From Thermodesulfovibrionia bacterium (GTDB lineage Bacteria; Nitrospirota; Thermodesulfovibrionia; UBA6902): a stretch of DNA of 64,000 bases. The notes below the pieces were generated by a model that had not been told where the DNA came from, ran no database searches, and was given only the letters and a program-made list of their open reading frames with translations. The DNA is taken from assembly GCA_947259645.1 (NCBI GenBank), contig CAMYND010000009.1, positions 7,241 through 71,240 of the forward strand, read 5' to 3'. The position numbers and the translations under genes were made by a program. How positions within the stretch are numbered: the first letter of the stretch is position 1; each line of letters opens with the position of its first letter. Of the stretch, positions 1 through 64,000 are shown piece after piece.

Positions 1-191
1 CTTTTTTAATAACATCTGTATTATTCGGGAGTGAACACCACCTCTGGCTTGCCGGTATAATGGCCGGAGTTTTGTATAACTGCCTGCTCTACTGGAGTAA
101 AAATATCTCTGTCTGTATTTTTGCCCATGGGGTAACAAACCTTTTACTTGGCATATATGTAGTAAAGACAGGGAGCTGGCAGTTCTGGTAG
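1..191 (+). CDS. CPBP-family intramembrane protease (CAAX-protease-like), C-terminal fragment; 5' end lies outside the window
   Basis: Frame ending at TAG 189-191 translates to ...LFGSEHHLWL...YWSKNISVCIFAHGVTNLLLG. This matches CPBP motif 2 (FxxxH) and motif 3 (HxxxN). Confidence 0.55.
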   Translation, partial: FLITSVLFGSEHHLWLAGIMAGVLYNCLLYWSKNISVCIFAHGVTNLLLGIYVVKTGSWQFW

Positions 192-294
192 AAGGCAAGG
201 TATAACCCCACCTATCCATAGTAGCGGCCTCTATTTCCTTCTTGTAAAAGGAGAGATGACGTGGTAATAATTAAAGGAGAAGGAAAGGAGTGAG

Positions 295-789
295 ATGATG
301 ATAATTACAAAAAAATATAGGTGCAAAGCGATTGTGCTTCTGCTGTTAACATTCAGTATGTCCTGTGCTACAGGAAACTTTCTGAAGACTGAGGTTATGA
401 CAGAACCTGACATCAAGGGAAACTACACGGTATTCCTCTATGATGAAGGCTGGCTGAAGAAAGTAGCTGTTCTGGATCTGGAAGGAGATGATTACGAATT
501 TCAGATACTGGGCAGCACACATAACTATAGCGTTACCAATAATGTTCCTGCTGATACAGCATTAAAGGAAAGTCTCATGTTCCTCAATACAATGCAGGTC
601 AAGCTGCGGAAGGTCCTCAGTGAAGAAGGAAGGGTGGTCGGTTATCAATTAACGCCTCAATTTCAGATAACCCGCTTTGGCACTGCGGAGATATTTGAAA
701 ACTATTACCGGGTGGACAACAGGAACGTTTATGTCTCAATCGGCCTGAAGCATTCTGTTGAAAAATCATATAAGAGAAGATTATATTGA
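295..789 (+). CDS. hypothetical secreted/lipoprotein
   Basis: 164-aa ORF with an N-terminal hydrophobic signal-like segment ending ...FSMSC. No recognisable catalytic motif. Confidence 0.4.
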   Translation: MMIITKKYRCKAIVLLLLTFSMSCATGNFLKTEVMTEPDIKGNYTVFLYDEGWLKKVAVLDLEGDDYEFQILGSTHNYSVTNNVPADTALKESLMFLNTMQVKLRKVLSEEGRVVGYQLTPQFQITRFGTAEIFENYYRVDNRNVYVSIGLKHSVEKSYKRRLY

Positions 790-879
790 GGTGCTTAGCC
801 GCATATGAGAGAACAGAAAAAAATTGTGATCCGAAAGCGGTGACCCATTAAGCTGAATGTTTCAGGAGATAGAATGGAC

Positions 880-2154
880 TTATTTCTTTCTGGAACTGGC
901 TGCCCGGGCAAGGTAGTTTTTCAGAATTACAGCATCGTAGGGTGAAATGCGCTGGATGATATGAAAGCCGCTCTCAGTTTCAACAATCACCGGGGGAGAG
1001 AATATTTCTTTTTTTGATAAGGCGCTGACGATTTTCGGGTGGAGCTCTGAAGGGGCAATATTGCCTATGAATCCTCCCTTTAATGCGTTTGGACCGGAAG
1101 ATTCTGCGCCGGCTATAAACTCAAACAGTTCTCCTTCAGACATGCGTCCCAGGATTTCTTTAGCCTTTTTTTCGGAATCGACAAGAATCTGCCTGATATA
1201 TAAACCATCTCCGCTTCCGTCCCATGGTTTCACATCCGGCTCCCGGGATACAGTGGTCAACTTGTTAATGATACTTGTGCCCGAGTGACCAAGGTATCGC
1301 GCCATCTTCGCATAAAACCATGCTCTTTCATAGTCCCCTGTTCTGAAGTATAAATCCCCGAGATAAATATACACCTGTGTTAAACTCGGATTAATTCCCA
1401 GTGCTTCAACAAACTGCTCTTTTGATTTCTGCCATTGTTTTGCGGCCAGATAAAGTATTCCAAGCTCTATCCTGAAAACATCAAGGTCCGGCTTCAGTTT
1501 AACAGCCTTTTTCATCTCTTCGATCGATTCCTCAGGGTACCCTGTTATGTACAGAATTTTTGAGAGCTGCCAGTACAGCTCCGGATTATTCGTTCGCCCA
1601 TATTTGATGGCCTGCCGGTATTCTTCCACCGCAAGAAAATGGCGGTCAACTTCCCAGAACTTGTCTCCCTTAGCCTGATGTCGGCTCGCAGCGGCTTCAT
1701 CAATAACTCTTTCTGCCTTCTTTGGTACAATCTTTTCCTTTACCGGTTCTTTTATTGTTTCTGCCGGAACTATTTCCCTGTCTATTGACTTGGTTCCTGA
1801 GTAGAGCTGTATGATACGTTCATTTTTTATGTAGGCTTTCATGATTGCCGCAGGGGAGATTCTTGATTTAACTGAATTGATAAAATTTTGTGCCTCTGAC
1901 TGAGTATCGAAATTTCCGACTCTAATAGCATAGAACTTCCCTATCTTCTCAATTCTGAGGTAGTCGCGCTCATGTTCTTCCAGCTTCTCCAGCATTGTTT
2001 CATAATATCGGAATGAATCTGACTCTCTGGCATAGCTCTGCAACTGAACAGTATAAATTAATTCAGCAGCTTCTGAAATGAGAGGAAGGGAAAACAGAAC
2101 AAGCAGGCACAAGACTGATATTATGCGATTTAAAAGAGGTTTACAAAAGAGCAT
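880..2154 (-). CDS. SPOR domain - TPR repeat - parvulin-type PPIase fusion protein
   Basis: Signal peptide. SPOR-like segment (YTVQLQSYARES...LRIEKIGKFYAIRVGNFDTQSEAQNF). Central TPR-like repeats. C-terminal GGFIGNIAPSELHPKIV...GFHII resembles the PpiC/parvulin rotamase signature. Confidence 0.6.
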   Translation of the reverse strand: MLFCKPLLNRIISVLCLLVLFSLPLISEAAELIYTVQLQSYARESDSFRYYETMLEKLEEHERDYLRIEKIGKFYAIRVGNFDTQSEAQNFINSVKSRISPAAIMKAYIKNERIIQLYSGTKSIDREIVPAETIKEPVKEKIVPKKAERVIDEAAASRHQAKGDKFWEVDRHFLAVEEYRQAIKYGRTNNPELYWQLSKILYITGYPEESIEEMKKAVKLKPDLDVFRIELGILYLAAKQWQKSKEQFVEALGINPSLTQVYIYLGDLYFRTGDYERAWFYAKMARYLGHSGTSIINKLTTVSREPDVKPWDGSGDGLYIRQILVDSEKKAKEILGRMSEGELFEFIAGAESSGPNALKGGFIGNIAPSELHPKIVSALSKKEIFSPPVIVETESGFHIIQRISPYDAVILKNYLARAASSRKK

Positions 2155-2484
2155 AGCAGTTATTCTATAAATTAAAAGTACTTATTGCAAGGTTACCGGT
2201 AATATGCCTGAAATCAGGCCCTGAGCCGCTTTTCGCAGAGAAGAGCACAGCAAATTTCATGTCTGTGAATCAGTTTCACTGCGCCCATGTATGCAGTATA
2301 CTGTTATCTGCAAAGATCCACTGAATGGCTTAGATATTGAACCTGTATCGTAGGGAGGCTATTTGAGCCTGATATGCTAAAGTTTTTCAGGAAAATGCCG
2401 TTAAGAATAAAAAACGTTATAAAATAATGGGTTTAAAAAATAAAGGGTTGACAATCCATCAGTTCAAAGTTTATTTTTAAAACT

Positions 2485-3504
2485 ATGAATAGACGAGAAT
2501 TTCTAAAGATAGCAGCGATTGGCATGGCAGGATGCAGTATGCCCGGGGACTCTTTTGCTTTTATTACAGAGTATGAAAATTATGATGACTATATCAGAGA
2601 TTTTCTCCTCATAGTCAGTCCCCACGATAAACTTGTAAAGGATGATGTTCTGCGCGTTTCAGACTATACACCGCACATGAAAAAATTGGAGAAGTCCCGG
2701 TTCGATGAGGTGTTTGGTGTATGGGATGATCTCTTCCGGATGAATAAGAGTAAAAAAACTAACCTGCAGGACGTGCTGAATATCTCTGATTATCAGAAAA
2801 AAATGAAAAATTTTAATAAACCTCATAAAGATGATATCGTAGTCAGCAGCGCTGACACGAAGACATTTGACTCGCTCATAAAACGAATAATGCGTGTCCA
2901 GAGGATTGTTGGACACGGCCATTTTCAGCTCTACAGCCTCGATGATGCGATTAAGGCGGGGAAGAACTATTCTCGCATTGGACCTTTTTCCAGGGAAGAG
3001 CTCAAGTTCATGGAAACTATTTTCTATAATGATGCGTCCCGGTACGGCTTTTTCGGCCAGAAAACACTGAATAATATTACCGATAAAACTAAGTCAAGGG
3101 ATGTGTTTAAGGTGCCATATACCGGTAACTATATTTACAGAGGGGTGCCCCTGGATATGTACCGCCAGATAGGAAAACAGGTAGGAAAAAACGCAACGCT
3201 TACCTCAGGAGTCCGGGGAATTATGAAGCAGTTCTACCTGTTCCTGAACAAAGCTGCAAAGAACGGAAAAAATCTTTCACTGGCATCCCGCTCCCTTGCA
3301 CCTCCTGGCTATTCATTCCATGGTAACGGTGATTTTGACGTGGGTCAGGTGGGGTTTGGGCTGTCGAATTTTACAGAACGTTTTACGACAACAAATGTGT
3401 TTAAAAGACTTTATGATCTTGGTTACCTGAAGCTTCGATATCCGGAGAAAAACTATCTCGGTGTTCGCTTTGAGCCCTGGCATATCAAGACAAACCAGGT
3501 ATGA
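2485..3504 (+). CDS. Tat-secreted peptidase M15-like (VanY/D-Ala-D-Ala carboxypeptidase family) protein
   Basis: Twin-arginine signal MNRREFLKIAA. SFHGNGDFD resembles the SxHxxGxAxD zinc-binding motif. The C-terminal EPWH motif is typical of M15 peptidases. Confidence 0.5.
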   Translation: MNRREFLKIAAIGMAGCSMPGDSFAFITEYENYDDYIRDFLLIVSPHDKLVKDDVLRVSDYTPHMKKLEKSRFDEVFGVWDDLFRMNKSKKTNLQDVLNISDYQKKMKNFNKPHKDDIVVSSADTKTFDSLIKRIMRVQRIVGHGHFQLYSLDDAIKAGKNYSRIGPFSREELKFMETIFYNDASRYGFFGQKTLNNITDKTKSRDVFKVPYTGNYIYRGVPLDMYRQIGKQVGKNATLTSGVRGIMKQFYLFLNKAAKNGKNLSLASRSLAPPGYSFHGNGDFDVGQVGFGLSNFTERFTTTNVFKRLYDLGYLKLRYPEKNYLGVRFEPWHIKTNQV

Positions 3505-3537
3505 TGTTTCTGCCTGCAAAGAATTATAAGGAGAAGG

Positions 3538-4650
3538 ATGCCCAATAAGAAAAGAAAAGGTTATATCAGATATATTTTTGTACTTCTTTTAATTGTTTCT
3601 TTTTCGCTGTTATCTGAAGGCGATGCATTTTCTGAAGACGTGGAGAAAAAATCGGAAAAAGAATATTGTAATTCTATCAATGATAAGTTCCGGAGTTATG
3701 GATGGAACAAGATCCGTTGTAATCCAAAGAGGTGGAACGTATATGATTACTCTGCCCAGGGGAACCCCCTCATCTACCAGGAATTTGGTTTTAATGACAA
3801 GAACAAGGATGTTCCGGTTAATTTGGTTCTCTGCGGTGTACACGGCGATGAGCCGACCAGTATATACCTCTGTTTTTATCTGACCCGCCACATTCTGTTT
3901 GATAATCCCCGGACAATGGATAACTTCAAAGTGGTTATAGCGCCTGTGGTAAATCCTGATGGGTTCTTTGCCAACACCAGACAAAATGGCAATGGGGTCG
4001 ACGTCAATAGAAATCTTCCGACCGGTGACTGGGAAGAGATGTCCCAGAAAGTATGGGCCCAGTACTCGAATGATAAGCGAAAAAACCCCGGTGAAAAAAG
4101 CGGGTCTGAAATAGAAAGCCAGTTGCAGGCCTATCTGATTGAGAGATATAAACCGGATAAAATCATGTCTGTGCATGCGCCATTGGGCTTCCTGGATTAT
4201 GATGGGCCCGGAGACCAGAAATATTACGACTTGATCCGTGTTGAGCAGAGAGCAAAATATTTAGGGTTAAACATTGAGGCCAATTCCAGAAGATTTGTTA
4301 AATTCGTGGATTACAAATTCTTTCCGGGCTCCCTGGGGAATTATGCAGGTAATGAGAGAAAAATTCCCACCTACACAGTTGAGCTGCCTACGGTGAACAC
4401 CGCCAAAGCGTACACCTACTGGTCATCGCTGAAGTTTGCACTTGTCAAGGCGTTAAGCTTTCAGATCTATGACGAAAACGAAGTGAACCCTTTTTATAGT
4501 CTGCAGCGTTCGCAGCAGGCCTTCAATAAGGAATACAAACTGGTTGCTATTGATGAAGATGATGAAAAAAACAATATGACCAGTAGCAGAAAAGTAAATA
4601 GAACTCCTGAGGGGGAAAAGGGCTCGTACAGAACTTTTTTCATTGAGTGA
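3538..4650 (+). CDS. zinc carboxypeptidase, M14 family (MpaA / gamma-D-Glu-mDAP amidase-like)
   Basis: N-terminal TM/signal. HGDEP zinc-binding motif. VNPDGF and GVDVNRN motifs are characteristic of M14 / succinylglutamate-desuccinylase-type peptidases. Confidence 0.65.
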   Translation: MPNKKRKGYIRYIFVLLLIVSFSLLSEGDAFSEDVEKKSEKEYCNSINDKFRSYGWNKIRCNPKRWNVYDYSAQGNPLIYQEFGFNDKNKDVPVNLVLCGVHGDEPTSIYLCFYLTRHILFDNPRTMDNFKVVIAPVVNPDGFFANTRQNGNGVDVNRNLPTGDWEEMSQKVWAQYSNDKRKNPGEKSGSEIESQLQAYLIERYKPDKIMSVHAPLGFLDYDGPGDQKYYDLIRVEQRAKYLGLNIEANSRRFVKFVDYKFFPGSLGNYAGNERKIPTYTVELPTVNTAKAYTYWSSLKFALVKALSFQIYDENEVNPFYSLQRSQQAFNKEYKLVAIDEDDEKNNMTSSRKVNRTPEGEKGSYRTFFIE

Positions 4651-4719
4651 TTTCAGATAGGCAAAAGAAGGTGTCTGCCGAAGCCGAGGGGCTGATCCTG
4701 ATTTTGCAGAGGTTTTAAC

Positions 4720-6675
4720 GTGAAAATATCTAAACAATCTGCAGTACAATCGATTTGCTTTCTTTTGCTCTTAATCTTTTTCATGCCCCTTGTTGCTCCT
4801 GCGGCGGAACTGGTTTACACAATACAGGTCGGAAGTTTTGCAAATGAAAATGATGCGCGTGAGTCTTATGGGTCTGTATCAGACCAACTGGATGAGAGTC
4901 AGCTTGATCATCTCAGGATAGAGAAGATAGGGCGGTTCTATGCCGTAAGAATCGGTAATTTTGAAAATCAGGAAACCGCAAAAGAGTTTCTTCAGACAGC
5001 AGGTTCGCTTTTTTCTTCATCAACGGTCATGACAGCCTATATTAAACAGGAAAGGCTGGTAGAAATCTATTCCGTTCATACAGCTGACAGGGTTGATCGT
5101 GACGCTGTCCTGAAAGGGGCTGAGCCCGCAGTTCAGGCTGCAGGTGTTCATGCCGCACCTGAGAAAAAACCAGGAGCAGCGCCTCAGACTGAGACAACCG
5201 GATCGAAGGGTGATTCCGGAGAACCTGTGGCTACTAGAGAGGAAACAAGGGTTATTCAGCAGAGTGTCCCGGATTCAGGCAGCGGCAGCGCTGAATTGGG
5301 TTTAAGAGAACCGGCAGAAGCTGAGTCCGGCGGGAATAACCTGAATGTGATACTCCCCCTGGCAGCACTGTTCTTGTTTGCAGGTATTTTTGTTGTCTCA
5401 CGGTTCCTGCGCAGACGGAGATCAAATTATTCGGTTCAGACAGGTTCTTTTTTAAATGAAGAAGATGCCCGGGAAAATTACACCTATCTCGTCAAGATGT
5501 TAAAAGCAGGAGACCTTGAGTCTCTTAGAATCGAAAAGACCGGAAAGAATTACTCAGTGAGGCTCGGAAAATTCAATGATCAGCAGGAAGCTGCGCATCT
5601 TCTTGAAACTATTAAACCGCGTTTCCCCGCTGCCATGACTGTGAAGACCTGCATTAAAGATAACAGGATTGTAACGATGTATGCTGCGCAGTCAGAATCT
5701 GGACAGGCACAAGGAGAGAGCACGAGAGAAGAAATCAGGCAGGTTCATACTGAAGAAAGAGCGCCAGTATCTGCATTTTCTGGTAACCCTGACAGCAGAG
5801 GAGAGGGTGCAGGGCATAATTCAGGAAATGGCGGGGATCCCGTTAAAAAAGATGACGAGCCATTAACAATTAAGGAATGCAAGGATGTTGTTGTGAGAAA
5901 TCCGAAAATGGCTGAGGCCTATAACGCTCTGGGGATTGCTTACAGCAGGGCCGGAATTTATAAATATGCGATTAATGCCTATAAAGATGCCATTAAGATC
6001 AAACCGGACTATGCCGAGGCGTACTGTAATCTTGGCATTGCCTGTAACAAGCTCGGTATGCTGAAGGATGCTGTCAAATCTCATAAAAAGGCCATTAAAA
6101 TTAAGCCTGACTATGCTGAAGCCCATTATAATATCGGGATAGCCTACATCTGGTCGGAAATGTATGATGAGGCAATAAAATCGAGTAAACTGGCTATTCA
6201 GTTAAAGCCGGACTTTGCTGACGCCTTTAACAGCCTCGGAATTGCCTGCAGTAAATCAGGTATGTATAAAAACGCCATAGAAGCTCATAAGCAGGCAGTT
6301 AATATAAAACCGGATTTTGCAGATGCCTATAATAACCTTGGAATCGCCTGCAGCAATTCAGGTATATATAAAGACGCCATTGAATCATATACGCAGGCGA
6401 TTAAAATAAAACCGGATTATGCTGAAGCGCACAACAACCTCGGGATTGCCTATAGCAAGTCCGGGATGTTTCAAGAGGCTATTGAATCCTATAAACGGGC
6501 TGTGGAAATAAAGCCAAACTATGCCGAAGCCCACAATAATCTCGGGATTGCCTACAGTCAGGAAGATCTGATGGATAACGCGATCGAAGCCTATAAAAGG
6601 GCAATTAAAATAAAGCCCAACTATAATGAGGCACGGCTTCATCTTGAGAATGCCTACAGCAAGTCCGGGATATAA
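4720..6675 (+). CDS. tandem SPOR domain - TM - TPR repeat protein
   Basis: GTG start and signal peptide. Two SPOR-like segments (YTIQVGSFANEN...RIEKIGRFYAVRIGNFENQETAKEF and YSVQTGSFLNEE...RIEKTGKNYSVRLGKFNDQQEAAHL). Internal TM segment. About 11 C-terminal TPR repeats (AEAYNNLGIAY... pattern). Confidence 0.65.
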   Translation: MKISKQSAVQSICFLLLLIFFMPLVAPAAELVYTIQVGSFANENDARESYGSVSDQLDESQLDHLRIEKIGRFYAVRIGNFENQETAKEFLQTAGSLFSSSTVMTAYIKQERLVEIYSVHTADRVDRDAVLKGAEPAVQAAGVHAAPEKKPGAAPQTETTGSKGDSGEPVATREETRVIQQSVPDSGSGSAELGLREPAEAESGGNNLNVILPLAALFLFAGIFVVSRFLRRRRSNYSVQTGSFLNEEDARENYTYLVKMLKAGDLESLRIEKTGKNYSVRLGKFNDQQEAAHLLETIKPRFPAAMTVKTCIKDNRIVTMYAAQSESGQAQGESTREEIRQVHTEERAPVSAFSGNPDSRGEGAGHNSGNGGDPVKKDDEPLTIKECKDVVVRNPKMAEAYNALGIAYSRAGIYKYAINAYKDAIKIKPDYAEAYCNLGIACNKLGMLKDAVKSHKKAIKIKPDYAEAHYNIGIAYIWSEMYDEAIKSSKLAIQLKPDFADAFNSLGIACSKSGMYKNAIEAHKQAVNIKPDFADAYNNLGIACSNSGIYKDAIESYTQAIKIKPDYAEAHNNLGIAYSKSGMFQEAIESYKRAVEIKPNYAEAHNNLGIAYSQEDLMDNAIEAYKRAIKIKPNYNEARLHLENAYSKSGI

Positions 6676-7038
6676 AGACCCTCTCATCTCCTTCCGCTAT
6701 TTTCAGAACTGTACTCTGTTACCTTGATCTTATCAGAAAAGATTCTGGCTTTTATTATGCAGGATTGGAATGAGGAGTTCCGTGTGTACAGAAACAGTGG
6801 AATAAAAAAACGAGGATGCTGACATGTTTAGGGGACATGGCTGAAGTTAAAAGGCAGGCTTTTACATCAGTATCAGCATCCTCGTACAGCATTATAACAG
6901 AATAATCTTTTCAATTGCAATTCAAGAAATTATCTTATATTAAGGATGGTTACAGCTGAAATAGTCCGGGGCATCCCGTAACTGGCGGTGTTACACCAGA
7001 GGAATGGCCGTTCTCTCACGGGCTTTTCAGCGGAACCA

Positions 7039-9516
7039 TCAAAACAGTTTCCCGGGCAGCTTCTTAAGCATATCTTCCAGGGGATTTACCGCCTTTTCAG
7101 TGCTGCCTTCCTTTTCCTGGACCTCACCAGGCGGGACTTCTGTGGTATCTTTTTTGAACATCTTGTCGATGAGTTTGTTAACCTTTTTCTCAATTACCTG
7201 TTTGCCGACCCTTGAGATGTCTGCCTCATAAGCGGGGTTGGTAAACGTTCCCTTAATCAGGACGGGTATAGTTCCCCATTCGCCTTCATCCTTTAAGTAT
7301 TTGCCGACCTTTGAGGTAACAGCCTTGCCGGTAAGATGGGGAGAGAGCTTCAGGTCAAAGGCAAGGTCAAGGGTTTCGTCAAGCCCGATATTACCTTTGG
7401 GATCCATCGCAATATCTTTTGATTTAAAAACACTGTCAAGCCTGGCCATTCCATTTCTTATTTTTACCGCACCTTCAGCTTTCGTAAACTCTATCGTTTC
7501 AAGCTCTTTCAGATTAATAAAAAGTGAGAGCCCCTTTGCTATCTCAGCGTCGGATATCTTGCCATCCCTGATATTGAAATCTCCATCTGCAGACAGGTTT
7601 CTTCTGATAGCTGCCGGCAGTGTCCCCCTGCCATCCAGTTTAAGGTTTGAGGTAATCGTGCCAAATACCTTGCCCGCTGCTGCCGGGACAAAAGAATTCA
7701 CCAGTTCAGCGGTATTCAGGGAGTCGATAGTGGCCGCAAGGTTATAGGCATAGCCGGGGGTTGAGAAGTCTACCAGGCTATTTAAAGCAAATTTTCCTTT
7801 TCCGGCGTTGGCCGTCATTGTTGATATCGTCAGCTTATTATCCTTGAAAAGATAGTTCATATAAAAATCGGTCATGTGCATGTTTTTATATATTGCGGAG
7901 TCGATTTTCACCTCTCCCTTTGCCCTCAGTTTCAGATTTAATGGCTCCGGCTCTTTCGCTTCAGCGGGCTTCTTGGACGCGGATTGAGAAGACGGCTTTT
8001 TTGATGCTTCAGGGATGAACTCATCTAGTATCAGTCTCTTTGAATACGCGTTCAGGTTGATATCCTGATTCTTGAATAAATTATTGACAGTACCGGTGAT
8101 ATTGGCTGAATTATTCCCGGACGAACCGGTCAGGTTTATCTGAGCCTTCTGGCCTGTTATCTCTATTTTTCCGTCAATCAGAGCGTTGATATTGTTATAT
8201 TTAATACCGAGCTTTTCCATTGAAATGTTGCCATTTGCATTTAATTCATCCGGTTTTTTCACCAGGCCTTTTACCTTAAGGTCTGCAGCGAGGTGGCCTG
8301 TCAGGTTTAACCCCTCCACCTTAAGAAACGGGGCAAGGAGGGACTGGAGTTTCGCTGTCTCAGCCTTTGGCAACGACAGCGCGATGTTTAATGCGGGGGA
8401 CGTGCGGACATTGTTGATATCTCCTTTTAATGAAAGAGGAACATTATCAAGAACAAGATTTTCCGTGTCTATCTGCAGGTTACCGGAATTAAGGGCCAGT
8501 TTGAGGTTGCCTTTGAGATGTGAGTCGATCTCCTTGTGTGCAACGCCTACATTATCAAATGACAGCGCGCTGTTGATTATCAGGTCATCAAGATTATTTA
8601 CTTTGCCTTTGAGCTTTACATTTCCATCAAGGGCGCCAGACAGGTTTATCTCTTTCATATCAACAAAGAGGGCAGCGAGTTCCTGAATCTCGGCTGTCTT
8701 AACCTTAGGAATCTTGACAGTAATATCAACTTCCGGAGAGGTCTTAAGTTTGCTGACGGATCCTTGTACGGAGGCAGTTATTGCCTGAACTGTTATGTCC
8801 GCCCTGTCGATAAGAACATCATAGGAATTTGTGTCCAGATGAACAGCATAATTGAGGGTGGAAGACAGGTCTCTGAGATGTTTTTCTGATGGTTTTCTCA
8901 GGACTATTTCGTCCAGTTTAATATTTACACTGCCCTCGGTGAAGAGTGTAAAACTGTCAGAACTTTTCATGCTGATATCTATATCTGCTGAACCCCTGAC
9001 ATCCGGGTTTTCTTTCATTAAGTCGCTCATTGACAGCTGAGCATTACTAATCAATATCCTGCTCACCAGCAATGAGATGGGCATGCTCTGATCCGATTGC
9101 TTTTTGGTTCCTTCAGGTTGTTTCAGGGAAGCATCTTTTTTCAGGATATCATCGAAATTATATTTGCCGTCTTTACCGCGCTCCACCCTTACTGACGGGG
9201 ACACAACGTTCAATTTATCAATGATCACCTTTCTTGAAAGCAAAGGAAGTAACTGAAATTTAAGGACAAAATTTTCACATTTGATAAAGTCGGTCTTCTG
9301 GTCAGGTTCCTTGATTGTGAAGTCCTTCAGCCCGATGCCCTTGAAAATATTGATATCAATTTCCCCGATACTTATCTTTCTGTTTAATGTCTGTTCAGCG
9401 ATCGGGATTACGTATTCCTTAACCTTGTCCGGAGTTACATATACCTTTATGAACACCGTAAGCGCGATTCCTGCAACCAGCACAAGGGACAGGGCAATAA
9501 TAATTAGCTTTTTCAT
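7039..9516 (-). CDS. AsmA-family outer-membrane assembly protein (DUF748/AsmA-like)
   Basis: 825 aa. N-terminal single TM (MKKLIIIALSLVLVAGIAL) followed by a long repetitive beta-rich domain, the typical AsmA/TamB-like architecture. Confidence 0.55.
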   Translation of the reverse strand: MKKLIIIALSLVLVAGIALTVFIKVYVTPDKVKEYVIPIAEQTLNRKISIGEIDINIFKGIGLKDFTIKEPDQKTDFIKCENFVLKFQLLPLLSRKVIIDKLNVVSPSVRVERGKDGKYNFDDILKKDASLKQPEGTKKQSDQSMPISLLVSRILISNAQLSMSDLMKENPDVRGSADIDISMKSSDSFTLFTEGSVNIKLDEIVLRKPSEKHLRDLSSTLNYAVHLDTNSYDVLIDRADITVQAITASVQGSVSKLKTSPEVDITVKIPKVKTAEIQELAALFVDMKEINLSGALDGNVKLKGKVNNLDDLIINSALSFDNVGVAHKEIDSHLKGNLKLALNSGNLQIDTENLVLDNVPLSLKGDINNVRTSPALNIALSLPKAETAKLQSLLAPFLKVEGLNLTGHLAADLKVKGLVKKPDELNANGNISMEKLGIKYNNINALIDGKIEITGQKAQINLTGSSGNNSANITGTVNNLFKNQDINLNAYSKRLILDEFIPEASKKPSSQSASKKPAEAKEPEPLNLKLRAKGEVKIDSAIYKNMHMTDFYMNYLFKDNKLTISTMTANAGKGKFALNSLVDFSTPGYAYNLAATIDSLNTAELVNSFVPAAAGKVFGTITSNLKLDGRGTLPAAIRRNLSADGDFNIRDGKISDAEIAKGLSLFINLKELETIEFTKAEGAVKIRNGMARLDSVFKSKDIAMDPKGNIGLDETLDLAFDLKLSPHLTGKAVTSKVGKYLKDEGEWGTIPVLIKGTFTNPAYEADISRVGKQVIEKKVNKLIDKMFKKDTTEVPPGEVQEKEGSTEKAVNPLEDMLKKLPGKLF

Positions 9517-9654
9517 GTTACCTCCTCTGATACAGATTAAAATGTACCATTAAGTACGGTCAGATGCAAGTAATTTTTCTCTATCGGCCTTACCCCAAAA
9601 AGCGGTTAGCGTATCTAAAGAACAGAGCTCAGGCGGATTTTCATATGGTGGAAA

Positions 9655-9692
9655 ATAAAAAACCCCCGTGCCGCAATCGGCACGGGGGCTTT
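9655..9692 (-). terminator. Rho-independent terminator for the minus-strand cytochrome gene(s)
   Basis: On the minus strand CCCCCGTGCCG-attg-CGGCACGGGGG is followed by TTTTTT. It lies just downstream of the 9703-10017 / 10045-11034 genes. Confidence 0.7.
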
Positions 9693-9702
9693 GAAATGGT
9701 TG

Positions 9703-10017
9703 CTACTTATAGTATTTATCGGAACTTTCGACTTTCAGAGTTTTTGACGAAGTCTTGATAGTCTCCCAGTGGTCTGGTTCGCTTTCGAACAGGAAAGCTG
9801 CCTCAATGGTTACTGTCTCAACATCTTTGCCGAGCAGCACTACATTTACTTTATGATCGGGCTTGTCAGGTTCGAGTCCGAGGTTTACGCTTACTGTAGC
9901 CGTAATGTCCCACAGTTTGAGAGCGACATCCTTGTTTCCATCGAACCACAGATTCCAGTTCTGATACTTTCTTCTTTCAGTGTGAATAACATTACCGTTC
10001 TGATCTTTTGCGGTCAC
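9703..10017 (-). CDS. 104-aa ORF lying in-frame directly downstream of the multiheme cytochrome (possible read-through/Sec extension, or a separate small protein)
   Basis: Same reading frame as 10045-11034. The two are separated only by a single TGA and 8 further codons. No Cys or heme motifs in this ORF. Confidence 0.3.
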   Translation of the reverse strand: MTAKDQNGNVIHTERRKYQNWNLWFDGNKDVALKLWDITATVSVNLGLEPDKPDHKVNVVLLGKDVETVTIEAAFLFESEPDHWETIKTSSKTLKVESSDKYYK

Positions 10018-10044
10018 TTCCAGTGCCGCCTGAGGTATGTATAC

Positions 10045-11034
10045 TCAACCGTTCGGTATGCCGTGGCCTGAGGTGGTCGACAGAACAACATCCAGGCAGA
10101 GTGCCGGTGTCAGCTCGTTCTTATAGTTATTAATGAAATGAGATACTTCCGCATCTATTTTAATGTCCATTGAGTTTGCAAAAAAAGTCTTGTCATGGAC
10201 CCCGGGGAAACGGTGTGATGCCATTTCGATTTCCGGATCTATCGGCATGTGACAGTCCTGACATCTCTTATCGCCGCCCAGATTGGTTTTGTAGTTTTCC
10301 AGATAACTTGTATAGAGAGTGCGGCATTGCCAGAAGGGCACGCTGTCAGGGCATCCGTGATGACACCTGGCGCAGTACTTGGATTTCTTCAGGAACTCTG
10401 ACTTGAGGGTCTGGTTAATGCCCTTTACATTTTCTCTATGGTTACTCTGGTCAACTTCTCCCGACGGTCCATAGATAGCATCTGCATGAGGTTTATTGGC
10501 CCAGTATCCGTCCTGTAATGCGAACATGTTATGGCATCCATAGCAGCCAAGGTTCAGTTTTGAAAGCTCCTTTTTCGCAGCTTCCCTTTTGCCTTTGTCC
10601 GGGTTATCAACGGATTCAATGATCTTATCAGTGATCTCCGCGACAAGCTCATCAGTAGCGTGTTTTATTCGGGGCTCGTGGCACCAGAGACAGTGGCTCT
10701 TGATGGACATCTTGGTCAGCTTCGATCCATCCCAGTCCGGTTTTGTTTCTTTTTCCAGTCCCTGTTTGATAAAGGTCCGCCATGTCTGCAGAACCCTCTC
10801 TGTGCTGAAAGCGTGGGATTTTCCTGATTGCTTCCACTGTTCATAAATTTCTTCATGACATTCACCGCACTGTTCCGAATTATACAGAGCCGCCATTTCG
10901 TCAATAGTAGAAACCAGTGGCACATTGTCAGGCACTGTCGGGCCATGTGCGCGGGTCATTGATCCTGTAGCATGGGCTGACAGTGGCACAAGAACGAGTG
11001 AGATGAACATGCATGTTGTCAACAAAAATCTCAT
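10045..11034 (-). CDS. periplasmic multiheme c-type cytochrome (5 CxxCH)
   Basis: Signal peptide. Heme-binding motifs CGECH, CLWCH, CYGCH, CARCH and CQDCH. Confidence 0.8.
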   Translation of the reverse strand: MRFLLTTCMFISLVLVPLSAHATGSMTRAHGPTVPDNVPLVSTIDEMAALYNSEQCGECHEEIYEQWKQSGKSHAFSTERVLQTWRTFIKQGLEKETKPDWDGSKLTKMSIKSHCLWCHEPRIKHATDELVAEITDKIIESVDNPDKGKREAAKKELSKLNLGCYGCHNMFALQDGYWANKPHADAIYGPSGEVDQSNHRENVKGINQTLKSEFLKKSKYCARCHHGCPDSVPFWQCRTLYTSYLENYKTNLGGDKRCQDCHMPIDPEIEMASHRFPGVHDKTFFANSMDIKIDAEVSHFINNYKNELTPALCLDVVLSTTSGHGIPNG

Positions 11035-11354
11035 ACAATCCTCCTTTTAATTTTTTTATTTGATACCTGCGGAATATATATGTCTCTTGAGGAAACTATG
11101 TTAGCAGGTGGAATTGTTATAGAATTATAAAAGTTACACATTATATCGCAATAAAAGGGGTATCTGCAAGGCAATATTCGTAATACTGAAATTAGTATAG
11201 TTTATCAATGCAGGAGCAGATATCAGATCTTTACCAAACTCTTTTAACACAGGTAACCTGAAAAGCTCATGACAGCAAAGGAAAACATTGCAGCCACATC
11301 AATATATCTGTTACATTTAAGTACTCAAAAAGAAACAGGATATCATAACTCTCT

Positions 11355-13376
11355 TTGAATCAATTGGAATTAATAACATATATATCAATAAATATATTCC
11401 TCTTTTCTTCCTGGTACGTTCTGCTGTTCAACGTGAGAGACAACCTTTCCTTCGTTGACCGGTTGATCGGGACATTTATATGCGGCTTGACTCAGATCAT
11501 AGCAACTCAAATGATGCTCGGGGTAGTATTCAGGTGGCTTTATCCTGCACCGCTCTTCATTCTTAACCTGTTATTATCAGCAGGAGTTATGTTCATTGCT
11601 TTCCGGTTCGGGAACAACAAAGGTATGTTCACGGAAATTCGGAATGCATTTGTCAGAATTTCAGGAATAATCATCAAAGACAAGGCACTGCTCTGTATAT
11701 TTTGCATGTTCGTTCTCTTATTCTGCTGGCTTGTCCTTACGGGTTACCTTTTTCCCTCCTATTCATGGGATGCCCTCTATTATCATCTCCCCATGGTCGG
11801 CCAGATTATGCAAAGCGGTGCTATCCAGGAACATTCCAACCCCTCATTTATTCAGCAGTATATGAATATCTTCTCAAAAAATATTAACCTTTTTTTCCTC
11901 TGGAATATCATATTTCTTAAAAGCGACAGAATAGTGGACCTGAGCCAGCTCTTTTTTGTCATCGCGGGAGTCCTTTCGATCTATAGCATGGCAATTAAGA
12001 TGAAAATACGGGAACAATACGCGCTGTACTGTTGTCTTCTTTTTTTCTTTACCCCTGTTCTTGTTCTGCAGGCAACAACAAATTATGTTGATGCTGCAGT
12101 CTCTATGCTTTTCCTTATCGCGGTTAACTTTCTGATATTTGACGAGCAAGGAAATAATACGGGAAAAAGCAGGGAATCGTTCCTGTTCGATGAGGGGAGA
12201 ATATCAGTTTTGTTGTCCGGGCTGGCAGGGGGGATATTGCTTGGGTCAAAGCCGACAGGGCCGTTTTATATTGTTGTTCTGTTCCTGGCGGTCTTTATCA
12301 GGGAAATGATGCAGCAGCGCGGACAATTTAGCTCTGCCTCCCCCGGTAAGGGCAATCTGATGATAAAGGGACTGCAGACGTATTTCTTTTGCTTTGTTCT
12401 GCCTGTTGTTCTCGGGGGAGGTTACTGGTATTTGAGGAACTGGATAGTTTACGGAAACCCGGTATATTACGTGGATGTGTCTATATTTAATGTTTCGATT
12501 TTTAAGGGCTTAGAAAAAAACTGGGTTGAGGCTGCTCCTCAAGCTATCGAGAACTTGAATTATGCAACAAGGCTTGTTCATGTATGGCTTGAGCGGGTCG
12601 GATATTACATGTATGACTCAAAGTTTAGCGGGTTTGGCCCTTTATGGTTTATTCTTTTTTTGCCAAGCATTCTATTTTCAGTGATCTATGGTGTTGCAAA
12701 AAAGAAAAATAATTTACTGTTTGTAATATTCGTGTTTCTTGTAGCTTTTGCCCTGTATCCACGAAACTGGATAACGAGGTACGTTATTTTTATTGTCGGT
12801 ATGGGGGCTCTCTCGTTCGGAATTGTACTGGAGTACTTTCATGAAAGAGAAAAGGGACTTAAATGTATTGCCCTGCTCCTGGCCGGATATGCCTTTATGA
12901 CAGCCAACTCCCCCTGCGTAATGCCCGGAAAAGTAAAGGAATTTATCTCTCTGCCTGCTGACGAGCGAACGCTGGCGAATCATAAGCCATTTAATATCGA
13001 TATCAAGGTCCGCCGGGAGTACGGGTACTGGATATGGATAAAGAACAATGTACTGAAAGGCGACACACTGGCATACACTTTTGAGACCTTTAAAATAGAG
13101 GCATTAAAGCCGGTCTTTACCGCCCCCCTCTGGAACAGTGAATTTTCAAACAAGGTCGTCTACCTGAAAAATGAAACATACAGTGAATGGGTGAAGGCAC
13201 TGACTATGGCTCAGGCTTCATATATTTTAATCAGAACAGGTTCCGCTGAAGATGTCTGGGTCGAAAAAGAAAGAAAAATTTATTACTCTCTGAGCTGGAT
13301 GGGCGGCCTGGTAGAAAAGTATAAAATTTTATATGCAGATGAACACTACAAAATAGTGCAGTTTAACAAAGGATAG
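11355..13376 (+). CDS. polytopic membrane protein, GT-C-like glycosyltransferase (ArnT/PMT family-like); start codon uncertain (TTG or an internal ATG)
   Basis: About 12 predicted TM segments in the N-terminal two-thirds and a soluble C-terminal domain. This is the GT-C (GT39/GT83) architecture. No catalytic motif confirmed. Confidence 0.35.
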   Translation: MNQLELITYISINIFLFSSWYVLLFNVRDNLSFVDRLIGTFICGLTQIIATQMMLGVVFRWLYPAPLFILNLLLSAGVMFIAFRFGNNKGMFTEIRNAFVRISGIIIKDKALLCIFCMFVLLFCWLVLTGYLFPSYSWDALYYHLPMVGQIMQSGAIQEHSNPSFIQQYMNIFSKNINLFFLWNIIFLKSDRIVDLSQLFFVIAGVLSIYSMAIKMKIREQYALYCCLLFFFTPVLVLQATTNYVDAAVSMLFLIAVNFLIFDEQGNNTGKSRESFLFDEGRISVLLSGLAGGILLGSKPTGPFYIVVLFLAVFIREMMQQRGQFSSASPGKGNLMIKGLQTYFFCFVLPVVLGGGYWYLRNWIVYGNPVYYVDVSIFNVSIFKGLEKNWVEAAPQAIENLNYATRLVHVWLERVGYYMYDSKFSGFGPLWFILFLPSILFSVIYGVAKKKNNLLFVIFVFLVAFALYPRNWITRYVIFIVGMGALSFGIVLEYFHEREKGLKCIALLLAGYAFMTANSPCVMPGKVKEFISLPADERTLANHKPFNIDIKVRREYGYWIWIKNNVLKGDTLAYTFETFKIEALKPVFTAPLWNSEFSNKVVYLKNETYSEWVKALTMAQASYILIRTGSAEDVWVEKERKIYYSLSWMGGLVEKYKILYADEHYKIVQFNKG

Positions 13377-13379
13377 CAG

Positions 13380-13553
13380 ATGACTGATAAAGGCAAAAAA
13401 GAGTTGTTCTTCTCTCTATACATACTCAGTGTGCTGATATTGGCTCTTATCTACTTCACCGTACCTGAGAGGAAGGAGTTTCTGGAGTTTCAGTCCAGGT
13501 GGTGGAAAGAGTTCTGGTCGGTTCTTGTGTCATTATTTGATTAAACAGATGGC
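13380..13553 (+). CDS. small membrane protein (57 aa), hypothetical
   Basis: ATG immediately after the preceding stop. Hydrophobic core LYILSVLILALIYF. Not in the supplied ORF track (under 60 aa). Confidence 0.2.
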
Positions 13554-13683
13554 TGAATTTGTGGCATGCGGTATGACATGCTGTGCAAGTATAGTATTTT
13601 TAAATAAATTGATTAGCTGATTGACTTTAAAAGACCGGTTGTTTGATAATCAGGCTTTATTATTTTGAATTAGGGATGCAGAT

Positions 13684-15108
13684 ATGAAATCTCAAAAAGC
13701 ATTATTCATTGTTCCTCCAACAGGCCTGTTTTACCGGGATGACCGCTGTCAGGTTTCCTTAAAGGGCGTGTCAAACGCTCCCCGGCCTCCTCTGGATCTG
13801 GCCTATATGTCAGCAGTCCTCGAGGAAAAGGGTGTTGAGTGCAGAATGCGGGACTATCCCGTTGAAAACGGAACATGGCAGGATGTTAAAGCGGATATTG
13901 CCGGTTTCGCGCCCTCAATGCTTATCATTTATACAACGATCACATCTGTGAAGGAAGACCTGCGTGCCTGCAAGATTGCCAAAGACATTGATGCCGGAAT
14001 TATCACGATTGCAAAGGGCGGTGACACGACAATCCGTCCGAATGAACGCCTTGAGCTTTGTGAGCAGCTCGATATTGCGATAGTCGGTGAACCAGAGATG
14101 ACACTTCTTGAAATAGCAGAGGGCAGGGACCTGAAAGATATCGATGGTATCTGTTACCGGGATAATGGGGAAATAATGAACACCCCCAAGAGGCAGTTTC
14201 TCGAAGACATTGACAGTTTGCCATTCCCTTCACGGCACCTTCTGGACCAAAGCAAATACCTCAGGCCTGACACCGGTGAAGTACAGACTACAATTCAGTC
14301 AAGCCGGGGCTGCCCGTCCAAGTGCATCTATTGTCTCAGCAGGGTTGTTGCGGGTCCTGATTTGAGGCTCCGTTCTCCCAGAAACGTGGTGGATGAGCTT
14401 GAACACTGCGTGAAAGAGCACAACATTAGAAATTTTTTCTTCAGGGCGGACACATTTACCTGGGACAAGGAGTGGGTCCTGACCGTGTGCGCTGAAATCA
14501 TGAGAAGGAACCTTGATATCCAGTGGGTGGCAAACAGCAGAGCGGACACGATTGATAATGACAGGCTTGTCTGGATGAAGAAAGCGGGATGCTGGCTGGT
14601 ATCTTTTGGCGTAGAAAGCGGTAACCAGGAAATTCTTGACCTGACCAAGAAGGGGATTACCCTTGAACAGTCAAGAGAGGCCCTGAGGCTGGCGAAAAGA
14701 AACGGGTTGAAGACCTTTACGACATATCTTATCGGGATGCCCTGGGACACGAAAGAAACAATTATGCAGACGTTTGATTTTGCCAGGGAAATAGACAGTG
14801 ATTTCTTTGAGGTCATCCTGCCATATCCTTTTCCCGGGACAACATACTATGAAATAGCAAAGCGGGACAACCTGATACTGGACGGTGTGTATGATACAAT
14901 GTATGACCATTTCAGATCTTTTGTCAAAACCTACCATCTTTCAGCAGATGAACTGACTGACCTGAAAAAGAAATCCTTCTGGTACTTATACGCACGGCCC
15001 AAATATGTGAAGAAAATAATTGCTCAATGCGATTCCCCGCGGGCATTTATGAATTATCTCTCCTTCGGCGTAAACAAGATGAAGGCCCATTTCGCCTCTT
15101 CCCAATAG
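13684..15108 (+). CDS. B12-binding domain / radical SAM domain protein
   Basis: N-terminal cobalamin-binding-like Rossmann region. Radical SAM cluster motif CPSKCIYC (CxxxCxxC). Confidence 0.75.
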   Translation: MKSQKALFIVPPTGLFYRDDRCQVSLKGVSNAPRPPLDLAYMSAVLEEKGVECRMRDYPVENGTWQDVKADIAGFAPSMLIIYTTITSVKEDLRACKIAKDIDAGIITIAKGGDTTIRPNERLELCEQLDIAIVGEPEMTLLEIAEGRDLKDIDGICYRDNGEIMNTPKRQFLEDIDSLPFPSRHLLDQSKYLRPDTGEVQTTIQSSRGCPSKCIYCLSRVVAGPDLRLRSPRNVVDELEHCVKEHNIRNFFFRADTFTWDKEWVLTVCAEIMRRNLDIQWVANSRADTIDNDRLVWMKKAGCWLVSFGVESGNQEILDLTKKGITLEQSREALRLAKRNGLKTFTTYLIGMPWDTKETIMQTFDFAREIDSDFFEVILPYPFPGTTYYEIAKRDNLILDGVYDTMYDHFRSFVKTYHLSADELTDLKKKSFWYLYARPKYVKKIIAQCDSPRAFMNYLSFGVNKMKAHFASSQ

Positions 15109-15218
15109 CTGTACTGAACCGCAGGTTTTCCGGGCTGACCTCTCATGATTAAAAACCATATTCCGCGAAACTGTTTGCACGGAGCTTTTTTATTGTATAA
15201 TGAGAAAAGGAGTGAAAT

Positions 15219-15638
15219 ATGAAAACAAAAATTACATTGCTCTGTGGAATGGCCATTGCGTTTATCGTCTCTTCGTGTGCTTCCCAGCGCCCGGTATTAT
15301 ATCCCGATGCGTATTTAATGGATGTCGGGGAGGAAACAGCACAGCAGGATGTTGATGCCTGTATTCGTCTTGCCTATGACCATGGCGCCGCGGAACAGCA
15401 GGGCGGAAAGGTTGCCAGGGACACAGCGGAAAGCGCTGTTGTCGGTGGCGCAACAGGGGCTGTTGTGGGTGCCGTAATCGGCAGTGGAAGCAAAGGTGCG
15501 GCTGCAGGAGCGGCAGGAGGCGGTGTAGCAACTCTCACACGCGGCCTTTTCCGTTCACGAGAGGCAGACCCCCTTTTCAGAAGTTTTGTAGATCGCTGTT
15601 TACGTGAACGAGGATACACACCCATCGGCTGGCGTTAA
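15219..15638 (+). CDS. glycine-zipper outer-membrane lipoprotein (SlyB/Pcp-like)
   Basis: Lipobox VSSC. Gly-rich GGATGAVVGAVIGSGSKGAAAGAAGGG zipper segment. Confidence 0.55.
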   Translation: MKTKITLLCGMAIAFIVSSCASQRPVLYPDAYLMDVGEETAQQDVDACIRLAYDHGAAEQQGGKVARDTAESAVVGGATGAVVGAVIGSGSKGAAAGAAGGGVATLTRGLFRSREADPLFRSFVDRCLRERGYTPIGWR

Positions 15639-15664
15639 ATGGCGGAGTTCAGGGAGATAAACTC

Positions 15665-16003
15665 ATGAGACAGCGCCGCCCATTTCGTGTCGGGAAAAAG
15701 AGTTCCTCGGAAAAGAGTGATGCACGGACTGTTGAAGAGATTGTAAAAGACCTCAAACCGCGGGACCATTTCAATGATTACAGGAAACAGTCTTTAAAGC
15801 TACATGGCCTTGTCTGTGCGAAGTGTGGACGGGAGTTTGATCTTGCTGATCAGCACCTCCTGACTGTTCACCACAGGGACGGCAACCATATGAACAACCC
15901 TCCGGACGGTTCAAACTGGGAAAATCTCTGTGTCTATTGCCATGATGATGAACACAGCAGAGGCCTCCTTGGAGACTATATCAATAAAGGACCGGGTAAA
16001 TAA
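15665..16003 (+). CDS. yajD: HNH nuclease family protein YajD
   Basis: CAKCGREF...LTVHHRDGNHMNNPPDGSNWENLCVYCHDDEHS closely matches E. coli YajD, including the HNH and zinc-finger residues. Confidence 0.75.
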   Translation: MRQRRPFRVGKKSSSEKSDARTVEEIVKDLKPRDHFNDYRKQSLKLHGLVCAKCGREFDLADQHLLTVHHRDGNHMNNPPDGSNWENLCVYCHDDEHSRGLLGDYINKGPGK

Positions 16004-16177
16004 CGTGGTTTTGCTCAATTCAGCGGAATGAACTGAACATATTGATCAATCTGTGCCGCAGTATTGCGGATATGAAGCTGCGTTCTGTTTCTCATCCTTG
16101 AAAATATAACCGAGCGAGGTTAATATAATGAGAATTCACCCGGAAAAAAGAGGGAAGAGGAGATAGCATACTGAAAC

Positions 16178-16759
16178 ATGTACCTTTTTTTTGACACTGA
16201 AACAACCGGTCTGCCGAAAAACTGGAAGGCTCCGCTCACAGATCTCGCTAATTGGCCCCGTTTGGTCCAGATTGCCTGGCTGCAGTATGACAGCACGGGC
16301 ACGAGGATTGTGGAGAGAGACTATATCATTAAACCTCAGGGGTTTACCATTCCCCCTGATGCCTCCCGGATTCACGGAATAACCACTGAGAGGGCCATTG
16401 AAGAAGGTGTTGCATTGAGAGATGTTCTTGAAGAATTTTCAGGGCTTATAGATCAATCAAACGTGCTGGTAGCACATAATATAAGCTTTGATGAAAAAAT
16501 TGTCGGCGCTGAATTTCTCCGGGAAAATATGGAAAACAGACTGCTTCAGGCCGACAAAATCTGTACAATGGATGTGTCGACTGACTATTGCAAGCTGCCG
16601 GGAAAATATGGGTATAAATGGCCGAAGCTGTCTGAACTTCATTTTAAACTCTTTAATGCTGACTTTGAAGAGGCCCATAATGCGAGTGTTGACATTGATG
16701 CCTGCGCAAAGTGTTTCTGGGAATTGAAAGACAGGGGAATTATCCAGACAGGCATGTAG
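16178..16759 (+). CDS. DEDD-family 3'-5' exonuclease (DnaQ/epsilon-like domain protein)
   Basis: Exo I motif FFDTETTGL. The Exo III H-x4-D region (HNASVDIDA) is near the C-terminus. Confidence 0.7.
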   Translation: MYLFFDTETTGLPKNWKAPLTDLANWPRLVQIAWLQYDSTGTRIVERDYIIKPQGFTIPPDASRIHGITTERAIEEGVALRDVLEEFSGLIDQSNVLVAHNISFDEKIVGAEFLRENMENRLLQADKICTMDVSTDYCKLPGKYGYKWPKLSELHFKLFNADFEEAHNASVDIDACAKCFWELKDRGIIQTGM

Positions 16760-16789
16760 GGTGGCGTTCCTTAACAGCGGGCCCTCATT

Positions 16790-17716
16790 ATGAAAAATAA
16801 CTGTGCTTCGAAAAAGAGCGGGGGGTTACGCAAAAAAAGATCCGCCCGTAAAGTCCTGTCCATTTCCGAGTTTCACCGTGTTGTGAAAAAAAAGGGGCTA
16901 TCTCCTGAAACTGCCTCTCATTTCCAGAATATTATTTACCAGTATTACGAGACAAACGCCCGGGACAGTCTCCCCTGGCGCCACACAAAAGACCCCTACC
17001 ATATCCTTATCTCGGAAGTAATGCTCCAGCAAACACAGGTAGAAAGAGTGCTTCAGAAGTACCAGGAGTTTATCGCTGCCTTTCCTGATATCCATTCCCT
17101 TGCTGCAGCGCCGCTGAGAAAAATACTTTCTCTCTGGCAGGGGATGGGATATAACCGGCGGGCAATGGCACTGAAAAGGACAGCTGAAATTGTTGTGAAT
17201 CAATGCAAGGATGGCAGGCTTCCATCGGATGTTGATGCACTTATGGAGTTGCCCGGTGTCGGCAGGGCAACCGCATCAGCTGTTGCGGCCTTTGGATTTC
17301 AATGCCCCGTTGTGTTTATTGAAACAAATATACGGAGAGTCTTTATACATTTCTTTTTTCACGAACGGCAGAATATCAGGGACAGTGAAATTTTGCCCTT
17401 AATCGAAAAAACTTTGGACAGGGATGACCCCCGCTCCTGGTATTATGCTTTAATGGATTATGGGTCCATGCTGAAAAAAACAGAATCCAATCCCAATCGG
17501 AGAAGTGCCCATTATTCCAGGCAGTCGAGCTTTCACGGTTCAAACAGGCAGGTTCGCGGATTGATTTTAAAACTGCTCATCGAACAACCGGATATCTCCG
17601 GAACTTCCATCGTAAGCTGCCTGGATGCTGAACCGCACAAGGTTAAAGCTATGCTTCAGGAGCTGGAAAAAGAGGGGTTTTTAAAAAAAAACCAAAAGGG
17701 CTACAGAATCACCTGA
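16790..17716 (+). CDS. HhH-GPD base-excision DNA glycosylase (MutY/Nth-family N-terminal fold), apparently without the 4Fe-4S cluster loop
   Basis: LPWRHTKDPYHILISEVMLQQTQV...WQGMGYNRRA...LPGVGRATASAV is the HhH-GPD signature. No CX6CX2CX5C motif found. Confidence 0.6.
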   Translation: MKNNCASKKSGGLRKKRSARKVLSISEFHRVVKKKGLSPETASHFQNIIYQYYETNARDSLPWRHTKDPYHILISEVMLQQTQVERVLQKYQEFIAAFPDIHSLAAAPLRKILSLWQGMGYNRRAMALKRTAEIVVNQCKDGRLPSDVDALMELPGVGRATASAVAAFGFQCPVVFIETNIRRVFIHFFFHERQNIRDSEILPLIEKTLDRDDPRSWYYALMDYGSMLKKTESNPNRRSAHYSRQSSFHGSNRQVRGLILKLLIEQPDISGTSIVSCLDAEPHKVKAMLQELEKEGFLKKNQKGYRIT

Positions 17717-17943
17717 GTGATCATCAGAGTTCCCAGACGCCTGGATGCGGGCTGCGCAGGCATCTTTATCAAAAGGGCAACCTGATCAATCTGGCAGGGA
17801 GATTATTGACATGAAGATAAATCTGCTTTATCGTATAACCAGCCCGGTTGTTTGACTAGAGGCCTGTCTGTGGTTTATAAAAACATCGTGAAACAGATAG
17901 TTCCGGGACGGTTATTATTACAGAACAGAGTCAGAGGAGAGAT

Positions 17944-18966
17944 ATGAATATGAAAAAAGCAGTCTGTTTGATCATCGGTATTTTTGTTTTCATCAGCTAC
18001 AGTTTCCCGGCCCATGCTGATGAAATAATTCTGGATAATGGTGACAGGATCAGCGGAACCGTAATCAACGCAAATGAAGTCCGCCTTACAATTGAGACCG
18101 GATATTCGGATCCTGTGAGCATTCAGCGAAGTAAAATAAAAAGGTTAAATACTGTTAACCCGGTTTCTGTGCATCTTTTAAGTGGTGAAATCCTCAAGGG
18201 CAGACTGAGTACGGATGCGGGCGGAAGTATTATTGTACAGTCAAGTGCTGACAGGGCTGATACAGCTGTTGCGTGGGAGAATGTATCGGCACTGAACCCT
18301 CCAGCGATCGAGCCGGTAAAGTGGAAGGGGAGTATTGCAGCGGGAGCCAACCTGCAGTCAGGAAATACTTCGCGTACAGCGGGATCGCTGAGCGCTGATG
18401 GTACACGCAAAACAGATCAGGACAGGTACAATCTGCGTTTCCAGTTTAACTATGCTGAGGAGGATGGTGAAAAGACTGTCAGGAACACATACGGGGCTTT
18501 GAAATATGATTATTTTTTAACGGAAAAACTGTACAGTTATTTGAGTATTGAGCTTCTGTCGGATGAATTCAAAGACCTCAACCTGCGTACAATAGTCGGG
18601 CCGGGCATCGGTTACCAGTACTGGGATGATTCTGTGAAGTTCCTTAATTTTGAGGCAGGGCTGGCCTATTTCTCAGAGGACCTTGATGAGGGAGTTGACG
18701 ACCAGTGGCTGTCATGCAGATTTGCAAGTACCTTTAAATGGAACATTACGGATTCAGTCTCTTTTTCGGATTATTTCGCGATCTACCCGAACTGCGAGGA
18801 CTTTGATAAATACCAGATACGTAATGAAGCAGGTCTGAATGTTGCGCTGGCATCGGACTGGTCCTTGAAACTGACGAATATTATTGAACACGACAGCAAA
18901 CCTCCCGTTACTGTGGAGAAGACTGATGTCTACTGGGTACTGGGCCTGCAGTATTCATTTTATTAA
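17944..18966 (+). CDS. outer-membrane protein, DUF481 (YdiY-like)
   Basis: Signal peptide. N-terminal DxIxLxNGDRISG repeats. C-terminal beta-rich region ending in aromatic residues. Confidence 0.4.
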   Translation: MNMKKAVCLIIGIFVFISYSFPAHADEIILDNGDRISGTVINANEVRLTIETGYSDPVSIQRSKIKRLNTVNPVSVHLLSGEILKGRLSTDAGGSIIVQSSADRADTAVAWENVSALNPPAIEPVKWKGSIAAGANLQSGNTSRTAGSLSADGTRKTDQDRYNLRFQFNYAEEDGEKTVRNTYGALKYDYFLTEKLYSYLSIELLSDEFKDLNLRTIVGPGIGYQYWDDSVKFLNFEAGLAYFSEDLDEGVDDQWLSCRFASTFKWNITDSVSFSDYFAIYPNCEDFDKYQIRNEAGLNVALASDWSLKLTNIIEHDSKPPVTVEKTDVYWVLGLQYSFY

Positions 18967-19063
18967 CAAAGACGAAAGGCGGTATTTCCTGTGTTGGTTA
19001 TAAGGTGTCTGGCCAGCCGGAGCAGCATCAGGAAATCTTAATGCTAAAAAGAAAGTGCAGATT

Positions 19064-19441
19064 ATGAAAGAAAAAGAGTTCCCCTGGGGGAAACTCCTGA
19101 GCCATGCCATTGAAAAGGCCAGGAGAGAAGAAAAGCTTATCTTTGCTTATTTTTACCGAAGGAGCTGAGAAGCCTGCAGGAGAATGGAAACAGGTACGTT
19201 TCCTAACGTTGAACTGCAGGAATATATTGAAAACCACTTTGTGCCCGTGAAATACATATCAGGTCCTGATGCCGATCAATTTTCCCGGTTCGCAGTCTCA
19301 GCAGAGCCCGCATTTATTGTGCTGGACAGCGAAGGAAATGAAGTGTATCGAAAGATAGGTTTCTTTGAAGCTGATCTGCTGATCAGTCAGCTTGAGAAAG
19401 CCCGAAAAAAGGCCGCCCACAGGGCCGGCAGTAATCTATAG
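19064..19441 (+). CDS. candidate thioredoxin-fold selenoprotein (UxxC redox motif); in-frame TGA at 19166-19168 read as Sec
   Basis: The ORF 19064-19165 (MKEKEFPWGKLLSHAIEKARREEKLIFAYFYRRS) and the track ORF 19184-19441 are in the same frame, split by one TGA. The joined sequence ...S-U-EACRRMETGTFPNVELQEYIENHFVPVKY mirrors the thioredoxin-like WCxxCxxME...TF...VPVK region, with Sec replacing the first Cys. A hairpin GGAAAC-AGGUAC-GUUUCC (19186-19203), flanked by a CUGCAG/CUGCAG lower stem, lies about 20 nt 3' of the UGA. Its apical loop contains GGU, as in a bacterial SECIS. Confidence 0.55.
19173..19218 (+). ncRNA. putative bacterial SECIS element (cis-acting mRNA structure)
   Basis: Lower stem CUGCAG (19173-19178) pairs with CUGCAG (19213-19218). 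Upper stem GGAAAC/GUUUCC carries the apical loop AGGUAC. It begins 5 nt after the UGA at 19166, and the apical GGU is about 25 nt downstream. Confidence 0.45.
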
Positions 19442-19516
19442 GTGCTAAATAAACCCTGTGTCGCATTATTTTGGCTAGAATTGCTATTATGTAAAGAAAA
19501 GTGAAGGAGGTGGAGG

Positions 19517-19930
19517 GTGAAATTTGTTAAATCATTATTGATCAGTATTGCATTGCTGTCCATTCTGATTGGATGTACGGCAAAAGAATCCGGTGTTATG
19601 ATGCAAAAGACAGGACTCACCACAATTAATGACTCAGTCCGTATTAAGCCCGGTGGTTCACATGAAGAGTGCCTAGAACTTAAGGTGGGGCAGGCTTTTG
19701 ACTATAGCTTTGATGCATCGAGCTTTGTCAACTTTAATGTCCATTACCACGGCGATGATGAAGTTCACTACCCTGTAAACGATAAAGGGGTTATGATGGG
19801 TAAAGGAATAGTAGATCCGAGAACGCATGACTTCTATGAAAAGGACAACGAGTTCTACTGTTTGATGTGGGACAACCTCAATGATGAGACTATAGAGGTA
19901 TCATTCAGCTGTGTACTTCGAGACAAGTAA
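19517..19930 (+). CDS. hypothetical lipoprotein
   Basis: GTG start. Signal peptide with lipobox LIGC. No recognisable domain. Confidence 0.45.
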   Translation: MKFVKSLLISIALLSILIGCTAKESGVMMQKTGLTTINDSVRIKPGGSHEECLELKVGQAFDYSFDASSFVNFNVHYHGDDEVHYPVNDKGVMMGKGIVDPRTHDFYEKDNEFYCLMWDNLNDETIEVSFSCVLRDK

Positions 19931-20000
19931 GGTGGACAGTCAGACTTCAACTATCAATCATTAATCAGCAAGCCCCGTAGTCCTGAATAATCTGTTCAAG

Positions 20001-20915
20001 ATGAACATTTCTCAATTTCCTCAATTTACTGAAATATCAATGTCGTTGAAAGATGAGATCAACGGTTATCTATCTGTTTCTCCCCTTGAAGCCTCGGAGT
20101 ATACCTTTACAAACATCATTTCCTTTAAAGATAAATACCATTTTCAGGTATCCTTACTTGAAGATACCCTGATAATCCTTACAGGCAGTGAGCCGGTGTC
20201 TGCCTACTGTCCTGTAGGAGAATCAGAAAGCATGAATACCATTATTGGCCGGGTATTTGATTATCTGGAGGCTCAAGGCGAAGCAGCTGTCATGGAAAGG
20301 GTCCCGGAGAGTTTTGTAAATAAATATCTTAAAAACAGCGGGGAATACACTGTCATTGAAGACAGGGATTCATTTGATTATGTCTATAATGTAAAAGAAC
20401 TGGTAGAACTCAGAGGCAGAAAGTTTCATGACAAAAAAAACAAGGTAAACAAGTTCAGAAATGAGCATGCCTATCAATATCATTCTCTCACTCCTGAATT
20501 AATACCTGAGTGCATTGAGTTCGAAGATTACTGGTGTGATCTGAAGGATTGTGAAAAATTTGACGGGTTGCTGAAAGAACGGTCAGCTATCATAACCATG
20601 CTTGGCAATTTCAAGGACCTGAATATCAAAGGAGGAGTTATAAAAATTGATAATAGGATTCAAGCCTTGACTATTGGTGAAAAATATCTTCACGATACCC
20701 TGGTAGTGCATGTTGAGAAAGCGGTCCCCCATGTCCCGGGGCTTTACCAGGTGATCAACCAGGAATTCCTCTCCCATGAAGCCGCGGACTGCCTGTTCGT
20801 GAACCGGGAGCAGGACCTCGGACTTGAAGGTCTGAGGCGGGCCAAGGTCTCTTATCAGCCTGTAACATTTATTAAGAAATACAAAGTGACTCGGCGTTCA
20901 GGGGAGAACCGATGA
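20001..20915 (+). CDS. DUF2156-like protein (lysyl-PG synthase C-terminal-domain/GNAT-like fold), tentative
   Basis: Length and overall pattern only. The stop overlaps the next gene's start (ATGA), which implies an operon with the DUF362 gene. Confidence 0.25.
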   Translation: MNISQFPQFTEISMSLKDEINGYLSVSPLEASEYTFTNIISFKDKYHFQVSLLEDTLIILTGSEPVSAYCPVGESESMNTIIGRVFDYLEAQGEAAVMERVPESFVNKYLKNSGEYTVIEDRDSFDYVYNVKELVELRGRKFHDKKNKVNKFRNEHAYQYHSLTPELIPECIEFEDYWCDLKDCEKFDGLLKERSAIITMLGNFKDLNIKGGVIKIDNRIQALTIGEKYLHDTLVVHVEKAVPHVPGLYQVINQEFLSHEAADCLFVNREQDLGLEGLRRAKVSYQPVTFIKKYKVTRRSGENR

Positions 20916-21973
20916 AATCTGAAGTTTATTTCAGCAAGCTATCACAGGGACAGAGTAGATCATCGTGCTTTGAGAAACTCCTGGAAAACCTGCACAGGCA
21001 TTTTCAGCAGATAGATAAAGGCTCTCTGGTGGGAATCAAGATGACTGTAGGAGATGAACAGAGCACAGGTTATATCAAACCTGAACTTGTCAGGCTGCTG
21101 GTAGAGAAAGTCAGGGAAATGGGAGGCAAGCCCTTTGTCTTTGACACAAATGTCATATACAGCGGGCACCGGCAGAATGCTGTTGACCACCTCAATCTTG
21201 CATATCGCAAAGGGTTTACTCCTGACACTCTTGGCTGCCCCTATATAATTGCTGATGGTATTTTTGGCACGGACTCTCTGAACCTTAAAGTGGACTTTAA
21301 TCACATTAAAGAAATTAAAATACCCTCGATGATCAAGGTGCTGGAGAACCTTATTGTGCTGACTCATATTACGGGTCATATGATGTCCGGCTTTGCAGGT
21401 TCAATTAAGAATGTGGCTATGGGAATGGCTACGCGCGCGGGGAAACAGATTCAGCATTCTTCTCTGAAACCGGTTATTGATGTTGATAAATGTACTGCCT
21501 GCCGCTCCTGTATGGAAATATGTCCTGCCGCGGCTATCTCTGAAGCCAGCGGAACAGCATATGTGAATACAAACCGCTGTGTTGGCTGCTGCGAGTGCAT
21601 ATCTGCCTGCCAGCTCAATGCGGTCAATATTAGCTGGCATGAGGACGCTGTTATATTTATCGAGCGAATGACAGAATATGCAGCAGGTATTCTCGTTCAG
21701 ATAAAAAACAGGATCTATATCAATTTCGCGACTGACATAACCAGGGAATGTGACTGCATTGCAGGCGATGATCACAGGATCGTTGAGGATGCCGGTATCC
21801 TTGCATCAGATGACATTCTTGCTGTTGACCGGGCAAGTTATGATCTGCTCAAGGGCGACAGGGACATTTTCTCGCGAGGCGGAAAAATAACTGTGCATAC
21901 TCATCAGTTTCAATATGCCCAGGATATAAAACTGGGGAAACTGGATTATCAGTTGAAGGATCTGCCTGAATAA
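20912..21973 (+). CDS. DUF362 domain protein with embedded 2x[4Fe-4S] ferredoxin domain
   Basis: Two CxxCxxCxxxCP motifs (CTACRSCMEICP and CVGCCECISAC) inside a DUF362-like scaffold. Confidence 0.5.
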   Translation: MKSEVYFSKLSQGQSRSSCFEKLLENLHRHFQQIDKGSLVGIKMTVGDEQSTGYIKPELVRLLVEKVREMGGKPFVFDTNVIYSGHRQNAVDHLNLAYRKGFTPDTLGCPYIIADGIFGTDSLNLKVDFNHIKEIKIPSMIKVLENLIVLTHITGHMMSGFAGSIKNVAMGMATRAGKQIQHSSLKPVIDVDKCTACRSCMEICPAAAISEASGTAYVNTNRCVGCCECISACQLNAVNISWHEDAVIFIERMTEYAAGILVQIKNRIYINFATDITRECDCIAGDDHRIVEDAGILASDDILAVDRASYDLLKGDRDIFSRGGKITVHTHQFQYAQDIKLGKLDYQLKDLPE

Positions 21974-21982
21974 TGTTCTGAA

Positions 21983-22708
21983 TTAATTCTTCAAAAATAC
22001 AAATTCGACCCGCCTGTTTCTTCCCCGCCCGTCAGGCGTATCATTTGATGTGAGGGGGCGGGTGTCGCCGAATCCGGCAATGTGCATCCTTTTAATATCA
22101 ATTTTTTCATATTTCTGTAAATACAGGAGTGAAGAATACGCACGAGCTGTTGAAAGCTCCCAGTTGCTTGAAAACCTGCTGTTGCTGATCGGAATATTGT
22201 CAGTATGGCCCTCGACCGCCATTTCCCTGGGGAACTTTCTCAGAATAGAAGCTATTTTAACCAGGAGCGGTTGGGCACCTGTCTTCAGCTCTGATGTGCC
22301 GGGATTGAAGAACATCTTGCCGCGGACCCTCAGGATCACTCCCCGTTTTGTCTTTTTGACCTCAACTTCCTCGTCAAGGGCATACTCTTCTACTATGGCC
22401 TCGAGTTCCTCAGATATGAGTTCATCATTTTCATCTTGTGCTCCTCTTTCAGCTGTTGGCGGTGGGCAGGACTGATTTTGAGAGAATGATATCGGTGTTG
22501 AAGAGCCTTCAAAATGGCCGATACTTCCCTTGGTGACCCCCAGTGATGAACTAATTGATCCCATAGCATCCCGGAACTTTATGATGTCCATTTCGGCAAA
22601 TGAAAGGAGCAGCACAAAGAACGTAAGGAGCAGGCTCATGAGGTCCGCAAATGTTGCCATCCATGCCGGGGACCCTCCCTGATCTTCTGCTTCTTCTTGT
22701 TTAGCCAT
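21983..22708 (-). CDS. motB: flagellar motor stator protein MotB (OmpA-like C-terminal domain)
   Basis: AWMATFADLMSLLLTFFVLLLSFAE TM/plug region. C-terminal OmpA-like peptidoglycan-binding region (TDNIPISNSRFSSNWELSTARA...NRRVEFV). Confidence 0.8.
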   Translation of the reverse strand: MAKQEEAEDQGGSPAWMATFADLMSLLLTFFVLLLSFAEMDIIKFRDAMGSISSSLGVTKGSIGHFEGSSTPISFSQNQSCPPPTAERGAQDENDELISEELEAIVEEYALDEEVEVKKTKRGVILRVRGKMFFNPGTSELKTGAQPLLVKIASILRKFPREMAVEGHTDNIPISNSRFSSNWELSTARAYSSLLYLQKYEKIDIKRMHIAGFGDTRPLTSNDTPDGRGRNRRVEFVFLKN

Positions 22709-22710
22709 GG

Positions 22711-23463
22711 CTACTTCTTCTTTCTGGCTGCAGGGGAAAGAAAGGAGACCAGTTTGTCTTCAAGGACCATCTGGCTGGTCCCGCGTGCTATCCCGTCTAT
22801 CCCGTTTATGATGATTTCCAGGAGGATCTCTTCGTCTTTTGTCCTGCTTTCCAGTTTTTCCGCTATCGGGTTAAATATCAGAAATGCAAGAACAGCCCCG
22901 TAAAATGTCGTGAGCAGGGCAATAGCCATGGCAGGGCCGATAGCTGCCGGATCACTGAGTGTCTGGAGCATCTGTACAAGACCGATCAGTGTTCCTATCA
23001 TGCCCATTGCCGGAGCAGTGGCGCCCATAAATTTAAATACCTTATGTCCTGTTTTATGTCTGGTGATGAGTGACTCTATCTCGATCCTCAGTGTATTGAT
23101 TATTTCCTGGGGATCAAAGCCGTCCACGGCCATGCCTACACCACGGGCAAGAAAATCATTATTGATTTTTTCATTTTCCAGAGCCAGGACACCTCGCTTC
23201 TTTGCCTTGTCCGCAAGAGAAGCAATCTGCTGGATAATTTTCTGCGGTGCCTCAGCTCTGTCCTGAAAGGCATTCATCGCTATTTTCACAGATCCGAGCA
23301 CCACAGGGAGTTTTTGCATGATAAGGGTTGCCATAATGGTGCCGCCTATCACAATCAAGAGTCCCGGCATATTAAGAAAGGCAGATATTGGGCTGCCAAG
23401 TAGAATTGAGATCACTATAAGGGTAAATCCGCCAATGATCCCGATTATTGTTGCAATATCCAA
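22711..23463 (-). CDS. motA: flagellar motor stator protein MotA (MotA/TolQ/ExbB family)
   Basis: Four TM segments. Conserved C-terminal MotA/ExbB region (GTLIGLVQMLQTLSDPAAIGPAMAIALLTTFYG). Lies immediately upstream of motB. Confidence 0.75.
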   Translation of the reverse strand: MDIATIIGIIGGFTLIVISILLGSPISAFLNMPGLLIVIGGTIMATLIMQKLPVVLGSVKIAMNAFQDRAEAPQKIIQQIASLADKAKKRGVLALENEKINNDFLARGVGMAVDGFDPQEIINTLRIEIESLITRHKTGHKVFKFMGATAPAMGMIGTLIGLVQMLQTLSDPAAIGPAMAIALLTTFYGAVLAFLIFNPIAEKLESRTKDEEILLEIIINGIDGIARGTSQMVLEDKLVSFLSPAARKKK

Positions 23464-23963
23464 AAGTTATAAACTCCTGTGTATGACTTTATGAGTGTTA
23501 TTGGGAAACCTGAGCCAGTTTCACTCTGTTACCTGAAACTGCATACCTGGGCATTTGTTATGAAGCCTGCTAATAAAAACACTCATATGAATTGTTGTCT
23601 CTTATTACTATCGTAATTTCAGTTGAAAACTTTAGTTATTTATCTTTCTTTTTGCAGTAGGGCCAGTTAGTACTATGTCCTTAAGAAATAAAGAAAAATT
23701 AAATCCCTATATTCTGTTCATTCGGGCAGATGCCCCGGCAGAGACAGGAGAACGTGACGGACTCATGATGCACTTTCTTCGGCAGCAGAGGGATGAAATC
23801 TGGAAACGGGCAGATTTAGTTACAGTTACCCGCAGGGCATGAAAGCCCCTGGATTAAAGAAGGCATATTTTTCTGCCGATATGATTTATATATGCTATAT
23901 TCATTGTCACATGCATGAGTGACATGTCTCACGATGGTGATGTGAGAAAACTATAAAGGGAGA

Positions 23964-24221
23964 ATGCACGATATGGGAAATGATGTTGATAAGGAACTGT
24001 CAAAGAAATACTGCCCCCGTTTTGCCCAGATTGCCGTTAAGATGAAATACGTAACACCTGAACAGGTGCAGCTGGCCCTTGCAGAACAGCTCGATGACAA
24101 CCTTGAAAACAGGTCTCACAGGCTCATCGGCCGCATTCTGTTAGACAAAGGATGGATGAAGCCTGAACATATAGAAATAGTGCTGAATGAACTGTTCAAA
24201 CAGGACAGAGATTGTCAGTAG
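23964..24221 (+). CDS. stand-alone MshEN / T2SS-E N-terminal-like domain protein (possible c-di-GMP receptor)
   Basis: Two tandem motifs resembling the 24-residue MshEN repeats: FAQIAVKMKYVTPEQVQLALAEQ and RLIGRILLDKGWMKPEHIEIVLNEL. Divergent from motAB. Confidence 0.4.
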   Translation: MHDMGNDVDKELSKKYCPRFAQIAVKMKYVTPEQVQLALAEQLDDNLENRSHRLIGRILLDKGWMKPEHIEIVLNELFKQDRDCQ

Positions 24222-24364
24222 TTTCCACGGAACACGCTCTTTTACCATCCAGTCCATAACAATTTCACAGCAGAACCATTTCATTAAAATTCATGGCAGG
24301 CCCTGGCAGCCCTCAGGCGGTACTGTTCATTCAAAAGGCAATAGATATATTTGCGGCCCTTCTC

Positions 24365-24943
24365 TTAATAATTATCTGCCAGGACTTCGAAATATGATTG
24401 CGCGTGTTTGCATGCCGGACATTCATTCGGTGCTTCCGGGCCTTCATGGACATAACCGCAGTTTCTGCAGTGCCATGTTGTCTCTGAGGGCTTCTTGAAT
24501 ACTGAATGTTCTTTAAGGTTGGCTATCAGCTTTCTGTATCTTGATTCATGAAATTTTTCGACTTTGGCGATCTCTCTGAATGACCGGGAAACATCGGAAA
24601 AGCCTTCGTCCTCAGCTATCTTGGCAAAATCAGCATAGAGGGTTGTCCACTCCAGTTTTTCACCATCAGCAGCATGTTCCAGATTTTCCTGAGTGCTGCG
24701 GGTTATCCCTGCAGGATAGGACGCTGTAATCTCAAGATCGCCCCCCTCAAGGTGCTTAAAGAAAACTTTTGCATGTTCCTTTTCATTATCCGCTGTCTCA
24801 ATAAAGAACGCTGCAATCTGTTCGTAACCTTCTTTTTTTGCAACACTGGCAAAATAGGTGTACCGGTTTCTGGCCTGAGACTCTCCCGCAAATGCTTTTA
24901 ACAGATTCTGTTCAGACTGGCTTCCTTTGATAGATTTTGACAC
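24365..24943 (-). CDS. rbr: rubrerythrin (ferritin-like diiron domain + C-terminal rubredoxin-like domain)
   Basis: QARNRYTYFA...ADNEKEHAKVF diiron ligands. C-terminal CRNCGY...CPACKH rubredoxin-type CxxC pairs. Confidence 0.85.
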   Translation of the reverse strand: MSKSIKGSQSEQNLLKAFAGESQARNRYTYFASVAKKEGYEQIAAFFIETADNEKEHAKVFFKHLEGGDLEITASYPAGITRSTQENLEHAADGEKLEWTTLYADFAKIAEDEGFSDVSRSFREIAKVEKFHESRYRKLIANLKEHSVFKKPSETTWHCRNCGYVHEGPEAPNECPACKHAQSYFEVLADNY

Positions 24944-25108
24944 GTGTAACCTCCTTGCTTAACTGGCTGTAGATGAATAATTTATAGTGAATTCAGTGTT
25001 CTATCTTAACGAGTGGCCAGGACTTTTTCAAGATTCCAGGAGAAAATGTTGTTAAAGTTAGGCGTCTGTTGTATTTTAATATTCAAAAACCAAAAAGGAG
25101 CGGCATGT

Positions 25109-25504
25109 ATGGCATCTAAAACAATAGTTTCATCAAAGAAGGCCCCGGACCCCAAAGGACCGTATTCCCAGGCAGTTCTTCACAATGGGCTGCTTTACAT
25201 TTCAGGACAGATCCCGATTGATCCTGCAACCGGATCACTGGTACGGGCAACAATAGAGGAGGAGACAGAGGTTGTACTGAACAACATAAAGTCTATAGTG
25301 GAAGAGGCCGGCGCCTCTCTGGAGGATGTTATTAAAACCACCTGTTACCTGGGGGATATCACTGACATCGCCCGGTTTAATGACGTATATGAGAAGTTTT
25401 TCCCTGAAGATCCCCCTGCGCGAACTACATTTCAGGCTGGCAAACTGCCTCTGGATGTTCAGATTGAAATCGACGCTCTCGTTGCTGTACCGCAAAATGG
25501 GTAA
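25109..25504 (+). CDS. ridA: RidA/YjgF-family reactive intermediate deaminase
   Basis: ATG at 25109 preceded by an AAAAGGAG RBS. KAPDPKGPYSQAV...LYISGQIP...TTCYL is the YjgF/RidA signature. Confidence 0.8.
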   Translation: MASKTIVSSKKAPDPKGPYSQAVLHNGLLYISGQIPIDPATGSLVRATIEEETEVVLNNIKSIVEEAGASLEDVIKTTCYLGDITDIARFNDVYEKFFPEDPPARTTFQAGKLPLDVQIEIDALVAVPQNG

Positions 25505-25536
25505 ACCTGGAAGCGATTTTCCTGAGACGAGATCCT

Positions 25537-26517
25537 ATGAATAAACCGAGAATAGCAATTACCATGGGAGAGCCCGGCGGTATCGGCCCTGAAATTATTG
25601 TTAAGGCGCTCTGTTCTCCTGACCTGAGAAAGCTCTGCGCCCCTCTGGTTGTGGGCAACGCTGAGATTATGCGCAATGCGGTTAAACTGGTTGGACTGCC
25701 GCTCTCTGTGAAGCCTGTATCAGGAGTTGAGGAGTCTGTGGATGATCCCAACGTGGTGGAGGTCCTCGATGTTAGATCGCGGATACCGAAGCTTACAGGA
25801 AAACCAGGGAAAAGCGCCGGAGTTGCGGTGGTTAAATATATTAAAAAAGCTGTTGACCTTGCCCTGGGGAAAAAAGTCTCAGCTGTTGTAACAGCCCCGA
25901 TATCAAAAGAATCTCTCAGCCTGGCCGGCTATTCATGGCCCGGACACACTGAACTTCTGGCGGAACTGACCCATAGCAGAAACTTTGCGATGATGTTTAC
26001 CAGCGAAAGGCTGAACATTATTCTCTGCACTATCCATACTGCGCTCAAAAAAGTCCCCTCAAAAATTACCAAAGGAGTGGTCTACAGAACAATCTGCCAT
26101 GCAGGGACAGCAATGGCGATGCTCGGTAATGATAACCCGAGAATTGCCGTTGCCGGGCTGAACCCCCATGGAGGAGAGTCCGGTATTATGGGAACGGAAG
26201 AAATGAACGCGATAATTCCGGCCGTGGAGCAGGCAAGGAAAGAGGGGAGAGATGTGTCAGGTCCATATCCCCCTGACGTTGTGTTTCACAGGGCACTAAA
26301 TAACGAGTTTAACATTGTTGTATGCATGTATCATGACCAGGGTCTGATCCCGTTCAAGATGATAGCCTTTGAGACCGGAGTGAATGTGACAGTAGGCCTG
26401 CCGATCATACGAACATCTCCTGATCATGGAACAGCCTTTGATATCGCATGGAAGAATATGGCAAACCCCTCCAGCATGAAGGAGGCCATTAAATGTGCCG
26501 TTCGCATGAAATTATAA
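25537..26517 (+). CDS. pdxA: 4-hydroxythreonine-4-phosphate dehydrogenase PdxA
   Basis: PRIAITMGEPGGIGPEI N-terminus. HTELLAE, GLNPHGGE and HDQGLIPFK motifs typical of PdxA. Confidence 0.85.
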   Translation: MNKPRIAITMGEPGGIGPEIIVKALCSPDLRKLCAPLVVGNAEIMRNAVKLVGLPLSVKPVSGVEESVDDPNVVEVLDVRSRIPKLTGKPGKSAGVAVVKYIKKAVDLALGKKVSAVVTAPISKESLSLAGYSWPGHTELLAELTHSRNFAMMFTSERLNIILCTIHTALKKVPSKITKGVVYRTICHAGTAMAMLGNDNPRIAVAGLNPHGGESGIMGTEEMNAIIPAVEQARKEGRDVSGPYPPDVVFHRALNNEFNIVVCMYHDQGLIPFKMIAFETGVNVTVGLPIIRTSPDHGTAFDIAWKNMANPSSMKEAIKCAVRMKL

Positions 26518-26553
26518 ACATAATCTGGGTTGACTGATAAAACAGGAGGATAA

Positions 26554-27177
26554 ATGGAGATTGTTCTTGCATCACGGAACAGAAAAAAGATTGAAGAGCT
26601 GGTGACTATCATAGAAGCAACAGGGTTAACAGGCAGTGATGAAGAAGTGAAGATTTTAACGCCTGACATGTTTGCAGAGTGCGCTGAGGTCGAGGAGGAT
26701 GGAGACACCTTTGAAGCCAATGCCATAAAGAAAGCCAGATATGTTTCGGAATGTACCGGATTAAACGCGATTGCCGATGATTCAGGAATTGAAGTAGACG
26801 CTCTCGATGGCAGGCCAGGTGTTTATTCTGCCCGGTATGCGGGCAATGATGCCAATGACAGGAATAATCTGGAAAAACTGCTTGCAGAAATGAGCAATGT
26901 CCCTCCTGGCAGGAGGAATGCGCGGTTTGTGTGCTGTATAGCGCTTTCAACAAAAAAAGGCATCAGGACATTCTCAGGATTTGTTGAAGGAACAATAGCA
27001 ATGGATCCGGCCGGTGATAACGGGTTTGGTTATGACCCAGTATTCATTCCAGAAGGGCATGAGAGGACATTTGCCCAGATGAGTGACAGGGGAAAAAACT
27101 CAATGAGTCACCGGGGAAGGGCCCTGCAGAAACTTCAGGACTGCCTGGCGGAAAATAAAGAGCTCTTAAAAGACTGA
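26554..27177 (+). CDS. rdgB: non-canonical purine NTP pyrophosphatase (RdgB/HAM1 family)
   Basis: IVLASRNRKKIEE, SGIEVDAL, GFGYDPVF and SHRGRA motifs. Confidence 0.85.
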   Translation: MEIVLASRNRKKIEELVTIIEATGLTGSDEEVKILTPDMFAECAEVEEDGDTFEANAIKKARYVSECTGLNAIADDSGIEVDALDGRPGVYSARYAGNDANDRNNLEKLLAEMSNVPPGRRNARFVCCIALSTKKGIRTFSGFVEGTIAMDPAGDNGFGYDPVFIPEGHERTFAQMSDRGKNSMSHRGRALQKLQDCLAENKELLKD

Positions 27178-27278
27178 TATGTTGTTGTCTCTGGGTATGG
27201 TAAAGACAGACTTGCCCCTCCTCGACTGTTGCTCAGCAGAAGTCAAATGCTTCTCTAATCTGTTAAGATATATAGTTT

Positions 27279-27644
27279 GTGCACGAAATAGAACAGGGAG
27301 GAACGGTTATGGAGATTGATGTAATCATTAACAGTAAGTCATTGAGTATTAATATTGACGACCCCTATAAATTTGATTTGCCGGAGGTGACGGAAAAGGT
27401 GCTGGGTTTTGGAAATCAACTTGGGCTGGACCTGAAACCTCTGGAAATGGACAAGCTTATTACTCGAATGATCAGAGGTGTTGCCGGATGCGAGGGCGGG
27501 TGCCCTTCAGACGCTCAACAGCTGGTAAGACAGGGCTTTGGACGTTTCGCGCTCTCTTATATAGAGGGGGGCATTCTTACGGCAACGCATACATTAGAAA
27601 ACGGAACACCTCTTGAAGTGAAGATATTTCCGGATTTTGACTAA
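27279..27644 (+). CDS. hypothetical protein
   Basis: ORF with a GCEGGCPSD Cys pair. No confident family. The start is probably the internal ATG at 27309. Confidence 0.3.
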   Translation: MHEIEQGGTVMEIDVIINSKSLSINIDDPYKFDLPEVTEKVLGFGNQLGLDLKPLEMDKLITRMIRGVAGCEGGCPSDAQQLVRQGFGRFALSYIEGGILTATHTLENGTPLEVKIFPDFD

Positions 27645-27740
27645 ACCTGTTCTCCTGATTGTCCGGCCACGGATTAAAATGGTGCCTTATAGCGCAGTGC
27701 TAAATTAATGTTATAATATAACCCTTTAACAGGAAGTTAT

Positions 27741-28811
27741 ATGATAATAGGTGTCCCCAGAGAAATTAAAGAGCATGAATATCGGGTCGGGATGGTTCCT
27801 GCAGGTGTCAGGCAGCTTACCGGAGCAGGTCATACTGTACTGGTGGAAAATTCCGCAGGTATGGGAAGCGGATTTTCTGACGGGCAATACCGGGAAGCAG
27901 GGGCAGAGCTACGGCCGAAAAAGGAGTTGTTCAAGGCATCGGAACTTATCGTAAAAGTCAAAGAGCCTGTTCCAGCAGAGTATGAATTATTTCAGCGGGG
28001 ACAGGCCTTGTTTACCTTTCTTCACCTCGCGTCAGCTCCGGAACTGGTCACCATGCTTCTGGAGAAAAAAATAACAGCTTTTGCCTATGAGACCCTTGAA
28101 CTCAATAACGAGCTTCCATTGCTTAAACCGATGAGTGAGGTTGCCGGGAAGATGGCGCCTGTAGTTGCCGCATATTACCTGCAGAAGACAAACGGCGGGC
28201 AGGGGCTTTTGATGACCGGTGCTGAAGGGGTCCCGCCGGCAAAGGTCCTTATCCTGGGTGCCGGAACAGTTGGTGCAAGCGCATTACAGGTCGCCTTTGG
28301 GATAGGCGCTGATGTCACGGTAATAAGCCGGGGCAGCCAGAAACTGGAACGCATAGATAAGCTCTACAACGGCAACGTCAGGGTCTTTACCCTTTCGCAG
28401 GAACGGTTAGAGCAGGAAGTGATTAATACTGATGTTTTAATCGGCGCGGTTCTTGTAACCGGCGCAAAGGCCCCGAAACTCGTTTCCCGGGAGCTGGTTT
28501 CCCGGATGATCAAAGGATCGGTCATCGTGGATGTCTCAGTTGATCAGGGAGGGTGCGTGGAGACAACAAGACCTGCAACACATAATGATCCGGTTTATTC
28601 TGTAGATGGAGTAGTACATTACACGGTGGCGAACATGCCAGGGGCATATCCCAAAACATCTACCATGGCTCTTACTTCACAAACACTCAAGTATATACAG
28701 CTACTAGCCGAAAAAGGTATTAATGGCGCTTCAAAAACAGCGCCGCTTAAAAGTGCCATGAATACGAGTAATGGTGAAATAAAACACAGGGCTGTATCAG
28801 CATCACTGTGA
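27741..28811 (+). CDS. ald: alanine dehydrogenase
   Basis: IIGVPREIKEHEYRVGMVPAGV N-terminus. NAD-binding LILGAGTVG motif. Confidence 0.85.
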   Translation: MIIGVPREIKEHEYRVGMVPAGVRQLTGAGHTVLVENSAGMGSGFSDGQYREAGAELRPKKELFKASELIVKVKEPVPAEYELFQRGQALFTFLHLASAPELVTMLLEKKITAFAYETLELNNELPLLKPMSEVAGKMAPVVAAYYLQKTNGGQGLLMTGAEGVPPAKVLILGAGTVGASALQVAFGIGADVTVISRGSQKLERIDKLYNGNVRVFTLSQERLEQEVINTDVLIGAVLVTGAKAPKLVSRELVSRMIKGSVIVDVSVDQGGCVETTRPATHNDPVYSVDGVVHYTVANMPGAYPKTSTMALTSQTLKYIQLLAEKGINGASKTAPLKSAMNTSNGEIKHRAVSASL

Positions 28812-28876
28812 AGCCGGTCTCAGTATCAAGAATATGCCCGGCTGATCAAGACGTGAAACGGCAAGGAGGATTTAGT

Positions 28877-29716
28877 TTGAAAACCAAAAATGTCATACGA
28901 ACGAATGGATCGGTTCTTTTTCTCTGTTTGTTATTAATAACCGGGTCTGTTCATGCCGGTAATTTGATTCTTGACGGCCATGGCGGCTATGGCGTTATTA
29001 ATTACAAGGAAGATACCTCTTCCGGCGTTAAAACAGAGGCGACATCAACGCTGAAAACAGTCTATTTCGGCGGGTCAGGGGAGTACTCCTTTAACAAGCC
29101 TGAAAACTATTATGCGGGTATTGCAGCTGACTGGGCAATTGGCGTGGAAGATGGTGAGACCTGGACTAAAGACGGAACACAGGTTCAGACCAATGATATA
29201 AAAATATTCGGTCAGTTTTATGATCTCAGATTCGGGTATAAAGACAGCATGGAAAAGTTCTCATACGGGATTTATCTATCAGGAGGCTGGGACGGGATGT
29301 ATTTTGACAGAGACAATTTTGTTGAAAGTGGTATTCCCAGCTCAGGGGCCATTACTGAGGAATTTAGTCTCTGGAGAGCAGGGGGCGGCATAAAGGCTGG
29401 ATATGAATTCGGCCAATGGACAGCCGAGGGTTTGATCTCATTTGCCTATTACACCGATGCGAAGGTTGAGAACAGCAAGTACCCCGGCTTTAAATTTGAC
29501 ACTGAAGGAGTGCGCCTGGACCTGGAACTTGGTGCAAAACGTTCCTTGTTTGATAATTTAAGTCTCTACCTCGGGGGGTTGTACAGATCTATACAGCTTG
29601 ACGAAAGTCCTGTTTTCCGGGTAAGAGATCTGAACGGGATATTGGATAATGTGAAGTTCCCGCACAGCAAGACGCAGATCATCGCCGCCAAAGTGGTTGT
29701 GGCCTATGCCTTTTAA
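28877..29716 (+). CDS. putative outer-membrane beta-barrel protein
   Basis: TTG start with an AAGGAGGA RBS. Signal peptide. Alternating amphipathic strands, C-terminal ...VVVAYAF. Confidence 0.4.
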   Translation: MKTKNVIRTNGSVLFLCLLLITGSVHAGNLILDGHGGYGVINYKEDTSSGVKTEATSTLKTVYFGGSGEYSFNKPENYYAGIAADWAIGVEDGETWTKDGTQVQTNDIKIFGQFYDLRFGYKDSMEKFSYGIYLSGGWDGMYFDRDNFVESGIPSSGAITEEFSLWRAGGGIKAGYEFGQWTAEGLISFAYYTDAKVENSKYPGFKFDTEGVRLDLELGAKRSLFDNLSLYLGGLYRSIQLDESPVFRVRDLNGILDNVKFPHSKTQIIAAKVVVAYAF

Positions 29717-29755
29717 TGTCTTGAAAACTGAAGGTGGGCTGTAATGGGTGGCAGT

Positions 29756-30598
29756 TCAGAGGCCCATTCTTTTGACATACGTATCAAATAACCTCAGCCC
29801 TTTCATATGGTTCTCGGTGAGGTCATATGAAATTGTCTTCCAGTACGAAACAAGGTCATCTTCTCTGATCCATTTTTTGTGGGGGGCCTCTCTGGCGATA
29901 AGGGCAAAATTATCCGCGGCGAACCTGCCTGCAGCAGCTAAATCTTCAGAAAGCTGTGTTAGCAGTATTTTTTTCTGTGACAGAACCTGTTTTCTCACGA
30001 CCCAGAGGGCATAAACAAAGGGCAGACCTGTCTGTTTGTTCCATTCATCGCCAAGATCATAAATATGCAGATGCTTTCCCTGCCGGGTCGGGTCATCAGA
30101 ACTCGTTGTTTTTCGGTACTCAGTCATGGCAGTATCTCCTATATGAAGTACCGCGGAATAGGTAGAGAGAATGTTTTCAACATCTTTATGGTTTACCGGC
30201 CTGAAAGTACAGGTTATTGAATAAAACTCAGCCAGAATTATTTTTAACAAAGCAGTTGAAGTTTCTGACTCGGAAGATACAGCGACTGTTTTGCCGTCAA
30301 GATCTTTTAATGGTGACCTGGAAAAAAGGTAGATGCTGTTTATCGGCCCCGCAGAACTGATAGAAAACCACGGTAAGATCTGATACAGATCCTTGTTTTT
30401 CAGGTACTCTATTGATGAAGAGGGACTGACATCAAGCATACCCTCCCTGAGCATTTGATTCAGTTTTGCCGGCACGTTCTTTATGAATCTGTATCCGGAG
30501 GTATCGCATTTATTTTCAAGGTAATAGAAAATCGGATAGAGGTTCGCGTAAGGTATTTTTCCTATCTGCAACCTGTTATTTTCTGGCGTGCTTTTCAT
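29756..30598 (-). CDS. menaquinone (futalosine-pathway) biosynthesis protein, MqnA/MqnD family (chorismate dehydratase-like)
   Basis: N-terminal LQIGKIPYANLYPIFYYL...LNQMLREGMLDVSPSSSIEY matches the MqnA family signature. Confidence 0.5.
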   Translation of the reverse strand: MKSTPENNRLQIGKIPYANLYPIFYYLENKCDTSGYRFIKNVPAKLNQMLREGMLDVSPSSSIEYLKNKDLYQILPWFSISSAGPINSIYLFSRSPLKDLDGKTVAVSSESETSTALLKIILAEFYSITCTFRPVNHKDVENILSTYSAVLHIGDTAMTEYRKTTSSDDPTRQGKHLHIYDLGDEWNKQTGLPFVYALWVVRKQVLSQKKILLTQLSEDLAAAGRFAADNFALIAREAPHKKWIREDDLVSYWKTISYDLTENHMKGLRLFDTYVKRMGL

Positions 30599-30722
30599 TT
30601 AACAATTAGTTAATACTGCTGAGGTGTAACGAGTCGAGAGGCCGCGAAAAGGAGAAGGCCCGGCCTTGAACAGCCGCATGTATTACGCTGACTTTTCACG
30701 GTATTGCCCGCAGTGTATAGTG

Positions 30723-32168
30723 CTAACCCTTGATTACTCCCAGAGGCCTGAGTCTTGCCACTTTCCTTGATAAGCCCGCCTTATGCACAACATTTACAAC
30801 AGCGGAAACATCTTTATACGCTTCGGGCATTTCTTCCGCAAGGGTGTTTCTTCCCGTTGCCCTTACAATTATACCTTTATCTTCCATTTCACGCCAGATC
30901 GCCCTTCCTTTCGCATTTTTGATTGCCTGGTGTCTTGACATGACCCGTCCTGCACCGTGGCATGTAGAGCCGAAAGAATCTTCCATCGCCTTTTCAGTCC
31001 CGACCAGGACATATGAGGCCCGTCCCATGTCTCCGGGTATGATTACCGGCTGGCCAATGGCTTTGTATCTGTCCGGAAGGTCAGGGTGATTCGGACAGAA
31101 AGCCCGTGTTGCGCCTTTCCGGTGAACCACCAGTTTTTTCTTCTGACCCTCAATAACATGCTCTTCAATTTTTGCGATATTGTGGGCAACGTCATAGATG
31201 AGCGTCATCCCGATTGATCCGGGACCGGTCTTAAAAACCCGCATGAAGGACTCCTCCACACGGTTCATGATCAACTGTCTGTTTGCCCAGGCATAATTTG
31301 CTGCGGATTTCATGGCAGAAAGATAAGCAGCAGCCTCAGGGCTTTTTATTGGAGCGCAGGCGAGCTCCCGGTCAGGCAGTTCTATCCCATATTTGTTGGC
31401 AGCCTGCTGCATGACCTTAAGGTAATCAGTGCAGACCTGATGGCCGAACCCCCGTGAACCGGTATGAATCATGGCTGTAACCTGACCTTCAAAGAGTCCG
31501 AGAGTGCGGGCAACTGACTCATCATATATTTCATCGACCCATTGTATCTCTGTAAAGTGATTGCCCGAGCCGAGTGTTCCCAGTTGCGCGCGTCCCCGTT
31601 CGTAGGCTTTTTTGCTTATGCTCTCAGGATCCGCACCATCAAGGCATCCCCCTGACTCTGTGTTCTCAAGGTCTTCACTGTCACCGAAACCCCGCTCCAC
31701 AACCCAGCGGGCCCCTCCTGTTAACACGTTCCTTTGCTCTCTTGTATCAAGGGGAAGCGCACCCTTTGAACCAACACCAGTAGGAATCTCCCGGTAAAGC
31801 TCTTCAATGAGATCCTTTATTCTCGGGATGGTCTCTCGCCGGTCAAGATTAGTTCTCATGAGCCTGACGCCGCAGTTAATGTCATAACCCACCCCCCCCG
31901 GTGACACGATTCCATCATCCCCGTCAAAGGCGGCAACCCCGCCTATGGTGAAACCATACCCGGTATGAATGTCCGGCATTGCAAGAGCATTCCCCACGAT
32001 CCCGGGCAGTGACGCCACATTTGCCACCTGATTAACCGCTTTCTGTTCAAGCATCTCTTCAAGGGCTTTGTCTGCGTATATAATGCCCTTTGTCCTCATG
32101 CCGGTTCCGTATCCCCTTGGCACTTCAATCCTGTTGCTGTCTATTCTCTTAAGGCCCTTCATAGTCAT
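30723..32168 (-). CDS. rtcB: RNA 3'-phosphate/5'-OH ligase RtcB
   Basis: LPGIVGNALAMPDIHTGYGFTIGGVAAFD, GAGRVMSR and GSGNHF are RtcB metal/GMP-site motifs. Confidence 0.9.
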   Translation of the reverse strand: MTMKGLKRIDSNRIEVPRGYGTGMRTKGIIYADKALEEMLEQKAVNQVANVASLPGIVGNALAMPDIHTGYGFTIGGVAAFDGDDGIVSPGGVGYDINCGVRLMRTNLDRRETIPRIKDLIEELYREIPTGVGSKGALPLDTREQRNVLTGGARWVVERGFGDSEDLENTESGGCLDGADPESISKKAYERGRAQLGTLGSGNHFTEIQWVDEIYDESVARTLGLFEGQVTAMIHTGSRGFGHQVCTDYLKVMQQAANKYGIELPDRELACAPIKSPEAAAYLSAMKSAANYAWANRQLIMNRVEESFMRVFKTGPGSIGMTLIYDVAHNIAKIEEHVIEGQKKKLVVHRKGATRAFCPNHPDLPDRYKAIGQPVIIPGDMGRASYVLVGTEKAMEDSFGSTCHGAGRVMSRHQAIKNAKGRAIWREMEDKGIIVRATGRNTLAEEMPEAYKDVSAVVNVVHKAGLSRKVARLRPLGVIKG

Positions 32169-32378
32169 GAGATCGCTCCTTCCTGAAGGCTGTTTGGGGT
32201 TACCTCGATATTCCTTTGATCTTGTATATACATTATATATCCAATATAACCGTTGCCTGAATTATCGGTTACTATTATTATATGAGTACAGCAAGGAAAA
32301 ACATATTCATAACAGGAGCGCCGTCATCGGGGAAGACTACTGTGAAAAAAAAGTTATTGCTCAGATCAGGGAATTGCT

Positions 32379-32879
32379 TTGAAAAGTAATATCACCCTCA
32401 TCGGTATGCCCGGTTCCGGCAAAAGTACGACCGGCATCATTCTGGCAAAAAACCTGTCACTTGGGTTTATAGACACAGACATATTAATACAGATTAACCG
32501 CCAGAAATCGCTTCAGGAAATAATGGACGAGACGAATTACCTGAACCTGAGAACAGTTGAGGAAGAAGAGATCCTGAAAATTAATGTTGCAAATCATGTG
32601 ATAGCCACAGGAGGAAGCGCGGTGTACAGTGAAAGGGCCATGCGTCATTTGCAGGACATATCAGCCATAGTGTACCTTGAGGCATCGCTCAGTGAAATAG
32701 AAAAAAGGATCACAAACTTCGGGACAAGGGGAGTTGCCAAAGCCGAGGACCAGAGCTTCAGGGAGCTCTTTGAAGAGCGGCAGGCACTGTATGGAAAATA
32801 TGCTGAGGTGACTGTAGCCTGTAACAGCATAGTTCAGGATGAAGTTGCCCGCAGGATAGCGCTGAAATTAAAAAACTGA
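32379..32879 (+). CDS. aroK: shikimate kinase-like P-loop kinase
   Basis: Walker A GMPGSGKST. DTD motif FIDTD. Length about 166 aa. Confidence 0.55.
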   Translation: MKSNITLIGMPGSGKSTTGIILAKNLSLGFIDTDILIQINRQKSLQEIMDETNYLNLRTVEEEEILKINVANHVIATGGSAVYSERAMRHLQDISAIVYLEASLSEIEKRITNFGTRGVAKAEDQSFRELFEERQALYGKYAEVTVACNSIVQDEVARRIALKLKN

Positions 32880-33024
32880 AGAAACAGGACGTATAGATGT
32901 TATAATGAAGCGGCTCGTGTCCGGCATGATATATTGACAAAGCTGAGTCGTAAACAGTGTGAGGTCCAATTATTAGAGGTTCTCCTTCATATGATGCCAG
33001 ACAGAAATTTAAAGCAAAACAATT

Positions 33025-33912
33025 TTGGCAAACAGTAAAAAAATCTCTGAAGTTATCATGACCGCGATAAGAAATATATCTACAATATTCATAACAGCTT
33101 TTCTTTTGCTTTTCGCTTCAGGGTATAGCGAAGAGACAGCCCAGGACAGTGATGATAAAAGTCTGCACTATGCCTCAGAGGGTAAATTTGAAGAGGCAAA
33201 AAAGGAAGTCCTTAAGGAACTGGAATCGAACCCTTTCAACAGGCGCGCCCAGGAGTCTCTTTTGGTGATTGAAGATGTTATAAATGAAAAAATAAAAAAG
33301 GATACAGCTCTCAGACTCTTCGAGGGGGAGATGTCGTACAGTAAGGGCTCCTTTGACAACGCGATAAACGCGTATGATGCCGCCATAACCGCTGAACCGG
33401 ATTATTATATTTCATACGTGAAACGAGGAGTGGCGCATACAAGGAATCGAAAGTATCAGAGCGCCCTGTCAGACTTTGACCGGGCCATAGAGCTGCGGCC
33501 TGAATATTCTGTATCATACACGAATCATGGAATAGTCTACGCCAAGCAGAAGCAGTTTAATGAGGCTATCTCAGACTATAACTTGGCCCTCGAAATAGAA
33601 CCGGGTGACCCTGATGCCTATTATAACAGGGGGGTTGCTCATGGTAAGCTGGGCAAGTATGTTCTCGCCATCCTTGATTACGACAGGGTCACAGAGATAA
33701 TCCCGAAATATACAAATGCCTATACAAACCGCGGTTTTATCTACCTCATGAATCTTGAGAACAAAAAAATGGCCTGCGCGGACTGGGACAGGGCATGTGA
33801 ATTAGGGGAGTGCGGCAATTATACCCTTGCGAAGGAAAATGGTTTTTGCGACGGAGGCGATGACCACCCTTCTCAAGAAGGAGCTCATAACGATAGCGGT
33901 CACAGGCATTAA
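33025..33912 (+). CDS. TPR-repeat lipoprotein
   Basis: Signal peptide. Six or more TPR repeats (AINAYDAAI..PDYYISYVKRGVAH..). Cys-rich C-terminus. Confidence 0.55.
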   Translation: MANSKKISEVIMTAIRNISTIFITAFLLLFASGYSEETAQDSDDKSLHYASEGKFEEAKKEVLKELESNPFNRRAQESLLVIEDVINEKIKKDTALRLFEGEMSYSKGSFDNAINAYDAAITAEPDYYISYVKRGVAHTRNRKYQSALSDFDRAIELRPEYSVSYTNHGIVYAKQKQFNEAISDYNLALEIEPGDPDAYYNRGVAHGKLGKYVLAILDYDRVTEIIPKYTNAYTNRGFIYLMNLENKKMACADWDRACELGECGNYTLAKENGFCDGGDDHPSQEGAHNDSGHRH

Positions 33913-34105
33913 GTAAAGATATATCAGGTTTACAAAATATATTTAATGACAAAAACGCAAAGGATGCTCGAAAATTATGCCCTCGGTCATTTGCTCTGGG
34001 ATTTATATAGGGTTTAGGCTGAATGAAGCAAAGGAATTGAGGGACATCAGACCGTTAAATCTGAAGCAGACGGCGGTTTAATAAAAACAGTGCTTGAAAA
34101 CATGA

Positions 34106-34474
34106 ATGAATCCAAATGAAATGAAAAAACAGAGTGGATTTATTGAGTTTCTTGGTGAGACGTTTGAAGAGTTTGGGTTAATTGATGCTCGCAGGATGTT
34201 TGGCGGTTATGGGATATATCATGATGGTATTATGTTTGGCCTGGTTGAAAATGATACCCTCTATTTAAAAGCGGACGAAAAAACAGAGAAGCTCTTTGAA
34301 TCCAAAGGACTTACTCAATTCCAATATTCCAGGGCAGGCAAAATAGTGAAAATGTCATACTACAGGGCACCGGAAGAAATTTATGATGATCGAGAGAAAG
34401 CAGCCACCTGGGCAAGACGAGCTTATGAGGCTGCACAAAACAGGGGAATAAAAAAAGAGAAGCAGAAAAAATAA
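34106..34474 (+). CDS. TfoX/Sxy N-terminal domain protein
   Basis: MFGGYGIYHDGIMFGLVENDTLYLKAD...FQY..GK matches the TfoX_N signature. Confidence 0.55.
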   Translation: MNPNEMKKQSGFIEFLGETFEEFGLIDARRMFGGYGIYHDGIMFGLVENDTLYLKADEKTEKLFESKGLTQFQYSRAGKIVKMSYYRAPEEIYDDREKAATWARRAYEAAQNRGIKKEKQKK

Positions 34475-34572
34475 ATGAAATTAAAGCGAAAAAATATAAA
34501 TTCAAAAAGCTGTGTTAAGATTACTATAGAAAGAGAAGCAAAAAAAGCATAAAAAACAATAGGAGGAATGCT

Positions 34573-34908
34573 ATGAAATACTTAGTTACGGCATCAGATG
34601 GTCCTGGATTTGCTTCGCAAGAAGAAGCATTGGAAGTGTTGCAAGATGTTATTCTTCCGAGTTTCAGCAAATTAATCGAACTCGAGAAAAAGAAAAAGAT
34701 AATTGCGGGTGGTCTTCCGGTTGGCGACAGAGCATTTGTATTCATGGTGGAGGCTAAGTCTAACGATGAACTGGACCAAATGCTGAGACAACTTCCGATG
34801 TGGGGAGAGTTTGATTGGGAAGTAACTGCATTGCAGACATTTAACGGAAGAGCCAAGCAAGAGCGACAGGCTGTACGAGAGCTTAAAAAGGCTATAAGAG
34901 CAAAATAG
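34573..34908 (+). CDS. muconolactone delta-isomerase-like (dimeric alpha+beta barrel) protein, tentative
   Basis: About 110 aa. DELDQMLRQLPMWGEFDWEV resembles the MIase family core. Confidence 0.3.
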   Translation: MKYLVTASDGPGFASQEEALEVLQDVILPSFSKLIELEKKKKIIAGGLPVGDRAFVFMVEAKSNDELDQMLRQLPMWGEFDWEVTALQTFNGRAKQERQAVRELKKAIRAK

Positions 34909-35098
34909 AGTAAATAAGCTACATCCTATTCACGCACCTGCCTGCCGACATGAAAAGGAGACCTGTGATAAATTCATAAAGGGTGATGAAGGTCTCACCG
35001 ATACTCGGCATTAAAATATCTGAGAGTTAAATATAAAAACAATTTAAAATCAGTAGGATAAAGTCCTGCTGTTAAAAACAGAAAAGTAAGGAGTATAT

Positions 35099-36061
35099 AT
35101 GAGTTCGTTTGGTTCAAATACGCGGCGTGGGAAATCACGACCGCAGCAGCGTTCGCATGCGTCAGCACGCAGAGTTGTTTCTTCTGATGAGAAAAAGTTT
35201 CTTGCCGGTACAGCCGTAAATCCGCATCCGCGCATTATTCTTGAGAAAGGCAGTGATGATTTGTCCATCCGCGCGCTTGATCTTATTTGTCCGATAGGGA
35301 TGGGTCAGCGCGCTCTGGTAGTATCATCGCCAGGACTGGGTAAAACGACATTTTTAAAGAATATCAGCAATGCGGTAACAAACGGATATCCTGACATGAA
35401 GGTATATTGCGTCCTTGTTGATGAGCGCCCCGAGGAGGTGACTGATTTTACGCGTAGTGTGAGTGCCACAGTGTATTCCTCATCTATGGATCATGGACAT
35501 GAAAACCATATTAAGATTGTCGATAAGGTTATCGCAGAGGCATTTACGGAAGCGGCTGCAGGGCATAATGTGGTGATATTGCTTGATTCACTTACGCGTC
35601 TGGCGCGGGTGCATAACGCACAGCACCGGGGCGGAGGGCGTACGATGTCCGGGGGAGTGGGTGCTGGTGCACTTGAAGTCCCACGTCGTATTTTCGGTAC
35701 TGCCCGCAATGTAGAGGGTCTCGGCTCTATAACTATCATTGCGACGATTCTGGTAGATACAGGCAGTGCTATGGACAATGTTATATTTGAGGAGTTTAAA
35801 GGCACAGGTAATATGGAGCTGGTGCTCTCGAAAGAACTGGCGCAAAAAAGGGTGTTCCCGGCAATCGATGTGACAAAGAGTGCTACCCGGAAAGCTGAGC
35901 TTTTGTTTGAGCCTGATGAGTACAGGCATCTTGAAATATTGTACCGGGGCATGGCATCAGTGGATAATGTTACCGCTATGGAAAAGCTGATTGAAATGCT
36001 TCAGAAATATCCTGATAATAACGCTCTTTTAGAATCATTGAAGAATCTTAAGGTTAGTTAG
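35099..36061 (+). CDS. Rho-like RecA-type ATPase lacking the N-terminal primary RNA-binding (OB/CSD) domain
   Basis: Aligns by eye with Rho from the linker onward. Shared segments include RALDLICPIGMGQRALVVSSPGLGKT (Walker A), VLVDERPEEVTDF, ILLDSLTRLARVHN, TGSAMDNVIFEEFKGTGNMELVLSKELAQKRVFPAIDV and the R-loop. The ORF starts at an AAGGAG-preceded ATG with no upstream ORF encoding an OB fold. Confidence 0.65.
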   Translation: MSSFGSNTRRGKSRPQQRSHASARRVVSSDEKKFLAGTAVNPHPRIILEKGSDDLSIRALDLICPIGMGQRALVVSSPGLGKTTFLKNISNAVTNGYPDMKVYCVLVDERPEEVTDFTRSVSATVYSSSMDHGHENHIKIVDKVIAEAFTEAAAGHNVVILLDSLTRLARVHNAQHRGGGRTMSGGVGAGALEVPRRIFGTARNVEGLGSITIIATILVDTGSAMDNVIFEEFKGTGNMELVLSKELAQKRVFPAIDVTKSATRKAELLFEPDEYRHLEILYRGMASVDNVTAMEKLIEMLQKYPDNNALLESLKNLKVS

Positions 36062-36198
36062 GGATGGTGTTTCAAGGTTAAAGAAGATTCCAGGGAGTCA
36101 GGGATATACTAGTATCAAGTTATTGAATCGAATGGTAAAAAGCTTGTGTAAGACGTATTATTGAACTTGTATGACTCGCACTGGCTTAAAGAAAAAAG

Positions 36199-37002
36199 AT
36201 GTCTAACTCAATTCCCCCTATGTCCAACTATCGAATGACTATTTCTTATGATGGGCGGGCTTTCCTTGGCTGGCAGCGACATGGAAATCAGCCGACTGTT
36301 CAGTACGCCCTTGAGCAGGCGGTGGAGCAGGTGTTTAATGTCCGGGTGCCGGTACGGGGTTCCGGTCGCACTGATCGCGGAGCCCATGCGCTCGGTCAGG
36401 TGGTGAGCCTTCAGCTTCCGAATGGGTCAGAGCCCGAAGAAATCAAGAATAAGCTGAATGATGTTCTGCCTGTGGATGTGCGAATAGCGGATGTGCGTAA
36501 TGCATTGCCAGACTTTCATGCCTGTGATTCCGCCATTGCCAAGCGCTATCGTTATATCATCTGGAATGACAGTAAATTGCCGGCAGAACTTGATGGGCGG
36601 GTATGGCACATCAAGGAGCCTCTTGATCTGAAAGCGATGAATGACGCCTGTTCGATATTCGTAGGAGAGCATGATTTTGCTTCCTTTGCAACGCGACCAA
36701 ACTTCAAACAAAAATCAACCCGCCGCACTGTTATCGAGGCTGTTATCACGCATGAATTACCAACGATAACGTTCAAAATCTCGGCAGACGGATTTCTCTA
36801 CAAGATGGTGCGCAATATTGTACGTGCAATTGTTAAGGCAGGAGAAGGACGGTACACGCGTGACGACCTTTGTCGCATTCTTGATGCGAAAGACCGCAAG
36901 GCATCCCCCGGAACCGCTCCTGCATCAGGACTCTACCTTGAACGTGTGTTTTATCCAGAAGATCAAATTTCAGAGACAGCCAGGGGAGGAACCTCTCAAT
37001 GA
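36199..37002 (+). CDS. truA: tRNA pseudouridine(38-40) synthase TruA
   Basis: ISYDGRAFLGWQRH...VRGSGRTDRGAHALGQV carries the catalytic Asp motif. Start may be the internal ATG at 36220. Confidence 0.85.
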   Translation: MSNSIPPMSNYRMTISYDGRAFLGWQRHGNQPTVQYALEQAVEQVFNVRVPVRGSGRTDRGAHALGQVVSLQLPNGSEPEEIKNKLNDVLPVDVRIADVRNALPDFHACDSAIAKRYRYIIWNDSKLPAELDGRVWHIKEPLDLKAMNDACSIFVGEHDFASFATRPNFKQKSTRRTVIEAVITHELPTITFKISADGFLYKMVRNIVRAIVKAGEGRYTRDDLCRILDAKDRKASPGTAPASGLYLERVFYPEDQISETARGGTSQ

Positions 37003-37499
37003 ACCAATTTGTGCACCAGCGCCATAAAACCGAATCCAGGCTGAAGCGATCTCGCGAGCTTGTTGTTGCCTGCGCCCCCATGCGCAGCAATGTGAATGTC
37101 TCAAGCATTGCCCGGACAGCAAGTGCCTGTGCGGTGGAAAGACTTATTTTAATCGGCAATGCAAGCCTTATTTCAAAAATTGCCCGGGACAGTGTTTCTG
37201 AACTGGAGGTATCAATTCACCGAACATTGAAACCGGTGCTGCAAAAGCTCCGTGATGACGGCTATCGTCTGGTCGGCCTTGAACAGACAACCAACTCAAC
37301 GAGCATACATAACTACGGTTTTACAAGACGTACTGCGCTGGTAGTGGGAAACGAACGTACCGGATTAAAAGCCGATATCCTTGATATATTAGACGATGTG
37401 GTTGAGATCCCGGTATACGGACTTCCCCATAGCTTCAATGCCGCAATCGCGGCCAGTATGACATTATACGAATATTGCCGGCAGTTTCCCAACGGGTAA
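36999..37499 (+). CDS. SpoU-family (TrmH/TrmL-like) RNA 2'-O-methyltransferase
   Basis: SpoU motifs LVGLEQTTNSTSIH, ALVVGNERTGL and IPVYGLPHSFNAAIAASMTLYE. Overlaps the truA stop (ATGA). Confidence 0.75.
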   Translation: MNQFVHQRHKTESRLKRSRELVVACAPMRSNVNVSSIARTASACAVERLILIGNASLISKIARDSVSELEVSIHRTLKPVLQKLRDDGYRLVGLEQTTNSTSIHNYGFTRRTALVVGNERTGLKADILDILDDVVEIPVYGLPHSFNAAIAASMTLYEYCRQFPNG

Positions 37500-37751
37500 T
37501 CTGCACTGAACACTAGCAACTATCAGATATGGTGCAAACTCCCTGCATGACTTCTTCAGCTTATTTGTCATCCTCCGACGCGATCGGGGGATCCAGTAAG
37601 TTATAGTGAAAAATAGATTCCCCGATTAATTCGGGGAATGACACCACGTTTAATATTCATAAACGAGTCAAAGCGCTGCCTTCAGAAATTGTGCCATCAG
37701 TCGTTAACGTGTAAAATAGGAGCAAACGAATCAGGAAAGAATATAAATACA

Positions 37752-39362
37752 ATGAAATCTCATGACAAGATGAATTTGGAGAATGCACTAAATTTTGACA
37801 ACAAATATACCCGGGAGCTTCCGGCAGACCCCGAAACCTCTCATGAGACACGGCAGGTTACGAACTCATGTTATTCCAGAGTCCAGCCAGTAAAGGCAGG
37901 AGCCCCTGAGTTAGTGGCTTTCTCCAGAGAGATGGCCGAAGAAGTAGGCCTTTCCTCTGAGCTCTGTGAGTCTGAGGAATTTGTGGAGGTTTTTTCAGGC
38001 AATAAGGTTTTATCCGGTATGGATCCCTATGCCACCTGTTATGGTGGGCACCAGTTTGGCAGCTGGGCCGGCCAGCTCGGGGATGGTCGTGTTATTAACC
38101 TGGGAGAGATAGTAAATAAAGAGGGAAGAAGGTGGGTGCTTCAGCTTAAGGGTGCCGGCCCTACTCCCTACTCAAGAAGGGGAGATGGTTTTGCGGTATT
38201 ACGATCATCGATTCGTGAGTTTCTCTGTAGCGAGGCCATGTATCACCTCGGGATCCCTACGACGAGAGCATTAAGTCTTGTAACCACCGGAGATCAGGTG
38301 ATCAGGGATATGTTTTATGATGGTAACCCTCAGCCAGAGCCTGGAGCGATTGTCTGTCGAACAGCGCCATCATTTACACGATTCGGTAATTTCGAGATTC
38401 TTACCTGGAGAGGAGAACTGGATCTGCTGCGCCGCTTCGCCGATTACACGATACGTACTGACTTCCCGCACCTGGGTGAGCCATCAAAGGAAGTATATTG
38501 TGCATGGTTTGATGAGATCTGTACATCAACAGCAGAGATGATCGTGCACTGGCAGCGTACAGGTTTTGTGCATGGAGTAATGAATACAGATAACATGTCT
38601 ATTCTGGGACTCACTATCGACTTTGGTCCCTATGGATGGCTCGAGGATTATGATCCGGGCTGGACACCCAATACTACGGATGCACAGGGCCGCAGATACC
38701 GATTTGGCAACCAGGCCGAGATTGCACAGTGGAATCTTATCCAGCTTGCAAACGCAATTCATCCCTTAATTGGTGAGGTTCAGCCTCTGGAGGACTCGAT
38801 ACAGACCTATGTAAATCATCATCGTGATACCTGGCAAAGAATGATGGCAGATAAATTAGGGCTTGCCGGTTTCAATAAAGAGAGTGACAATAAACTGATC
38901 ACGGATATGCAGGATCTGCTTCAGTATGTTGAAACAGACATGACTATATTCTTTCGCAGACTGGCAGCGCTTGATGTACAGAGCACTGTTGCGCGTAGTT
39001 CATCTGTCCATAACCTTATAGAGCATTTCTCTGATGCCTATTATCTGTCAGAGCAGTTAAATGATGAATATATAGTCATGCTTGATACATGGATAACGCA
39101 CTACAAGGCACGGCTGAATCATGACAAGACCCCGGATGATCTGCGCAGGGTAAAGATGAATAAAGTAAATCCTGAATATATCTTCAGGAACTATATCGCG
39201 CAGCTCGCAATCGACAAAGCGGAAAAAGGGGATTACTCTATGGTGAATGAATTGCTTGAGGTACTGAGGAAACCCTATGATGAACAGACTGGCAAAGAAG
39301 AGCTTTCAAAAAGACGTCCTGAATGGGCGCGCCATCGCGCAGGTTGCGCTATGCTATCCTGA
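37752..39362 (+). CDS. selO: protein adenylyltransferase SelO (YdiU/UPF0061 family)
   Basis: FDNKYTRELP N-terminus. YATCYGGHQFGSWAGQLGDGR, LKGAGPTPYSRRGDG, FNYGV (MNTDNMSILGLTIDFGPYGW) and C-terminal motifs are typical of SelO. Confidence 0.85.
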   Translation: MKSHDKMNLENALNFDNKYTRELPADPETSHETRQVTNSCYSRVQPVKAGAPELVAFSREMAEEVGLSSELCESEEFVEVFSGNKVLSGMDPYATCYGGHQFGSWAGQLGDGRVINLGEIVNKEGRRWVLQLKGAGPTPYSRRGDGFAVLRSSIREFLCSEAMYHLGIPTTRALSLVTTGDQVIRDMFYDGNPQPEPGAIVCRTAPSFTRFGNFEILTWRGELDLLRRFADYTIRTDFPHLGEPSKEVYCAWFDEICTSTAEMIVHWQRTGFVHGVMNTDNMSILGLTIDFGPYGWLEDYDPGWTPNTTDAQGRRYRFGNQAEIAQWNLIQLANAIHPLIGEVQPLEDSIQTYVNHHRDTWQRMMADKLGLAGFNKESDNKLITDMQDLLQYVETDMTIFFRRLAALDVQSTVARSSSVHNLIEHFSDAYYLSEQLNDEYIVMLDTWITHYKARLNHDKTPDDLRRVKMNKVNPEYIFRNYIAQLAIDKAEKGDYSMVNELLEVLRKPYDEQTGKEELSKRRPEWARHRAGCAMLS

Positions 39363-39628
39363 AGCTCATAAATCTCTTATGGATTAAGAGAAAAATTAGC
39401 TTGGTTGTATCTTCATCTCTGAAAATTCCGGAGATTACTTTGCATTGTATCGTGTTCATGGCTATGATCATCATTATAATTTTGTATGGTATTTCGGCTA
39501 CCTGCACAGTAAACCATTACCAGTAGTGACGAAATTGACTGCGATTAGTTTTGTCTATACAATTCATCTTTCGGCATGTTATCGTCATACAGGCACTCGT
39601 TATGCAATTCTGTGTTATGATTTAATCT

Positions 39629-39979
39629 ATGAAAATAACGTTCATATATAATGCGAACAGCGGCAAGATTAATACCTGGTTAGATATTGGCCATAAGTTA
39701 ATAAGTCCAGATACATATTCATGTAATCTCTGTTCCTTAACTCATGGTGTATTCTCTGAGAGAGAAGAATGGAAAAAATATAGAGAAGAAAGTTCTCTTG
39801 AATTAGAGTTTCTGCATAAGGATGAATTTGAAAAAATATATAAAGGAACTGAACAATATACATTTCCCATAATACTTAAATCAGAAGAAGATGGTAAATA
39901 TGAAGTGCTTGTATCTACAGATCAGGTGAATAAGCTTAAAGATATAGGGGATTTGATTAAAATCCTGCCAAGATCATAG
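39629..39979 (+). CDS. hypothetical protein with a CxxC motif, in a low-GC patch
   Basis: 116-aa ORF with CNLC. No confident family. Confidence 0.3.
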   Translation: MKITFIYNANSGKINTWLDIGHKLISPDTYSCNLCSLTHGVFSEREEWKKYREESSLELEFLHKDEFEKIYKGTEQYTFPIILKSEEDGKYEVLVSTDQVNKLKDIGDLIKILPRS

Positions 39980-40086
39980 CTATGCGTTGCTGAGCTCATT
40001 CGTTATAAAAAAAATAATATATATGAAGGAGCAACATTCAGGGTTGCATCGTACAATGTGATATTATCTAAGCGAGAATCGTATCG

Positions 40087-40488
40087 ATGGAAGCATTAGT
40101 AAGGCCCATTGGCTCTATAGAAACACCCTACAAAAAGCTCAATGAATGCCCAAGAAACATTGAGCCCAATGGCCCGGTTTGTAAATTGGTTATCAGTAAA
40201 GATTTAATTGATGGTCTATATGGACTTAGTGTGGGGCAAGACATATTAATACTTTACTGGTTTGATAATGTTGATCGGAATATACTTCAAAAACATTCAA
40301 AAAAGACAGGGGAGTTTTCCGGAGTCTTTGCACTAAGATCGCAAAACCGCCCTAATCCTATAGGGGCAGCCATAGTGAAAATCGAGAGCATTGAAAATGA
40401 ATCTATTTATGTGAAAGGGCTTGACTGCCTCAGTGGAACACCTTTGTTAGACATAAAGCCGGCAAAGTTCTCTGAAATTAATAGATGA
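40087..40488 (+). CDS. TsaA/YaeB-family SAM-dependent methyltransferase (TrmO-like)
   Basis: IGSIETPYKKLNECPRN, GLSVGQDILILYWF and RPNPIG match the UPF0066/TrmO N-terminal domain. Confidence 0.6.
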   Translation: MEALVRPIGSIETPYKKLNECPRNIEPNGPVCKLVISKDLIDGLYGLSVGQDILILYWFDNVDRNILQKHSKKTGEFSGVFALRSQNRPNPIGAAIVKIESIENESIYVKGLDCLSGTPLLDIKPAKFSEINR

Positions 40489-40603
40489 GAAGCTGCTCGC
40501 AAATTGCCGATCTATTAGATGGCTGATTGTTATGCTACGATGTAATCAGACATGATTTTATTGTTATGCAACAGAGTAAGCCCGAAGAAAAAGGAGTGAA
40601 GAC

Positions 40604-41341
40604 ATGAAAATTATTTCCACATTATTATTTATCTTGATGATTTCATCGAATGCCTGTGCAGCGGGCAAGGCAATCTCATATGAGGTTGAGGGAAAACCCT
40701 TTGAGGGATACTACGTCAGCCCCTCTCCCGAAGCTCCTCTGATTCTGCTGATTCATGATTGGGACGGGCTGACAGATTACGAAGTAAAACGTGCAAACAT
40801 GTTATCTGCTTTAGGATATGCGGTTTTTGCAGCTGATCTGTTTGGCGCCGGGATAAGGCCAACTGAGGTAACAGATAAACGCCAGCATACGGGGGAGCTC
40901 TATAAAGACCGTGAAAAAATGCGCTCTCTCATACGCGGCGCGCTTGTAACTGCAAAAGCGAAAGGCGCCAATGTACAAAATGCTGTAGTAATGGGGTACT
41001 GTTTCGGCGGTGCAGCTGTTCTCGAGTTCGCCAGATCAGGAGCGGATATGAAAGGTTTTGTCACATTCCATGGTGGATTAAGCACCCCTGAAGGACAGGA
41101 CTACTCCAGCACGAAGGGAAAACTGCTGATTCTCCATGGTACAGCTGATGCTAACATAACCATGGATCAATTCGCTCAACTTGCCAGTGAGCTGGAGGAA
41201 AAGAGTATCTCTCACGAAATGATCACCTATAGCGGAGCGCCACATGCATTTACCGTATTTGATTCTAACCGATACCGGGAAGACGCGGATAAAAAATCAT
41301 GGAAACGTTTTACAGAGTTTCTTGGCGAGGTTCTTAAATAG
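40604..41341 (+). CDS. dienelactone hydrolase-family alpha/beta hydrolase (secreted)
   Basis: Signal peptide. DLFG motif, GYCFGG nucleophile elbow and a C-terminal His region. Confidence 0.6.
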   Translation: MKIISTLLFILMISSNACAAGKAISYEVEGKPFEGYYVSPSPEAPLILLIHDWDGLTDYEVKRANMLSALGYAVFAADLFGAGIRPTEVTDKRQHTGELYKDREKMRSLIRGALVTAKAKGANVQNAVVMGYCFGGAAVLEFARSGADMKGFVTFHGGLSTPEGQDYSSTKGKLLILHGTADANITMDQFAQLASELEEKSISHEMITYSGAPHAFTVFDSNRYREDADKKSWKRFTEFLGEVLK

Positions 41342-41609
41342 TAAAATTATATTAGATGATCCTGCGCATTACATGCAGTAGCCAAAAAAGCGATTACATA
41401 TTCTGTAAACAGATTTCCTGACTCAGTATAGCTCAATGTCACATATCAAAGCTCAAATGCCAAATGAATGTCAAAATCTTAAGTTTTGATCAGACAAAGA
41501 CTAATAATAACGTGTAACATATGTGCCTGGATCGTACCGGGATGTGACATCTCTAATTCGTGAACAAGCTGGGGGCCACACAACAAATTATGTTGAAGGA
41601 GATAACATT

Positions 41610-43010
41610 ATGAAAAAGTTACTAATACTAACACTGTTGATCATTATAGTAATTGTAAGTCCGGTAATGGCACAGGAAGTTAAACAAATATTGAATGTTT
41701 CGGAGTTTGCAAACATAATTGACCAAACAGTGCCAGTGTTTGTTGACAGTGTTCCAACAAGGGAAGATGACTGGTACCACGGACGTCCCAAATATTCTCG
41801 CTTTTTACGCTTTAAAACGTTGAAAATGGCGTTTGGTGACGGCAATCCTGACAAAAAACATTTTAGGACAATGATGAGTGATTTGGGAATCACCAATGAC
41901 GACCACGTAGTATTATATGGTGCCAGGGGTGAAATTCCATATCATTTTGGAGCGTTTTACTTAATGAAATATTTCGGACACGAAAAGGTGAGCGTTTTAG
42001 ACGGTGGATTGTCCGAGTGGAGAGAGACGCAGCCAATTACAACTGAAGAAGTTACTGTTCAAAAAACTGAATACAAAGTTAAAGTGATGAATAGGAAAAT
42101 CCTCGCAGATGCTATCGATGTGTGGAGCAAGAGGTGGGATCCACATACTGCAATCATTGACGCAAGACTGCCGGAAGAAGTCAGTGGTTCCCTTGTTTTT
42201 GATGAGAATAAAAGGTCCGGTAGAATAGAATTATCTGTTAATGTTAACTGGTATGACCTGTTTAAGCCGAACGGGACCTTTAAAGAAGAATCAGAATTGC
42301 TGCAAAAGTTTGAAGATAAGGGCATCGGCAAGGACGATAACAGCATCGTCTACAGTCAGGCTGGGTACCGGGCGAGTGGTACGTATTTTGTGCTCACCCT
42401 GCTTGGTTTTCAGAATGTTAGAAACTATAGCGCAAGTTTTGTGGACTGGGCAAACCAGGAAAACAAAAAGAAGTATGCAGTCGTAGGGCCAGCATATTAT
42501 GTAGGTGGTAAAACGTGCAAGAAGTGTCACCGAAAACAGTACTTGTCATGGGCAAAGACCAAGATGGCGGTGAACTTCAATAACCTTAAACCAGGAGTTA
42601 AGGCAGACGCAAAAAAGAAGGTCGGCCTTGAACCGGAAAAGGATTACACCAATGATGAGAACTGTTTACCATGCCACACAACCGGGTACGGAAAACCAGG
42701 CGGTTTTGTAAGCCTAAAAGAAACGCCTGGATTAATAAACGTCCAGTGTGAGGGGTGTCATGGTCCTGGAAGCACATATGTGAAGCTAATGAAGGAAGGA
42801 AAGACAAAATGGGAAGAAGCAGGGTACACTGATGAACAGCTCAAGACAACTGGTTTAATAATTCCTGAAGAAAACGAACAGGGATGCATGGCATGCCACG
42901 GAGGTGATAGTCCATTTAACGAAAAAGTGGACTCAAAATACAATTGGAACTGGCCGGAAAGAGTACAAAAAACTCACAAACACTTCCCGCTCAAGTACAA
43001 AATAAAGTAA
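41610..43010 (+). CDS. periplasmic tandem rhodanese-like domains fused to a C-terminal tetraheme c-type cytochrome
   Basis: Signal peptide with an AAGGAG-type RBS. Two rhodanese-like modules (...VSVLDGGLSEW... and ...IVYSQAGYRASGTY...FVDW). The second active-site loop has Ser where the catalytic Cys is expected. Four CxxCH motifs follow (CKKCH, CLPCH, CEGCH, CMACH). Confidence 0.6.
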   Translation: MKKLLILTLLIIIVIVSPVMAQEVKQILNVSEFANIIDQTVPVFVDSVPTREDDWYHGRPKYSRFLRFKTLKMAFGDGNPDKKHFRTMMSDLGITNDDHVVLYGARGEIPYHFGAFYLMKYFGHEKVSVLDGGLSEWRETQPITTEEVTVQKTEYKVKVMNRKILADAIDVWSKRWDPHTAIIDARLPEEVSGSLVFDENKRSGRIELSVNVNWYDLFKPNGTFKEESELLQKFEDKGIGKDDNSIVYSQAGYRASGTYFVLTLLGFQNVRNYSASFVDWANQENKKKYAVVGPAYYVGGKTCKKCHRKQYLSWAKTKMAVNFNNLKPGVKADAKKKVGLEPEKDYTNDENCLPCHTTGYGKPGGFVSLKETPGLINVQCEGCHGPGSTYVKLMKEGKTKWEEAGYTDEQLKTTGLIIPEENEQGCMACHGGDSPFNEKVDSKYNWNWPERVQKTHKHFPLKYKIK

Positions 43011-43681
43011 ACCCAAGCCGGTGGTGCGATCAGTTGGTGTTGTGCTTGAACCAATAAGTACGATGCTTTTTATTGCGGGGAGCACTCTCATCATAGGAAA
43101 AGCTATATGAGAAAAATTCAAATTATTAAATTCAATAACTTCTCGAATCATTAATAAACAGGTGAAGTCGTCAATCTGAAACCATCATCAATCTTACAGA
43201 TTACATGATATTTCCAACTTGGTTTATTCTATATATTTTCTGAGAACTATTGTAATAAGTCAACAATCTTCCCTTTGCCAGGTTTTTATTCAGAATCCCC
43301 TCATATCAATGAGCTGTCATTAAAGGAAGCATTGAACATTACAATCGTTAATATATGACAATTGGCATTTTATTCTTGAAGTTTACCTATTAATGCACTA
43401 ATATCAAGAGCAAAGTATTTTTTCAATCTAGCATTCACGTGTAGATAATTAATCTCCCTTAACTAAAATAGCGTTACCAAACTACACAAAAAAAGGTCGT
43501 GCTATACCGATGCACTTATTATTATGATAGACTGCATAGTAATTATTACTTAATTAAGGATTTTTAAAATTAGTATTATTTGTCGTTCAGTCTAATCAAC
43601 TGTTATATGAAAAATAAAAAGACGATAGTATTATTAATATTGGAAGCTTTATTAGTATCGTTCTGCTTTACAGTTATTATC

Positions 43682-43719
43682 GGTATAATTAATGCCAGGT
43701 GGTATAATTAATGCCAGGT
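43682..43719 (+). repeat. 19-bp perfect tandem direct repeat (ggtataattaatgccaggt x2) upstream of the CaCA gene
   Basis: Copies at 43682-43700 and 43701-43719. Each carries a TATAAT box. Confidence 0.7.
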
Positions 43720-43741
43720 TATTTTTAAAACCAAAAGTCAT

Positions 43742-44776
43742 ATGATATCGAATATTCTTCTCCTGGTTATAGGCCTCGTGATGCTGGTCAAGGGCTCTGA
43801 TTTTTTCATTAATGCAGCTTCCCGGATTGCAAAGCGGCTTGGAATATCAGAGTTCGTGATAGGCCTCACACTTGTCGCAGTTGGCACCTCACTGCCTGAA
43901 CTGGTCTCTGCCATTTTCGCATCGTTTCAGCATGAAAGCGGGCTGATAATGGGGAATATAGTGGGTGCTGATATAGCCAATCTCTCCCTCATTATAGGTA
44001 TTGCCGCCATGATAGCGGCAATAAGGACAGACACGGAGATGCTGGAACGTGATGGATATTTTATCCTTGCAGTGGCGGTCCTTCTCATTGTATTCATGTT
44101 CAACGGGACTATTTCACGTATAGAAGGTGGCTTCTTCATCGCTGTATTTATCGCATATACTATCTTTCTGTTCGAGACAAAGCCAGAGTTCAAAGGCCGG
44201 TTTGGATTTGTAAAGTTCACAAAATATTTCATTCAGTTTGGGTATTTCGGTACACTAAGAGGGATAATCAAAGGGGCCCCGCAATTAAAGGAAGAGGCCG
44301 TTCCTGTTCAGGTTTCTGGAAGCACTGCGAAGGACCTTGGGATAATCATTGCAAGCGGCACCCTGGTAATATTCGGCGCGAAATTCCTTGTTGATAATGC
44401 CATATACTTCGCTAAACTGTTTGAGGTCCCGGCAGCTGTCCTGGGTATACTGATAGCGATAGGGACTACCCTGCCTGAGATGAGCGTGGGCATAAGCGCT
44501 GCAAGAAAGGGGCTGGGGAATATAGTCATTGGGAATGCCGTAGGTTCGTGCATAACCAATACACTGCTGATATTGGGGGTATCTTCTCTCATCTATCCTC
44601 TTAAGGTTGACGCCATTTCCCTGAAGATTACCGCTCCGACTTTTATATTTCTAGTACTTATCACTCTTGTCTTTATCAAGAGTGATTGGGAATTAAGAAA
44701 AAGAGAAGGAATAGTGCTATTGATATTCTATCTATGCTTCATAATTATAATGCTTACCTTCGGGGCATCACTATAG
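43742..44776 (+). CDS. Na+/Ca2+ exchanger family (CaCA, YrbG-like) membrane protein
   Basis: Two alpha-repeat signatures: GSDFFINAASRIAKRLGISEFVIGLTLVAVGTSLPE and GNAVGSCITNTLLILG. Confidence 0.75.
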   Translation: MISNILLLVIGLVMLVKGSDFFINAASRIAKRLGISEFVIGLTLVAVGTSLPELVSAIFASFQHESGLIMGNIVGADIANLSLIIGIAAMIAAIRTDTEMLERDGYFILAVAVLLIVFMFNGTISRIEGGFFIAVFIAYTIFLFETKPEFKGRFGFVKFTKYFIQFGYFGTLRGIIKGAPQLKEEAVPVQVSGSTAKDLGIIIASGTLVIFGAKFLVDNAIYFAKLFEVPAAVLGILIAIGTTLPEMSVGISAARKGLGNIVIGNAVGSCITNTLLILGVSSLIYPLKVDAISLKITAPTFIFLVLITLVFIKSDWELRKREGIVLLIFYLCFIIIMLTFGASL

Positions 44777-44989
44777 AGCGTTCATTATTCCTGAAGAAAA
44801 TTGATAAGGGGTAGGGACTTGAAAACGACAAATGACAAAGAAAGCATATAACAGCATGGAGATGAATGCAGACCAGCGGTGACTTTTTGGCGTTGCATTA
44901 TTTTATACTTTGCGAATTGACTTCATGCACGTTATAGAGCTTCATGGCCTGCATCACTCATGCAGGCTATGTGCCACCAATTATAAGCT

Positions 44990-45469
44990 ATGACTGCATT
45001 GTGCAAGAGTGACTTAATTATGGAGAATAACAATATGCCTAATTCAGATCAAACGTCCAATTCAAACTGGACTATTCTTTTTATATGTTGGCTGATAGCC
45101 AGTATCTCTGCGCTGGGGAGCCTTTTTTTTAGCGAAATAATGAATTTTGCTCCTTGTGTTTTGTGCTGGTATCAGAGAATTTGTTTATTCCCACTGGTTT
45201 TAATTTTATCAATGGGGCTCTTTCACTTTGATAAAAGCGTTGTCAGGTTTGCCCTTCCCTTAGCTTTAATAGGATGGTTTATCGCGTTTTACCACAACCT
45301 TCTTTATTCCGGGATTATTCCAGAAAGCATACAACCCTGCAGTCAGGGTGTTTCATGCACAGAGGACTACATCAACTTGTTTGGCATTTTCACAATTCCT
45401 ATGTTAGCCTTAATATCATTTTCAGCAATAGCAATTTTATTATTTATGTTAAAGAGGAGACTTTCCTAA
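44990..45469 (+). CDS. dsbB: disulfide bond formation protein B (DsbB/BdbC family)
   Basis: Four TM segments. CVLCWYQRI CxxC in the first periplasmic loop and a second Cys pair (CSQGVSC). True start is probably an internal ATG (about 45020-45035). Confidence 0.65.
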   Translation: MTALCKSDLIMENNNMPNSDQTSNSNWTILFICWLIASISALGSLFFSEIMNFAPCVLCWYQRICLFPLVLILSMGLFHFDKSVVRFALPLALIGWFIAFYHNLLYSGIIPESIQPCSQGVSCTEDYINLFGIFTIPMLALISFSAIAILLFMLKRRLS

Positions 45470-46173
45470 TGAAAAAGAAAAAAACAAAGACAAAGCAAAA
45501 ATCAATAGAAAAGCAGAAGCCAGTAAACAAACGAAATATAGTTATCATTTCAGCGATCTGCCTGGCACTTATTTTTGTGCTTGGTAGCTATATCTACAAA
45601 TCCCAGCAAGCCACAAATCTAAGCTTTATGGCTAGAGAAAACGCTTCAACGTTTGTTAGAGAATATTCACAGACGCTCGGCAGTGATGACGCAAAAGTTT
45701 ATATCGTAGAATTTTTCGACCCGGCATGTGAAACCTGTAGAGACTTTTATCCTTTTGTTAAAAAACTCATGGCTGCCAACCCGGGGAAGATTAAACTCGT
45801 TATGAGATATGCCCCTTTTCATGATGGCTCAGATTATGTTGTAAAGATGCTTGAAGCTGCAAGAAAACAGGGAAGGTATTGGGAAACTTTGGAGGTTATG
45901 TATAAGTATCAACCTCACTGGGCAAGTCATCATAAGCCACAGCCTCAAGTATTATGGCAAGTTCTTCCAGAGGCAGGTCTGAATTTAGAACAAATTAAAA
46001 GTGATATGAATAGTCAAGAAATAGCTCAACTGATTAAACAAGACCTTACAGATACTAAAACTCTCAATGTCAGGAAAACGCCTGAGTTTTTCGTAAACGG
46101 GAAACCGCTTCCAAGCTTTGGTTACAACCAATTAAAAGAATTAGTAGAAGCTGAAATTCGGGCAAATTATTAA
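45469..46173 (+). CDS. DsbA-family thiol:disulfide oxidoreductase (BdbD-like), membrane-anchored
   Basis: ATG overlaps the dsbB stop (TAATG). Lys-rich N-terminus plus a TM anchor. Thioredoxin-fold CETC active site (FFDPACETCRDF). Confidence 0.7.
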   Translation: MKKKKTKTKQKSIEKQKPVNKRNIVIISAICLALIFVLGSYIYKSQQATNLSFMARENASTFVREYSQTLGSDDAKVYIVEFFDPACETCRDFYPFVKKLMAANPGKIKLVMRYAPFHDGSDYVVKMLEAARKQGRYWETLEVMYKYQPHWASHHKPQPQVLWQVLPEAGLNLEQIKSDMNSQEIAQLIKQDLTDTKTLNVRKTPEFFVNGKPLPSFGYNQLKELVEAEIRANY

Positions 46174-46361
46174 ATTTAAATTATCAGTAGCAAAAACACA
46201 TAACCAGGCAGTGCTGTGAAATCGAACCAGCGGTATCTTTTTGAGATGTGATTGTTTTATATATTCAAACTGTTTTTTAGCATGTTAATATTCACAAGGG
46301 TTCGATTCACAGACTTCATCGTTCGATCTTAATGAAGACAAAATCAACAAAGGAGACCACC

Positions 46362-46901
46362 ATGAAATTGAAAACAGATGAAGGAGGATGGAACCCGTAT
46401 TTCGCCGGAGCCCTCTTAGGTTTACTGGCGATTATTTCAGTGTTTGCCACAACCAAACTCATGGGCAAAACCAACTACCTAGGTGCATCTACTACCTTCG
46501 TTCGCGCCGCTGGTATTTTAGAGAAAACGGTGGCTGCTGCTCACGTGGGATCAAATGAGTATTTCACTAAAACGAAGGTCGTTGTTGATTGGCAGTTCAT
46601 GCTGGTTATCGGAATTGTTCTCGGCTCCTTTATATCATCTATTTTGGACAAGAGCTTCCAATTGGAGAGTGTCCCTCCTACATGGAAAAGACGATTTGGC
46701 CCCTCGATTAATAAACGAGCAGTGGGCGCCATTGCGGGAGGGATTATCGCTATGATCGGCGCTCGATTGGCTGATGGTTGTCCAAGTGGGCATGGCCTAA
46801 GCGGAATGATGCAATTGTCGGCAAGTTCTTTTGTTGCTTTGGTTATGTTTTTTGCCGTAGGTGCTCTGGTCGCTCGTATAGTTTATGGGAGGATATCATG
46901 A
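46362..46901 (+). CDS. YeeE/YedE family (sulfur/selenium transport, DUF395) half-transporter, part 1
   Basis: RBS AAAGGAGA before ATG 46362. TM segments. Conserved GCPSG motif (ADGCPSGHGLSG). Confidence 0.6.
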   Translation: MKLKTDEGGWNPYFAGALLGLLAIISVFATTKLMGKTNYLGASTTFVRAAGILEKTVAAAHVGSNEYFTKTKVVVDWQFMLVIGIVLGSFISSILDKSFQLESVPPTWKRRFGPSINKRAVGAIAGGIIAMIGARLADGCPSGHGLSGMMQLSASSFVALVMFFAVGALVARIVYGRIS

Positions 46902-47428
46902 ATACAGATCAATGGCTGGGACTTGTAACAGGCGTATTGTTTGGGTTTTTATTACAAAAAGGTCGTGTCCTCCGTTTTGAAAAACAAATCGGGGCACTGT
47001 TGCTAAAGGACATGACGATAGTCAAATTCATGCTGTCAACAATTTTGGTAGGTATGGTCGGAATACTCCTGCTTTCGAGTTTTGAGATTATTACCTTGAG
47101 TCACAAGCCAATGAATCTTGGCGCTGTATTAATAGGAGGAGCTTTCTTCGGTGCAGGATGGGCAATCATGGGTTTTTGCCCAGGCACATCTCTAGGCGCT
47201 TTGGGCGAAGGACGGTGGCATGCCTTGTTTGCCATAATTGGCATGGTGGCAGGGGCAGCACTTTATGCGGAATTGTATCCCTTTTTTAAAACGACAGTAC
47301 TTGCCTGGAAAGACTTCGGTAAGATCGGATTACAGGAAGCTCTGGGTGTCCCATTGTGGGTCATTGTTCCTTGCTTCTGGGCAGGAACAATTTCCTTGTT
47401 TTTATGGATAGAGAGAAAAGGACTCTAA
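46898..47428 (+). CDS. YeeE/YedE family half-transporter, part 2
   Basis: ATGA overlap with part 1. Conserved GFCPGTS motif. Confidence 0.6.
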   Translation: MNTDQWLGLVTGVLFGFLLQKGRVLRFEKQIGALLLKDMTIVKFMLSTILVGMVGILLLSSFEIITLSHKPMNLGAVLIGGAFFGAGWAIMGFCPGTSLGALGEGRWHALFAIIGMVAGAALYAELYPFFKTTVLAWKDFGKIGLQEALGVPLWVIVPCFWAGTISLFLWIERKGL

Positions 47429-47698
47429 TTTTGGAAATATGATCGAACAAGGGCATGCACCGGACGGCTTTTAGCCGCCGGTGATGCCACCCGTTATTTC
47501 AAATGATAATTATCAATTCATCATTCACAACAGTTTATTGACAAGTAAGATAACTGTTTAAATATTATTTTCAAAAAACTGATGATTCACAAATGATATC
47601 CTGACCTTTCGTCCATCCTGTTTAGACTTCTCCGTATTCAAATTCTGCGATAAGATATTTATGCATACCCCTAAGACTGACATATGAGGAGGAGTATC

Positions 47699-48538
47699 AT
47701 GAATATTAAGGAAGCAATAAGCACAATCAGTGACCATCAAAGTGCAAATCTAAAACACCGATCAATATACAGCTACAACTATATATTGAATCGCTTCGAG
47801 TCTCAATTCGGAAATCGTTCAGTAGAATCCATTGGCTCAGATGAGATAGGTCAGTTTTTGGAGAACCTAACAAGTGGTCTCTCCAAGGCTACACGCAGGT
47901 TGAGATTCTCACAGCTGAAGACATTCTTTAACTTTACCATTGATCATTTTGACCTCAACATTAAAAATCCATGTTCTTCATCAAAGATCTCAAGGTCATT
48001 CAAAGCCCCGGTACAGGTGTCGAGAAAGATTCTTGAGAAGGAAACCGTAGATGAGATGATATATAACACAGGCAATGTCCGAGACCGATTGCTCTTGGAA
48101 TTACAAGCACGACGTGGTTTAAGAATTGGTGAATTGTTAAAACTGAGGGTTTCCGATGTGTCAGAAAGGAAACTCACTATTATTGAGCCGAAGTCTCGCA
48201 AGGATTCAGAAGTTGCTTTTATGCCTGAACAGATCGCAAACAGGTTGCACGACTACATTAAAGAGAAACAGCTTTCTCCTGATGAATCGATATTCCCCAT
48301 TTGTTATTCAACAGCCAGGTCAATAATAATTCATCTTGCAAAAAGACTAAATATCAAAATGACCCCTCATGATCTTAGGAGACACTCTGCGACATATGCC
48401 AGTCGAAATGGTGTTCCTTTGGAAATTGTGTCTAAAGTCATTCTCAGGCACCGGGACCTTAAAACAACACAAATCTATCTGGGGAGGGTAAGCGACCCGG
48501 AAGCAATACGCTGGATGGATATATTGCATGGCAAATAG
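47699..48538 (+). mobile_element. tyrosine-type site-specific recombinase/integrase (phage-integrase family) CDS
   Basis: RBS GAGGAGG before ATG 47699. C-terminal HDLRRHSATYASRNGVPLEIVSKVILRHRDLKTTQIYL carries the R...HxxR...Y catalytic residues. Confidence 0.8.
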
Positions 48539-48843
48539 AATAAAGTTAACTTATTGATTTACAACAATAACCAACAGTCTTTCGGGTATGCTTTTTCTCT
48601 TAAATAAGGAACACTTTCCCCTCTTATAAATGAGCTCGATCATTTCAGAAAGGGCTTGATTTCTTTCGGAAAGAGAGATTTTTTCTATTTTTTCAAATTT
48701 TATGACTACGGCATGAAAGTGAGCTTTTGAAAACACTATTTTTTCGGGAATTATAACTTTAAATAACGGAATCGTGCTATTAGCTTCATCTGATATTTAA
48801 TGAGTTGATTTATTAAGTCATATTAAAATAATATAAATCTATA

Positions 48844-49038
48844 ATGATGCTCAGGATTAAAAAGAGTTATGTGACTGTCCTTATTTTCTTCATCGTCGTT
48901 GTACTGCATTCCCCGGTCTATCATCAGCATATTGATGATTATCATCCCGAGACAACAAAGCATAATGATAATGTTGCACCCCATGCTCCCAATGATTATT
49001 CTGTTAATTCTCATGATTCAATAATAGAGCTATGCTAA
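48844..49038 (+). CDS. small His-rich membrane protein, hypothetical (possible metal-binding)
   Basis: 64-aa ORF: one TM segment, then HSPVYHQHIDDYHPETTKHNDNVAPHAP. Sits upstream of the HupE/UreJ gene. Confidence 0.25.
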   Translation: MMLRIKKSYVTVLIFFIVVVLHSPVYHQHIDDYHPETTKHNDNVAPHAPNDYSVNSHDSIIELC

Positions 49039-49233
49039 AACTTTTTCAGGACTTTCTCCCCCCATTTATTCAACGTAGGAAAAATTAACACGAGCTGTTT
49101 ATACCTGATACCGGCATGTTCCACAACTGAGAACATTGCCTGGCATTGAATCATGCGGCATAAGGGTGATATGTTCATCGGGTTTATCAGCTTGGGACAG
49201 AATAAAATAATCAATAATATAGGAGTCAATTAC

Positions 49234-50409
49234 ATGATGTTAACAAAACAAAAGTTTATTTCCATGATGGCAGGTATATTTATACTTACGCTGTTATCGC
49301 AGTTAGCTTATGGGCATGGAATGTCTGAAGCAGAGAGACAGGCGATTATAGGAGGCGGCAATCTGAGATATCTGTGGATTGGGGCGACCCATATGCTGAC
49401 TGGCTACGATCACTTGATGTTTGTTTTCGGCATTATCTTTTTTCTGACGAACTTCCGTGATATTGTGAAGTATGTGACTGCCTTTACCCTGGGTCACAGT
49501 GTCACGCTGATTTATGCCACTTATAACGGCATACAGTTAAACTATTTTCTGATTGATGCGGTTATTGCCTTGAGTGTGTGCTACATAGCCTTTGCCAATC
49601 TTGACGGCTTCCGCAAATATCTTTCAATCAAACCACCGAACATGATGCTGATGATCATTGGTCTCGGCCTGATTCATGGCTTTGGTTTATCCACCCGGTT
49701 ACAGGCATTGCCATTAAGTGAAGATAGTCTGTTGCTGAATATTATTTCATTTAATGCAGGCATTGAACTAGGGCAGATTTCGGCACTTGCAGCCATGTTG
49801 GTGCTTGTTGCTGTGTGGCGAAAATCTCAGTCATTCGGTACTCACAGCAGGATTGCAAACTATTCGTTGATTATGTTTGGCCTGCTGTTGTTTTTGGTTC
49901 AGACACACGGCTATTCACACAGCAGCCCGTCTGAAGAACTTACTGCCAGTGCTGAACCGTCTCCGGGAATCATTGCTGCTGACGTGGTTGCTTCGACCGG
50001 AATTCCTGAAGAATCTCAACCATCTCAGTGGAAAGATACGATCACCATAACGATTCCTGCCAGAAGTGGCAAGGAGTATAAATTCCATCTCGTGCAGGGT
50101 GCAGTGCTTGATTACTCGTGGAAGACAGACAGCGAAAAGCTGTATTATGATTTTCACGGTGAACCAAAAGGTGATAAAACAGGTTATTTCGAGAGCTTTA
50201 AGACGAATACCGACAACCAGGCAAAAGGTTCTTTAACCGCTACCTTTGAAGGAACTCATGGGTGGTACTGGGAAAACAAGAGTCCATTGCCTGTTAATGT
50301 CGTATTGCAAACCAGAGGCACCTATCAAATGGTAGCTGCAAAGAAGGAGTTAAAAGATGACTCATTAATTGAAACCCCTAATGCTAAAACTCGCGATAGC
50401 ATTTATTAA
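49234..50409 (+). CDS. HupE/UreJ-family Ni/Co transporter-like membrane domain fused to a ~190-aa C-terminal soluble domain of unknown function
   Basis: AGGAG RBS before ATGATG 49234. HGMSEAE...HMLTGYDHLMFVFGIIFF and later GFGLS...ELGQ segments resemble HupE/UreJ. The beta-rich C-terminal half has no recognised motif. Confidence 0.5.
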   Translation: MMLTKQKFISMMAGIFILTLLSQLAYGHGMSEAERQAIIGGGNLRYLWIGATHMLTGYDHLMFVFGIIFFLTNFRDIVKYVTAFTLGHSVTLIYATYNGIQLNYFLIDAVIALSVCYIAFANLDGFRKYLSIKPPNMMLMIIGLGLIHGFGLSTRLQALPLSEDSLLLNIISFNAGIELGQISALAAMLVLVAVWRKSQSFGTHSRIANYSLIMFGLLLFLVQTHGYSHSSPSEELTASAEPSPGIIAADVVASTGIPEESQPSQWKDTITITIPARSGKEYKFHLVQGAVLDYSWKTDSEKLYYDFHGEPKGDKTGYFESFKTNTDNQAKGSLTATFEGTHGWYWENKSPLPVNVVLQTRGTYQMVAAKKELKDDSLIETPNAKTRDSIY

Positions 50410-50426
50410 CTTATGAGGAGGAAAAT

Positions 50427-50768
50427 ATGCGTAGAATCATTACTTGTTTAGTAGTGTTGCTAACCTTTTCTGTAACCGGAGCTTATGCTGGTGCAGGACA
50501 CTCTCATGCCCCAAAGACTAAAATTACTGAGACTCAGGTTCTTTCAAAGGCAACGAGCATCGTTACCGACATTGTACAAAAAGGCAAGTTGGATGCTTCC
50601 TGGGCTGAGATTAAACCAGCTCTAGCTGAAAAGAGAACCTTTAAGAACAGGCCCGAGTGGGTGATTACTTTTAACAATCCCAAGGAAGAGGACAAAGAGA
50701 AGCAGACACTGTATGTATTTCTCAGTTTGTACGGGGATTATCTTGCGGCTAATCATACCGGGAAATAA
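50427..50768 (+). CDS. small periplasmic protein, hypothetical (N-terminal GAGHSHAP His motif)
   Basis: Signal peptide. 113 aa. No recognised family. Confidence 0.35.
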   Translation: MRRIITCLVVLLTFSVTGAYAGAGHSHAPKTKITETQVLSKATSIVTDIVQKGKLDASWAEIKPALAEKRTFKNRPEWVITFNNPKEEDKEKQTLYVFLSLYGDYLAANHTGK

Positions 50769-50782
50769 TACATTTAACCTTC

Positions 50783-50808
50783 AGGCGGGGTCAGTATTGG
50801 CCCTGCCT
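50783..50808 (+). repeat. palindromic stem-loop element, copy A (terminator-like)
   Basis: AGGCGGGG-tcagtattgg-CCCTGCCT followed by a T-rich tract. About 25/29 identical to copy B at 51576-51604. Confidence 0.5.
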
Positions 50809-51006
50809 ATTCTATTCTCATTTTATCTGGTTATCATTAGTATTATAACCACAAAAAATTATTGACTCTTTAGATAAACAAACAACATCATTTTTTTCGA
50901 AAACTGATGATATTTATTCAGTAGGTAGAATATTATTTTTTCTATGATATAATTTTAATCAATTAATCAAAGCAATAATATAACTATTTAACAAGGGAGA
51001 CTATCC

Positions 51007-51165
51007 ATGAAATTATTTAAGAAATTAACCATGATTGCAGTTGTTGTATTATTTGTTGCGGGAATGTACGGATGTCAAAAAGAAGGTCCAGCAGAACGTG
51101 CTGGCAAGAATATAGACAAGGCATTGGAAGGAGCAAAGGATGCAGTTAAAGATGCTACGAAATAA
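51007..51165 (+). CDS. small secreted/lipoprotein-like protein (52 aa), hypothetical
   Basis: AAGGGAGA RBS 6 nt upstream. Signal-like MKLFKKLTMIAVVVLFVAGMYGC. Lys/Ala-rich tail. Below the 60-aa track cut-off. Confidence 0.3.
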   Translation: MKLFKKLTMIAVVVLFVAGMYGCQKEGPAERAGKNIDKALEGAKDAVKDATK

Positions 51166-51214
51166 TATTCTACGGAATATTAATAACTTTTAAATCTACA
51201 ATAAGGAGGGGAAT

Positions 51215-51553
51215 ATGGCGTTAGGCTGGTTTGAAGTTGAAAAGGCACCAAATGGACAATATTATTTTAATTTAAAAGCAGGAAATGCAGAAACGATATT
51301 ATTCAGTGAGCAATATACAACGATGGATGGGTGCAATAATGGGATAGCATCTGTTCAATCTAATAGTGGTGAAGAAGCGAATTACGAACGGAAAGAATCT
51401 AACAAAGGCAAGCCTCATTTTGTTCTAAAGGCTAAGAATCACCAGGTAATCGGCCATAGTGAAAAGTATGAGAGTGCAAGTGGTATGGAAAATGGGATTA
51501 AGTCAGTAATGACTAATGGGTCTACTTCAACCATTAAAGATAAAACTACATAA
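51215..51553 (+). CDS. YegP-like (DUF1508) tandem-repeat protein
   Basis: Two repeats: GWFEVEKAPNGQYYFNLKAGNAETILFSEQYTTMDGCNNGIASV and HFVLKAKNHQVIGHSEKYESASGMENGIKSV. Confidence 0.65.
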   Translation: MALGWFEVEKAPNGQYYFNLKAGNAETILFSEQYTTMDGCNNGIASVQSNSGEEANYERKESNKGKPHFVLKAKNHQVIGHSEKYESASGMENGIKSVMTNGSTSTIKDKTT

Positions 51554-51575
51554 AAGCATCACATGTTTATTCTTC

Positions 51576-51608
51576 GGGCAGGGTCAGGAGTGGCTCTGCC
51601 TTTTTTAT
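51576..51608 (+). terminator. Rho-independent terminator after the yegP-like gene (palindromic element copy B)
   Basis: GGCAGGG-tcaggagtgg-CTCTGCC (7-bp stem with a G.U pair) followed by TTTTTTAT. Confidence 0.6.
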
Positions 51609-51835
51609 AGACTTAAACTGGCAATTTGCAACTTCAGTGTCACTGCTGAGTATACACAATTAGATGGAGCCGTTATTTTTAGATTGAAGCAGGATTATTG
51701 ACTTGAAGATTAAATCAATAATTATATAACAGAATTAAATTGTTGGTATTTTATGCTCTAAAAGTCGTACAATTTTGTGTTATCTTGGGCTTCTAATTTA
51801 ATCAAGAAGGATGGACATCATACCTGGAGGATACA

Positions 51836-52369
51836 ATGGCTACTTTTAAGGATCGTATTATTCGAGCTGCTAAACTGGATGTTCACCTGTACGAGGAAGT
51901 TGAGGCTGACAAGGAGGCAATGAGTCAAGCCATGGGGGTTGTTATTCTCTCCAGTTTAGCAGCCGGGATAGGAAGTATTGCAATAGGAGGCATTGGCGGG
52001 CTTTTAATAGGAACCATCTCAGCTCTTATAGGGTGGTATGTCTGGGCATATCTCACTTACTTTATTGGTACAAAAGTCCTTCCAGAGCCACAGACCAGAG
52101 CAGACCATGCTGAGTTATTACGCACTATCGGGTTTGCAAGCTCTCCTGGCTTGATTCGAGTATTGGGCATCATTCCTGGGCTGGCAGGAGTGGTTTTTAT
52201 AGGTGCCTCTATTTGGATGCTGGTGGCAATGGTGATTGCGGTCAGACAAGCTCTTGATTATAAGAGCACCGTACGCGCTGTAGGAGTTTGTGCGATTGGC
52301 TGGATTATTCAAGCAGTAATCCTCGCGTTAGTGTTTGCTATTTTTGGTGGTCCCGCAAAACCTGTCTAA
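51836..52369 (+). CDS. Yip1-domain membrane protein
   Basis: Soluble N-terminal segment, then five TM helices with Gly-rich packing. Length and topology fit the Yip1/DUF1282 family. Confidence 0.4.
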   Translation: MATFKDRIIRAAKLDVHLYEEVEADKEAMSQAMGVVILSSLAAGIGSIAIGGIGGLLIGTISALIGWYVWAYLTYFIGTKVLPEPQTRADHAELLRTIGFASSPGLIRVLGIIPGLAGVVFIGASIWMLVAMVIAVRQALDYKSTVRAVGVCAIGWIIQAVILALVFAIFGGPAKPV

Positions 52370-52475
52370 TTACAGAATAGGAAAGTTCAAGAGCGGAGAA
52401 AATTGAGGCATGGTCATTGTGAAAGCAATAAGTTCATCGTTGATTCAAAACGTTAAGAAACAGGTGCAAGCATCA

Positions 52476-54932
52476 TTAAGTCCCCTCTACCTTCACCGTA
52501 TTAATAGGATGCTCTCCATTTGAAGACAGGCGTGTGAGCATGTTTATTCTGGCATGGGGAAAGTGAGTTGGTACGAAGACCGTTCCTTCTGGCACATCGT
52601 CGGAGAGGGCAGCCTTGAGAAATACTGAGCCCTGTCGCGATGAGACCTTAACGTGGCTGTTGTCCGCGATGTCATATTTTTTCGCGTCTTCTTCATTGAT
52701 CTCCAAAAGAGCTTCCGACACAACAAGGTCAAGTGATTTTGAACTGGTAGACATGCTCCCGGAGTGCTGGAGAATATCTCTGATCACGAGTTTAAAGGGG
52801 TATTCTTTGTCTGCTTCTTCTCCCGGCCTGAATTCGACAGGATGAAAAGTTCTCTGAACAGAGACAGGATCCGCAGGACTGCCTGCATCCCCGATTTCTT
52901 CCTTAACAGCAGCGAGATCTCTTATCCCGACATCTTTGCCCATGGAGAGGGCAAGATTTTTCAGGATCATCCAGTCAGGCATGGACTGGCCGGTCGCGTC
53001 AGCAAGTTTATATACTGTCTGGTGAGTGCCTTCAGCGTTAATGAAGGTGCCGTCCTTTTCTGCCCAGCTTGAAGCCGGAAGCACAACATTAGCAAGTTTT
53101 GCTGTCTCGGTCATGAAAATATCCTGTACAACGAGAAAATCCAGGGATTTTAATTTAGCCATCACTTTGGAGCTGTCCGGAAAAGTCGTCACAGGATCCT
53201 CCCCCATAATATAGAGGGCTTTTACGGAGTTGTCCTCATAGAGCATCTTTACAATATCTTTGTCAGATGGTTGCATGGGTCTGACGCCCATATTATAAAG
53301 ACCATAGGTATTTGAGTATTCAGCAGGGACCTGGAGTGAATCAGGCTCGTCGCCGAGAAGATTAATGAGGTTTGCAGCAGCAAGTACTGTATCCAGTCCT
53401 TTTGTGTTTTCTGAAGTACTGACTGAAAGGGATATCATTCTGCTCTTTGCATTGCCAATGGACTCTGCTGCGGCTATAATTTCCTCTTCACTGATCCCTG
53501 TTATTTTTGAGACGTTTTCAGGTGTGTAGTTCTTCAGAGTTGACTGAAGTGACGAGAACTCAGGAATGGCTGATGCAGCGCTCTTATCGTATAAGCCTTT
53601 ATCCAGTATTACCTTTGTTAATCCATTAACAAGCGCAAGGCTTGTTCCGTCCTTGATTTCAAGCCAATCAGTGCTGTGCCGGGTGAGTTTTGTTTCCCGG
53701 GAATCAGCTACTATAAGCTTGCTGCCTGCTCTCATTGCCTCGAGGATGTTAATTCCATATACCGGGTGGGTTACGCTTATATCTGATTCAAGAATCAGAA
53801 TGACCTCTTTCCCTGCGGGAGCGTTAAGGCTTATGGGGTGATTCTTCTGGCCGAATGCTTTTTCCCATACTTTTTGCACTCCGCCATATCCAAAGGCCGC
53901 GGATGAGTCAAGGTTGTTTGTGCCGACCACGTTCTTCATGAATTTCTGAAGCACATAATTGTCTTCATTCGTGCAGCGGGGAGAACCGATCGCGCCTATT
54001 GACGAGGCACTGGAATTTTTTGAGATCTTCTCAAGGTTTTTTGCAACGTAGGAGAGGGCATCTTCCCATGATACGCTTTTAAACTCATCGCCTTCCTTAA
54101 TGAGCGGTGTCTTGAGGCGCTTTTCACTATAGATATAATCAATGCCGAATCTGCCGCGTCCGCAGAGGTTTCCGTCATTTACTCCTGTTCCCTGTTTTCC
54201 TCTGGACCTGAGAATTTTTCCCTCCCTCATGCCGAGATGGAGCGTGCAGCCAACGCCGCAGAAGGGACAGATGGTGCTTTTCTCCTCAAGAAACCATGAG
54301 CGTGAGGTAAATTTGTAGGGTTTGCTCAAGATCGCTCCGGTTGGACAAATATCAAGGCATTGCCCGCAGTAGTCACACTCGAGTATTTCGCCAAAAGCAG
54401 GCTGAACAACCGTTGGGAACCCCCTGCCGATCAGTCCCAGGGCACCTCTTCCCTGATGGTCTCTGCAGATTCGTACGCACTTTCCGCAAAGGATGCAGCG
54501 CCGTGACGTAAGTTCAATTAACGGGCCCCGGATGTCTGATTTCGTCTCTTTTCTGGACCGGATAAACCGTGTGTCAGGTTTGCCGTATTCATAGGCGAGG
54601 TCCTGGAGGTCACATTCCCCAGCCTTGTCACATTCAGGACAGTCAAGGGGATGATGGACCAGGAGGAGTTCTATTACTGTCTGGCGCTGTTTCCTTAATT
54701 TTGGTGTGTCTGTCTGAATGACCATTCCGTCAGCAGCAGGGGAAGAGCATGCTGCAAGAAGACGGGCCTGACCCTCTACTTCAACAATGCAGAGCCTGCA
54801 TCCCCCGTAAGGCCTGAGCCTCTTGTCGTAGCACAAATTCGGGATATAAATATCATTTTGCAAAGCAGCTTCCAGAATGGTGCAACCCTGTTCTGCCTGG
54901 ATTTTCTTGTTGTTTATCGTGAGATTCATCAT
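52476..54932 (-). CDS. molybdopterin-oxidoreductase-fold subunit, FdhA/NuoG-like (N-terminal 2Fe-2S, His-ligated 4Fe-4S, 2x 4Fe-4S and MopB cluster); catalytic Sec/Cys apparently absent
   Basis: CYDKRLRPYGGCRLC (2Fe-2S). HHPLDCPECDKAGECD. CILCGKCVRIC and CDYCGQCLDICP. CPFCGVGC (MopB FS0). C-terminal molybdopterin-dinucleotide-binding-like domain. Where FdhF has GTNNVDCCARV-U-HGPS, this protein has GTNNLDSSAAFGYGGV. Confidence 0.6.
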   Translation of the reverse strand: MMNLTINNKKIQAEQGCTILEAALQNDIYIPNLCYDKRLRPYGGCRLCIVEVEGQARLLAACSSPAADGMVIQTDTPKLRKQRQTVIELLLVHHPLDCPECDKAGECDLQDLAYEYGKPDTRFIRSRKETKSDIRGPLIELTSRRCILCGKCVRICRDHQGRGALGLIGRGFPTVVQPAFGEILECDYCGQCLDICPTGAILSKPYKFTSRSWFLEEKSTICPFCGVGCTLHLGMREGKILRSRGKQGTGVNDGNLCGRGRFGIDYIYSEKRLKTPLIKEGDEFKSVSWEDALSYVAKNLEKISKNSSASSIGAIGSPRCTNEDNYVLQKFMKNVVGTNNLDSSAAFGYGGVQKVWEKAFGQKNHPISLNAPAGKEVILILESDISVTHPVYGINILEAMRAGSKLIVADSRETKLTRHSTDWLEIKDGTSLALVNGLTKVILDKGLYDKSAASAIPEFSSLQSTLKNYTPENVSKITGISEEEIIAAAESIGNAKSRMISLSVSTSENTKGLDTVLAAANLINLLGDEPDSLQVPAEYSNTYGLYNMGVRPMQPSDKDIVKMLYEDNSVKALYIMGEDPVTTFPDSSKVMAKLKSLDFLVVQDIFMTETAKLANVVLPASSWAEKDGTFINAEGTHQTVYKLADATGQSMPDWMILKNLALSMGKDVGIRDLAAVKEEIGDAGSPADPVSVQRTFHPVEFRPGEEADKEYPFKLVIRDILQHSGSMSTSSKSLDLVVSEALLEINEEDAKKYDIADNSHVKVSSRQGSVFLKAALSDDVPEGTVFVPTHFPHARINMLTRLSSNGEHPINTVKVEGT

Positions 54933-56782
54933 TATTTGTCACCTCCCTCTTTAACTGCCGAGACAGGTTTTTCTTTCCGGATGGCCGGCTTTACCTCAAT
55001 TGAGGCGAATTTGCAGGTGTCATAGCATGACCTGCACTGTATGCACAGTTCCTGAATGATCCTGTGGGCCTTTTTCTTTTCTCCGACGATGGCTTCCTGC
55101 GGACATGCCCGCAGGCAGGCACCGCATCCCTTGCACAGTTCTTCGGAAATATGAAATGAGCAGAGGTCGCTGCATATTCCTGCTTCACACCAATGATCTT
55201 TAATGTGTGCTTCATATTCATGTTTGAAATATCGTATCGTGGAAAGGACGGGATTCGGGGCTGTCTGGCCGAGTCCGCAAAGAGATGTACTGATAATGTC
55301 CCTGCTCAGGTCTTCAAGCTTTTCAATATCGCCTTCCTGTCCTCTGCCCTCTGTTATGTCGGTGAGCATATCGAGCATTACTCTTGTTCCGACGCGGCAG
55401 GGGGTGCATTTCCCGCATGATTCATCGGCGGTAAACTCAAGAAAAAACTTTGCCGTGCTCACCATGCAAGTGTCTTCGTCCATTACTACCATTCCTCCTG
55501 AACCCATGATAGCACCGGTCTTGACAATGTCTTCGTAGGTTACGGGGATGTCGATATGGTCCTCGGGGATACAGCCTCCTGAGGGGCCGCCCATTTGCAC
55601 GGACTTGAACTTTTTCTTTTTGTTTGTCATCCCGCCACCGATATCATAGATAATCGTTTTCAGAGGGGTTCCCATGGGGACTTCGACGAGCCCGACGTTT
55701 TTTATATCCCCTGTAAGGGCAAATACCTTTGTGCCGGTACTCTTTTCAGTCCCCAGTGACTTGTACCATTCAGCCCCGTTCAGGATGGTTGGGGCTATCT
55801 GTGCCAGGGTCTCAACGTTGTTCAGGACTGATGGCTTGTCCCACAGGCCCTTATGGGCAGGGAAGGGAGGACGTGGTCTTGGCATACCGCGCTTTCCTTC
55901 AATGGAACGCATCAGCGCTGTTTCTTCACCGCATACAAATGCCCCTGCACCCAGGTATATTTCAAGGTCAAAGTTAAATCCGCTTCCCAAAATGTTTTCA
56001 CCAAGAAGACCATTCTCACGACAAAGCTTAATCGCTGTTTCAAGCCTCGCTACTGCCAGCGGATACTCGGCTCTGACGTAGATTACGCCTTTGCTCGCGC
56101 CTATCGCCTTTGCGCCGATTAACATGCCTTCGATTACTGAGTGGGGATCAGATTCCATAACAGACCTGTCCATGAATGCCCCGGGGTCACCTTCGTCACC
56201 GTTGCACAGCATGAACTTCTGGTCAGCTACTGACTTTGAGGCGAACTCCCACTTTAACCCTGTCGGGAAACCTGCTCCTCCCCGTCCCCTGATTCCTGCG
56301 TCTTTAATAGTCTGTATTATATCTTCCGGGGTCATTTCCGTTAAGGCCTTACCAGCAGCCATATACCCGTCTCGTGCGATGTACTCATCCAGGCTGTCAG
56401 GATCAATGAGCCCCTTATTCCTCAGGACCCTCAATACCTGGTGCTTGAAGAACGGGATATCATTCATTAATGGAATGGCTGCCCTCTTCTCAGGGTCCTT
56501 GAACATCAGTTTTTCATAGGGCCGGCCTTTCAGGAAGTGCTCTTCAACAAGTTTCGGGACTTCCGCGACAGTCAATTTCTGATAAAAGATCTCTTCAGGG
56601 TACACCAGCATTACAGGCCCTTCAGCACAGAATCCGTTGCATCCGGTCAGCACGATCTTTACCTCGTCGGCAAGGCCCTGCTTTTCCAGCTCTTCCTGAA
56701 GGGCATCTTTAACCTTGGGGGTCCCGCTTGCAACGCATCCGGTCCCGGCACACATGAGTAAATTGGCACGATATTTTTCCAT
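54932..56782 (-). CDS. NuoF/HndC-like NAD(P)H-binding flavoprotein subunit with N-terminal thioredoxin-like 2Fe-2S domain and C-terminal 2x[4Fe-4S] ferredoxin domain
   Basis: GRGGAGFPTGLKWEF (FMN/NADH site). ESCGKCTPCRVGT (N3 cluster). CKGCGACLRACP and CIQCRSCYDTC ferredoxin motifs. N-terminal CAGTGC...C. Confidence 0.8.
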   Translation of the reverse strand: MEKYRANLLMCAGTGCVASGTPKVKDALQEELEKQGLADEVKIVLTGCNGFCAEGPVMLVYPEEIFYQKLTVAEVPKLVEEHFLKGRPYEKLMFKDPEKRAAIPLMNDIPFFKHQVLRVLRNKGLIDPDSLDEYIARDGYMAAGKALTEMTPEDIIQTIKDAGIRGRGGAGFPTGLKWEFASKSVADQKFMLCNGDEGDPGAFMDRSVMESDPHSVIEGMLIGAKAIGASKGVIYVRAEYPLAVARLETAIKLCRENGLLGENILGSGFNFDLEIYLGAGAFVCGEETALMRSIEGKRGMPRPRPPFPAHKGLWDKPSVLNNVETLAQIAPTILNGAEWYKSLGTEKSTGTKVFALTGDIKNVGLVEVPMGTPLKTIIYDIGGGMTNKKKKFKSVQMGGPSGGCIPEDHIDIPVTYEDIVKTGAIMGSGGMVVMDEDTCMVSTAKFFLEFTADESCGKCTPCRVGTRVMLDMLTDITEGRGQEGDIEKLEDLSRDIISTSLCGLGQTAPNPVLSTIRYFKHEYEAHIKDHWCEAGICSDLCSFHISEELCKGCGACLRACPQEAIVGEKKKAHRIIQELCIQCRSCYDTCKFASIEVKPAIRKEKPVSAVKEGGDK

Positions 56783-56913
56783 ATCTTTTCCCTCTATCTA
56801 TAAAGTAGTATTCTGATCCTCTGTTTTCTGAAAAATATCAATCTCCTGAATGTAATCAGGATAATAAACGTTGTGTATTGTTTTTGTCTTTACGCTGACA
56901 GCTGAAAGCTGAA

Positions 56914-57297
56914 TTAATACGTTGTCTCACTCCCCATCACGAGGGCATATTTCTCTACAGGTGTGCCGCCGAGGACATGATCCTTAAAGATCTCCTTCAG
57001 TTTATCAACGGTAACATCGCCATATTTTACCGGTGTGTTATCAGCTATTTCCACGGTCATCATCGGTTCACGGGCACAGAGTCCGGCGCAGCCTGAGGTG
57101 GTGGTAATAACATCATTAACTTTAGATTCTGTGATTTCATCTATCAGGGCTGTCATGATATCCCGCGCTCCCGCTGCTATTCCGCAGGTTCCCATATGAA
57201 CGGTAACTTTTGCCCTGTATCCGCCTTCTCTCAGGTTGAATGTTGCCTGCTGTTTTTCTTTTATTTTCTTTAAATCAGCGATCGTTAACTTTGCCAT
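56914..57297 (-). CDS. HndB-like small thioredoxin-fold [2Fe-2S] ferredoxin
   Basis: 127 aa. HMGTCGIAAGA...SGCAGLCAREP Cys pattern matches the NuoE/HndB-type 2Fe-2S fold. Confidence 0.55.
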   Translation of the reverse strand: MAKLTIADLKKIKEKQQATFNLREGGYRAKVTVHMGTCGIAAGARDIMTALIDEITESKVNDVITTTSGCAGLCAREPMMTVEIADNTPVKYGDVTVDKLKEIFKDHVLGGTPVEKYALVMGSETTY

Positions 57298-57381
57298 TTG
57301 AGTCCTCCTGTTATTGCTGTGCCCGTTGTTTCAGTTACTAAAACGTGCATGAATCAGTAACACAGATTGCCGAACCTTTTA

Positions 57382-58254
57382 TCATGCGTATTCTTCCAGA
57401 ACACCCTGAACCTTTTTTGGTGTCATTGCACCGTATGTTTCTTCATCCACGACAATAACAGGCGCAAGACCGCATGCCCCGAGGCACCGTACTGTTTCGA
57501 TAGAGAATTTTTTGTCTTCCGTAACCTCTCCAACATCTATTTTGAGCGTTGATTTGAATTTTTCCAGTACTTCCTCTACTCTCTTTACGTAGCACGCTGT
57601 GCCGAGACATACCCTGACATTATGGTCCCCTCTGGGTTTCATGGTGAAATAGGAATAAAATGTCACGATACTGTGAATTTCTGCCGGAGACATATTGAGC
57701 CCCTTCGCGACCCGTTTCTGCACAACAGGGGGCAAATATCCGACGATTGCCTGACAGCGCTGGAGAACAGGGATTGAACTTCCCGGCTTGTTCCTGTACT
57801 CCTTTATGACCCGGTCAATCTCCTGTCTCATGGACGGGGGAAATTCTTCCTCTTTTTTCTCTTCTTCAACAGCAGCCTTGCCCTTTATCCACTGCACTGA
57901 CCGTTCTGTTACGTCCAGAAGCACTGCCGGGGTAAAGGGTTTCGGCACATAATCGATTATTCCGGCTTCAAGGGCATCTTTAATCGTATCCTGTGACGGG
58001 TACCCCGTGATGACAACGATACCGGTGTCAGGCCTGTTCTGCCTGATCCACTTAATAAGGGTGATACCATCTACTTCAGGCATCTTAAGGTCAGTGAATA
58101 CGAGGTCATAGGGGGTCTGCTCCATCTTCAGTATCGCCTCTTTGCCTCCCAGAACTCCTTCGATATTGTACCCTTCGGACCTGAGTACCGATTCGCAGCT
58201 TCTGATAATGACGGGCTCATCGTCAACAACCAGAATTTTAATATCATCTGCCAT
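57382..58254 (-). CDS. response-regulator receiver domain fused to NuoE/HndA-like [2Fe-2S] subunit
   Basis: N-terminal CheY-like domain (ILVVDDEPVII...DLVFTDLKMPEVDG...KPF). C-terminal NuoE signature (IPVLQRCQAIVGYLPP...VCLGTACYVKRVEEV...VRCLGACGLAPV). Confidence 0.75.
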   Translation of the reverse strand: MADDIKILVVDDEPVIIRSCESVLRSEGYNIEGVLGGKEAILKMEQTPYDLVFTDLKMPEVDGITLIKWIRQNRPDTGIVVITGYPSQDTIKDALEAGIIDYVPKPFTPAVLLDVTERSVQWIKGKAAVEEEKKEEEFPPSMRQEIDRVIKEYRNKPGSSIPVLQRCQAIVGYLPPVVQKRVAKGLNMSPAEIHSIVTFYSYFTMKPRGDHNVRVCLGTACYVKRVEEVLEKFKSTLKIDVGEVTEDKKFSIETVRCLGACGLAPVIVVDEETYGAMTPKKVQGVLEEYA

Positions 58255-58426
58255 AAGAAGCCTCCATTGCGCTGTTTATAGGTGGACGTTTAAATGAAAA
58301 GGCAGGCTTTACACGTATTGAGAAACACCCGGGACAATTATGTGCATGGACCTGTTTATTCATATTTGCTGTTCAGTGTACCTGTTACCAATTTCTGTCT
58401 TATCCTTCGATCTGAGAGACAAAACC

Positions 58427-59191
58427 CTATTTTGCTAAGGGGAATACTTTTGCCAGCCAAAGAAGCCATCCTTCTGATAGATGGTCCTTAAGAAGTGCTG
58501 CCATGACGTCATTCGCCTTCGTATTGATCTCTCTGAGCTCTCCATTCATGGGAGAAAGCAGGCTTTGTGATTTGCCGCTGCTTGTATAAATATTCGCAAA
58601 AACCTGACCCGCATCAAGGGTATCCAGATCTTTAACAAACTCTACATACATTAAATCTCCTGCAAGCATCCAGTATCTCAGGTCACAGCCGACTTCCCAC
58701 AGTCCGTCGCCGGAGGGTCGTGCCCAGGTGCCTTCTTTATAAAAAATAACAGGGTTTTCCTGGTCCCGCAGGGGTGATACAAAGTCCCTGAAATCGTCAA
58801 TAAAGGCCTGCCGCAATATCCAGCCCCGGGTGTCAAAAACCTTCTGGGCGACATTAAGCATAAAGTCAGGGGTAAAGGGTTTTTCAATGTATTCCGCTGC
58901 TCCCAGTTTTGACGATTCCTTGGCATCTTCCAGAGTCGGGTAACCCGTAATTATCACTACGTCTGTTTTCGGCTTGATGACACGGGCTTCCTTAAGCACT
59001 TCTAGCCCGCTCATTCCCGGCATTTTCACATCGGATATCAGGAGGTCAAAATCTTCTTTTGAGAGTTTATTGAGGGCATCTTCTCCGTTATCTACCGTGG
59101 AAATGCTGTAACCTTCAGCTCCGAGAATTCTCTTGCAGCTTAAGGTTACAATTGGATCATCATCGACTACTAGTATTCTCCCTTTTTCCAT
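58427..59191 (-). CDS. response-regulator receiver domain fused to a GcvH-like (lipoyl/biotinyl-type hybrid barrel) domain
   Basis: N-terminal CheY-like domain (ILVVDDDPIV...DLLISDVKMPGMSG...KPF). The C-terminal about 120 aa aligns by eye with glycine-cleavage H protein (FYKEGTW...GLWEVGCD...AGDLMYVEF...YTSSGKSQSLLSPMNGELREIN...EGWLLWLA), including a Lys at the lipoyl-Lys position. Confidence 0.5.
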   Translation of the reverse strand: MEKGRILVVDDDPIVTLSCKRILGAEGYSISTVDNGEDALNKLSKEDFDLLISDVKMPGMSGLEVLKEARVIKPKTDVVIITGYPTLEDAKESSKLGAAEYIEKPFTPDFMLNVAQKVFDTRGWILRQAFIDDFRDFVSPLRDQENPVIFYKEGTWARPSGDGLWEVGCDLRYWMLAGDLMYVEFVKDLDTLDAGQVFANIYTSSGKSQSLLSPMNGELREINTKANDVMAALLKDHLSEGWLLWLAKVFPLAK

Positions 59192-59295
59192 TACGCCCCC
59201 TCCTGGCTGTTATGACTCTCCGATTACATCAGACTGGTGCACCCATAACCGGACAGCCTTTAATTGGGTCTATAGTATCATATTATTTCTATAAT

Positions 59296-59820
59296 TTAGC
59301 CAGCACTTATAGCGTCTTTAATAATTTTTATTACGTCCGGCGTATTAATCGGGATATTGCCCAGCTCTTTTTTTATTTCAGATGTATCTAAAACGTATGT
59401 TTTATCATCTCTTTTGTGTTCGAAGAAAAAATCAATTTCAGGATTAGATACTATCAGAACGATCAGTGTTTTTCCAACATCTCCCATGGGTTTCCTGTCT
59501 ATGTGGTCATGCTGAAAAGATACGGATATGGAGGTGCCCCCGCCTTTTTGAGAGGTCACCTGTATGTCCCCCCTGCACTCCCGTGCAGCCTGGGCGAGCA
59601 TCGGGATGCCAAGCCCCACTTTTCTCGTCGTCCTTGTAGTGTAAAAGGGATCGCAGGCATGTTCCAGCAGTTCCGCGTCCATCCCCTGTCCGTTGTCTTT
59701 AATGTCTATAGTCAGGATATTGTCTTTGACACTTTCCCTCAGCCTGATCTCAATTCTGGACGCCCCCGCTGTTATCGAGTTTTCAACAATATCAAGGATA
59801 TGTAATGATAGATCTTCCAT
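59296..59820 (-). CDS. GHKL-type ATPase domain protein (histidine-kinase-like / anti-sigma-factor-like Ser kinase), no HisKA or sensor domain
   Basis: N-box region ILDIVENSITAG. G1 DNGQGM. G2 GLGIPM. C-terminal about 70 aa of unknown function. Confidence 0.6.
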   Translation of the reverse strand: MEDLSLHILDIVENSITAGASRIEIRLRESVKDNILTIDIKDNGQGMDAELLEHACDPFYTTRTTRKVGLGIPMLAQAARECRGDIQVTSQKGGGTSISVSFQHDHIDRKPMGDVGKTLIVLIVSNPEIDFFFEHKRDDKTYVLDTSEIKKELGNIPINTPDVIKIIKDAISAG

Positions 59821-59934
59821 AATTGTGATTTATCTTGCCACAGACTTGCACAGACTTAAAGACATGATACTATCTCTATTACTGTTTAGTGCTTAACCTG
59901 CTTTTGTCTGTGTTAGTCAGTGGCTGAATAATCT

Positions 59935-60675
59935 TCACTCCCATTCCACCTTTCTTCCATCTTTGTTTTTCATTGCCATTCTTATCTCTGTAATTGACGG
60001 GGCCTGCAGGGAGAAATTTGAAATTTTTTTTGCAATGTCTGCCGGATAGTGGGCGTCAGAGGACGCTATCCAGGTATATGAGCTGTAGTCTTTGAACAGG
60101 CTCTCAGCCTTTTCCCTTGTCATATTCGGGGACATTTCAAGGGCGTCAAAGTTCATCTGATCCGGGATAAATCCCAGCTGCGACAGTATACTGAAGGCCC
60201 CCCTGTCAATATGTGAGGCTATGGCCAGACCGCCCAGATCGTGGATGGTCTCTATTATTGTTTGAGCAGGCAGATCAGTGGCGGCTATGAGCATCCGATT
60301 GTTCATGCCTAACACTTCATCCTGTTCATTGACAATTACCTGCTCCCCGAATCTGCTTACATCATTGGTCCCGGGAAGAAGGTTTTTATATACAATTTCC
60401 TGTAGATCTAAAATACGATCGTCATCAAAGATCCCCAGGATATGTGCTTCTTCTGAAGATGCTACCTCCATACCGGCAAGAACAGTAAGGTTGAACTGCG
60501 CTGCGGATTTTCTTGCTGCCTGCACATTTTCAGCAGAATTGTGGTCAGTAATAGCGATGATATCCAGACCCTTTTGTGAAGCGGTCTCAATAATTGAAGC
60601 AGGGGTCATATCCAGTTCAGCGCAGGGGGAAAGGCAGGTATGTATATGCAGGTCAGCTTTATATTGTTTCAACAT
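59935..60675 (-). CDS. PHP-domain metal-dependent phosphoesterase
   Basis: DLHIHTCLSPCA and IIAITDHNS His motifs of the PHP superfamily. Confidence 0.7.
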   Translation of the reverse strand: MLKQYKADLHIHTCLSPCAELDMTPASIIETASQKGLDIIAITDHNSAENVQAARKSAAQFNLTVLAGMEVASSEEAHILGIFDDDRILDLQEIVYKNLLPGTNDVSRFGEQVIVNEQDEVLGMNNRMLIAATDLPAQTIIETIHDLGGLAIASHIDRGAFSILSQLGFIPDQMNFDALEMSPNMTREKAESLFKDYSSYTWIASSDAHYPADIAKKISNFSLQAPSITEIRMAMKNKDGRKVEWE

Positions 60676-60708
60676 AAGAGGTTTTCAGGATTCTGTTCAG
60701 CAGCTCTT

Positions 60709-61044
60709 TTACCTGTCAAGCAGTTGATAAAGCTTTCCTGCTGCTTCAAATGCCGGCAGGGGTGTTGTCATGACAGTTACTTTTTCGGCCCGGGCCTTCT
60801 CTATGACGTCTTCCGCCGGTTTTCTGTTTCCCACAATAATTATTCCGGCCAGGCCTTTCATATCAGCTACAGCGATAATATTCAGGTGAGTCTGAAGCGT
60901 AATCCATATATTCCCTACATTGCTGTTGGCCATAACATCAGACAGGAGATCACTGACATATGCTCCCGTGACTTCATTATTCATGCTTTCTTCACAGGTT
61001 ACTATTTCCAGCGACAAGTCTTTGATCAGATCCTGAAGATTCAT
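60709..61044 (-). CDS. DRTGG-domain protein
   Basis: About 110 aa with a core resembling the DRTGG domain (IAVADMKGLAGIIIVGN...). Confidence 0.5.
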   Translation of the reverse strand: MNLQDLIKDLSLEIVTCEESMNNEVTGAYVSDLLSDVMANSNVGNIWITLQTHLNIIAVADMKGLAGIIIVGNRKPAEDVIEKARAEKVTVMTTPLPAFEAAGKLYQLLDR

Positions 61045-61085
61045 AACATGACCCCTTTTGTAGTATTTCTCAGTATGAAATATGT

Positions 61086-61523
61086 CTACGGGATATTTAA
61101 AACCATCTCCACTGTCGTGCCTTCGCCCACAACAGACTCAATATTAAATTCATCTGAGTTCTTTTTCATGTTCGGGAGCCCCATTCCTGCTCCCCAGCCC
61201 ATTTCCCGCACCCACTCGGGAGCGGTCGAGTACCCCTCCTGCATTGCCTGCTCGATATTTTCAATGCCGGGCCCCATGTCTTCAATCCTGATCCGGATGG
61301 AAGACGGGCCAATAAAGTACAGCAGTCGTGCTGCTGCCGCGTATATAATTACATTGATTTCCGCTTCAAAGGTGGCGATAGCGGCACGCCGTATGATTTC
61401 TTCAGCAACACCGAGATCAGTGAGCGTCCGTTTCAGCTCGCCAGAGGCCTCACCGGCAGTGGCAAAGTTTCCGCCTACGAGCTGAAAGCTGCCTTCTATT
61501 GTTTTGTCACTATTCAGTGGCAT
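61086..61523 (-). CDS. GHKL-type ATPase, anti-sigma-factor/RsbW-like Ser kinase
   Basis: EAEINVIIYA N-box-like. DMGPGI (G1). GAGMGL (G2). About 145 aa, like SpoIIAB/RsbW. Confidence 0.6.
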   Translation of the reverse strand: MPLNSDKTIEGSFQLVGGNFATAGEASGELKRTLTDLGVAEEIIRRAAIATFEAEINVIIYAAAARLLYFIGPSSIRIRIEDMGPGIENIEQAMQEGYSTAPEWVREMGWGAGMGLPNMKKNSDEFNIESVVGEGTTVEMVLNIP

Positions 61524-61527
61524 CTGC

Positions 61528-61878
61528 TTACTTGTCCAGACATCCCGGTAACCCCTCTTTAAACAGCCTTCCTGAGGCGGTGTACATGCAGAAGGATGTG
61601 CTTAACAGGGGGATTTTTTTCTTTTGAGCCAGGTCGATAGTTTCTTTGTCCGGCTTCTTATCCAGGACAAAAACAATGGATTTGATCCCCGCTATTTCAG
61701 CGGTACGGATAACATGAGGCTGGGTGAGGCTGGTGATAAGCAGTGAGTTGGGTGTGTGGTAATACAGGACAGCGCTCATCATATCAGCACTGCAGGCGCT
61801 GTGAATATCTATCTCTGAATTCTCAGGATTTGCGATGATAGATGCTTCAAGAATTTTAGCTATCTCTTTTAAAATCAT
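61528..61878 (-). CDS. DRTGG-domain protein (second copy)
   Basis: About 116 aa paralogous to 60709-61044 (LITSLTQPHVIRTAEIAGIKSIVFV). Its stop overlaps the downstream GHKL gene. Confidence 0.5.
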   Translation of the reverse strand: MILKEIAKILEASIIANPENSEIDIHSACSADMMSAVLYYHTPNSLLITSLTQPHVIRTAEIAGIKSIVFVLDKKPDKETIDLAQKKKIPLLSTSFCMYTASGRLFKEGLPGCLDK

Positions 61879-61901
61879 ATGATTAGCATCTCAGATGCGC
61901 T

Positions 61902-62267
61902 TTAGTCCGATGGTCCGAATACTTCCTGAACCGCTTTAAGCAGCGTGTCGGGTGTAAAAGGCTTTTCTATAAAGTTATATGCACCGACTCTCAGCGCCTG
62001 AACAGCCGTATCAACTGTGCTGTAGCCTGTTACCATAACAACTTTCGTCTCCGGCCAGTTCTCCTTTATTTTGCTGAGCACCTCCATGCCGTCCATGTCC
62101 GGCATTTTCAGGTCAAGCAGAACCAGTGCGAAGGTTTCCTTTTCAAGGCACGCTATCCCTTCTTTGCCGCTGGCCGTGAGCGTCACATCATATCCTTCCG
62201 GGGTCAGGGTCCTGTCGCAGCTTGTCCTGACTATGGCTTCATCATCTACTACGAGAATTTTTTTCAT
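61902..62267 (-). CDS. single-domain response regulator (CheY-like receiver)
   Basis: ILVVDDEAIV...LVLLDLKMPDMDG...KPF. Start overlaps the upstream kinase stop (ATGA). Confidence 0.8.
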   Translation of the reverse strand: MKKILVVDDEAIVRTSCDRTLTPEGYDVTLTASGKEGIACLEKETFALVLLDLKMPDMDGMEVLSKIKENWPETKVVMVTGYSTVDTAVQALRVGAYNFIEKPFTPDTLLKAVQEVFGPSD

Positions 62268-63850
62268 GATTCTAAGGGTAGTCTAACAAAAAAGCTGGTG
62301 CCTTTACCAATGGTGCTCTTGACCTTTATATGGCCGCCCAGGTGCTTCACAATTCCATGACTTACAGAGAGACCGAGCCCTGTTCCTTTCCCGACCGGCT
62401 TGGTTGTGAAAAAGGGTTCAAAGAGCTTTGGCATGTCCTCTTCCTTTATTCCGCACCCTTCGTCTGTAAACTCTATTTCAACATAGGGCTTTTCATTTTC
62501 CAATGCCCCCCTCGTTCTAATGGTGATATTCCCCCGGCCATTCATGGCGTCAGCAGCATTAATGAACATGTTCAGAAAAATCTGCTGGAACTGAGAACCA
62601 TCGCCTACAACGACAAACTGCTTGTCCGCGAAATCCGGGTTGAATTTTATATGGTGAAACTTTGCCTGGTTCTGCACCATGAATATTGTCCTGTTCAGCA
62701 CCTCATTAATGCTTACCTTGCCTTTCTCAGAAGGTGTCGCACGGGCGAAGGTGAGAAGGTTTTTGATGATTTTTGCGCATCGTTCAGACTGTTCAATAAT
62801 AATATCGAGGTCCTGTGATTCGGTGCTTTCCGGGGGAAACCTCTTCTTTAACAGGTGAGCAAATGTGACGACTCCGGTTAAAGGGTTGTTAATTTCATGG
62901 GCCACCCCCGCGGCCATTCTTCCCAGAGATGCCAGCTTTTCAGTCTGCATGAGGTTGGCATGGGTCTTCTGGATTTCATCTGTTTTCTTTTCAATTTCTA
63001 CTTCAAGGGTCTGGGTCCATCGTTCCCGCTGGTCTCTGGCCCCTTTCAGGTCACGGATCATCGAGTTGAATGTTCGCGCCAATTTGCCGATTTCATCATC
63101 TGATCTCACCTGAACAGTGTTCTCGAGGTTCCCGCCGGAAACCTTCTCCATTCCCTGGACAAGCTCATTGACCGGTTTGGAAACAATTTTATAGAGGATG
63201 ATTCCAAGAAAGATCGATACGGCAAGAACAAACATGATAACGTACGCGGTCAGGGCGAGCCCCTGCTTTAAGAGGGCCTCATCCAGAACAGCAAGGGAGA
63301 GGTCTGCCTTCACAAAGCCGAGTATTTCCGGGCTTTCCGGATGGGCGTGACAGGCTGCCGTGGAACATTCGGGGGCGTTTAAAATCGATTCTACCATGTG
63401 CAGCGAGGTTTTACCTTTTTCGTCTCTGTGGACGAACAGTTTTCTGGTTTCTGTCAGCAATTCCCCTGATTCACTGTTGGAATGACATCCGGTGCAGGCT
63501 ATAGATGTTCTGTCAACAGAGTTCCCTGCTTTTTCTGATTTTGATGAAAATACAATGTTGCCGCGATGGTCGTAGATCTGAACGCCCTGAACACCTTCCG
63601 GCGTGCTGAGGGTGTCCAGTACGCGCTGGGTTTCTTCCCTGTCAAATATAAGCATGCTGCGGCGTGTGCTGGCTTTCGTGAAGTTTACAAAAGACCTGCC
63701 GTACTTGGTCGCAATCGACAGAACATCTTTTTCCTGCTTTTGAAGAATGGCATACCAGAAGATGAGGCTCAGTATAATCATCAGGAGGCCGATGGCGATA
63801 ATAAGCTTTGCAGCTATGGATTTATCGGGATTGCGGAGAATATTTTTCAT
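62264..63850 (-). CDS. sensor histidine kinase with a periplasmic di-heme c-type cytochrome sensor domain
   Basis: TM1. Periplasmic domain with two CxxCH motifs (CTGCH, CSTAACH). TM2, HAMP-like linker and HisKA H-box (AAGVAHEINNPL). HATPase_c G-boxes (DEGCGI, GTGLGLS). Confidence 0.75.
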   Translation of the reverse strand: MKNILRNPDKSIAAKLIIAIGLLMIILSLIFWYAILQKQEKDVLSIATKYGRSFVNFTKASTRRSMLIFDREETQRVLDTLSTPEGVQGVQIYDHRGNIVFSSKSEKAGNSVDRTSIACTGCHSNSESGELLTETRKLFVHRDEKGKTSLHMVESILNAPECSTAACHAHPESPEILGFVKADLSLAVLDEALLKQGLALTAYVIMFVLAVSIFLGIILYKIVSKPVNELVQGMEKVSGGNLENTVQVRSDDEIGKLARTFNSMIRDLKGARDQRERWTQTLEVEIEKKTDEIQKTHANLMQTEKLASLGRMAAGVAHEINNPLTGVVTFAHLLKKRFPPESTESQDLDIIIEQSERCAKIIKNLLTFARATPSEKGKVSINEVLNRTIFMVQNQAKFHHIKFNPDFADKQFVVVGDGSQFQQIFLNMFINAADAMNGRGNITIRTRGALENEKPYVEIEFTDEGCGIKEEDMPKLFEPFFTTKPVGKGTGLGLSVSHGIVKHLGGHIKVKSTIGKGTSFFVRLPLES

Positions 63851-64000
63851 ATCCGTGTATTATAGGTGCGTTTTTGTTTTTTTAAAAGAATTAAATAATA
63901 AAATTTCAGTTATTTATAAATGTTCATTTTGCAATGTAGCATTCTCAAAATTGCCGGTAAGCATAATTCCGGGGTATTGCTGATAAATAAGTTAAAACTA

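What the first reader, a model, noticed from the sequence alone, without database searches (positions are those of the whole stretch)
58427..59191. Receiver domain fused to a GcvH-like (lipoyl-carrier-fold) domain
The C-terminal 120 aa aligns by eye with glycine-cleavage H protein over its whole length, including a Lys at the lipoylation position (YTSSGKSQSLLSP versus VESVKAASDIYAP). A REC-GcvH fusion is not a standard response-regulator architecture. The GcvH-like module could be a lipoate or redox-swinging-arm output, or a protein-interaction domain tied to the adjacent electron-transfer complex.
Basis: inference. Interest (0 to 1): 0.55.

Follow-up and report, generated by a model that had tools for sequence, protein, structure and literature searches.

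The report
Response regulator with lipoate-less GcvH domain
This gene encodes a two-component receiver fused to a domain that folds like the glycine-cleavage H protein but has lost the lysine that carries lipoate, so it is most likely a phosphorylation-controlled docking or regulatory subunit of the NADH/iron-sulfur enzyme encoded next to it, not a lipoate swinging arm.

Summary

The lipoylation claim fails. The canonical lipoyl-lysine column holds a near-invariant glycine (G206). The window's K207 lies one residue downstream and is Lys in only 20 of 82 orthologues (Gln in 47). None of 117 REC-fused GcvH-like proteins from several phyla has Lys in the lipoyl column. No lipoate ligase, lipoyl synthase, gcvT or gcvP was found in the window.

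The gene sits directly upstream of a REC-NuoE fusion, a small 2Fe-2S protein, a HydB-type NuoF and a NuoG-like subunit in about 70 Thermodesulfovibrionia genomes, together with a predicted haem-c sensor kinase. In other phyla the same REC-GcvH-like module is fused to an HdrC-like subunit or lies beside cytochrome operons.

Best reading (inferred): a phospho-switched, lipoate-free protein-interaction subunit or regulator of flavin/Fe-S electron-transfer complexes.

The family is widespread, named only by automatic annotation, and uncharacterised. Novelty: new variant of a known kind. Interest: moderate.

The parts
58427..59191 (-). Whole ORF, 254 aa: REC plus lysine-less GcvH-like domain (REC-GcvHL)
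   Evidence: 81 full-length orthologues in Thermodesulfovibrionia genomes
58853..59176 (-). Receiver domain, residues 6-113. Phospho-acceptor D54 is the codon at 59030-59032
   Evidence: Pfam 99.4 bits. D10, D11, D54, T82 and K104 are invariant in 81-82 sequences
58757..58837 (-). Conserved linker, residues 119-145 (FDxRGWILRQAFIDEFRD), modelled as one long helix continuing REC alpha-5
   Evidence: AF2 model helix 2-26 of the C-terminal construct; mean pairwise identity 0.74
58430..58756 (-). GcvH-like domain, residues 146-254
58574..58576 (-). G206 codon: the residue in the canonical lipoyl-lysine column
   Evidence: Alignments; Gly in 80 of 82 orthologues
58571..58573 (-). It is one residue past the lipoyl position and variable
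   Evidence: K20, Q47, E3, H3, D4, P1, T1, A1, N1 among 82 sequences
57382..58254 (-). REC-NuoE fusion (receiver plus thioredoxin-like 2Fe-2S subunit), next gene downstream
   Evidence: follows REC-GcvHL in about 70 loci, directly in most and after a nfnAB-like insertion in about ten
56914..57297 (-). Small thioredoxin-like 2Fe-2S protein, 127 aa
   Evidence: weak Pfam hit; conserved synteny
54932..56782 (-). HydB/BfuB-type NuoF-like flavoprotein (N-terminal 2Fe-2S, FMN domain, C-terminal 2x[4Fe-4S])
   Evidence: 7.6e-247 to 7t2r_B; 1.7e-240 to 7q4v_B
52476..54932 (-). NuoG-like subunit with a molybdopterin-type domain that lacks the FDH Cys/His active-site pair
59296..61878 (-). Accessory genes: HATPase_c (59296-59820), PHP (59935-60675), DRTGG (60709-61044), HATPase_c_2 (61086-61523), DRTGG (61528-61878)
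   Evidence: synteny
61902..62267 (-). Stand-alone receiver, 121 aa, paralogue of the two fused receivers (43-46% identity)
62264..63850 (-). Sensor histidine kinase (HAMP-HisKA-HATPase) with CxxCH and Cx4CH motifs in its extracytoplasmic loop

Best explanation
SHOWN. The gene encodes a response regulator with a catalytically intact receiver domain. A conserved helical linker joins it to a domain that is a true homologue of glycine-cleavage H protein in sequence and in predicted fold. That domain has glycine at the lipoyl-lysine position, so it is a lipoate-free 'GcvH-like' (GcvHL) module. The gene belongs to a conserved Thermodesulfovibrionia (Nitrospirota) operon: kinase, REC, accessory genes, REC-GcvHL, REC-NuoE, 2Fe-2S protein, HydB-type NuoF, NuoG-like.

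INFERRED. The membrane kinase, which probably senses through c-type haem, phosphorylates three paralogous receivers: the stand-alone REC, REC-GcvHL and REC-NuoE. Phosphorylation of D54 is passed through the linker helix, probably in a dimer, and changes how the GcvHL barrel docks onto a partner. The most likely partner is the co-encoded NuoE/NuoF/NuoG-like flavin/Fe-S complex, one subunit of which carries its own receiver. The likely output is post-translational tuning of the assembly or activity of that electron-transfer complex, not transcription and not carriage of a cofactor.
For: Receiver:
- Pfam 99.4 bits.
- D10, D11, D54, T82 and K104 are invariant in 81-82 orthologues.

GcvH homology:
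- Pfam hit above the gathering score.
- PDB phmmer hits are H-proteins only.
- A profile of REC-fused GcvHL domains retrieves canonical GcvH at about 1e-20.

Loss of the lipoyl site:
- Lipoyl column is G206, Gly in 80 of 82 orthologues.
- K207 is variable.
- Among 117 REC-fused proteins the column holds G71, L16, M15, R12, T1; Lys occurs only in three of the four canonical GcvH controls.
- Genuine lipoate-binding GcvH-like LbpA proteins keep the Lys strictly (PMC6067878).
- The same phylum has a separate canonical GcvH with Lys (P0151).

Link to the complex:
- REC-GcvHL, REC-NuoE, 2Fe-2S, NuoF, NuoG in that order in essentially every locus long enough, about 70 species-level genomes, even where the accessory genes sit elsewhere or are absent.
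- A distant relative (P0048) has the same pairing with REC-NuoE.

Fusion evidence for physical association with Fe-S subunits:
- REC-GcvHL fused to an HdrC-like ferredoxin, next to HdrB(CCG) and giant HdrA-like genes, in three independent loci.
- Other members sit between a kinase and cytochrome/NrfD or cytochrome-b operons.

Output domain under selection:
- GcvHL mean pairwise identity 0.65; linker 0.74; 83 positions at 97% identity or more.

One kinase, three receivers:
- The three RECs are 40-46% identical and share the ITGY...KPFTP motif.
Against: - No interaction was tested. No multimer prediction was possible, and the full-length AF2 model is poor (pLDDT 65.9).
- The partner is inferred only from gene order and from fusions in distant relatives.
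- The co-encoded complex has no recognisable catalytic module (no H-cluster; the FDH Cys/His pair is replaced), so what would be regulated is itself unknown.
- Intergenic gaps of 104 and 172 nt flank the gene. Co-transcription is plausible but not shown, and the promoter and terminator scans did not differ from shuffled controls.
- One subclade keeps Lys at position 207 in 12 of 12 members, so a clade-specific modification is not formally excluded.
- No paper describing the architecture was found.
Confidence: 0.5

Rival explanations
1. One reading: the GcvH-like domain is lipoylated on K207 and serves as a lipoate or redox swinging arm feeding, or fed by, the neighbouring electron-transfer complex.
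For: GcvH fold and homology are real. K207 lies in the same beta-hairpin turn (model strands 86-92 and 97-101). One subclade keeps K207 in 12 of 12 members. A precedent exists for lipoylated GcvH-like proteins serving Hdr-like complexes (LbpA, PMC6067878).
Against: The lipoyl column is G206, not Lys. K207 is Q, E, H, D, P, T, A or N in 61 of 82 orthologues. No REC-fused GcvHL in any phylum has Lys in the lipoyl column. NCBIfam GcvH models score far below their cut-offs (34.7 vs 117; 29 vs 115.85). No BPL_LplA_LipB, LIAS, GcvT or GcvP hit in about 60 window ORFs. From my own memory, not checked here: shifting the lipoyl-Lys by one residue in the hairpin abolishes lipoylation of E2 lipoyl domains (Wallis & Perham 1994).
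Confidence: 0.04
2. The protein is mainly a phosphate sink or phosphorelay partner that modulates phospho-flux from the kinase to REC-NuoE and the stand-alone REC. In this reading the GcvH-like domain is only a dimerisation or stability module with no external partner.
For: Three paralogous receivers and one kinase in the operon. Many members in other phyla occur as tandem REC-GcvHL pairs, a pattern compatible with competing receivers.
Against: The GcvHL domain and linker are strongly conserved across a whole class. The domain is retained when fused to HdrC-like subunits. This argues for a specific output surface and not a passive tail. No Hpt or second kinase was seen in the operon.
Confidence: 0.2
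3. The GcvH-like barrel binds a small molecule non-covalently (for example a thiol, a disulfide or a lipoamide-like metabolite), so the protein integrates a metabolite signal with phosphorylation.
For: From my own knowledge: H-proteins have a surface cleft that shelters the loaded lipoamide arm. The family is associated with thiol/disulfide-type (Hdr-like, DsrE, TusA) and redox operons. A mostly conserved Cys169 lies in the WE(V/I)GCD motif.
Against: No ligand-binding signature was tested or is known. Cys169 is replaced by Y, F, L, V or I in some members. Nothing here distinguishes a ligand pocket from a protein interface.
Confidence: 0.1
4. It controls transcription indirectly, for example by binding a sigma-54 activator, an anti-sigma-type HATPase protein or RNA polymerase, and does not act on the enzyme complex.
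For: HATPase_c_2 (RsbW/SpoIIAB-like) proteins are encoded next to it here and in a distant relative. Sigma-54 response regulators lie beside REC-GcvHL in L092 and L093.
Against: No DNA-binding domain. In many genomes the HATPase/DRTGG/PHP genes are absent or displaced while REC-GcvHL stays glued to REC-NuoE. Fusion to HdrC-like subunits points to the enzyme, not the transcription machinery.
Confidence: 0.1

Closest known systems
Glycine-cleavage system H protein (GcvH; PF01597, TIGR00527)
   Different: Gly instead of the lipoyl-Lys. The hairpin is one residue longer. The C-terminal helix is missing. It is fused to a receiver. It is far below the NCBIfam GcvH cut-offs. It is not near gcvT/gcvP, and a separate canonical GcvH exists in the phylum.
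LbpA, lipoate-binding GcvH-like proteins of the sulfur-oxidising sHdr system (Cao et al. 2018, PMC6067878)
   Same: A GcvH-fold protein genetically tied to Hdr-like or flavin/Fe-S redox complexes. Distant REC-GcvHL relatives are fused to HdrC-like subunits beside HdrB, HdrA, DsrE and TusA genes.
   Different: LbpA keeps a strictly conserved lipoyl-Lys and two Cys and comes with dedicated ligases. This family has no Lys at that site, no ligase nearby, and carries a receiver domain.
Response regulators that act by protein-protein contact and not by DNA binding (CheY, CpdR, RssB and similar)
   Same: An intact receiver, no DNA-binding or enzymatic output, and a probable output through docking to a target protein. 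This is an inference drawn by analogy with my own knowledge of those systems.
   Different: The output module is a GcvH-like barrel, not described for any characterised regulator. The presumed target is a flavin/Fe-S oxidoreductase, not a motor or a protease.
N-terminal barrel-sandwich hybrid domain of RnfC and NqrA
   Different: Much weaker similarity than to GcvH. In RnfC and NqrA the barrel is covalently part of the enzyme subunit and is not phospho-regulated.
Bfu-type (HydABC-like) electron-bifurcating complexes with accessory HATPase/DRTGG/PHP genes
   Same: The neighbouring NuoF-like protein is nearly full-length identical in architecture to HydB of bifurcating hydrogenases and to NfnB. 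A NuoE-like and a NuoG-like subunit are present.
   Different: No hydrogenase H-cluster domain. The FDH-type Mo domain lacks the Cys/His pair. The NuoE-like subunit carries a receiver, and an extra REC-GcvHL gene is present.

Membership tests
Response regulator receiver (CheY-like, PF00072) | Profile match above the curated cut-off | tested here: met
   99.4 bits vs 30.2
Response regulator receiver (CheY-like, PF00072) | Acidic pocket, phospho-acceptor Asp, and conserved Thr and Lys | tested here: met
   D10, D11, D54, T82 and K104 are present and invariant in 81-82 orthologues
Response regulator receiver (CheY-like, PF00072) | Phosphotransfer from a cognate histidine kinase | not testable with these tools
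   A HAMP-HisKA-HATPase kinase is encoded in the same operon. Transfer itself needs biochemistry.
GcvH (glycine-cleavage H protein) | Pfam GCV_H match above the gathering score | tested here: met
   30.9 vs 22.2 bits, residues 150-245 on model positions 3-97 of 122
GcvH (glycine-cleavage H protein) | H-protein fold | tested here: met
GcvH (glycine-cleavage H protein) | Lipoyl-lysine at the tip of the conserved hairpin | tested here: not met
   The column is G206. K207 is one residue downstream and is Lys in only 20 of 82 orthologues.
GcvH (glycine-cleavage H protein) | Score above the NCBIfam GcvH model cut-offs (TIGR00527 equivalog, NF002270 subfamily) | tested here: not met
   NF002270 34.7 vs 117; TIGR00527 29.0 vs 115.85
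GcvH (glycine-cleavage H protein) | Genomic association with gcvT/gcvP or lipoate-attachment genes | tested here: not met
   No GcvT, GcvP, BPL_LplA_LipB or lipoyl synthase hit among about 60 ORFs of the 64-kb window. The rest of the genome was not seen.
GcvH (glycine-cleavage H protein) | Covalent lipoylation of the protein | not testable with these tools
   Needs mass spectrometry
LbpA (sHdr-associated lipoate-binding protein) | Strictly conserved lipoyl-Lys (and two conserved Cys) | tested here: not met
   Definition from PMC6067878. Lys is absent here.
LbpA (sHdr-associated lipoate-binding protein) | Encoded in or next to an hdr-like cluster with a dedicated lipoate ligase | tested here: not met
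   The window operon has no HdrB/C or ligase. Only distant REC-GcvHL relatives sit in hdr-like clusters.
Bfu/HydABC-type flavin-based bifurcating complex (genomic context only) | HydB-type NuoF with an N-terminal 2Fe-2S and a C-terminal 2x[4Fe-4S], plus NuoE-like and NuoG-like subunits | tested here: met
Bfu/HydABC-type flavin-based bifurcating complex (genomic context only) | A recognisable catalytic module (H-cluster, NiFe subunits, or FDH Mo site with Cys/Sec-His) | tested here: not met
   Where R. capsulatus FdsA has 'CARVCHSPT', the window has 'SAAFGYGG'. No hydrogenase genes in the operon.

The most novel reading that the evidence does not exclude
REC-GcvHL proteins are a widespread, unrecognised class of two-component outputs that act directly on enzymes. 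In this reading the module is a phosphorylation-gated subunit, derived from a lipoyl-carrier protein that once served Hdr-type complexes. It docks onto Bfu-, Hdr- or cytochrome-type electron-transfer complexes and switches electron bifurcation or electron routing on and off post-translationally, in response to a periplasmic haem-based redox sensor.
Probability: 0.25. Interest if true: 0.7.

Novelty: new variant of a known kind. Interest (0 to 1): 0.42.

Why it matters
How anaerobes control flavin-based electron bifurcation and Hdr-like complexes after translation is essentially unknown. This operon carries receiver domains on an enzyme subunit (REC-NuoE) and on a dedicated lipoate-free GcvH-like protein. 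Related modules are fused to HdrC-like subunits in other phyla. Together these give a concrete, testable candidate for direct two-component control of such complexes. The finding also corrects an annotation trap: automatic pipelines label these proteins 'glycine cleavage system H lipoate-binding protein', yet the whole REC-fused clade lacks the lipoyl lysine.

Tried and rejected
- Lipoylation reading: rejected on position and non-conservation of the Lys.
- Literature: searches for GcvH-like with response regulator, GCV_H with receiver, REC-NuoE with bifurcating, DRTGG with hydrogenase, response-regulator censuses, and lysine-less GcvH found no description of this architecture. Galperin 2006 (PMC1482966) is not held.
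- A profile built only from diverse REC-fused GcvHL domains (A3) pulled back mostly canonical GcvH. It confirmed homology but did not map the fused family. The full-length profile A4 did map it.
- The full-length AF2 model was too poor (pLDDT 65.9, pTM 0.52) to read inter-domain contacts.
- The AFDB50 fold library was unavailable.
- The neighbouring 818-aa protein was first considered a formate dehydrogenase. That reading was rejected as canonical FDH because the active-site Cys/His pair is replaced.
- Promoter and terminator scans were not above the shuffled expectation and do not settle operon structure.
- Rfam and tRNA scans of the window found nothing.
- No multimer prediction tool was available, so docking to NuoE, NuoF or NuoG could not be tested.

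Full report
**1. The observation**

The ORF at 58427..59191 (minus strand) runs from ATG to stop and is 254 aa long. An AGGAGGGGG ribosome-binding site lies just upstream of the ATG (sequence).

- Pfam-A finds a receiver domain at residues 6-113 (1.7e-28). It also finds GCV_H at residues 150-245 (2.9e-07; 30.9 bits against a gathering score of 22.2; model positions 3-97 of 122).
- The C-terminal part alone hits only H-proteins in PDB sequences (best 5.8e-06).
- It hits the NCBIfam GcvH models far below their cut-offs (34.7 vs 117; 29.0 vs 115.85).
- An AlphaFold2 model of the C-terminal 143 residues (pLDDT 78.6, pTM 0.74) matches H-proteins first in Foldseek (top 22 hits, probability 1.0, TM 0.56-0.65).

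The REC plus GcvH-fold architecture is therefore real and well beyond chance.

**2. The lysine**

- Against E. coli GcvH, the lipoyl-Lys pairs with G206 and the window's K207 lies one position downstream. Against the M. tuberculosis protein, the Lys pairs with S205.
- Counting from the conserved S-P-x-x-G motif after the hairpin, GcvH has Lys eight residues before the Pro. Here that position is G206.
- In profile alignments that include dozens of canonical GcvH sequences, the lipoyl column is again G206.
- I collected full-length orthologues from 81 species-level genomes. With the window protein this gives 82 sequences. G206 is Gly in 80 of the 82.
- Position 207 is K in 20, Q in 47, E in 3, H in 3, D in 4, and P, T, A and N in 1 each.
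- Within the window's own clade the counts are Q 34, K 6, E 3, H 3, D 1, P 1, T 1. One other subclade keeps K in 12 of 12 members.
- Genuine lipoate-binding GcvH-like proteins (LbpA) keep the Lys strictly (PMC6067878).
- A canonical Nitrospirota GcvH with the ES-T-K-A motif exists separately (P0151).
- No lipoate ligase, lipoyl synthase, GcvT or GcvP domain was found in about 60 ORFs of the window. The radical-SAM protein at 13684-15108 is of the B12-binding type, not LipA.
- From my own memory, not checked here: moving the lipoyl-Lys by one residue in the hairpin abolishes lipoylation of E2 lipoyl domains (Wallis & Perham 1994).

**3. The receiver is functional-looking**

- D10, D11, the phospho-acceptor D54, T82 and K104 are invariant in 81-82 orthologues.
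- The linker at residues 119-145 (FDxRGWILRQAFIDEFRD) is modelled as one long helix continuing alpha-5. It is as conserved as the domains: mean pairwise identity is 0.78 for REC, 0.74 for the linker and 0.65 for GcvHL, and 83 positions are at 97% identity or more.
- This is the pattern of a signalling protein whose output domain is under selection, not a decaying fusion.

**4. Genomic context**

Downstream on the same strand:
- REC-NuoE fusion (57382-58254).
- 127-aa thioredoxin-like 2Fe-2S protein (56914-57297).
- NuoF-like protein with an N-terminal 2Fe-2S and a C-terminal 2x[4Fe-4S] (54932-56782).
- NuoG-like protein with a molybdopterin-type domain (52476-54932).

Upstream on the same strand:
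- HATPase_c, PHP, DRTGG, HATPase_c_2 and DRTGG genes.
- A stand-alone REC.
- A HAMP-HisKA-HATPase kinase.

The NuoF-like protein matches HydB of the NiFe-HydABCSL complex (7t2r_B, 7.6e-247), HydB of bifurcating [FeFe] hydrogenases (7q4v_B, 8a6t_B, 7p5h_B) and NfnB (9n5u_B) over its full length. It is therefore a 'Bfu'-type subunit; that family name is from my own knowledge.

The NuoG-like protein is closest to R. capsulatus FdsA (6tg9_A, 2.4e-112). Where FdsA has CARVCHSPT, the window has SAAFGYGG. From memory, that FdsA stretch holds the Mo-ligand Cys and the catalytic His. The window protein is therefore not a canonical formate dehydrogenase, and the catalytic role of the complex is open.

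**5. Comparative genomics**

- A scan of one genome per species found 148 genomes with a relative. The 80 loci kept are Nitrospirota or Thermodesulfovibrionia MAGs, apart from a few labelled only as unclassified bacteria and two labelled Deferribacteres.
- The window protein itself is on record on a 139.8-kb NCBI contig.
- tblastn with the twelve operon proteins shows the order REC-GcvHL, REC-NuoE, 2Fe-2S, NuoF, NuoG in essentially every locus long enough. This holds where the HATPase/DRTGG/PHP block lies downstream (L068, L069, L073, L080, L082) or is missing (L003, L053, L074, L077, L078, L083).
- In about ten genomes a 2.5-kb insertion between REC-GcvHL and REC-NuoE encodes NfnA-like and NfnB/GltD-like proteins.
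- The three receivers of the operon are 40-46% identical paralogues.

**6. The wider family**

- A profile of the GcvHL domain searched against 1.84 billion representatives found 97 hits at E of 0.001 or lower. Many are proteins of about 250 aa carrying a receiver.
- A full-length REC-GcvHL profile found 2701 clusters (90% identity) at E of 1e-25 or lower among 8000 scored. The top 120 are almost all PF00072+PF01597.
- Named sources are Nitrospirota, a Deltaproteobacteria MAG with three paralogues, candidate division WOR-3 and Planctomycetota.
- NCBI calls them only 'response regulator'. JGI calls them 'FixJ family two-component response regulator/glycine cleavage system H lipoate-binding protein'.
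- Among 117 such proteins the lipoyl column holds G 71, L 16, M 15, R 12 and T 1. Lys occurs only in three of the four canonical GcvH sequences added as controls.
- The non-Nitrospirota branch has its own signature, [LMR][HRK]IHKLWSP[VI][TS]GK.

Contexts of distant members:
- L086: REC-GcvHL, HATPase_c_2, a 115-aa gene, REC-NuoE.
- L084, L092, L093: REC-GcvHL, then REC-GcvHL fused to an HdrC-like 4Fe-4S domain, then HdrB (CCG), then giant HdrA-like proteins. L093 also has DsrE, TusA, FlpD and a NiFe hydrogenase nearby.
- L090: kinase, two REC-GcvHL genes, cytochrome c, Fer4_11, NrfD.
- L091: kinase and REC-GcvHL beside a multihaem cytochrome and cytochrome b operon.

The module thus recurs next to anaerobic electron-transfer complexes, and in some cases is fused into them.

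**7. Mechanism**

Shown:
- An intact receiver.
- A true but lipoate-site-less GcvH homologue.
- Strict synteny with a NuoE/F/G-like complex.
- Fusion of the same module to Fe-S subunits elsewhere.

Inferred:
- The operon's kinase phosphorylates the three paralogous receivers. Its extracytoplasmic loop carries CxxCH and Cx4CH motifs, conserved in 31 of 31 orthologues, so it probably senses through haem c.
- Phospho-D54 acts through the conserved linker helix to change how the GcvHL barrel docks onto the co-encoded complex.
- The result is tuning of assembly or activity after translation.

I put about 0.5 on this overall statement and more than 0.9 on the 'not lipoylated, not a GcvH in function' part.

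Rivals:
- Lipoylated swinging arm: 0.04.
- Phosphate sink with a passive tail: 0.2.
- Small-molecule-binding barrel: 0.1.
- Indirect transcriptional control through HATPase-type or sigma-54 partners: 0.1.

**8. Comparison with known systems**

- The protein passes the membership tests for REC.
- It passes only the fold and homology tests for GcvH. It fails the lipoyl-Lys, equivalog-score and genomic-association tests, so it should not be filed as GcvH or as a lipoate-binding protein.
- Functionally it most resembles response regulators that act by protein contact (CheY, CpdR, RssB; by analogy, from my own knowledge).
- No paper describing the architecture was found.

**9. Verdict**

- Novelty: a new variant of a known kind, namely a response regulator with an uncharacterised, GcvH-derived output domain. 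It is widespread in anaerobes and already detectable by Pfam, but mislabelled and unstudied.
- Interest is moderate (0.42). It would rise if direct phospho-control of a bifurcating or Hdr-type complex were shown.

Noticed in passing
window 62264-63850 (-): The operon's histidine kinase has two transmembrane helices around a loop of about 160 aa carrying CxxCH (C119) and Cx4CH (C162) motifs. Both motifs are conserved in 31 of 31 full-length orthologues, so this is a predicted c-type haem (redox) sensor kinase. Pfam recognises no sensor domain there.
   Followed up: partly
window 57382-58254 (-): A receiver domain is fused directly to a NuoE/HydC-type 2Fe-2S subunit (REC-NuoE). The fusion is conserved across about 70 genomes and in a distant relative (L086). 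It implies phospho-control built into an enzyme subunit. I found no description of it in the literature searches.
   Followed up: partly
window 52476-54932 (-): The NuoG-like, FdsA-like 818-aa protein has a full molybdopterin-type domain. It carries 'SAAFGYGG' where R. capsulatus FdsA has the active-site 'CARVCHSPT' (Cys to Gly, His to Tyr). It is therefore not a canonical formate dehydrogenase, and the catalytic function of this HydB-type complex is unknown.
   Followed up: partly
L023 10492-12775 (also L035, L048-L052, L054, L058, L062): In about ten related genomes, a 2.5-kb insertion between the REC-GcvHL and REC-NuoE genes encodes NfnA-like (277 aa) and NfnB/GltD-like (482 aa) proteins. 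A second NuoF-like gene follows the NuoG-like gene in four of them (L023, L048, L049, L058). This hints that the complex is linked to NADPH/ferredoxin transhydrogenation.
   Followed up: partly
L084 3347-4684; L092 9833-11185; L093 9001-10329: In other phyla (WOR-3, a Deltaproteobacteria MAG) the REC-GcvH-like module is fused to an HdrC-like 4Fe-4S domain. It sits beside HdrB (CCG) and giant HdrA-like genes of 1200-1500 aa, and a second stand-alone REC-GcvH-like gene is always just upstream. L093 also has DsrE, TusA, FlpD and a NiFe hydrogenase nearby.
   Followed up: partly
L057, L059-L061, L063-L065, L070, L072, L076, L079 (REC-GcvHL orthologues): One subclade keeps Lys at position 207 in 12 of 12 members, within a GSGKI[IV]D motif, while the rest of the family mostly has Gln. 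Whether this reflects a clade-specific modification or only ancestry was not resolved.
   Followed up: no
window 41523-43010 (+): A 495-aa protein combines rhodanese domains with a multihaem cytochrome (Cytochrome_C554/C7-type) region. This is an unusual sulfur-transferase/cytochrome fusion. A second c554-like protein lies at 10045-11034 (-).
   Followed up: no
window 44990-47428 (+): A cluster of DsbB-like, thioredoxin/DsbA-like and two YeeE/YedE-type 'sulphur transport' ORFs. The latter two overlap (46332-46901 and 46778-47428), which could mean a split or frameshifted gene. A phage-type integrase follows at 47684-48538.
   Followed up: no
window 59296-61878 (-): The block of small HATPase_c, PHP and DRTGG genes lies upstream of REC-GcvHL here. 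It lies downstream of the NuoG-like gene in other genomes (L002, L068, L069, L073, L080, L082) and is absent in some. This looks like a mobile accessory regulatory cassette of unknown function.
   Followed up: partly
window 11355-13376 (+), 28808-29716 (+), 295-789 (+): Three sizeable ORFs (673, 302 and 164 aa) have no Pfam match at E of 1e-4 or lower.
   Followed up: no

Follow-up and report, generated by a model that had tools for sequence, protein, structure and literature searches.

A DRTGG, GHKL and PHP gene cassette with interchangeable sensors as a possible switch on the NuoEF core of Bfu-family enzymes

What do small DRTGG and GHKL proteins and a PHP-family phosphoesterase do among the genes of a NuoEF-type redox enzyme? 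The question is raised by a five-gene cassette (DRTGG1, GHKL1, DRTGG2, PHP and GHKL2; positions 59296–61878, reverse strand) in the window, as we call the whole 64,000-nucleotide stretch of Thermodesulfovibrionia DNA analysed here. An initial annotation had placed DRTGG, GHKL and PHP genes in exactly this interval; the ORFs coincide with it, and in profile searches all five proteins reach the Pfam gathering scores (Table 1). The cassette sits inside a 12-gene cluster that ends with a REC-NuoE fusion, a HydD-like ferredoxin, a HydB-type NuoF and an Fdh/NuoG-like subunit. Pfam gave no match to STAS, PP2C, sigma factor or DNA-binding domains in the 12 cluster proteins, and NCBIfam profiles likewise gave no DNA-binding domain in any cassette gene. 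No published mechanism for the cassette was found in the literature.

Table 1. Genes of the cluster in the window, by descending position
Gene product	Position	Strand	Length (aa)	Features
HAMP-HisKA-HATPase sensor kinase	62264–63850	−	528	Pfam HAMP, HisKA, HATPase_c
Stand-alone REC	61902–62267	−	121	Response_reg E 2.6e-33; acceptor Asp52 present
DRTGG1	61528–61878	−	116	single-domain; PF07085 34.4 bits (cutoff 25.2), E 2.1e-8
GHKL1	61086–61523	−	145	HATPase_c_2 30.8 bits (cutoff 27.4); HATPase_c 27.2 bits (cutoff 26.4)
DRTGG2	60709–61044	−	111	PF07085 27.5 bits (cutoff 25.2), E 3e-6
PHP	59935–60675	−	246	PHP-family metal phosphoesterase; PF02811 39.9 bits (cutoff 26.4)
GHKL2	59296–59820	−	174	GHKL ATPase; HATPase_c 63.5 bits (cutoff 26.4)
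REC-GcvH-like fusion	58427–59191	−	254	Response_reg and GCV_H; Asp54 present
REC-NuoE/HydC fusion	57382–58254	−	290	BfuC-type [2Fe-2S] subunit; Response_reg 2.9e-29; 2Fe-2S_thioredx 6.3e-49; Asp55 present
HydD-like ferredoxin	56914–57297	−	127	thioredoxin-like [2Fe-2S] ferredoxin; weak 2Fe-2S_thioredx match
HydB/BfuB-type NuoF	54932–56782	−	616	N-terminal [2Fe-2S], FMN/NADH module, C-terminal 2x[4Fe-4S] (Pfam)
BfuA-like Fdh/NuoG-like subunit	52476–54932	−	818	Fer2_4, NADH-G_4Fe-4S_3, Molybdop_Fe4S4, Molybdopterin, Molydop_binding

The cassette does not consist of duplicated DRTGG–GHKL pairs, as the initial annotation had it. Its units are DRTGG1 with GHKL1, DRTGG2 with PHP, and a separate GHKL2: the two DRTGG proteins are paralogs (25% identity, E 5e-15), GHKL1 and GHKL2 have only generic GHKL motifs in common (E 0.001), and DRTGG2 is coupled with PHP rather than with GHKL2, with a median gap of 3 bp (77 loci) and, in Firmicutes, hydC lying between PHP and GHKL2. 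The 4-bp spacing of DRTGG1 and GHKL1 in the window suggests translational coupling, and across 66 loci the median gap between them is −4 bp. At least 90% of 64 DRTGG1 orthologs keep D32, M34, S35, T49, T59, K74 and P76, and the motifs Y29xSDLLSDV37 and W47xTxQxHxN55 are conserved in 76 orthologs of DRTGG2.

Both GHKL proteins lack HisKA in Pfam and so fail to qualify as histidine kinases. This part of the earlier description of two anti-sigma-like GHKL proteins without HisKA holds for the pair, and the anti-sigma likeness holds for GHKL1 only. GHKL1 partially matches the NCBIfam spIIAB model (6.7e-15), anti-sigma F factor (SpoIIAB) heads its sequence matches in the PDB (1.4e-5), and its ATP-binding motifs, the N-box (E53..N57), G1 (D82xGxG) and G2 (G109xGAGMGLPN), are conserved; judged by its sequence, it is a GHKL ATPase or serine kinase of the SpoIIAB type that lacks HisKA. 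For GHKL2, an anti-sigma-like identity is ruled out by a HATPase_c_2 score of 17 bits, below the cutoff of 27.4, and by best fold matches to MutL, PMS1 and MLH1. Its F-box and G2 sequence motifs resemble those of histidine kinases, but its domain topology is MutL-like; unlike the N-terminal GHL ATPase of MutL, PMS1 and MLH1, it has only 174 residues and no transducer, linker or endonuclease domain. GHKL2 is the cassette member encoded beside NuoE/HydD. In Firmicutes it is placed between hydC and hydD, and the gene called hisK is probably GHKL2, to judge by what it is called and by its position beside hydD.

The PHP protein retains an intact metal-ligand set (H10, H12, H45, E70, H78, H155, D207 and H209), which 90% or more of 83 orthologs share. 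Foldseek on its AF2 model (pLDDT 84.9) gives the PHP domain of P. furiosus Endonuclease Q (EndoQ; PDB 5zb8, 7k30) as the best fold match (TMq 0.70, E 2e-13); BAD_1165, TM0559, RNase AM and PolC come next. EndoQ is also the best match in sequence, and the similarity spans almost all of the PHP protein (query 7–243 against EndoQ 5–231), but identity is only 20–22%, and PHP is shorter (246 against about 400 residues), is devoid of the Zn-finger and C-terminal DNA-holding domains, and stands in a genomic context of redox enzymes, not of repair. The nearest relatives in sequence and fold (EndoQ, RNase AM, pAp-phosphatase-like and polymerase PHPs) act on nucleic acids or nucleotides, and no CpsB/YwqE-type protein tyrosine phosphatase appears among its sequence matches in the PDB (E ≤ 0.01) or the 50 Foldseek matches listed. 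PHP may have protein phosphatase activity all the same; the family assignment of the initial annotation is correct, and the protein phosphatase role it gave to PHP is an assumption. The loop of residues 108–127 (60295–60354) is conserved in sequence, yet has low pLDDT.

The partner enzyme in the window is NuoEFG-like and not a hydrogenase, as had been proposed, since Pfam finds no Fe_hyd_lg_C in the Fdh/NuoG-like subunit. By Pfam, the three subunits carry the domains that define the Bfu family (BfuB, BfuC corresponding to NuoE, and BfuA with an N-terminal Fer2_4/NADH-G cluster domain). The 818-residue subunit was also considered as a formate dehydrogenase alpha subunit, and this was rejected: it lacks the catalytic Cys/Sec-His pair, and the Cys-His of FdsA aligns to Gly348-Tyr349 (Gly348 at 53889–53891). 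Its relatives carry the same FGY, and it scores under the NCBIfam cutoffs for Fdh-alpha (TIGR01591, 467 against 666) and NuoG. The HydD-like ferredoxin also resembles the clostridial 2Fe-2S ferredoxin model, but weakly and below threshold (6.6e-10; 39.5 bits, cutoff 150), and in Thermoanaerobacter and C. bescii its ortholog is flanked by GHKL2 and HydB.

The cassette is widespread. The order DRTGG1-GHKL1-(HydS)-DRTGG2-PHP-GHKL2 is kept in 54 of the 61 loci with enough flanking sequence and in at least nine phyla (it was found in Nitrospirota, Aminicenantes, Cloacimonadota, WOR-3, Terriglobia, KSB1, Dehalococcoidia, Ignavibacteria and Desulfobacterota, and also in Firmicutes and Coprothermobacterota), an arrangement far beyond chance. 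The sample is biased: 80 loci are the best PHP matches of at least 592, and three Firmicutes/Coprothermobacter loci were chosen through HydS. Median intergenic distances within the cassette range from −4 to +7 bp, and such overlapping or nearly abutting genes suggest co-translation and a stoichiometric complex. A NuoF gene lies within 10 kb of the cassette in 24 of the 34 loci with at least 6 kb on both sides, leaving ten without; it is nearly always encoded on the cassette's own strand and of the long HydB type. Where a same-strand NuoF adjoins the cassette, it has HydB length (at least 586 aa) in 39 of 42 cases; the opposite-strand NuoF copies in those loci are mostly of 414–422 aa and of complex I type. 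Across loci, NuoE, HydD and HydB-type NuoF form a constant neighbour set, and the 'A' subunit varies, being HydA in two Firmicutes loci, Fdh/NuoG-like in 20, an HdrA-like fusion in 21 and a NuoF-GltD fusion in 15 (the count leaves out the Coprothermobacter locus).

In Thermoanaerobacter, Caldicellulosiruptor (C. bescii) and Coprothermobacter, the cassette is found inside the HydABC bifurcating-hydrogenase operon, wrapped around HydS, and the recurrence beside NuoEF-type bifurcating [FeFe]-hydrogenase operons that the initial annotation described is thereby recovered in the neighbourhood analysis. Both checks that could have overturned that annotation, profile detection of the DRTGG proteins and the gene neighbourhood of NuoEF-type genes, left it standing. 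In the hyd (HydABCD) operon the cassette comprises the same five proteins, ordered as in the window and likewise beside NuoE (HydC), HydD and HydB. Its HydS is a group D (M2e) 'putative sensory' [FeFe]-hydrogenase of the TamHydS type. In other phyla, HydS-like proteins encoded between GHKL1 and DRTGG2 combine Fer4x2, Fe_hyd_lg_C and a C-terminal FeS domain, and for one such protein the identity to the published TamHydS coding sequence is 38% (E 2e-62; PMC13104023 supplement). The window differs from the hyd operon in having neither HydS, the gap between GHKL1 and DRTGG2 being only 41 bp (61045–61085), nor HydA; in GHKL2 preceding NuoE instead of following it; and in the addition of a histidine kinase with dihaem motifs, a REC protein, the REC-GcvH-like protein and the REC-NuoE fusion. 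The initial annotation had missed group D HydS, the usual mid-cassette component, and hence also that the window holds a HydS-less, two-component-driven variant. Its mention of hyd/hfs loci merged two distinct systems, of which only hyd applies: the hfs operon encodes a PAS-HydS plus a PP2C phosphatase (PMC11837493). The group C HydS/hfs-type systems (PAS-HydS with the PP2C HfsC; R. albus HydS) are alike in encoding a hydrogenase-like sensor with kinase- or phosphatase-type proteins, as reported near H2-metabolising enzymes (PMC11837493, PMC8163306), but they use PAS and PP2C where the cassette has DRTGG, GHKL and PHP.

Partner switching (SpoIIAB-SpoIIAA-SpoIIE; RsbW-RsbV-RsbU) offers another comparison. 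Both have a HisKA-less GHKL protein of the HATPase_c_2/SpoIIAB type (here GHKL1) whose gene adjoins that of a small protein with a single domain, and both include a metal-dependent phosphoesterase from the same operon. However, the cassette lacks STAS, PP2C and a sigma factor, its small partners are DRTGG proteins, its PHP hydrolase belongs to a nuclease/nucleotidase-like lineage, and a second, MutL-like GHKL is present. Of the two GHKL proteins, only GHKL1 bears out the likeness to RsbW that the initial annotation drew. A DRTGG domain also occurs in the CBS-DRTGG-CBS insert of CBS-type family II pyrophosphatases, and 14 related loci have a CBS pair; in the cassette, by contrast, the DRTGG proteins are free-standing and the similarity is weak (E 0.5 to PDB 3l2b; NCBIfam 2.7e-5).

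What replaces HydS as an input? In other lineages, the sensor is carried by GHKL1 itself or encoded just after it. Among 73 classified loci, 28 have HydS encoded directly downstream of GHKL1, 14 have a CBS pair fused to the GHKL1 N-terminus, and 31, including the window, have neither. This HydS-less class has a conserved CxxCH/CxxxxCH histidine kinase, small REC, REC-NuoE and REC-GcvH. In this class, 24 of the 31 loci have a small REC beside the cassette, compared with 1 of 28 with HydS and 1 of 14 with CBS-GHKL1; the REC-NuoE fusion is confined to HydS-less loci (17/31 versus 0/42), and the REC-GcvH-like protein is likewise present in 17 of 31 and in none of the 42 others. In the window, the genes of the stand-alone REC and the kinase have 4 bp in common, and DRTGG1 follows the REC gene after 23 bp. 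The periplasmic loop of the kinase has a CxxCH (63482–63496) and a CxxxxCH motif (63347–63367), which recur, equally spaced, in 18 Nitrospirota loci besides the window, always in the kinase upstream of the cassette; these motifs suggest a periplasmic sensor that would bind two haems. The REC-GcvH-like protein matches GcvH structures (4e-6), with Ser aligned to the lipoyl-Lys and the nearest Lys two residues off.

We propose, with a probability of roughly 0.45, that the cassette is a sensor-coupled, ATP-dependent post-translational switch on the NuoE/HydD/HydB-type NuoF core of Bfu-family electron-bifurcating enzymes. The protein contacts, phosphotransfer, PHP substrate and effect on enzyme activity that we infer would combine into the following hypothetical mechanism, in which (i) the state of the swappable sensor sets the activity of GHKL1, a kinase or binder that in the window would receive its input from the phosphorylated single-domain receiver, itself fed by the periplasmic dihaem histidine kinase; (ii) GHKL1 phosphorylates or sequesters a DRTGG protein, with the Ser35 and Thr49 positions, common to both paralogs, as candidate sites; (iii) PHP, a metal phosphoesterase targeted by the DRTGG1 paralog DRTGG2 and held through it, would undo the action of GHKL1 on DRTGG and reset the switch; (iv) the DRTGG state would control ATP-dependent docking of GHKL2, a MutL-like ATP switch, on the adjacently encoded NuoE/HydD, passing the output to the enzyme by letting electrons through the flavin/[2Fe-2S] gate or holding them back. 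In a parallel line in the window, the same histidine kinase could phosphorylate the NuoE-fused REC and the REC-GcvH-like protein. Against this switch count the conserved DRTGG Ser/Thr, which may be fold-wide structural residues, the proximity of PHP to nuclease- and nucleotide-type PHPs, that of GHKL2 to MutL rather than to any kinase, the ten well-flanked loci with no NuoF inside 10 kb, and the bias of the sample.

The similarity of GHKL1 to SpoIIAB could also point to a transcriptional output, in which GHKL1 is an anti-sigma factor or anti-activator with a DRTGG antagonist, holds a sigma factor or regulator encoded elsewhere, and sets operon expression rather than enzyme activity. An AraC-family regulator has been reported to flank TamHydS (PMC8163306), and several loci of Nitrospirota and Aminicenantes have NtrC-length response regulators and histidine kinases next to the cassette. 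Nevertheless, none of the conserved neighbours across 83 loci encodes a sigma factor or a DNA-binding protein, translational coupling ties the cassette to structural genes (in Firmicutes GHKL2 is intercalated among the hyd genes), and the fusion of REC to NuoE itself points to control at the protein level; we consider transcriptional output unlikely. The embedding of the cassette among structural genes is also in keeping with assembly or quality control, with GHKL2 as a MutL/Hsp90-like clamp, PHP processing a nucleotide cofactor or precursor, and DRTGG adaptors, together inserting or repairing FMN and Fe-S clusters in the NuoE/NuoF core. The MutL-like fold of GHKL2, the nucleotide or nucleic acid substrates of PHP relatives and the absence of cassette products from the purified holoenzyme (PMC9304861) agree with such a function, but plug-in sensors (HydS, CBS pair, REC with histidine kinase) at a fixed position are characteristic of signalling systems rather than of maturation factors, and GHKL1 is anti-sigma-kinase-like. 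To our knowledge, many HydB-type NuoF operons function without a known dedicated assembly factor, which further makes an assembly role improbable.

Energy charge might instead be reported without protein phosphorylation, if the DRTGG (and CBS) domains, as in CBS-pyrophosphatases, bound an adenine-nucleotide-type ligand such as AMP, ATP or ApnA, PHP hydrolysed it, and the GHKL proteins read or consumed ATP. The match of DRTGG2 to the regulatory insert of CBS-type pyrophosphatases, the CBS pair on GHKL1 in 14 loci and the fold neighbours of PHP (a pAp-phosphatase-like protein, an AMP-bound amidohydrolase-fold enzyme and RNase AM) would suit a nucleotide signal. Yet the cassette contains no nucleotide cyclase or synthetase, most loci use HydS or a histidine kinase with REC and not a CBS pair, and we know of no established ligand binding by isolated DRTGG domains, whose function is listed as unknown in Pfam. 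We therefore regard this explanation, too, as doubtful.

In summary, the cassette in the window is a HydS-less variant of an annotated but uncharacterised cassette. Its input is a swappable sensor at one position, adjoining or fused to GHKL1, which is a new point. A role as a transient regulator fits the cassette, and the combination of a constant NuoE/HydD/NuoF set with varied non-hydrogenase partners favours action on the NuoEF (BfuBC) core, in line with the initial suggestion that the NuoEF module itself would be regulated.

Twelve closely spaced minus-strand genes, running as window ORFs from 63850 down to 52476, carry what we regard as a widespread regulatory cassette of Bfu-type enzymes, in a variant that lacks HydS and is driven by a two-component system. 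Bfu denotes the HydABC-like electron-bifurcating family, in which BfuB is the HydB-type NuoF, BfuC the NuoE (HydC) and BfuA a variable 'A' subunit; HydS is the group D (M2e) putative sensory [FeFe]-hydrogenase of the TamHydS type. All five cassette genes (DRTGG1, GHKL1, DRTGG2, PHP and GHKL2) reach Pfam gathering scores, and neither of the two ATP-binding GHKL proteins contains a HisKA domain by Pfam, which confirms the five genes and the HisKA-free kinases of the initial annotation at 59296-61878. A promoter and terminator scan of 52000-64000 gave counts within about 2 sd of shuffles, its only useful hint being a promoter-like site just 5' of the kinase start.

Genes of the cluster, in order of transcription
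Feature	Position in window	Strand	Basis
Histidine kinase, HAMP-HisKA-HATPase	62264-63850	-	Pfam
Stand-alone receiver (REC)	61902-62267	-	Pfam
DRTGG1	61528-61878	-	Pfam
GHKL1	61086-61523	-	Pfam
DRTGG2	60709-61044	-	Pfam
PHP phosphoesterase	59935-60675	-	Pfam
GHKL2	59296-59820	-	Pfam
REC-GcvH-like protein	58427-59191	-	Pfam
REC-NuoE fusion	57382-58254	-	Pfam
Small thioredoxin-like [2Fe-2S] ferredoxin (HydD-like)	56914-57297	-	Pfam
NuoF, 616 aa, with extra N-terminal [2Fe-2S] and C-terminal 2x[4Fe-4S] domains	54932-56782	-	Pfam
Fdh/NuoG-like protein, 818 aa	52476-54932	-	Pfam

Homologues of PHP fall into more than 7,000 protein clusters, and a scan of species-representative genomes with PHP yielded at least 592 confirmed loci. 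The best 80 of these, the closest relatives of the window PHP and not a random sample, were used, their ORFs being called mechanically and searched with the window proteins; Firmicutes and Coprothermobacter loci were reached via HydS. The nearest relatives bearing a name are Nitrospirota/Thermodesulfovibrionia MAGs. All five genes occur in the order DRTGG1-GHKL1-(X)-DRTGG2-PHP-GHKL2, X being a gene between GHKL1 and DRTGG2, in 54 of the 61 loci with enough flank. The cassette loci cover Nitrospirota, Aminicenantes, Cloacimonadota, WOR-3, Terriglobia, KSB1, Dehalococcoidia, Ignavibacteria and Desulfobacterota, and the median DRTGG1-GHKL1, DRTGG2-PHP and PHP-GHKL2 gaps measure -4, 3 and 7 bp, respectively. 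A NuoF gene lies within 10 kb in 24 of the 34 loci having at least 6 kb on both sides; a gene family of a handful of copies per genome would, by our own estimate rather than a computation, appear in a random 20-kb stretch only a few percent of the time. Nearly all NuoF genes on the cassette strand encode at least 586 aa and are of the HydB type; on the opposite strand of these loci, most copies are of the complex I type (414-422 aa). Several Nitrospirota relatives (L003:1-3650, L005, L006, L010, L014, L049 and L067; handles of cassette loci in other genomes, with coordinates local to each) have, a few kb 5' of the histidine kinase gene, a second, complex I-type NuoE-NuoF(414-422 aa)-NuoG set on the opposite strand, in divergent orientation. 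The corresponding region could fall past the window end (64000).

The partner enzyme varies in its 'A' subunit, which is HydA only in Firmicutes-type loci, an Fdh/NuoG-like protein in Nitrospirota, and in other lineages a NuoG-N/HdrA-like fusion of about 590 or 1090 aa or a NuoF-GltD fusion of 1015-1308 aa. The set that stays the same comprises NuoE, a HydD-like ferredoxin and NuoF of the HydB type. This variation around a constant set is the strongest support for the idea, already put forward in the initial annotation, that the NuoEF (BfuBC) core, rather than a hydrogenase, is what the cassette serves. A regex search for an H-cluster motif recovered no HydA from the 80 loci. The 'NuoG_N' proteins of about 590 and 1090 aa were considered as hydrogenases and rejected, being HdrA-like fusions, and long NuoE forms (295-426 aa) do not represent fusions with a cassette domain, their extra part being an HdrA-like FAD/Fe-S fragment. 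Unusual large subunits occur in Bfu-type operons beside the cassette in Terriglobia, Cloacimonadota and Aminicenantes (L039:14114-15898, L043:11289-14561, L023:8179-11244 and L026:12834-16760), combining a NuoG N-terminal domain with HdrA-like flavoprotein modules, or NuoF with GltD-like NAD(P)H modules; one NuoF-GltD-like fusion of the 1015-1308 aa group bears a long Glu/Lys-rich repeat tail.

In the window, the 818-aa protein retains the molybdopterin-oxidoreductase domains. It scores below the NCBIfam cutoffs for Fdh-alpha and NuoG, and an alignment with the alpha subunit of a structurally solved NAD-dependent formate dehydrogenase places Gly348-Tyr349 (Gly348 codon at 53889-53891 (-)) at the catalytic Cys-His, which is Cys/Sec-His in formate dehydrogenases; FGY is also found in its relatives. 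By its sequence, the protein is therefore neither a hydrogenase nor a canonical formate dehydrogenase. The subunit may have no catalytic function. Its combination with a HydB-type NuoF and NuoE fits the layout of the Bfu family (PMC9304861).

In 28 loci, X encodes a protein of 420-458 aa with two N-terminal [4Fe-4S] motifs, Fe_hyd_lg_C and a C-terminal 'FeS' four-Cys motif, an architecture that, by its motifs, matches the group D (M2e) 'putative sensory' [FeFe]-hydrogenase. Of these X proteins, one shares 38% identity (E 2e-62) with the published TamHydS coding sequence (supplement of PMC13104023). A NuoF label for proteins of 425-458 aa was dropped in favour of HydS. We used a reconstructed TamHydS sequence as a query for exact homologues and inspected the genes around them. 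Thermoanaerobacter, Caldicellulosiruptor bescii and Coprothermobacter have one common layout, DRTGG - GHKL(HATPase_c_2) - HydS - DRTGG - PHP - HydC(NuoE) - GHKL(HATPase_c/_3) - HydD - HydB - HydA. The window cassette is a member of this hyd-operon type, minus HydS and HydA. The statement in the initial annotation that such genes accompany 'hyd/hfs' loci thus holds for the hyd operon; hfs is distinct, its components being a PAS-HydS and a phosphatase of the PP2C type (PMC11837493). At a KSB1 locus (L031:1262-3319), a HydS-like hydrogenase domain and a complete DHp+CA histidine kinase are joined in one 685-aa protein, encoded some 4 kb 5' of a full cassette with its own HydS.

The 73 classifiable loci fall into three classes. 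HydS lies between GHKL1 and DRTGG2 in 28; a CBS pair is fused to the N-terminus of GHKL1, HydS being absent, in 14; and the remaining 31, the window among them and all of Nitrospirota type, have neither. The CBS-GHKL1 form, which resembles a cassette adapted to sensing adenylates, is found at L043:8478-9410, L042:8721-9650, L061:8650-9657 and 11 further loci; the lineages annotated for them include Cloacimonadota, Dehalococcoidia and Nitrospirota. In the third class, the histidine kinase carries CxxCH (63482-63496) and CxxxxCH (63347-63367; both window coordinates) in a periplasmic loop between two predicted membrane helices. Both motifs, equally spaced, are shared by the window kinase and its counterparts in 18 related Nitrospirota loci, which suggests a c-type dihaem redox sensor. 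A small REC protein adjoins the cassette in 24 of the 31 loci, and REC-NuoE and REC-GcvH-like proteins, which strictly co-occur, are present in 17 of the 31 compared with 0 of 42 in the HydS and CBS-pair classes. With Asp55 of its REC domain intact, the REC-NuoE fusion would feed a His-Asp signal directly into a subunit that transfers electrons. In the REC-GcvH-like protein, the GcvH-like domain is of the lipoyl-carrier fold; since the canonical lipoyl-Lys aligns to Ser, with a Lys two residues downstream, its lipoylation is uncertain.

DRTGG1 and DRTGG2, which align without gaps along their full length (25% identity, E 5e-15), are paralogs, and both conserve D32, S35 and T49. GHKL1 is SpoIIAB-like with intact N, G1 and G2 boxes and has only generic motifs in common with GHKL2. 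As the two GHKL proteins are not close paralogs, we rejected a tandem duplication of a DRTGG+GHKL pair, and with it the duplicated pairs of the initial annotation. GHKL2 has a conserved HxDRxPxG at residues 106-113 (59482-59505 (-)), just after the Bergerat fold; it loosely resembles the histidine-kinase H-box (HExxxP), but lies C-terminal to the ATPase domain. The metal-ligand set of PHP is complete, and its model (pLDDT 84.9) is nearest in fold to the endonuclease Q PHP domain (TMq 0.70, E 2e-13), followed by a pAp-phosphatase-like protein, TM0559, RNase AM and polymerase PHP domains; the sequence and fold matches listed include no CpsB/YwqE-type protein phosphatase. Residues 108-127 (RFGEQVIVNEQDEVLGMNNR; 60295-60354 (-)) are among the best-conserved parts of the PHP family and, alone in the AF2 model, have pLDDT <50. 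Such a pattern would suit a segment that becomes ordered on a partner; the stretch is a candidate partner-binding loop or lid.

We propose, with a probability of roughly 45%, that the cassette is a sensor-coupled, protein-level switch of Bfu-type enzymes, a general model in which we infer every contact, every phosphotransfer and the PHP substrate. The SpoIIAB-like GHKL1 with DRTGG1 would be a sensor-coupled writer, the EndoQ-like PHP with DRTGG2 an eraser, and GHKL2, a MutL-like mini-GHKL adjoining NuoE/HydD, an ATP-driven effector. The signal would enter at GHKL1, where the CBS pair is fused and where the HydS gene follows with overlapping stop and start codons; the output would be at the protein level. 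That the DRTGG proteins form specifically a phospho-switch is rather unlikely. Likewise doubtful is the furthest-reaching reading, that the cassette represents a new class of bacterial switch with the DRTGG proteins as its switch elements. Its plug-in sensors (HydS for H2 or redox state, the CBS pair for adenylates, the dihaem histidine kinase with REC for periplasmic redox) would then gate, directly and post-translationally, the flavin-based bifurcation carried out by Bfu enzymes, whatever their substrate.

A protein-level output is favoured because no cassette gene encodes a DNA-binding domain, structural genes are interspersed with those of the cassette, and signalling domains are fused to NuoE in the lineage of the window; a transcriptional, anti-sigma-like output is improbable. 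'hisK' and 'hydD' are listed only as genes outside the Bfu holoenzyme (PMC9304861). The 'hisK' of that study is probably GHKL2, and absence from the holoenzyme fits a transient regulator; we consider a function in assembly or quality control, or as a nucleotide-ligand module, in either case quite unlikely. The RsbW-like partner switching suggested in the initial annotation matches the cassette in outline, but of the four defining features that sequence can test the cassette lacks three (a STAS protein, a PP2C and a sigma factor), and it should not be filed under partner switches; the earlier interpretation as a whole is partly supported. Anti-phage defence was rejected, as PADLOC returned only generic PHP/GHKL domain matches (PDC-M49A, Ppl, MzaB) and no system-level match.

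A full-text literature search returned passing mentions only, and no description or mechanism of the cassette. Kinase-like genes in these operons are already familiar to specialists; the unit of five genes, the three types of sensor it takes and how faithfully it follows the NuoEF core are not known to have been described earlier. Energy conservation in anaerobes, and the H2, formate and ethanol yields of engineered thermophiles, depend centrally on bifurcating enzymes of the Bfu/HydABC type, and the result touches both the regulation of these enzymes and group D HydS signalling. The cassette tracks the NuoE/HydD/NuoF core rather than the hydrogenase subunit, its sensor having been swapped three times. 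The signal route of group D HydS has been stated as unknown (PMC8163306), and the cassette provides a defined, widespread five-protein candidate for it. With few small soluble proteins and genetically tractable hosts, the question is now open to direct test; if the furthest-reaching reading is true, the cassette would be the missing signal-transduction route of the group D 'sensory' [FeFe]-hydrogenases.

Follow-up and report, generated by a model that had tools for sequence, protein, structure and literature searches.

What signal does the histidine kinase encoded at 62264..63850 of this locus read, and to which proteins does it pass the signal on? The gene lies on the reverse strand of the window (the whole stretch of 64,000 nucleotides that was analysed), as do all the features given below. 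A preliminary description had proposed that it encodes a histidine kinase with a periplasmic di-heme c-type sensor domain, heading a gene array. Bacteria have few known means of reading extracytoplasmic redox conditions or gases, among which are the periplasmic heme-c sensors; the sensors of this kind studied so far are single-heme examples. Heme-c Cache sensors and their two-motif variants are already known, and the kinase of the window adds to a large uncharacterised subfamily. Taken as a whole, we consider it probable that the locus encodes a two-heme Cache sensor kinase driving one or more receivers; the kinase itself is most likely a periplasmic redox or gas sensor.

Domain organisation and topology of the kinase

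The ORF extends from an ATG to a stop codon and encodes 528 amino acids, with an N-terminus that is kept across 22 orthologues. Its topology was derived from Kyte-Doolittle hydropathy windows and the order of Pfam domains. A signal-anchor helix, TM1 (residues 12-36, 63743..63817; mean hydropathy up to 2.77 in 19-residue windows), precedes a loop of 161 residues (37-197, 63260..63742), which is followed by TM2 (residues 198-222, 63185..63259; mean up to 2.63). Directly after TM2 comes a HAMP domain (residues 219-269, 63044..63196; PF00672, E 5.6e-13), and then the HisKA dimerisation and phosphoacceptor domain (residues 309-372, 62735..62926; PF00512, E 8.4e-17) and the HATPase_c catalytic domain (residues 416-527, 62270..62605; PF02518, E 3.6e-26). 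The predicted phosphoacceptor, His318 in the AHEINNPL stretch of HisKA, is nearly invariant in 76 relatives. The HisKA and HATPase_c domains, the TM/HAMP layout and an intact receiver gene adjoining it place the protein among the transmembrane HAMP-HisKA-HATPase_c kinases. Judged by its sequence, the gene is that of a membrane-bound two-component sensor kinase with predicted kinase activity, and it is the first of the co-directional genes, as the preliminary description had it.

The loop between the two helices is assigned to the periplasm because HAMP and the kinase core come after TM2. The positive-inside rule does not discriminate here, with charges of +3/-1 at the N-terminus versus +4/-2 just past TM1. 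All four cysteines of the loop belong to the two motifs that had been pointed out between the helices, namely CTGCH (residues 119-123, 63482..63496) and CSTAACH (residues 162-168, 63347..63367). Hydropathy and domain order put both of them outside the cytoplasm, and a cytoplasmic location was rejected given the HAMP domain and the ATP-dependent kinase core downstream of TM2. Directly upstream of the start codon there is a sigma-70-like promoter match, TTTAAA-16-TATAAT (63859..63886); matches of this type are not enriched (2 observed versus 2.7 expected), so that it is weak evidence of a promoter.

Conservation of two heme motifs and their candidate ligands

The pair of motifs is not due to chance. 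When the protein was shuffled 100,000 times, CxxCH appeared in 0.14% of the shuffled sequences and CxxCH together with Cx4CH in 0.001% (P about 1e-5). Both motifs are invariant, with variable inner residues, in the 22 orthologues from Thermodesulfovibrionia and other Nitrospirota. Moreover, 151 relatives were examined, the best 150 of an exhaustive HMMER search plus P0001, and 141 of them carry exactly CxxCH and Cx4CH with a spacing of about 43 residues; the remaining 10 include truncated fragments and two proteins with Cx3CH. On these three grounds a chance origin was rejected. Cys119, Cys122 and His123 of motif 1, as well as Cys167 and His168 of motif 2, are invariant both in 131 aligned sensor domains and in 76 full-length relatives. 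Cys162 is conserved in 131/131 sensor domains and falls just below invariance in the full-length alignment.

Only two further potential ligands are conserved in the alignment of 131 sensor domains: Met66 (63653..63655), in 97%, and His170 (63341..63343), in 96%. Two extra conserved ligands fit with the presence of two hemes. Met66 is the predicted distal ligand of the heme at motif 2. We guess from its conservation that His170 could serve the heme at motif 1.

Two points count against heme binding: sites of the Cx4CH type can need a suitable maturation system, and no cytochrome c maturation genes were found within the 64-kb window. Other multiheme cytochromes are encoded in the window, which points to a capacity for cytochrome c and was counted in favour of heme binding. 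CX4CH is itself recognised as a motif for c-heme attachment (PMC11492766). The sensor domain very probably carries two c-type hemes, which would be covalently attached. That a periplasmic domain with two c-heme attachment sites feeds the kinase core, as first suggested, agrees with the predicted topology, the conservation of the motifs and the homology to Geobacter sensors described below.

A Cache domain related to one-heme Geobacter sensors

The structure of the sensor domain was predicted using database homologues and has a single Cache (PDC) fold. In this model the sensor consists of one Cache domain onto which heme sites have been grafted, and there is no cytochrome fold. A multiheme cytochrome of the c3, c7 or NrfB type was rejected because of the Cache fold and because the matches to cytochrome Pfam models stay below threshold, as with Cytochrome_C7 (E 0.034, 14.4 bits versus a cut-off of 24.8). 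The lid of a Cache pocket is usually made of helices between strands 2 and 3, and motif 1 takes their place. Confidence around this motif is low (pLDDT about 47-51), as expected of a loop that depends on a cofactor.

It could be argued that the domain works chiefly as a Cache receptor for small molecules, for instance formate or another carboxylate of relevance to the NuoG/FdhA-like enzyme encoded downstream, with hemes that are accessory or structural. We regard this as very improbable. Identity to such Cache receptors is only 10-15%, the residues conserved in the family are heme-related (Cys, His and Met) with no carboxylate-binding set among them, and motif 1 replaces the pocket lid. Furthermore, other members of the family occur in unrelated respiratory contexts, adjoining MtrB/PioB-type cytochrome conduits or NrfD/Fe-S genes.

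The comparison with Geobacter heme-containing sensors that the preliminary description had recommended proved to be the right one. GSU0935 and GSU0582 (PDB 3B42 and 3B47; PF21563, Mcp40H-20_sensor) resemble the kinase in having a periplasmic PAS-like/Cache domain, two TM helices and then HAMP. The family profile matches 3B42 with E 1.2e-6 and 3B47 with E 1.1e-4. In these proteins as in the window sensor, a 'P-x-x-N-E' strand precedes the c-heme motif, and the motif occupies the same place in the alignment: the family signature 'NEPxCxxxxCH' (NAPECSTAACH in the window) aligns with 'NEQRCQSCH' of 3B42, so that motif 2 coincides with the canonical heme site. The distal methionine on the N-terminal helices is also common to both, as Met66 aligns with Met26 of the 3B42 chain, which is Met60 of full-length GSU0935 (offset 34). 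There are also differences. The Geobacter proteins are chemoreceptors, whereas the output of the window protein is a histidine kinase; the canonical site is CxxCH in the former and Cx4CH in the latter; and the window family has a second, invariant CxxCH, in an insertion of about 16 residues (the motif-1 segment has 30 residues in the family versus 14 in 3B42). By these alignments the window kinase is a putative two-heme relative of the one-heme Geobacter heme-c sensors.

The sensor region of the window protein matches no Pfam or NCBIfam model, and PF21563 is absent even at E<=10; the relationship is visible at profile level only. PF21563 is nevertheless matched by 42 of 76 relatives at E<=0.01. 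A word-indexed search with the sensor domain alone returned 1 relative, and it was the exhaustive HMMER search that exposed the family. The two-motif clade comprises 647 clusters at 50% identity and spreads over Nitrospirota, Acidobacteriota, Bacteroidota/Ignavibacteria, Zixibacteria, Syntrophobacteria and others. Pfam models currently annotate it poorly, and no biochemically characterised two-heme member was found in the literature searched. Members of 190-290 aa might be taken for output-less Cache_heme-HAMP receptors, a reading that was rejected. On long contigs, HisKA and HATPase are encoded in the next ORF in 2/2 cases inspected (with HAMP as well in L024), so these short members appear to be split gene calls.

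Sensors with two motifs were reportedly first described by Londer et al. in 2006. [quoted passage not shown] From their published description these four may belong with the clade of the window kinase; GSU0599, annotated as a two-component protein, is comparable to the window kinase as a two-motif sensor. No biochemical characterisation of any of the four was found in the literature searched. A second group with grafted heme sites is sCache_heme (DUF3365/Tll0287-like, PF11845), which shares with the window sensor the Cache fold, a grafted c-heme motif, an extracytoplasmic location and fusion to signalling domains. This group, including Cache_heme-HAMP NO receptors, is enriched in Nitrospirota and Desulfobacterota (PMC12889525; 10.64898/2026.05.25.727664). 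The window sensor gave no significant match to PF11845. DcrA of Desulfovibrio vulgaris is described as a periplasmic c-heme sensor of an anaerobic sulfate reducer for which oxygen or redox sensing was proposed (PMC3460858). By that description DcrA is similar to the window kinase, but it is a one-heme chemoreceptor.

[quoted passage not shown] The position of motif 1 in the least confident region of the model would also be consistent with this. However, the histidine directly after its second cysteine, which would be dispensable for a disulfide or thiol switch, is invariant (131/131); His170 provides a second conserved potential distal ligand besides Met66; and the extra motifs of GSU0599, Adeh_2011 and Adeh_3383 are treated as heme-binding (PMC3831638; PMC8396549). 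A single-heme sensor is thus quite improbable, and we favour two hemes.

Possible signals and receiver targets

By analogy with GSU0935/GSU0582, the heme at the canonical site would be held covalently by Cys162 and Cys167; His168 would be its proximal ligand, and Met66 a distal ligand able to detach. Within the insertion, Cys119 and Cys122 together with His123 would bind the second heme, and His170 may complete its ligation. In GSU0582 and GSU0935 (midpoint potentials -156 and -251 mV), reduction causes a spin-state switch through Met60, and NO and CO are bound (PMC8396549). The trigger in the window kinase could likewise be the periplasmic redox poise, or the binding of NO or CO, either of which would alter the coordination or the spin of the Met-ligated heme. 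Met66 is predicted to lie at the end of a long N-terminal helix extending from TM1, and from this position a change at the heme would reach the kinase core by way of the TM helices and HAMP. The extra heme would most likely provide electron entry or relay from periplasmic carriers to the sensor heme, or a second titration point.

With the same architecture, the sensed quantity might be a diatomic gas (NO, CO or O2) instead of redox potential. Signalling-linked sCache_heme domains act as selective NO sensors (PMC12889525), and when NO or CO binds to GSU0582 and GSU0935 it displaces Met60, the counterpart of the Met66 conserved here. On the other hand, the gene's neighbours in relatives encode complex I and a module for an NADH-linked oxidoreductase, with no NO-detoxification or denitrification genes among them, and a second heme is easier to explain if it relays electrons; neither argument settles the matter. 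We consider pure gas sensing possible, although somewhat unlikely.

As regards the output of the putative two-heme kinase, the genes downstream of it are conserved in relatives. The first encodes a stand-alone receiver of 121 aa (61902..62267; Response_reg, E 2.6e-33), whose start codon overlaps the kinase stop codon in an ATGA. It is found beside the kinase in 19/19 related loci that reach past the kinase 3' end, and is likely the cognate response regulator; the kinase would then phosphorylate this translationally coupled partner. Farther downstream are a receiver fused to a GcvH-like domain (58427..59191; Response_reg and GCV_H) and a receiver fused to a NuoE-type [2Fe-2S] subunit (57382..58254; Response_reg and 2Fe-2S_thioredx). 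In the numbering of E. coli CheY, the phosphorylation residues D12, D13, D57, T87 and K109 are kept in all three receivers. It is possible that the two fusion proteins, which belong to a downstream oxidoreductase module of NuoE, NuoF and NuoG-FdhA-like type, are additional phosphoacceptors of the kinase. Nothing relevant to the neighbouring DRTGG, PHP and HATPase genes was found in the literature searched.

The coupling to the receiver-fused NuoE, proposed in the preliminary description, is plausible and has partial support from synteny. Among about 15 relatives whose sequence extends far enough downstream, the module lies 3' of the kinase in about 10, and its absence in about 5 indicates that the link is not obligatory. 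On the other side of the kinase gene, nuoA of complex I is found head-to-head in 19 of 22 related loci (in one of these 19, L014, at 5.5 kb from the kinase gene), and judging from the relatives it probably lies beyond the window end in the source genome. In Thermodesulfovibrionia the kinase gene has the complex I operon on one side and, on the other, an array with receiver-fused NuoE and GcvH-like proteins, and this placement makes it a candidate link between periplasmic redox conditions and NADH-dependent metabolism in sulfate-reducing Nitrospirota.

A more specific version of this link, which we regard as unlikely though worth stating, is that the two-heme domain equilibrates with a periplasmic cytochrome or menaquinone-linked pool, and the kinase phosphorylates the receiver-NuoE and receiver-GcvH-like proteins. 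A soluble NADH-linked oxidoreductase of the NuoEF/NuoG-FdhA type would then be switched post-translationally together with the complex I operon. If this were true, it would be a two-component system with subunits of a redox enzyme as response regulators, without a transcription factor. As for the receiver-NuoE fusion itself, among the matches listed (clusters at 90% identity), 120/120 have both domains, and every one with a source organism name comes from Nitrospirota.

Topology and heme motifs of the kinase

The gene at 62264-63850 (-) starts with ATG, ends with a stop codon and codes for a sensor histidine kinase of 528 amino acids. In the hydropathy analysis two stretches stood out as strongly hydrophobic (about residues 12-36 and 198-222), and Pfam models assigned HAMP to residues 219-269, HisKA to residues 309-372 and HATPase_c to residues 416-527, with His318 within the AHEINNPL H-box. 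Because they come directly after the second transmembrane helix, HAMP and the ATP-dependent kinase core must be cytoplasmic, which puts the inter-helix loop in the periplasm; the positive-inside rule by itself gave no decision on its topology. This loop of 161 residues holds CTGCH (motif 1, residues 119-123) and CSTAACH (motif 2, residues 162-168), to which all four of its cysteines belong. Reading frame, hydropathy, Pfam domains and motif positions confirm the kinase with a two-motif periplasmic domain noticed in the preliminary description, and its placement of the heme motifs outside the cytoplasm was borne out. No model in Pfam or NCBIfam covers residues 37-197. In a sigma-70-like promoter match at 63859-63886 (-), which shows no statistical enrichment, just 9 nt separate the -10 box from the kinase ATG; if used, this match would yield an mRNA with little or no leader.

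Among recognised heme motifs is CX4CH (PMC11492766). In 100,000 shuffles of the kinase protein, CxxCH occurred in 0.14% and CxxCH plus Cx4CH jointly in 0.001%. A pattern scan with one genome per species yielded 22 related loci, all from Thermodesulfovibrionia/Nitrospirota metagenome-assembled genomes, whose orthologues share 50-66% identity in the N-terminal sensor region; both motifs are retained in 22/22, with variable inner residues (C[TKRQA][GSA]CH and C[YSFN]xxxCH). With only the sensor domain as query, an exhaustive HMMER search against 1.84 billion representatives recovered 647 clusters at E<=1e-3, of which 254 reached E<=1e-10. Exact CxxCH and Cx4CH, about 43 residues apart, were present in 141 of the 151 relatives examined (the best 150 of this search plus the relative P0001), the remaining 10 including truncated fragments and two proteins with Cx3CH. 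The invariant columns in 76 full-length relatives are C119, C122, H123, C167, H168, L177 and G178. Among 131 aligned sensor domains, pre-selected for the presence of both motifs, Met66 (97%) and His170 (96%) alone are conserved among the residues outside the motifs that could serve as axial ligands. Judging from sequence, two attachment motifs and two spare ligands are what two six-coordinate hemes would need.

Two family members on long contigs (L023:6001-7510 and L024:6001-7669) are called as two ORFs, a sensor(+HAMP) ORF followed by the kinase core (HisKA/HATPase, and HAMP too in L024). Frameshift artefacts in those assemblies probably explain these splits, which would inflate the short hits in the homologue list.

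The organism is predicted to mature c-type cytochromes, since the window encodes further multiheme cytochromes: a 329-aa protein with five CxxCH motifs and weak cytochrome family matches (10045-11034 (-)), and a 495-aa rhodanese-cytochrome fusion with four CxxCH motifs and a cytochrome c554-like four-heme domain (41523-43010 (+)). The latter combination is unusual and suggests sulfur-linked electron transfer.

Relationship to Geobacter-type sensors

The AlphaFold2 model of the sensor domain (pLDDT 80.4, pTM 0.77, 65-sequence alignment) begins with a long helix, a second helix and two strands, followed by a low-confidence linker bearing motif 1, two further strands, a short helix with motif 2, a fifth strand and a C-terminal helix. 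The comparison with Geobacter-type heme sensors called for in the preliminary description revealed profile homology: the best PDB matches of a profile from 41 sensor domains were the one-heme sensors GSU0935 (3B42, E 1.2e-6) and GSU0582 (3B47, E 1.1e-4). The family pattern 'PIxNEPxCxxxxCH' aligned over 'PFPNEQRCQSCH' of 3B42, so that motif 2 corresponds to Cys140, Cys143 and His144 of GSU0935, and Met66 to its redox-labile distal Met60 (same alignment, chain offset 34). The stretch around motif 1 spans 30 residues in the family vs 14 in 3B42, and motif 1 thus appears to sit in an insertion of about 16 residues. PF21563, identified as the GSU0935 family by a scan of 3B42 fragments, is matched at E<=0.01 by 42/76 relatives; the window kinase protein has no PF21563 match, and its sensor domain none to PF11845 (Tll0287-like).

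Model and profile matches together place the domain, with its two predicted hemes, among the relatives of the Geobacter-type heme-c Cache sensors. Motifs, topology and homology thus support the two-heme sensor kinase originally proposed, with the qualification that the fold is Cache; a cytochrome fold was rejected given this fold and the GSU0935/GSU0582-type homology. Positions 58-99 of the family profile A4 (window residues about 93-134, the motif-1 segment) weakly resemble the heme-motif surroundings of cytochrome c nitrite reductase NrfA (1fs7 residues 280-320, E 0.0035, marginal). This may hint at a cytochrome fragment as the source of the inserted motif, an origin that has been proposed for sCache_heme.

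Established periplasmic PAS-like/Cache heme-c sensors comprise GSU0582, GSU0935, DcrA, Tll0287 and sCache_heme, and homologues with an additional heme motif (GSU0599, GSU0591, Adeh_2011, Adeh_3383) have been noted (PMC3831638; PMC8396549) and are candidate members of this clade. The kinase is therefore an addition to a known sensor type, in a large, poorly annotated and uncharacterised subfamily; the literature searched held no biochemical study of a two-heme member.

Putative switch and signal

Oxidised GSU0582 and GSU0935 are high-spin and become low-spin on reduction through binding of Met60, which NO and CO displace, and their midpoint potentials are -156 mV and -251 mV (PMC8396549). Moreover, sCache_heme domains linked to signalling act as NO sensors (PMC12889525). 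By homology with the Geobacter proteins, the His168/Met66 heme would be the switch. As Met66 lies in the model at the end of the helix continuing from TM1, a change in its ligation could rearrange the transmembrane helices and HAMP and so alter kinase activity. The inserted heme (Cys119, Cys122, His123 and possibly His170) might serve as an electron relay or second titration point. These switch and relay steps are our inference, as are the nature of the signal, be it redox potential or a gas, and any phosphotransfer to receivers other than the adjacent one.

Complex I and the receiver-NuoE module

The genomic setting of the kinase is suggestive: the gene is flanked by complex I and, in the opposite direction, by redox subunits fused to receivers. 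In 19 of the 22 loci nuoA of a complete nuoABCDEFG operon (L001:2463-9566, with equivalent regions in L002-L022) lies head-to-head with the kinase gene, across 140-600 bp except in L014 (5.5 kb), and one control region probably serves both operons. Only 150 bp of the window lie upstream of the kinase start, so nuoA is predicted just past position 64000. Elsewhere in the family, one unrelated member adjoins an MtrB/PioB-type cytochrome conduit and another NrfD/Fe-S genes with a sigma-54 NtrC-type regulator; thus a respiratory or redox theme recurs.

On the other side, the kinase stop overlaps by ATGA the start of a 121-aa stand-alone receiver. Farther downstream on the same strand are a receiver-GcvH-like fusion (58427-59191 (-)), a fusion of a receiver with a NuoE-type [2Fe-2S] subunit (57382-58254 (-)) and a [2Fe-2S] ferredoxin. 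The phosphorylation residues of CheY are conserved in all three receivers. The kinase-receiver-DRTGG-HATPase-DRTGG block is kept, whole or to the contig end, in the 19 loci that run past the kinase gene, L014 being without the first DRTGG gene. The proposed link to the receiver-fused NuoE held in part: among roughly 15 loci with enough downstream DNA, about 10 have the module next, so synteny is only partial. The REC-NuoE fusion is present in each of the 120 listed matches (clusters at 90% identity); wherever a source is named it belongs to Nitrospirota, and the annotations there go no further than 'response regulator', 'HndA' or 'NuoE'. That a periplasmic redox sensor holds enzyme subunits under direct phospho-control seems to us rather unlikely.

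Between the stand-alone receiver and the NuoE module, 59296-61878 (-) encodes a conserved series of DRTGG, RsbW-like HATPase_c_2, DRTGG, PHP and HATPase_c-only proteins, with no DNA-binding protein among them. Beyond the receiver-fused NuoE and the ferredoxin, 52476-56782 (-) encodes a NuoF-type subunit of 616 aa, extended by a [2Fe-2S] domain at its N-terminus and a 2x[4Fe-4S] domain at its C-terminus, and a subunit of 818 aa that resembles NuoG (456 bits) almost as closely as formate dehydrogenase alpha (467 bits), both scores under the curated cut-offs. Candidates for this pair are a formate dehydrogenase, a bifurcating module or a second NADH dehydrogenase arm.
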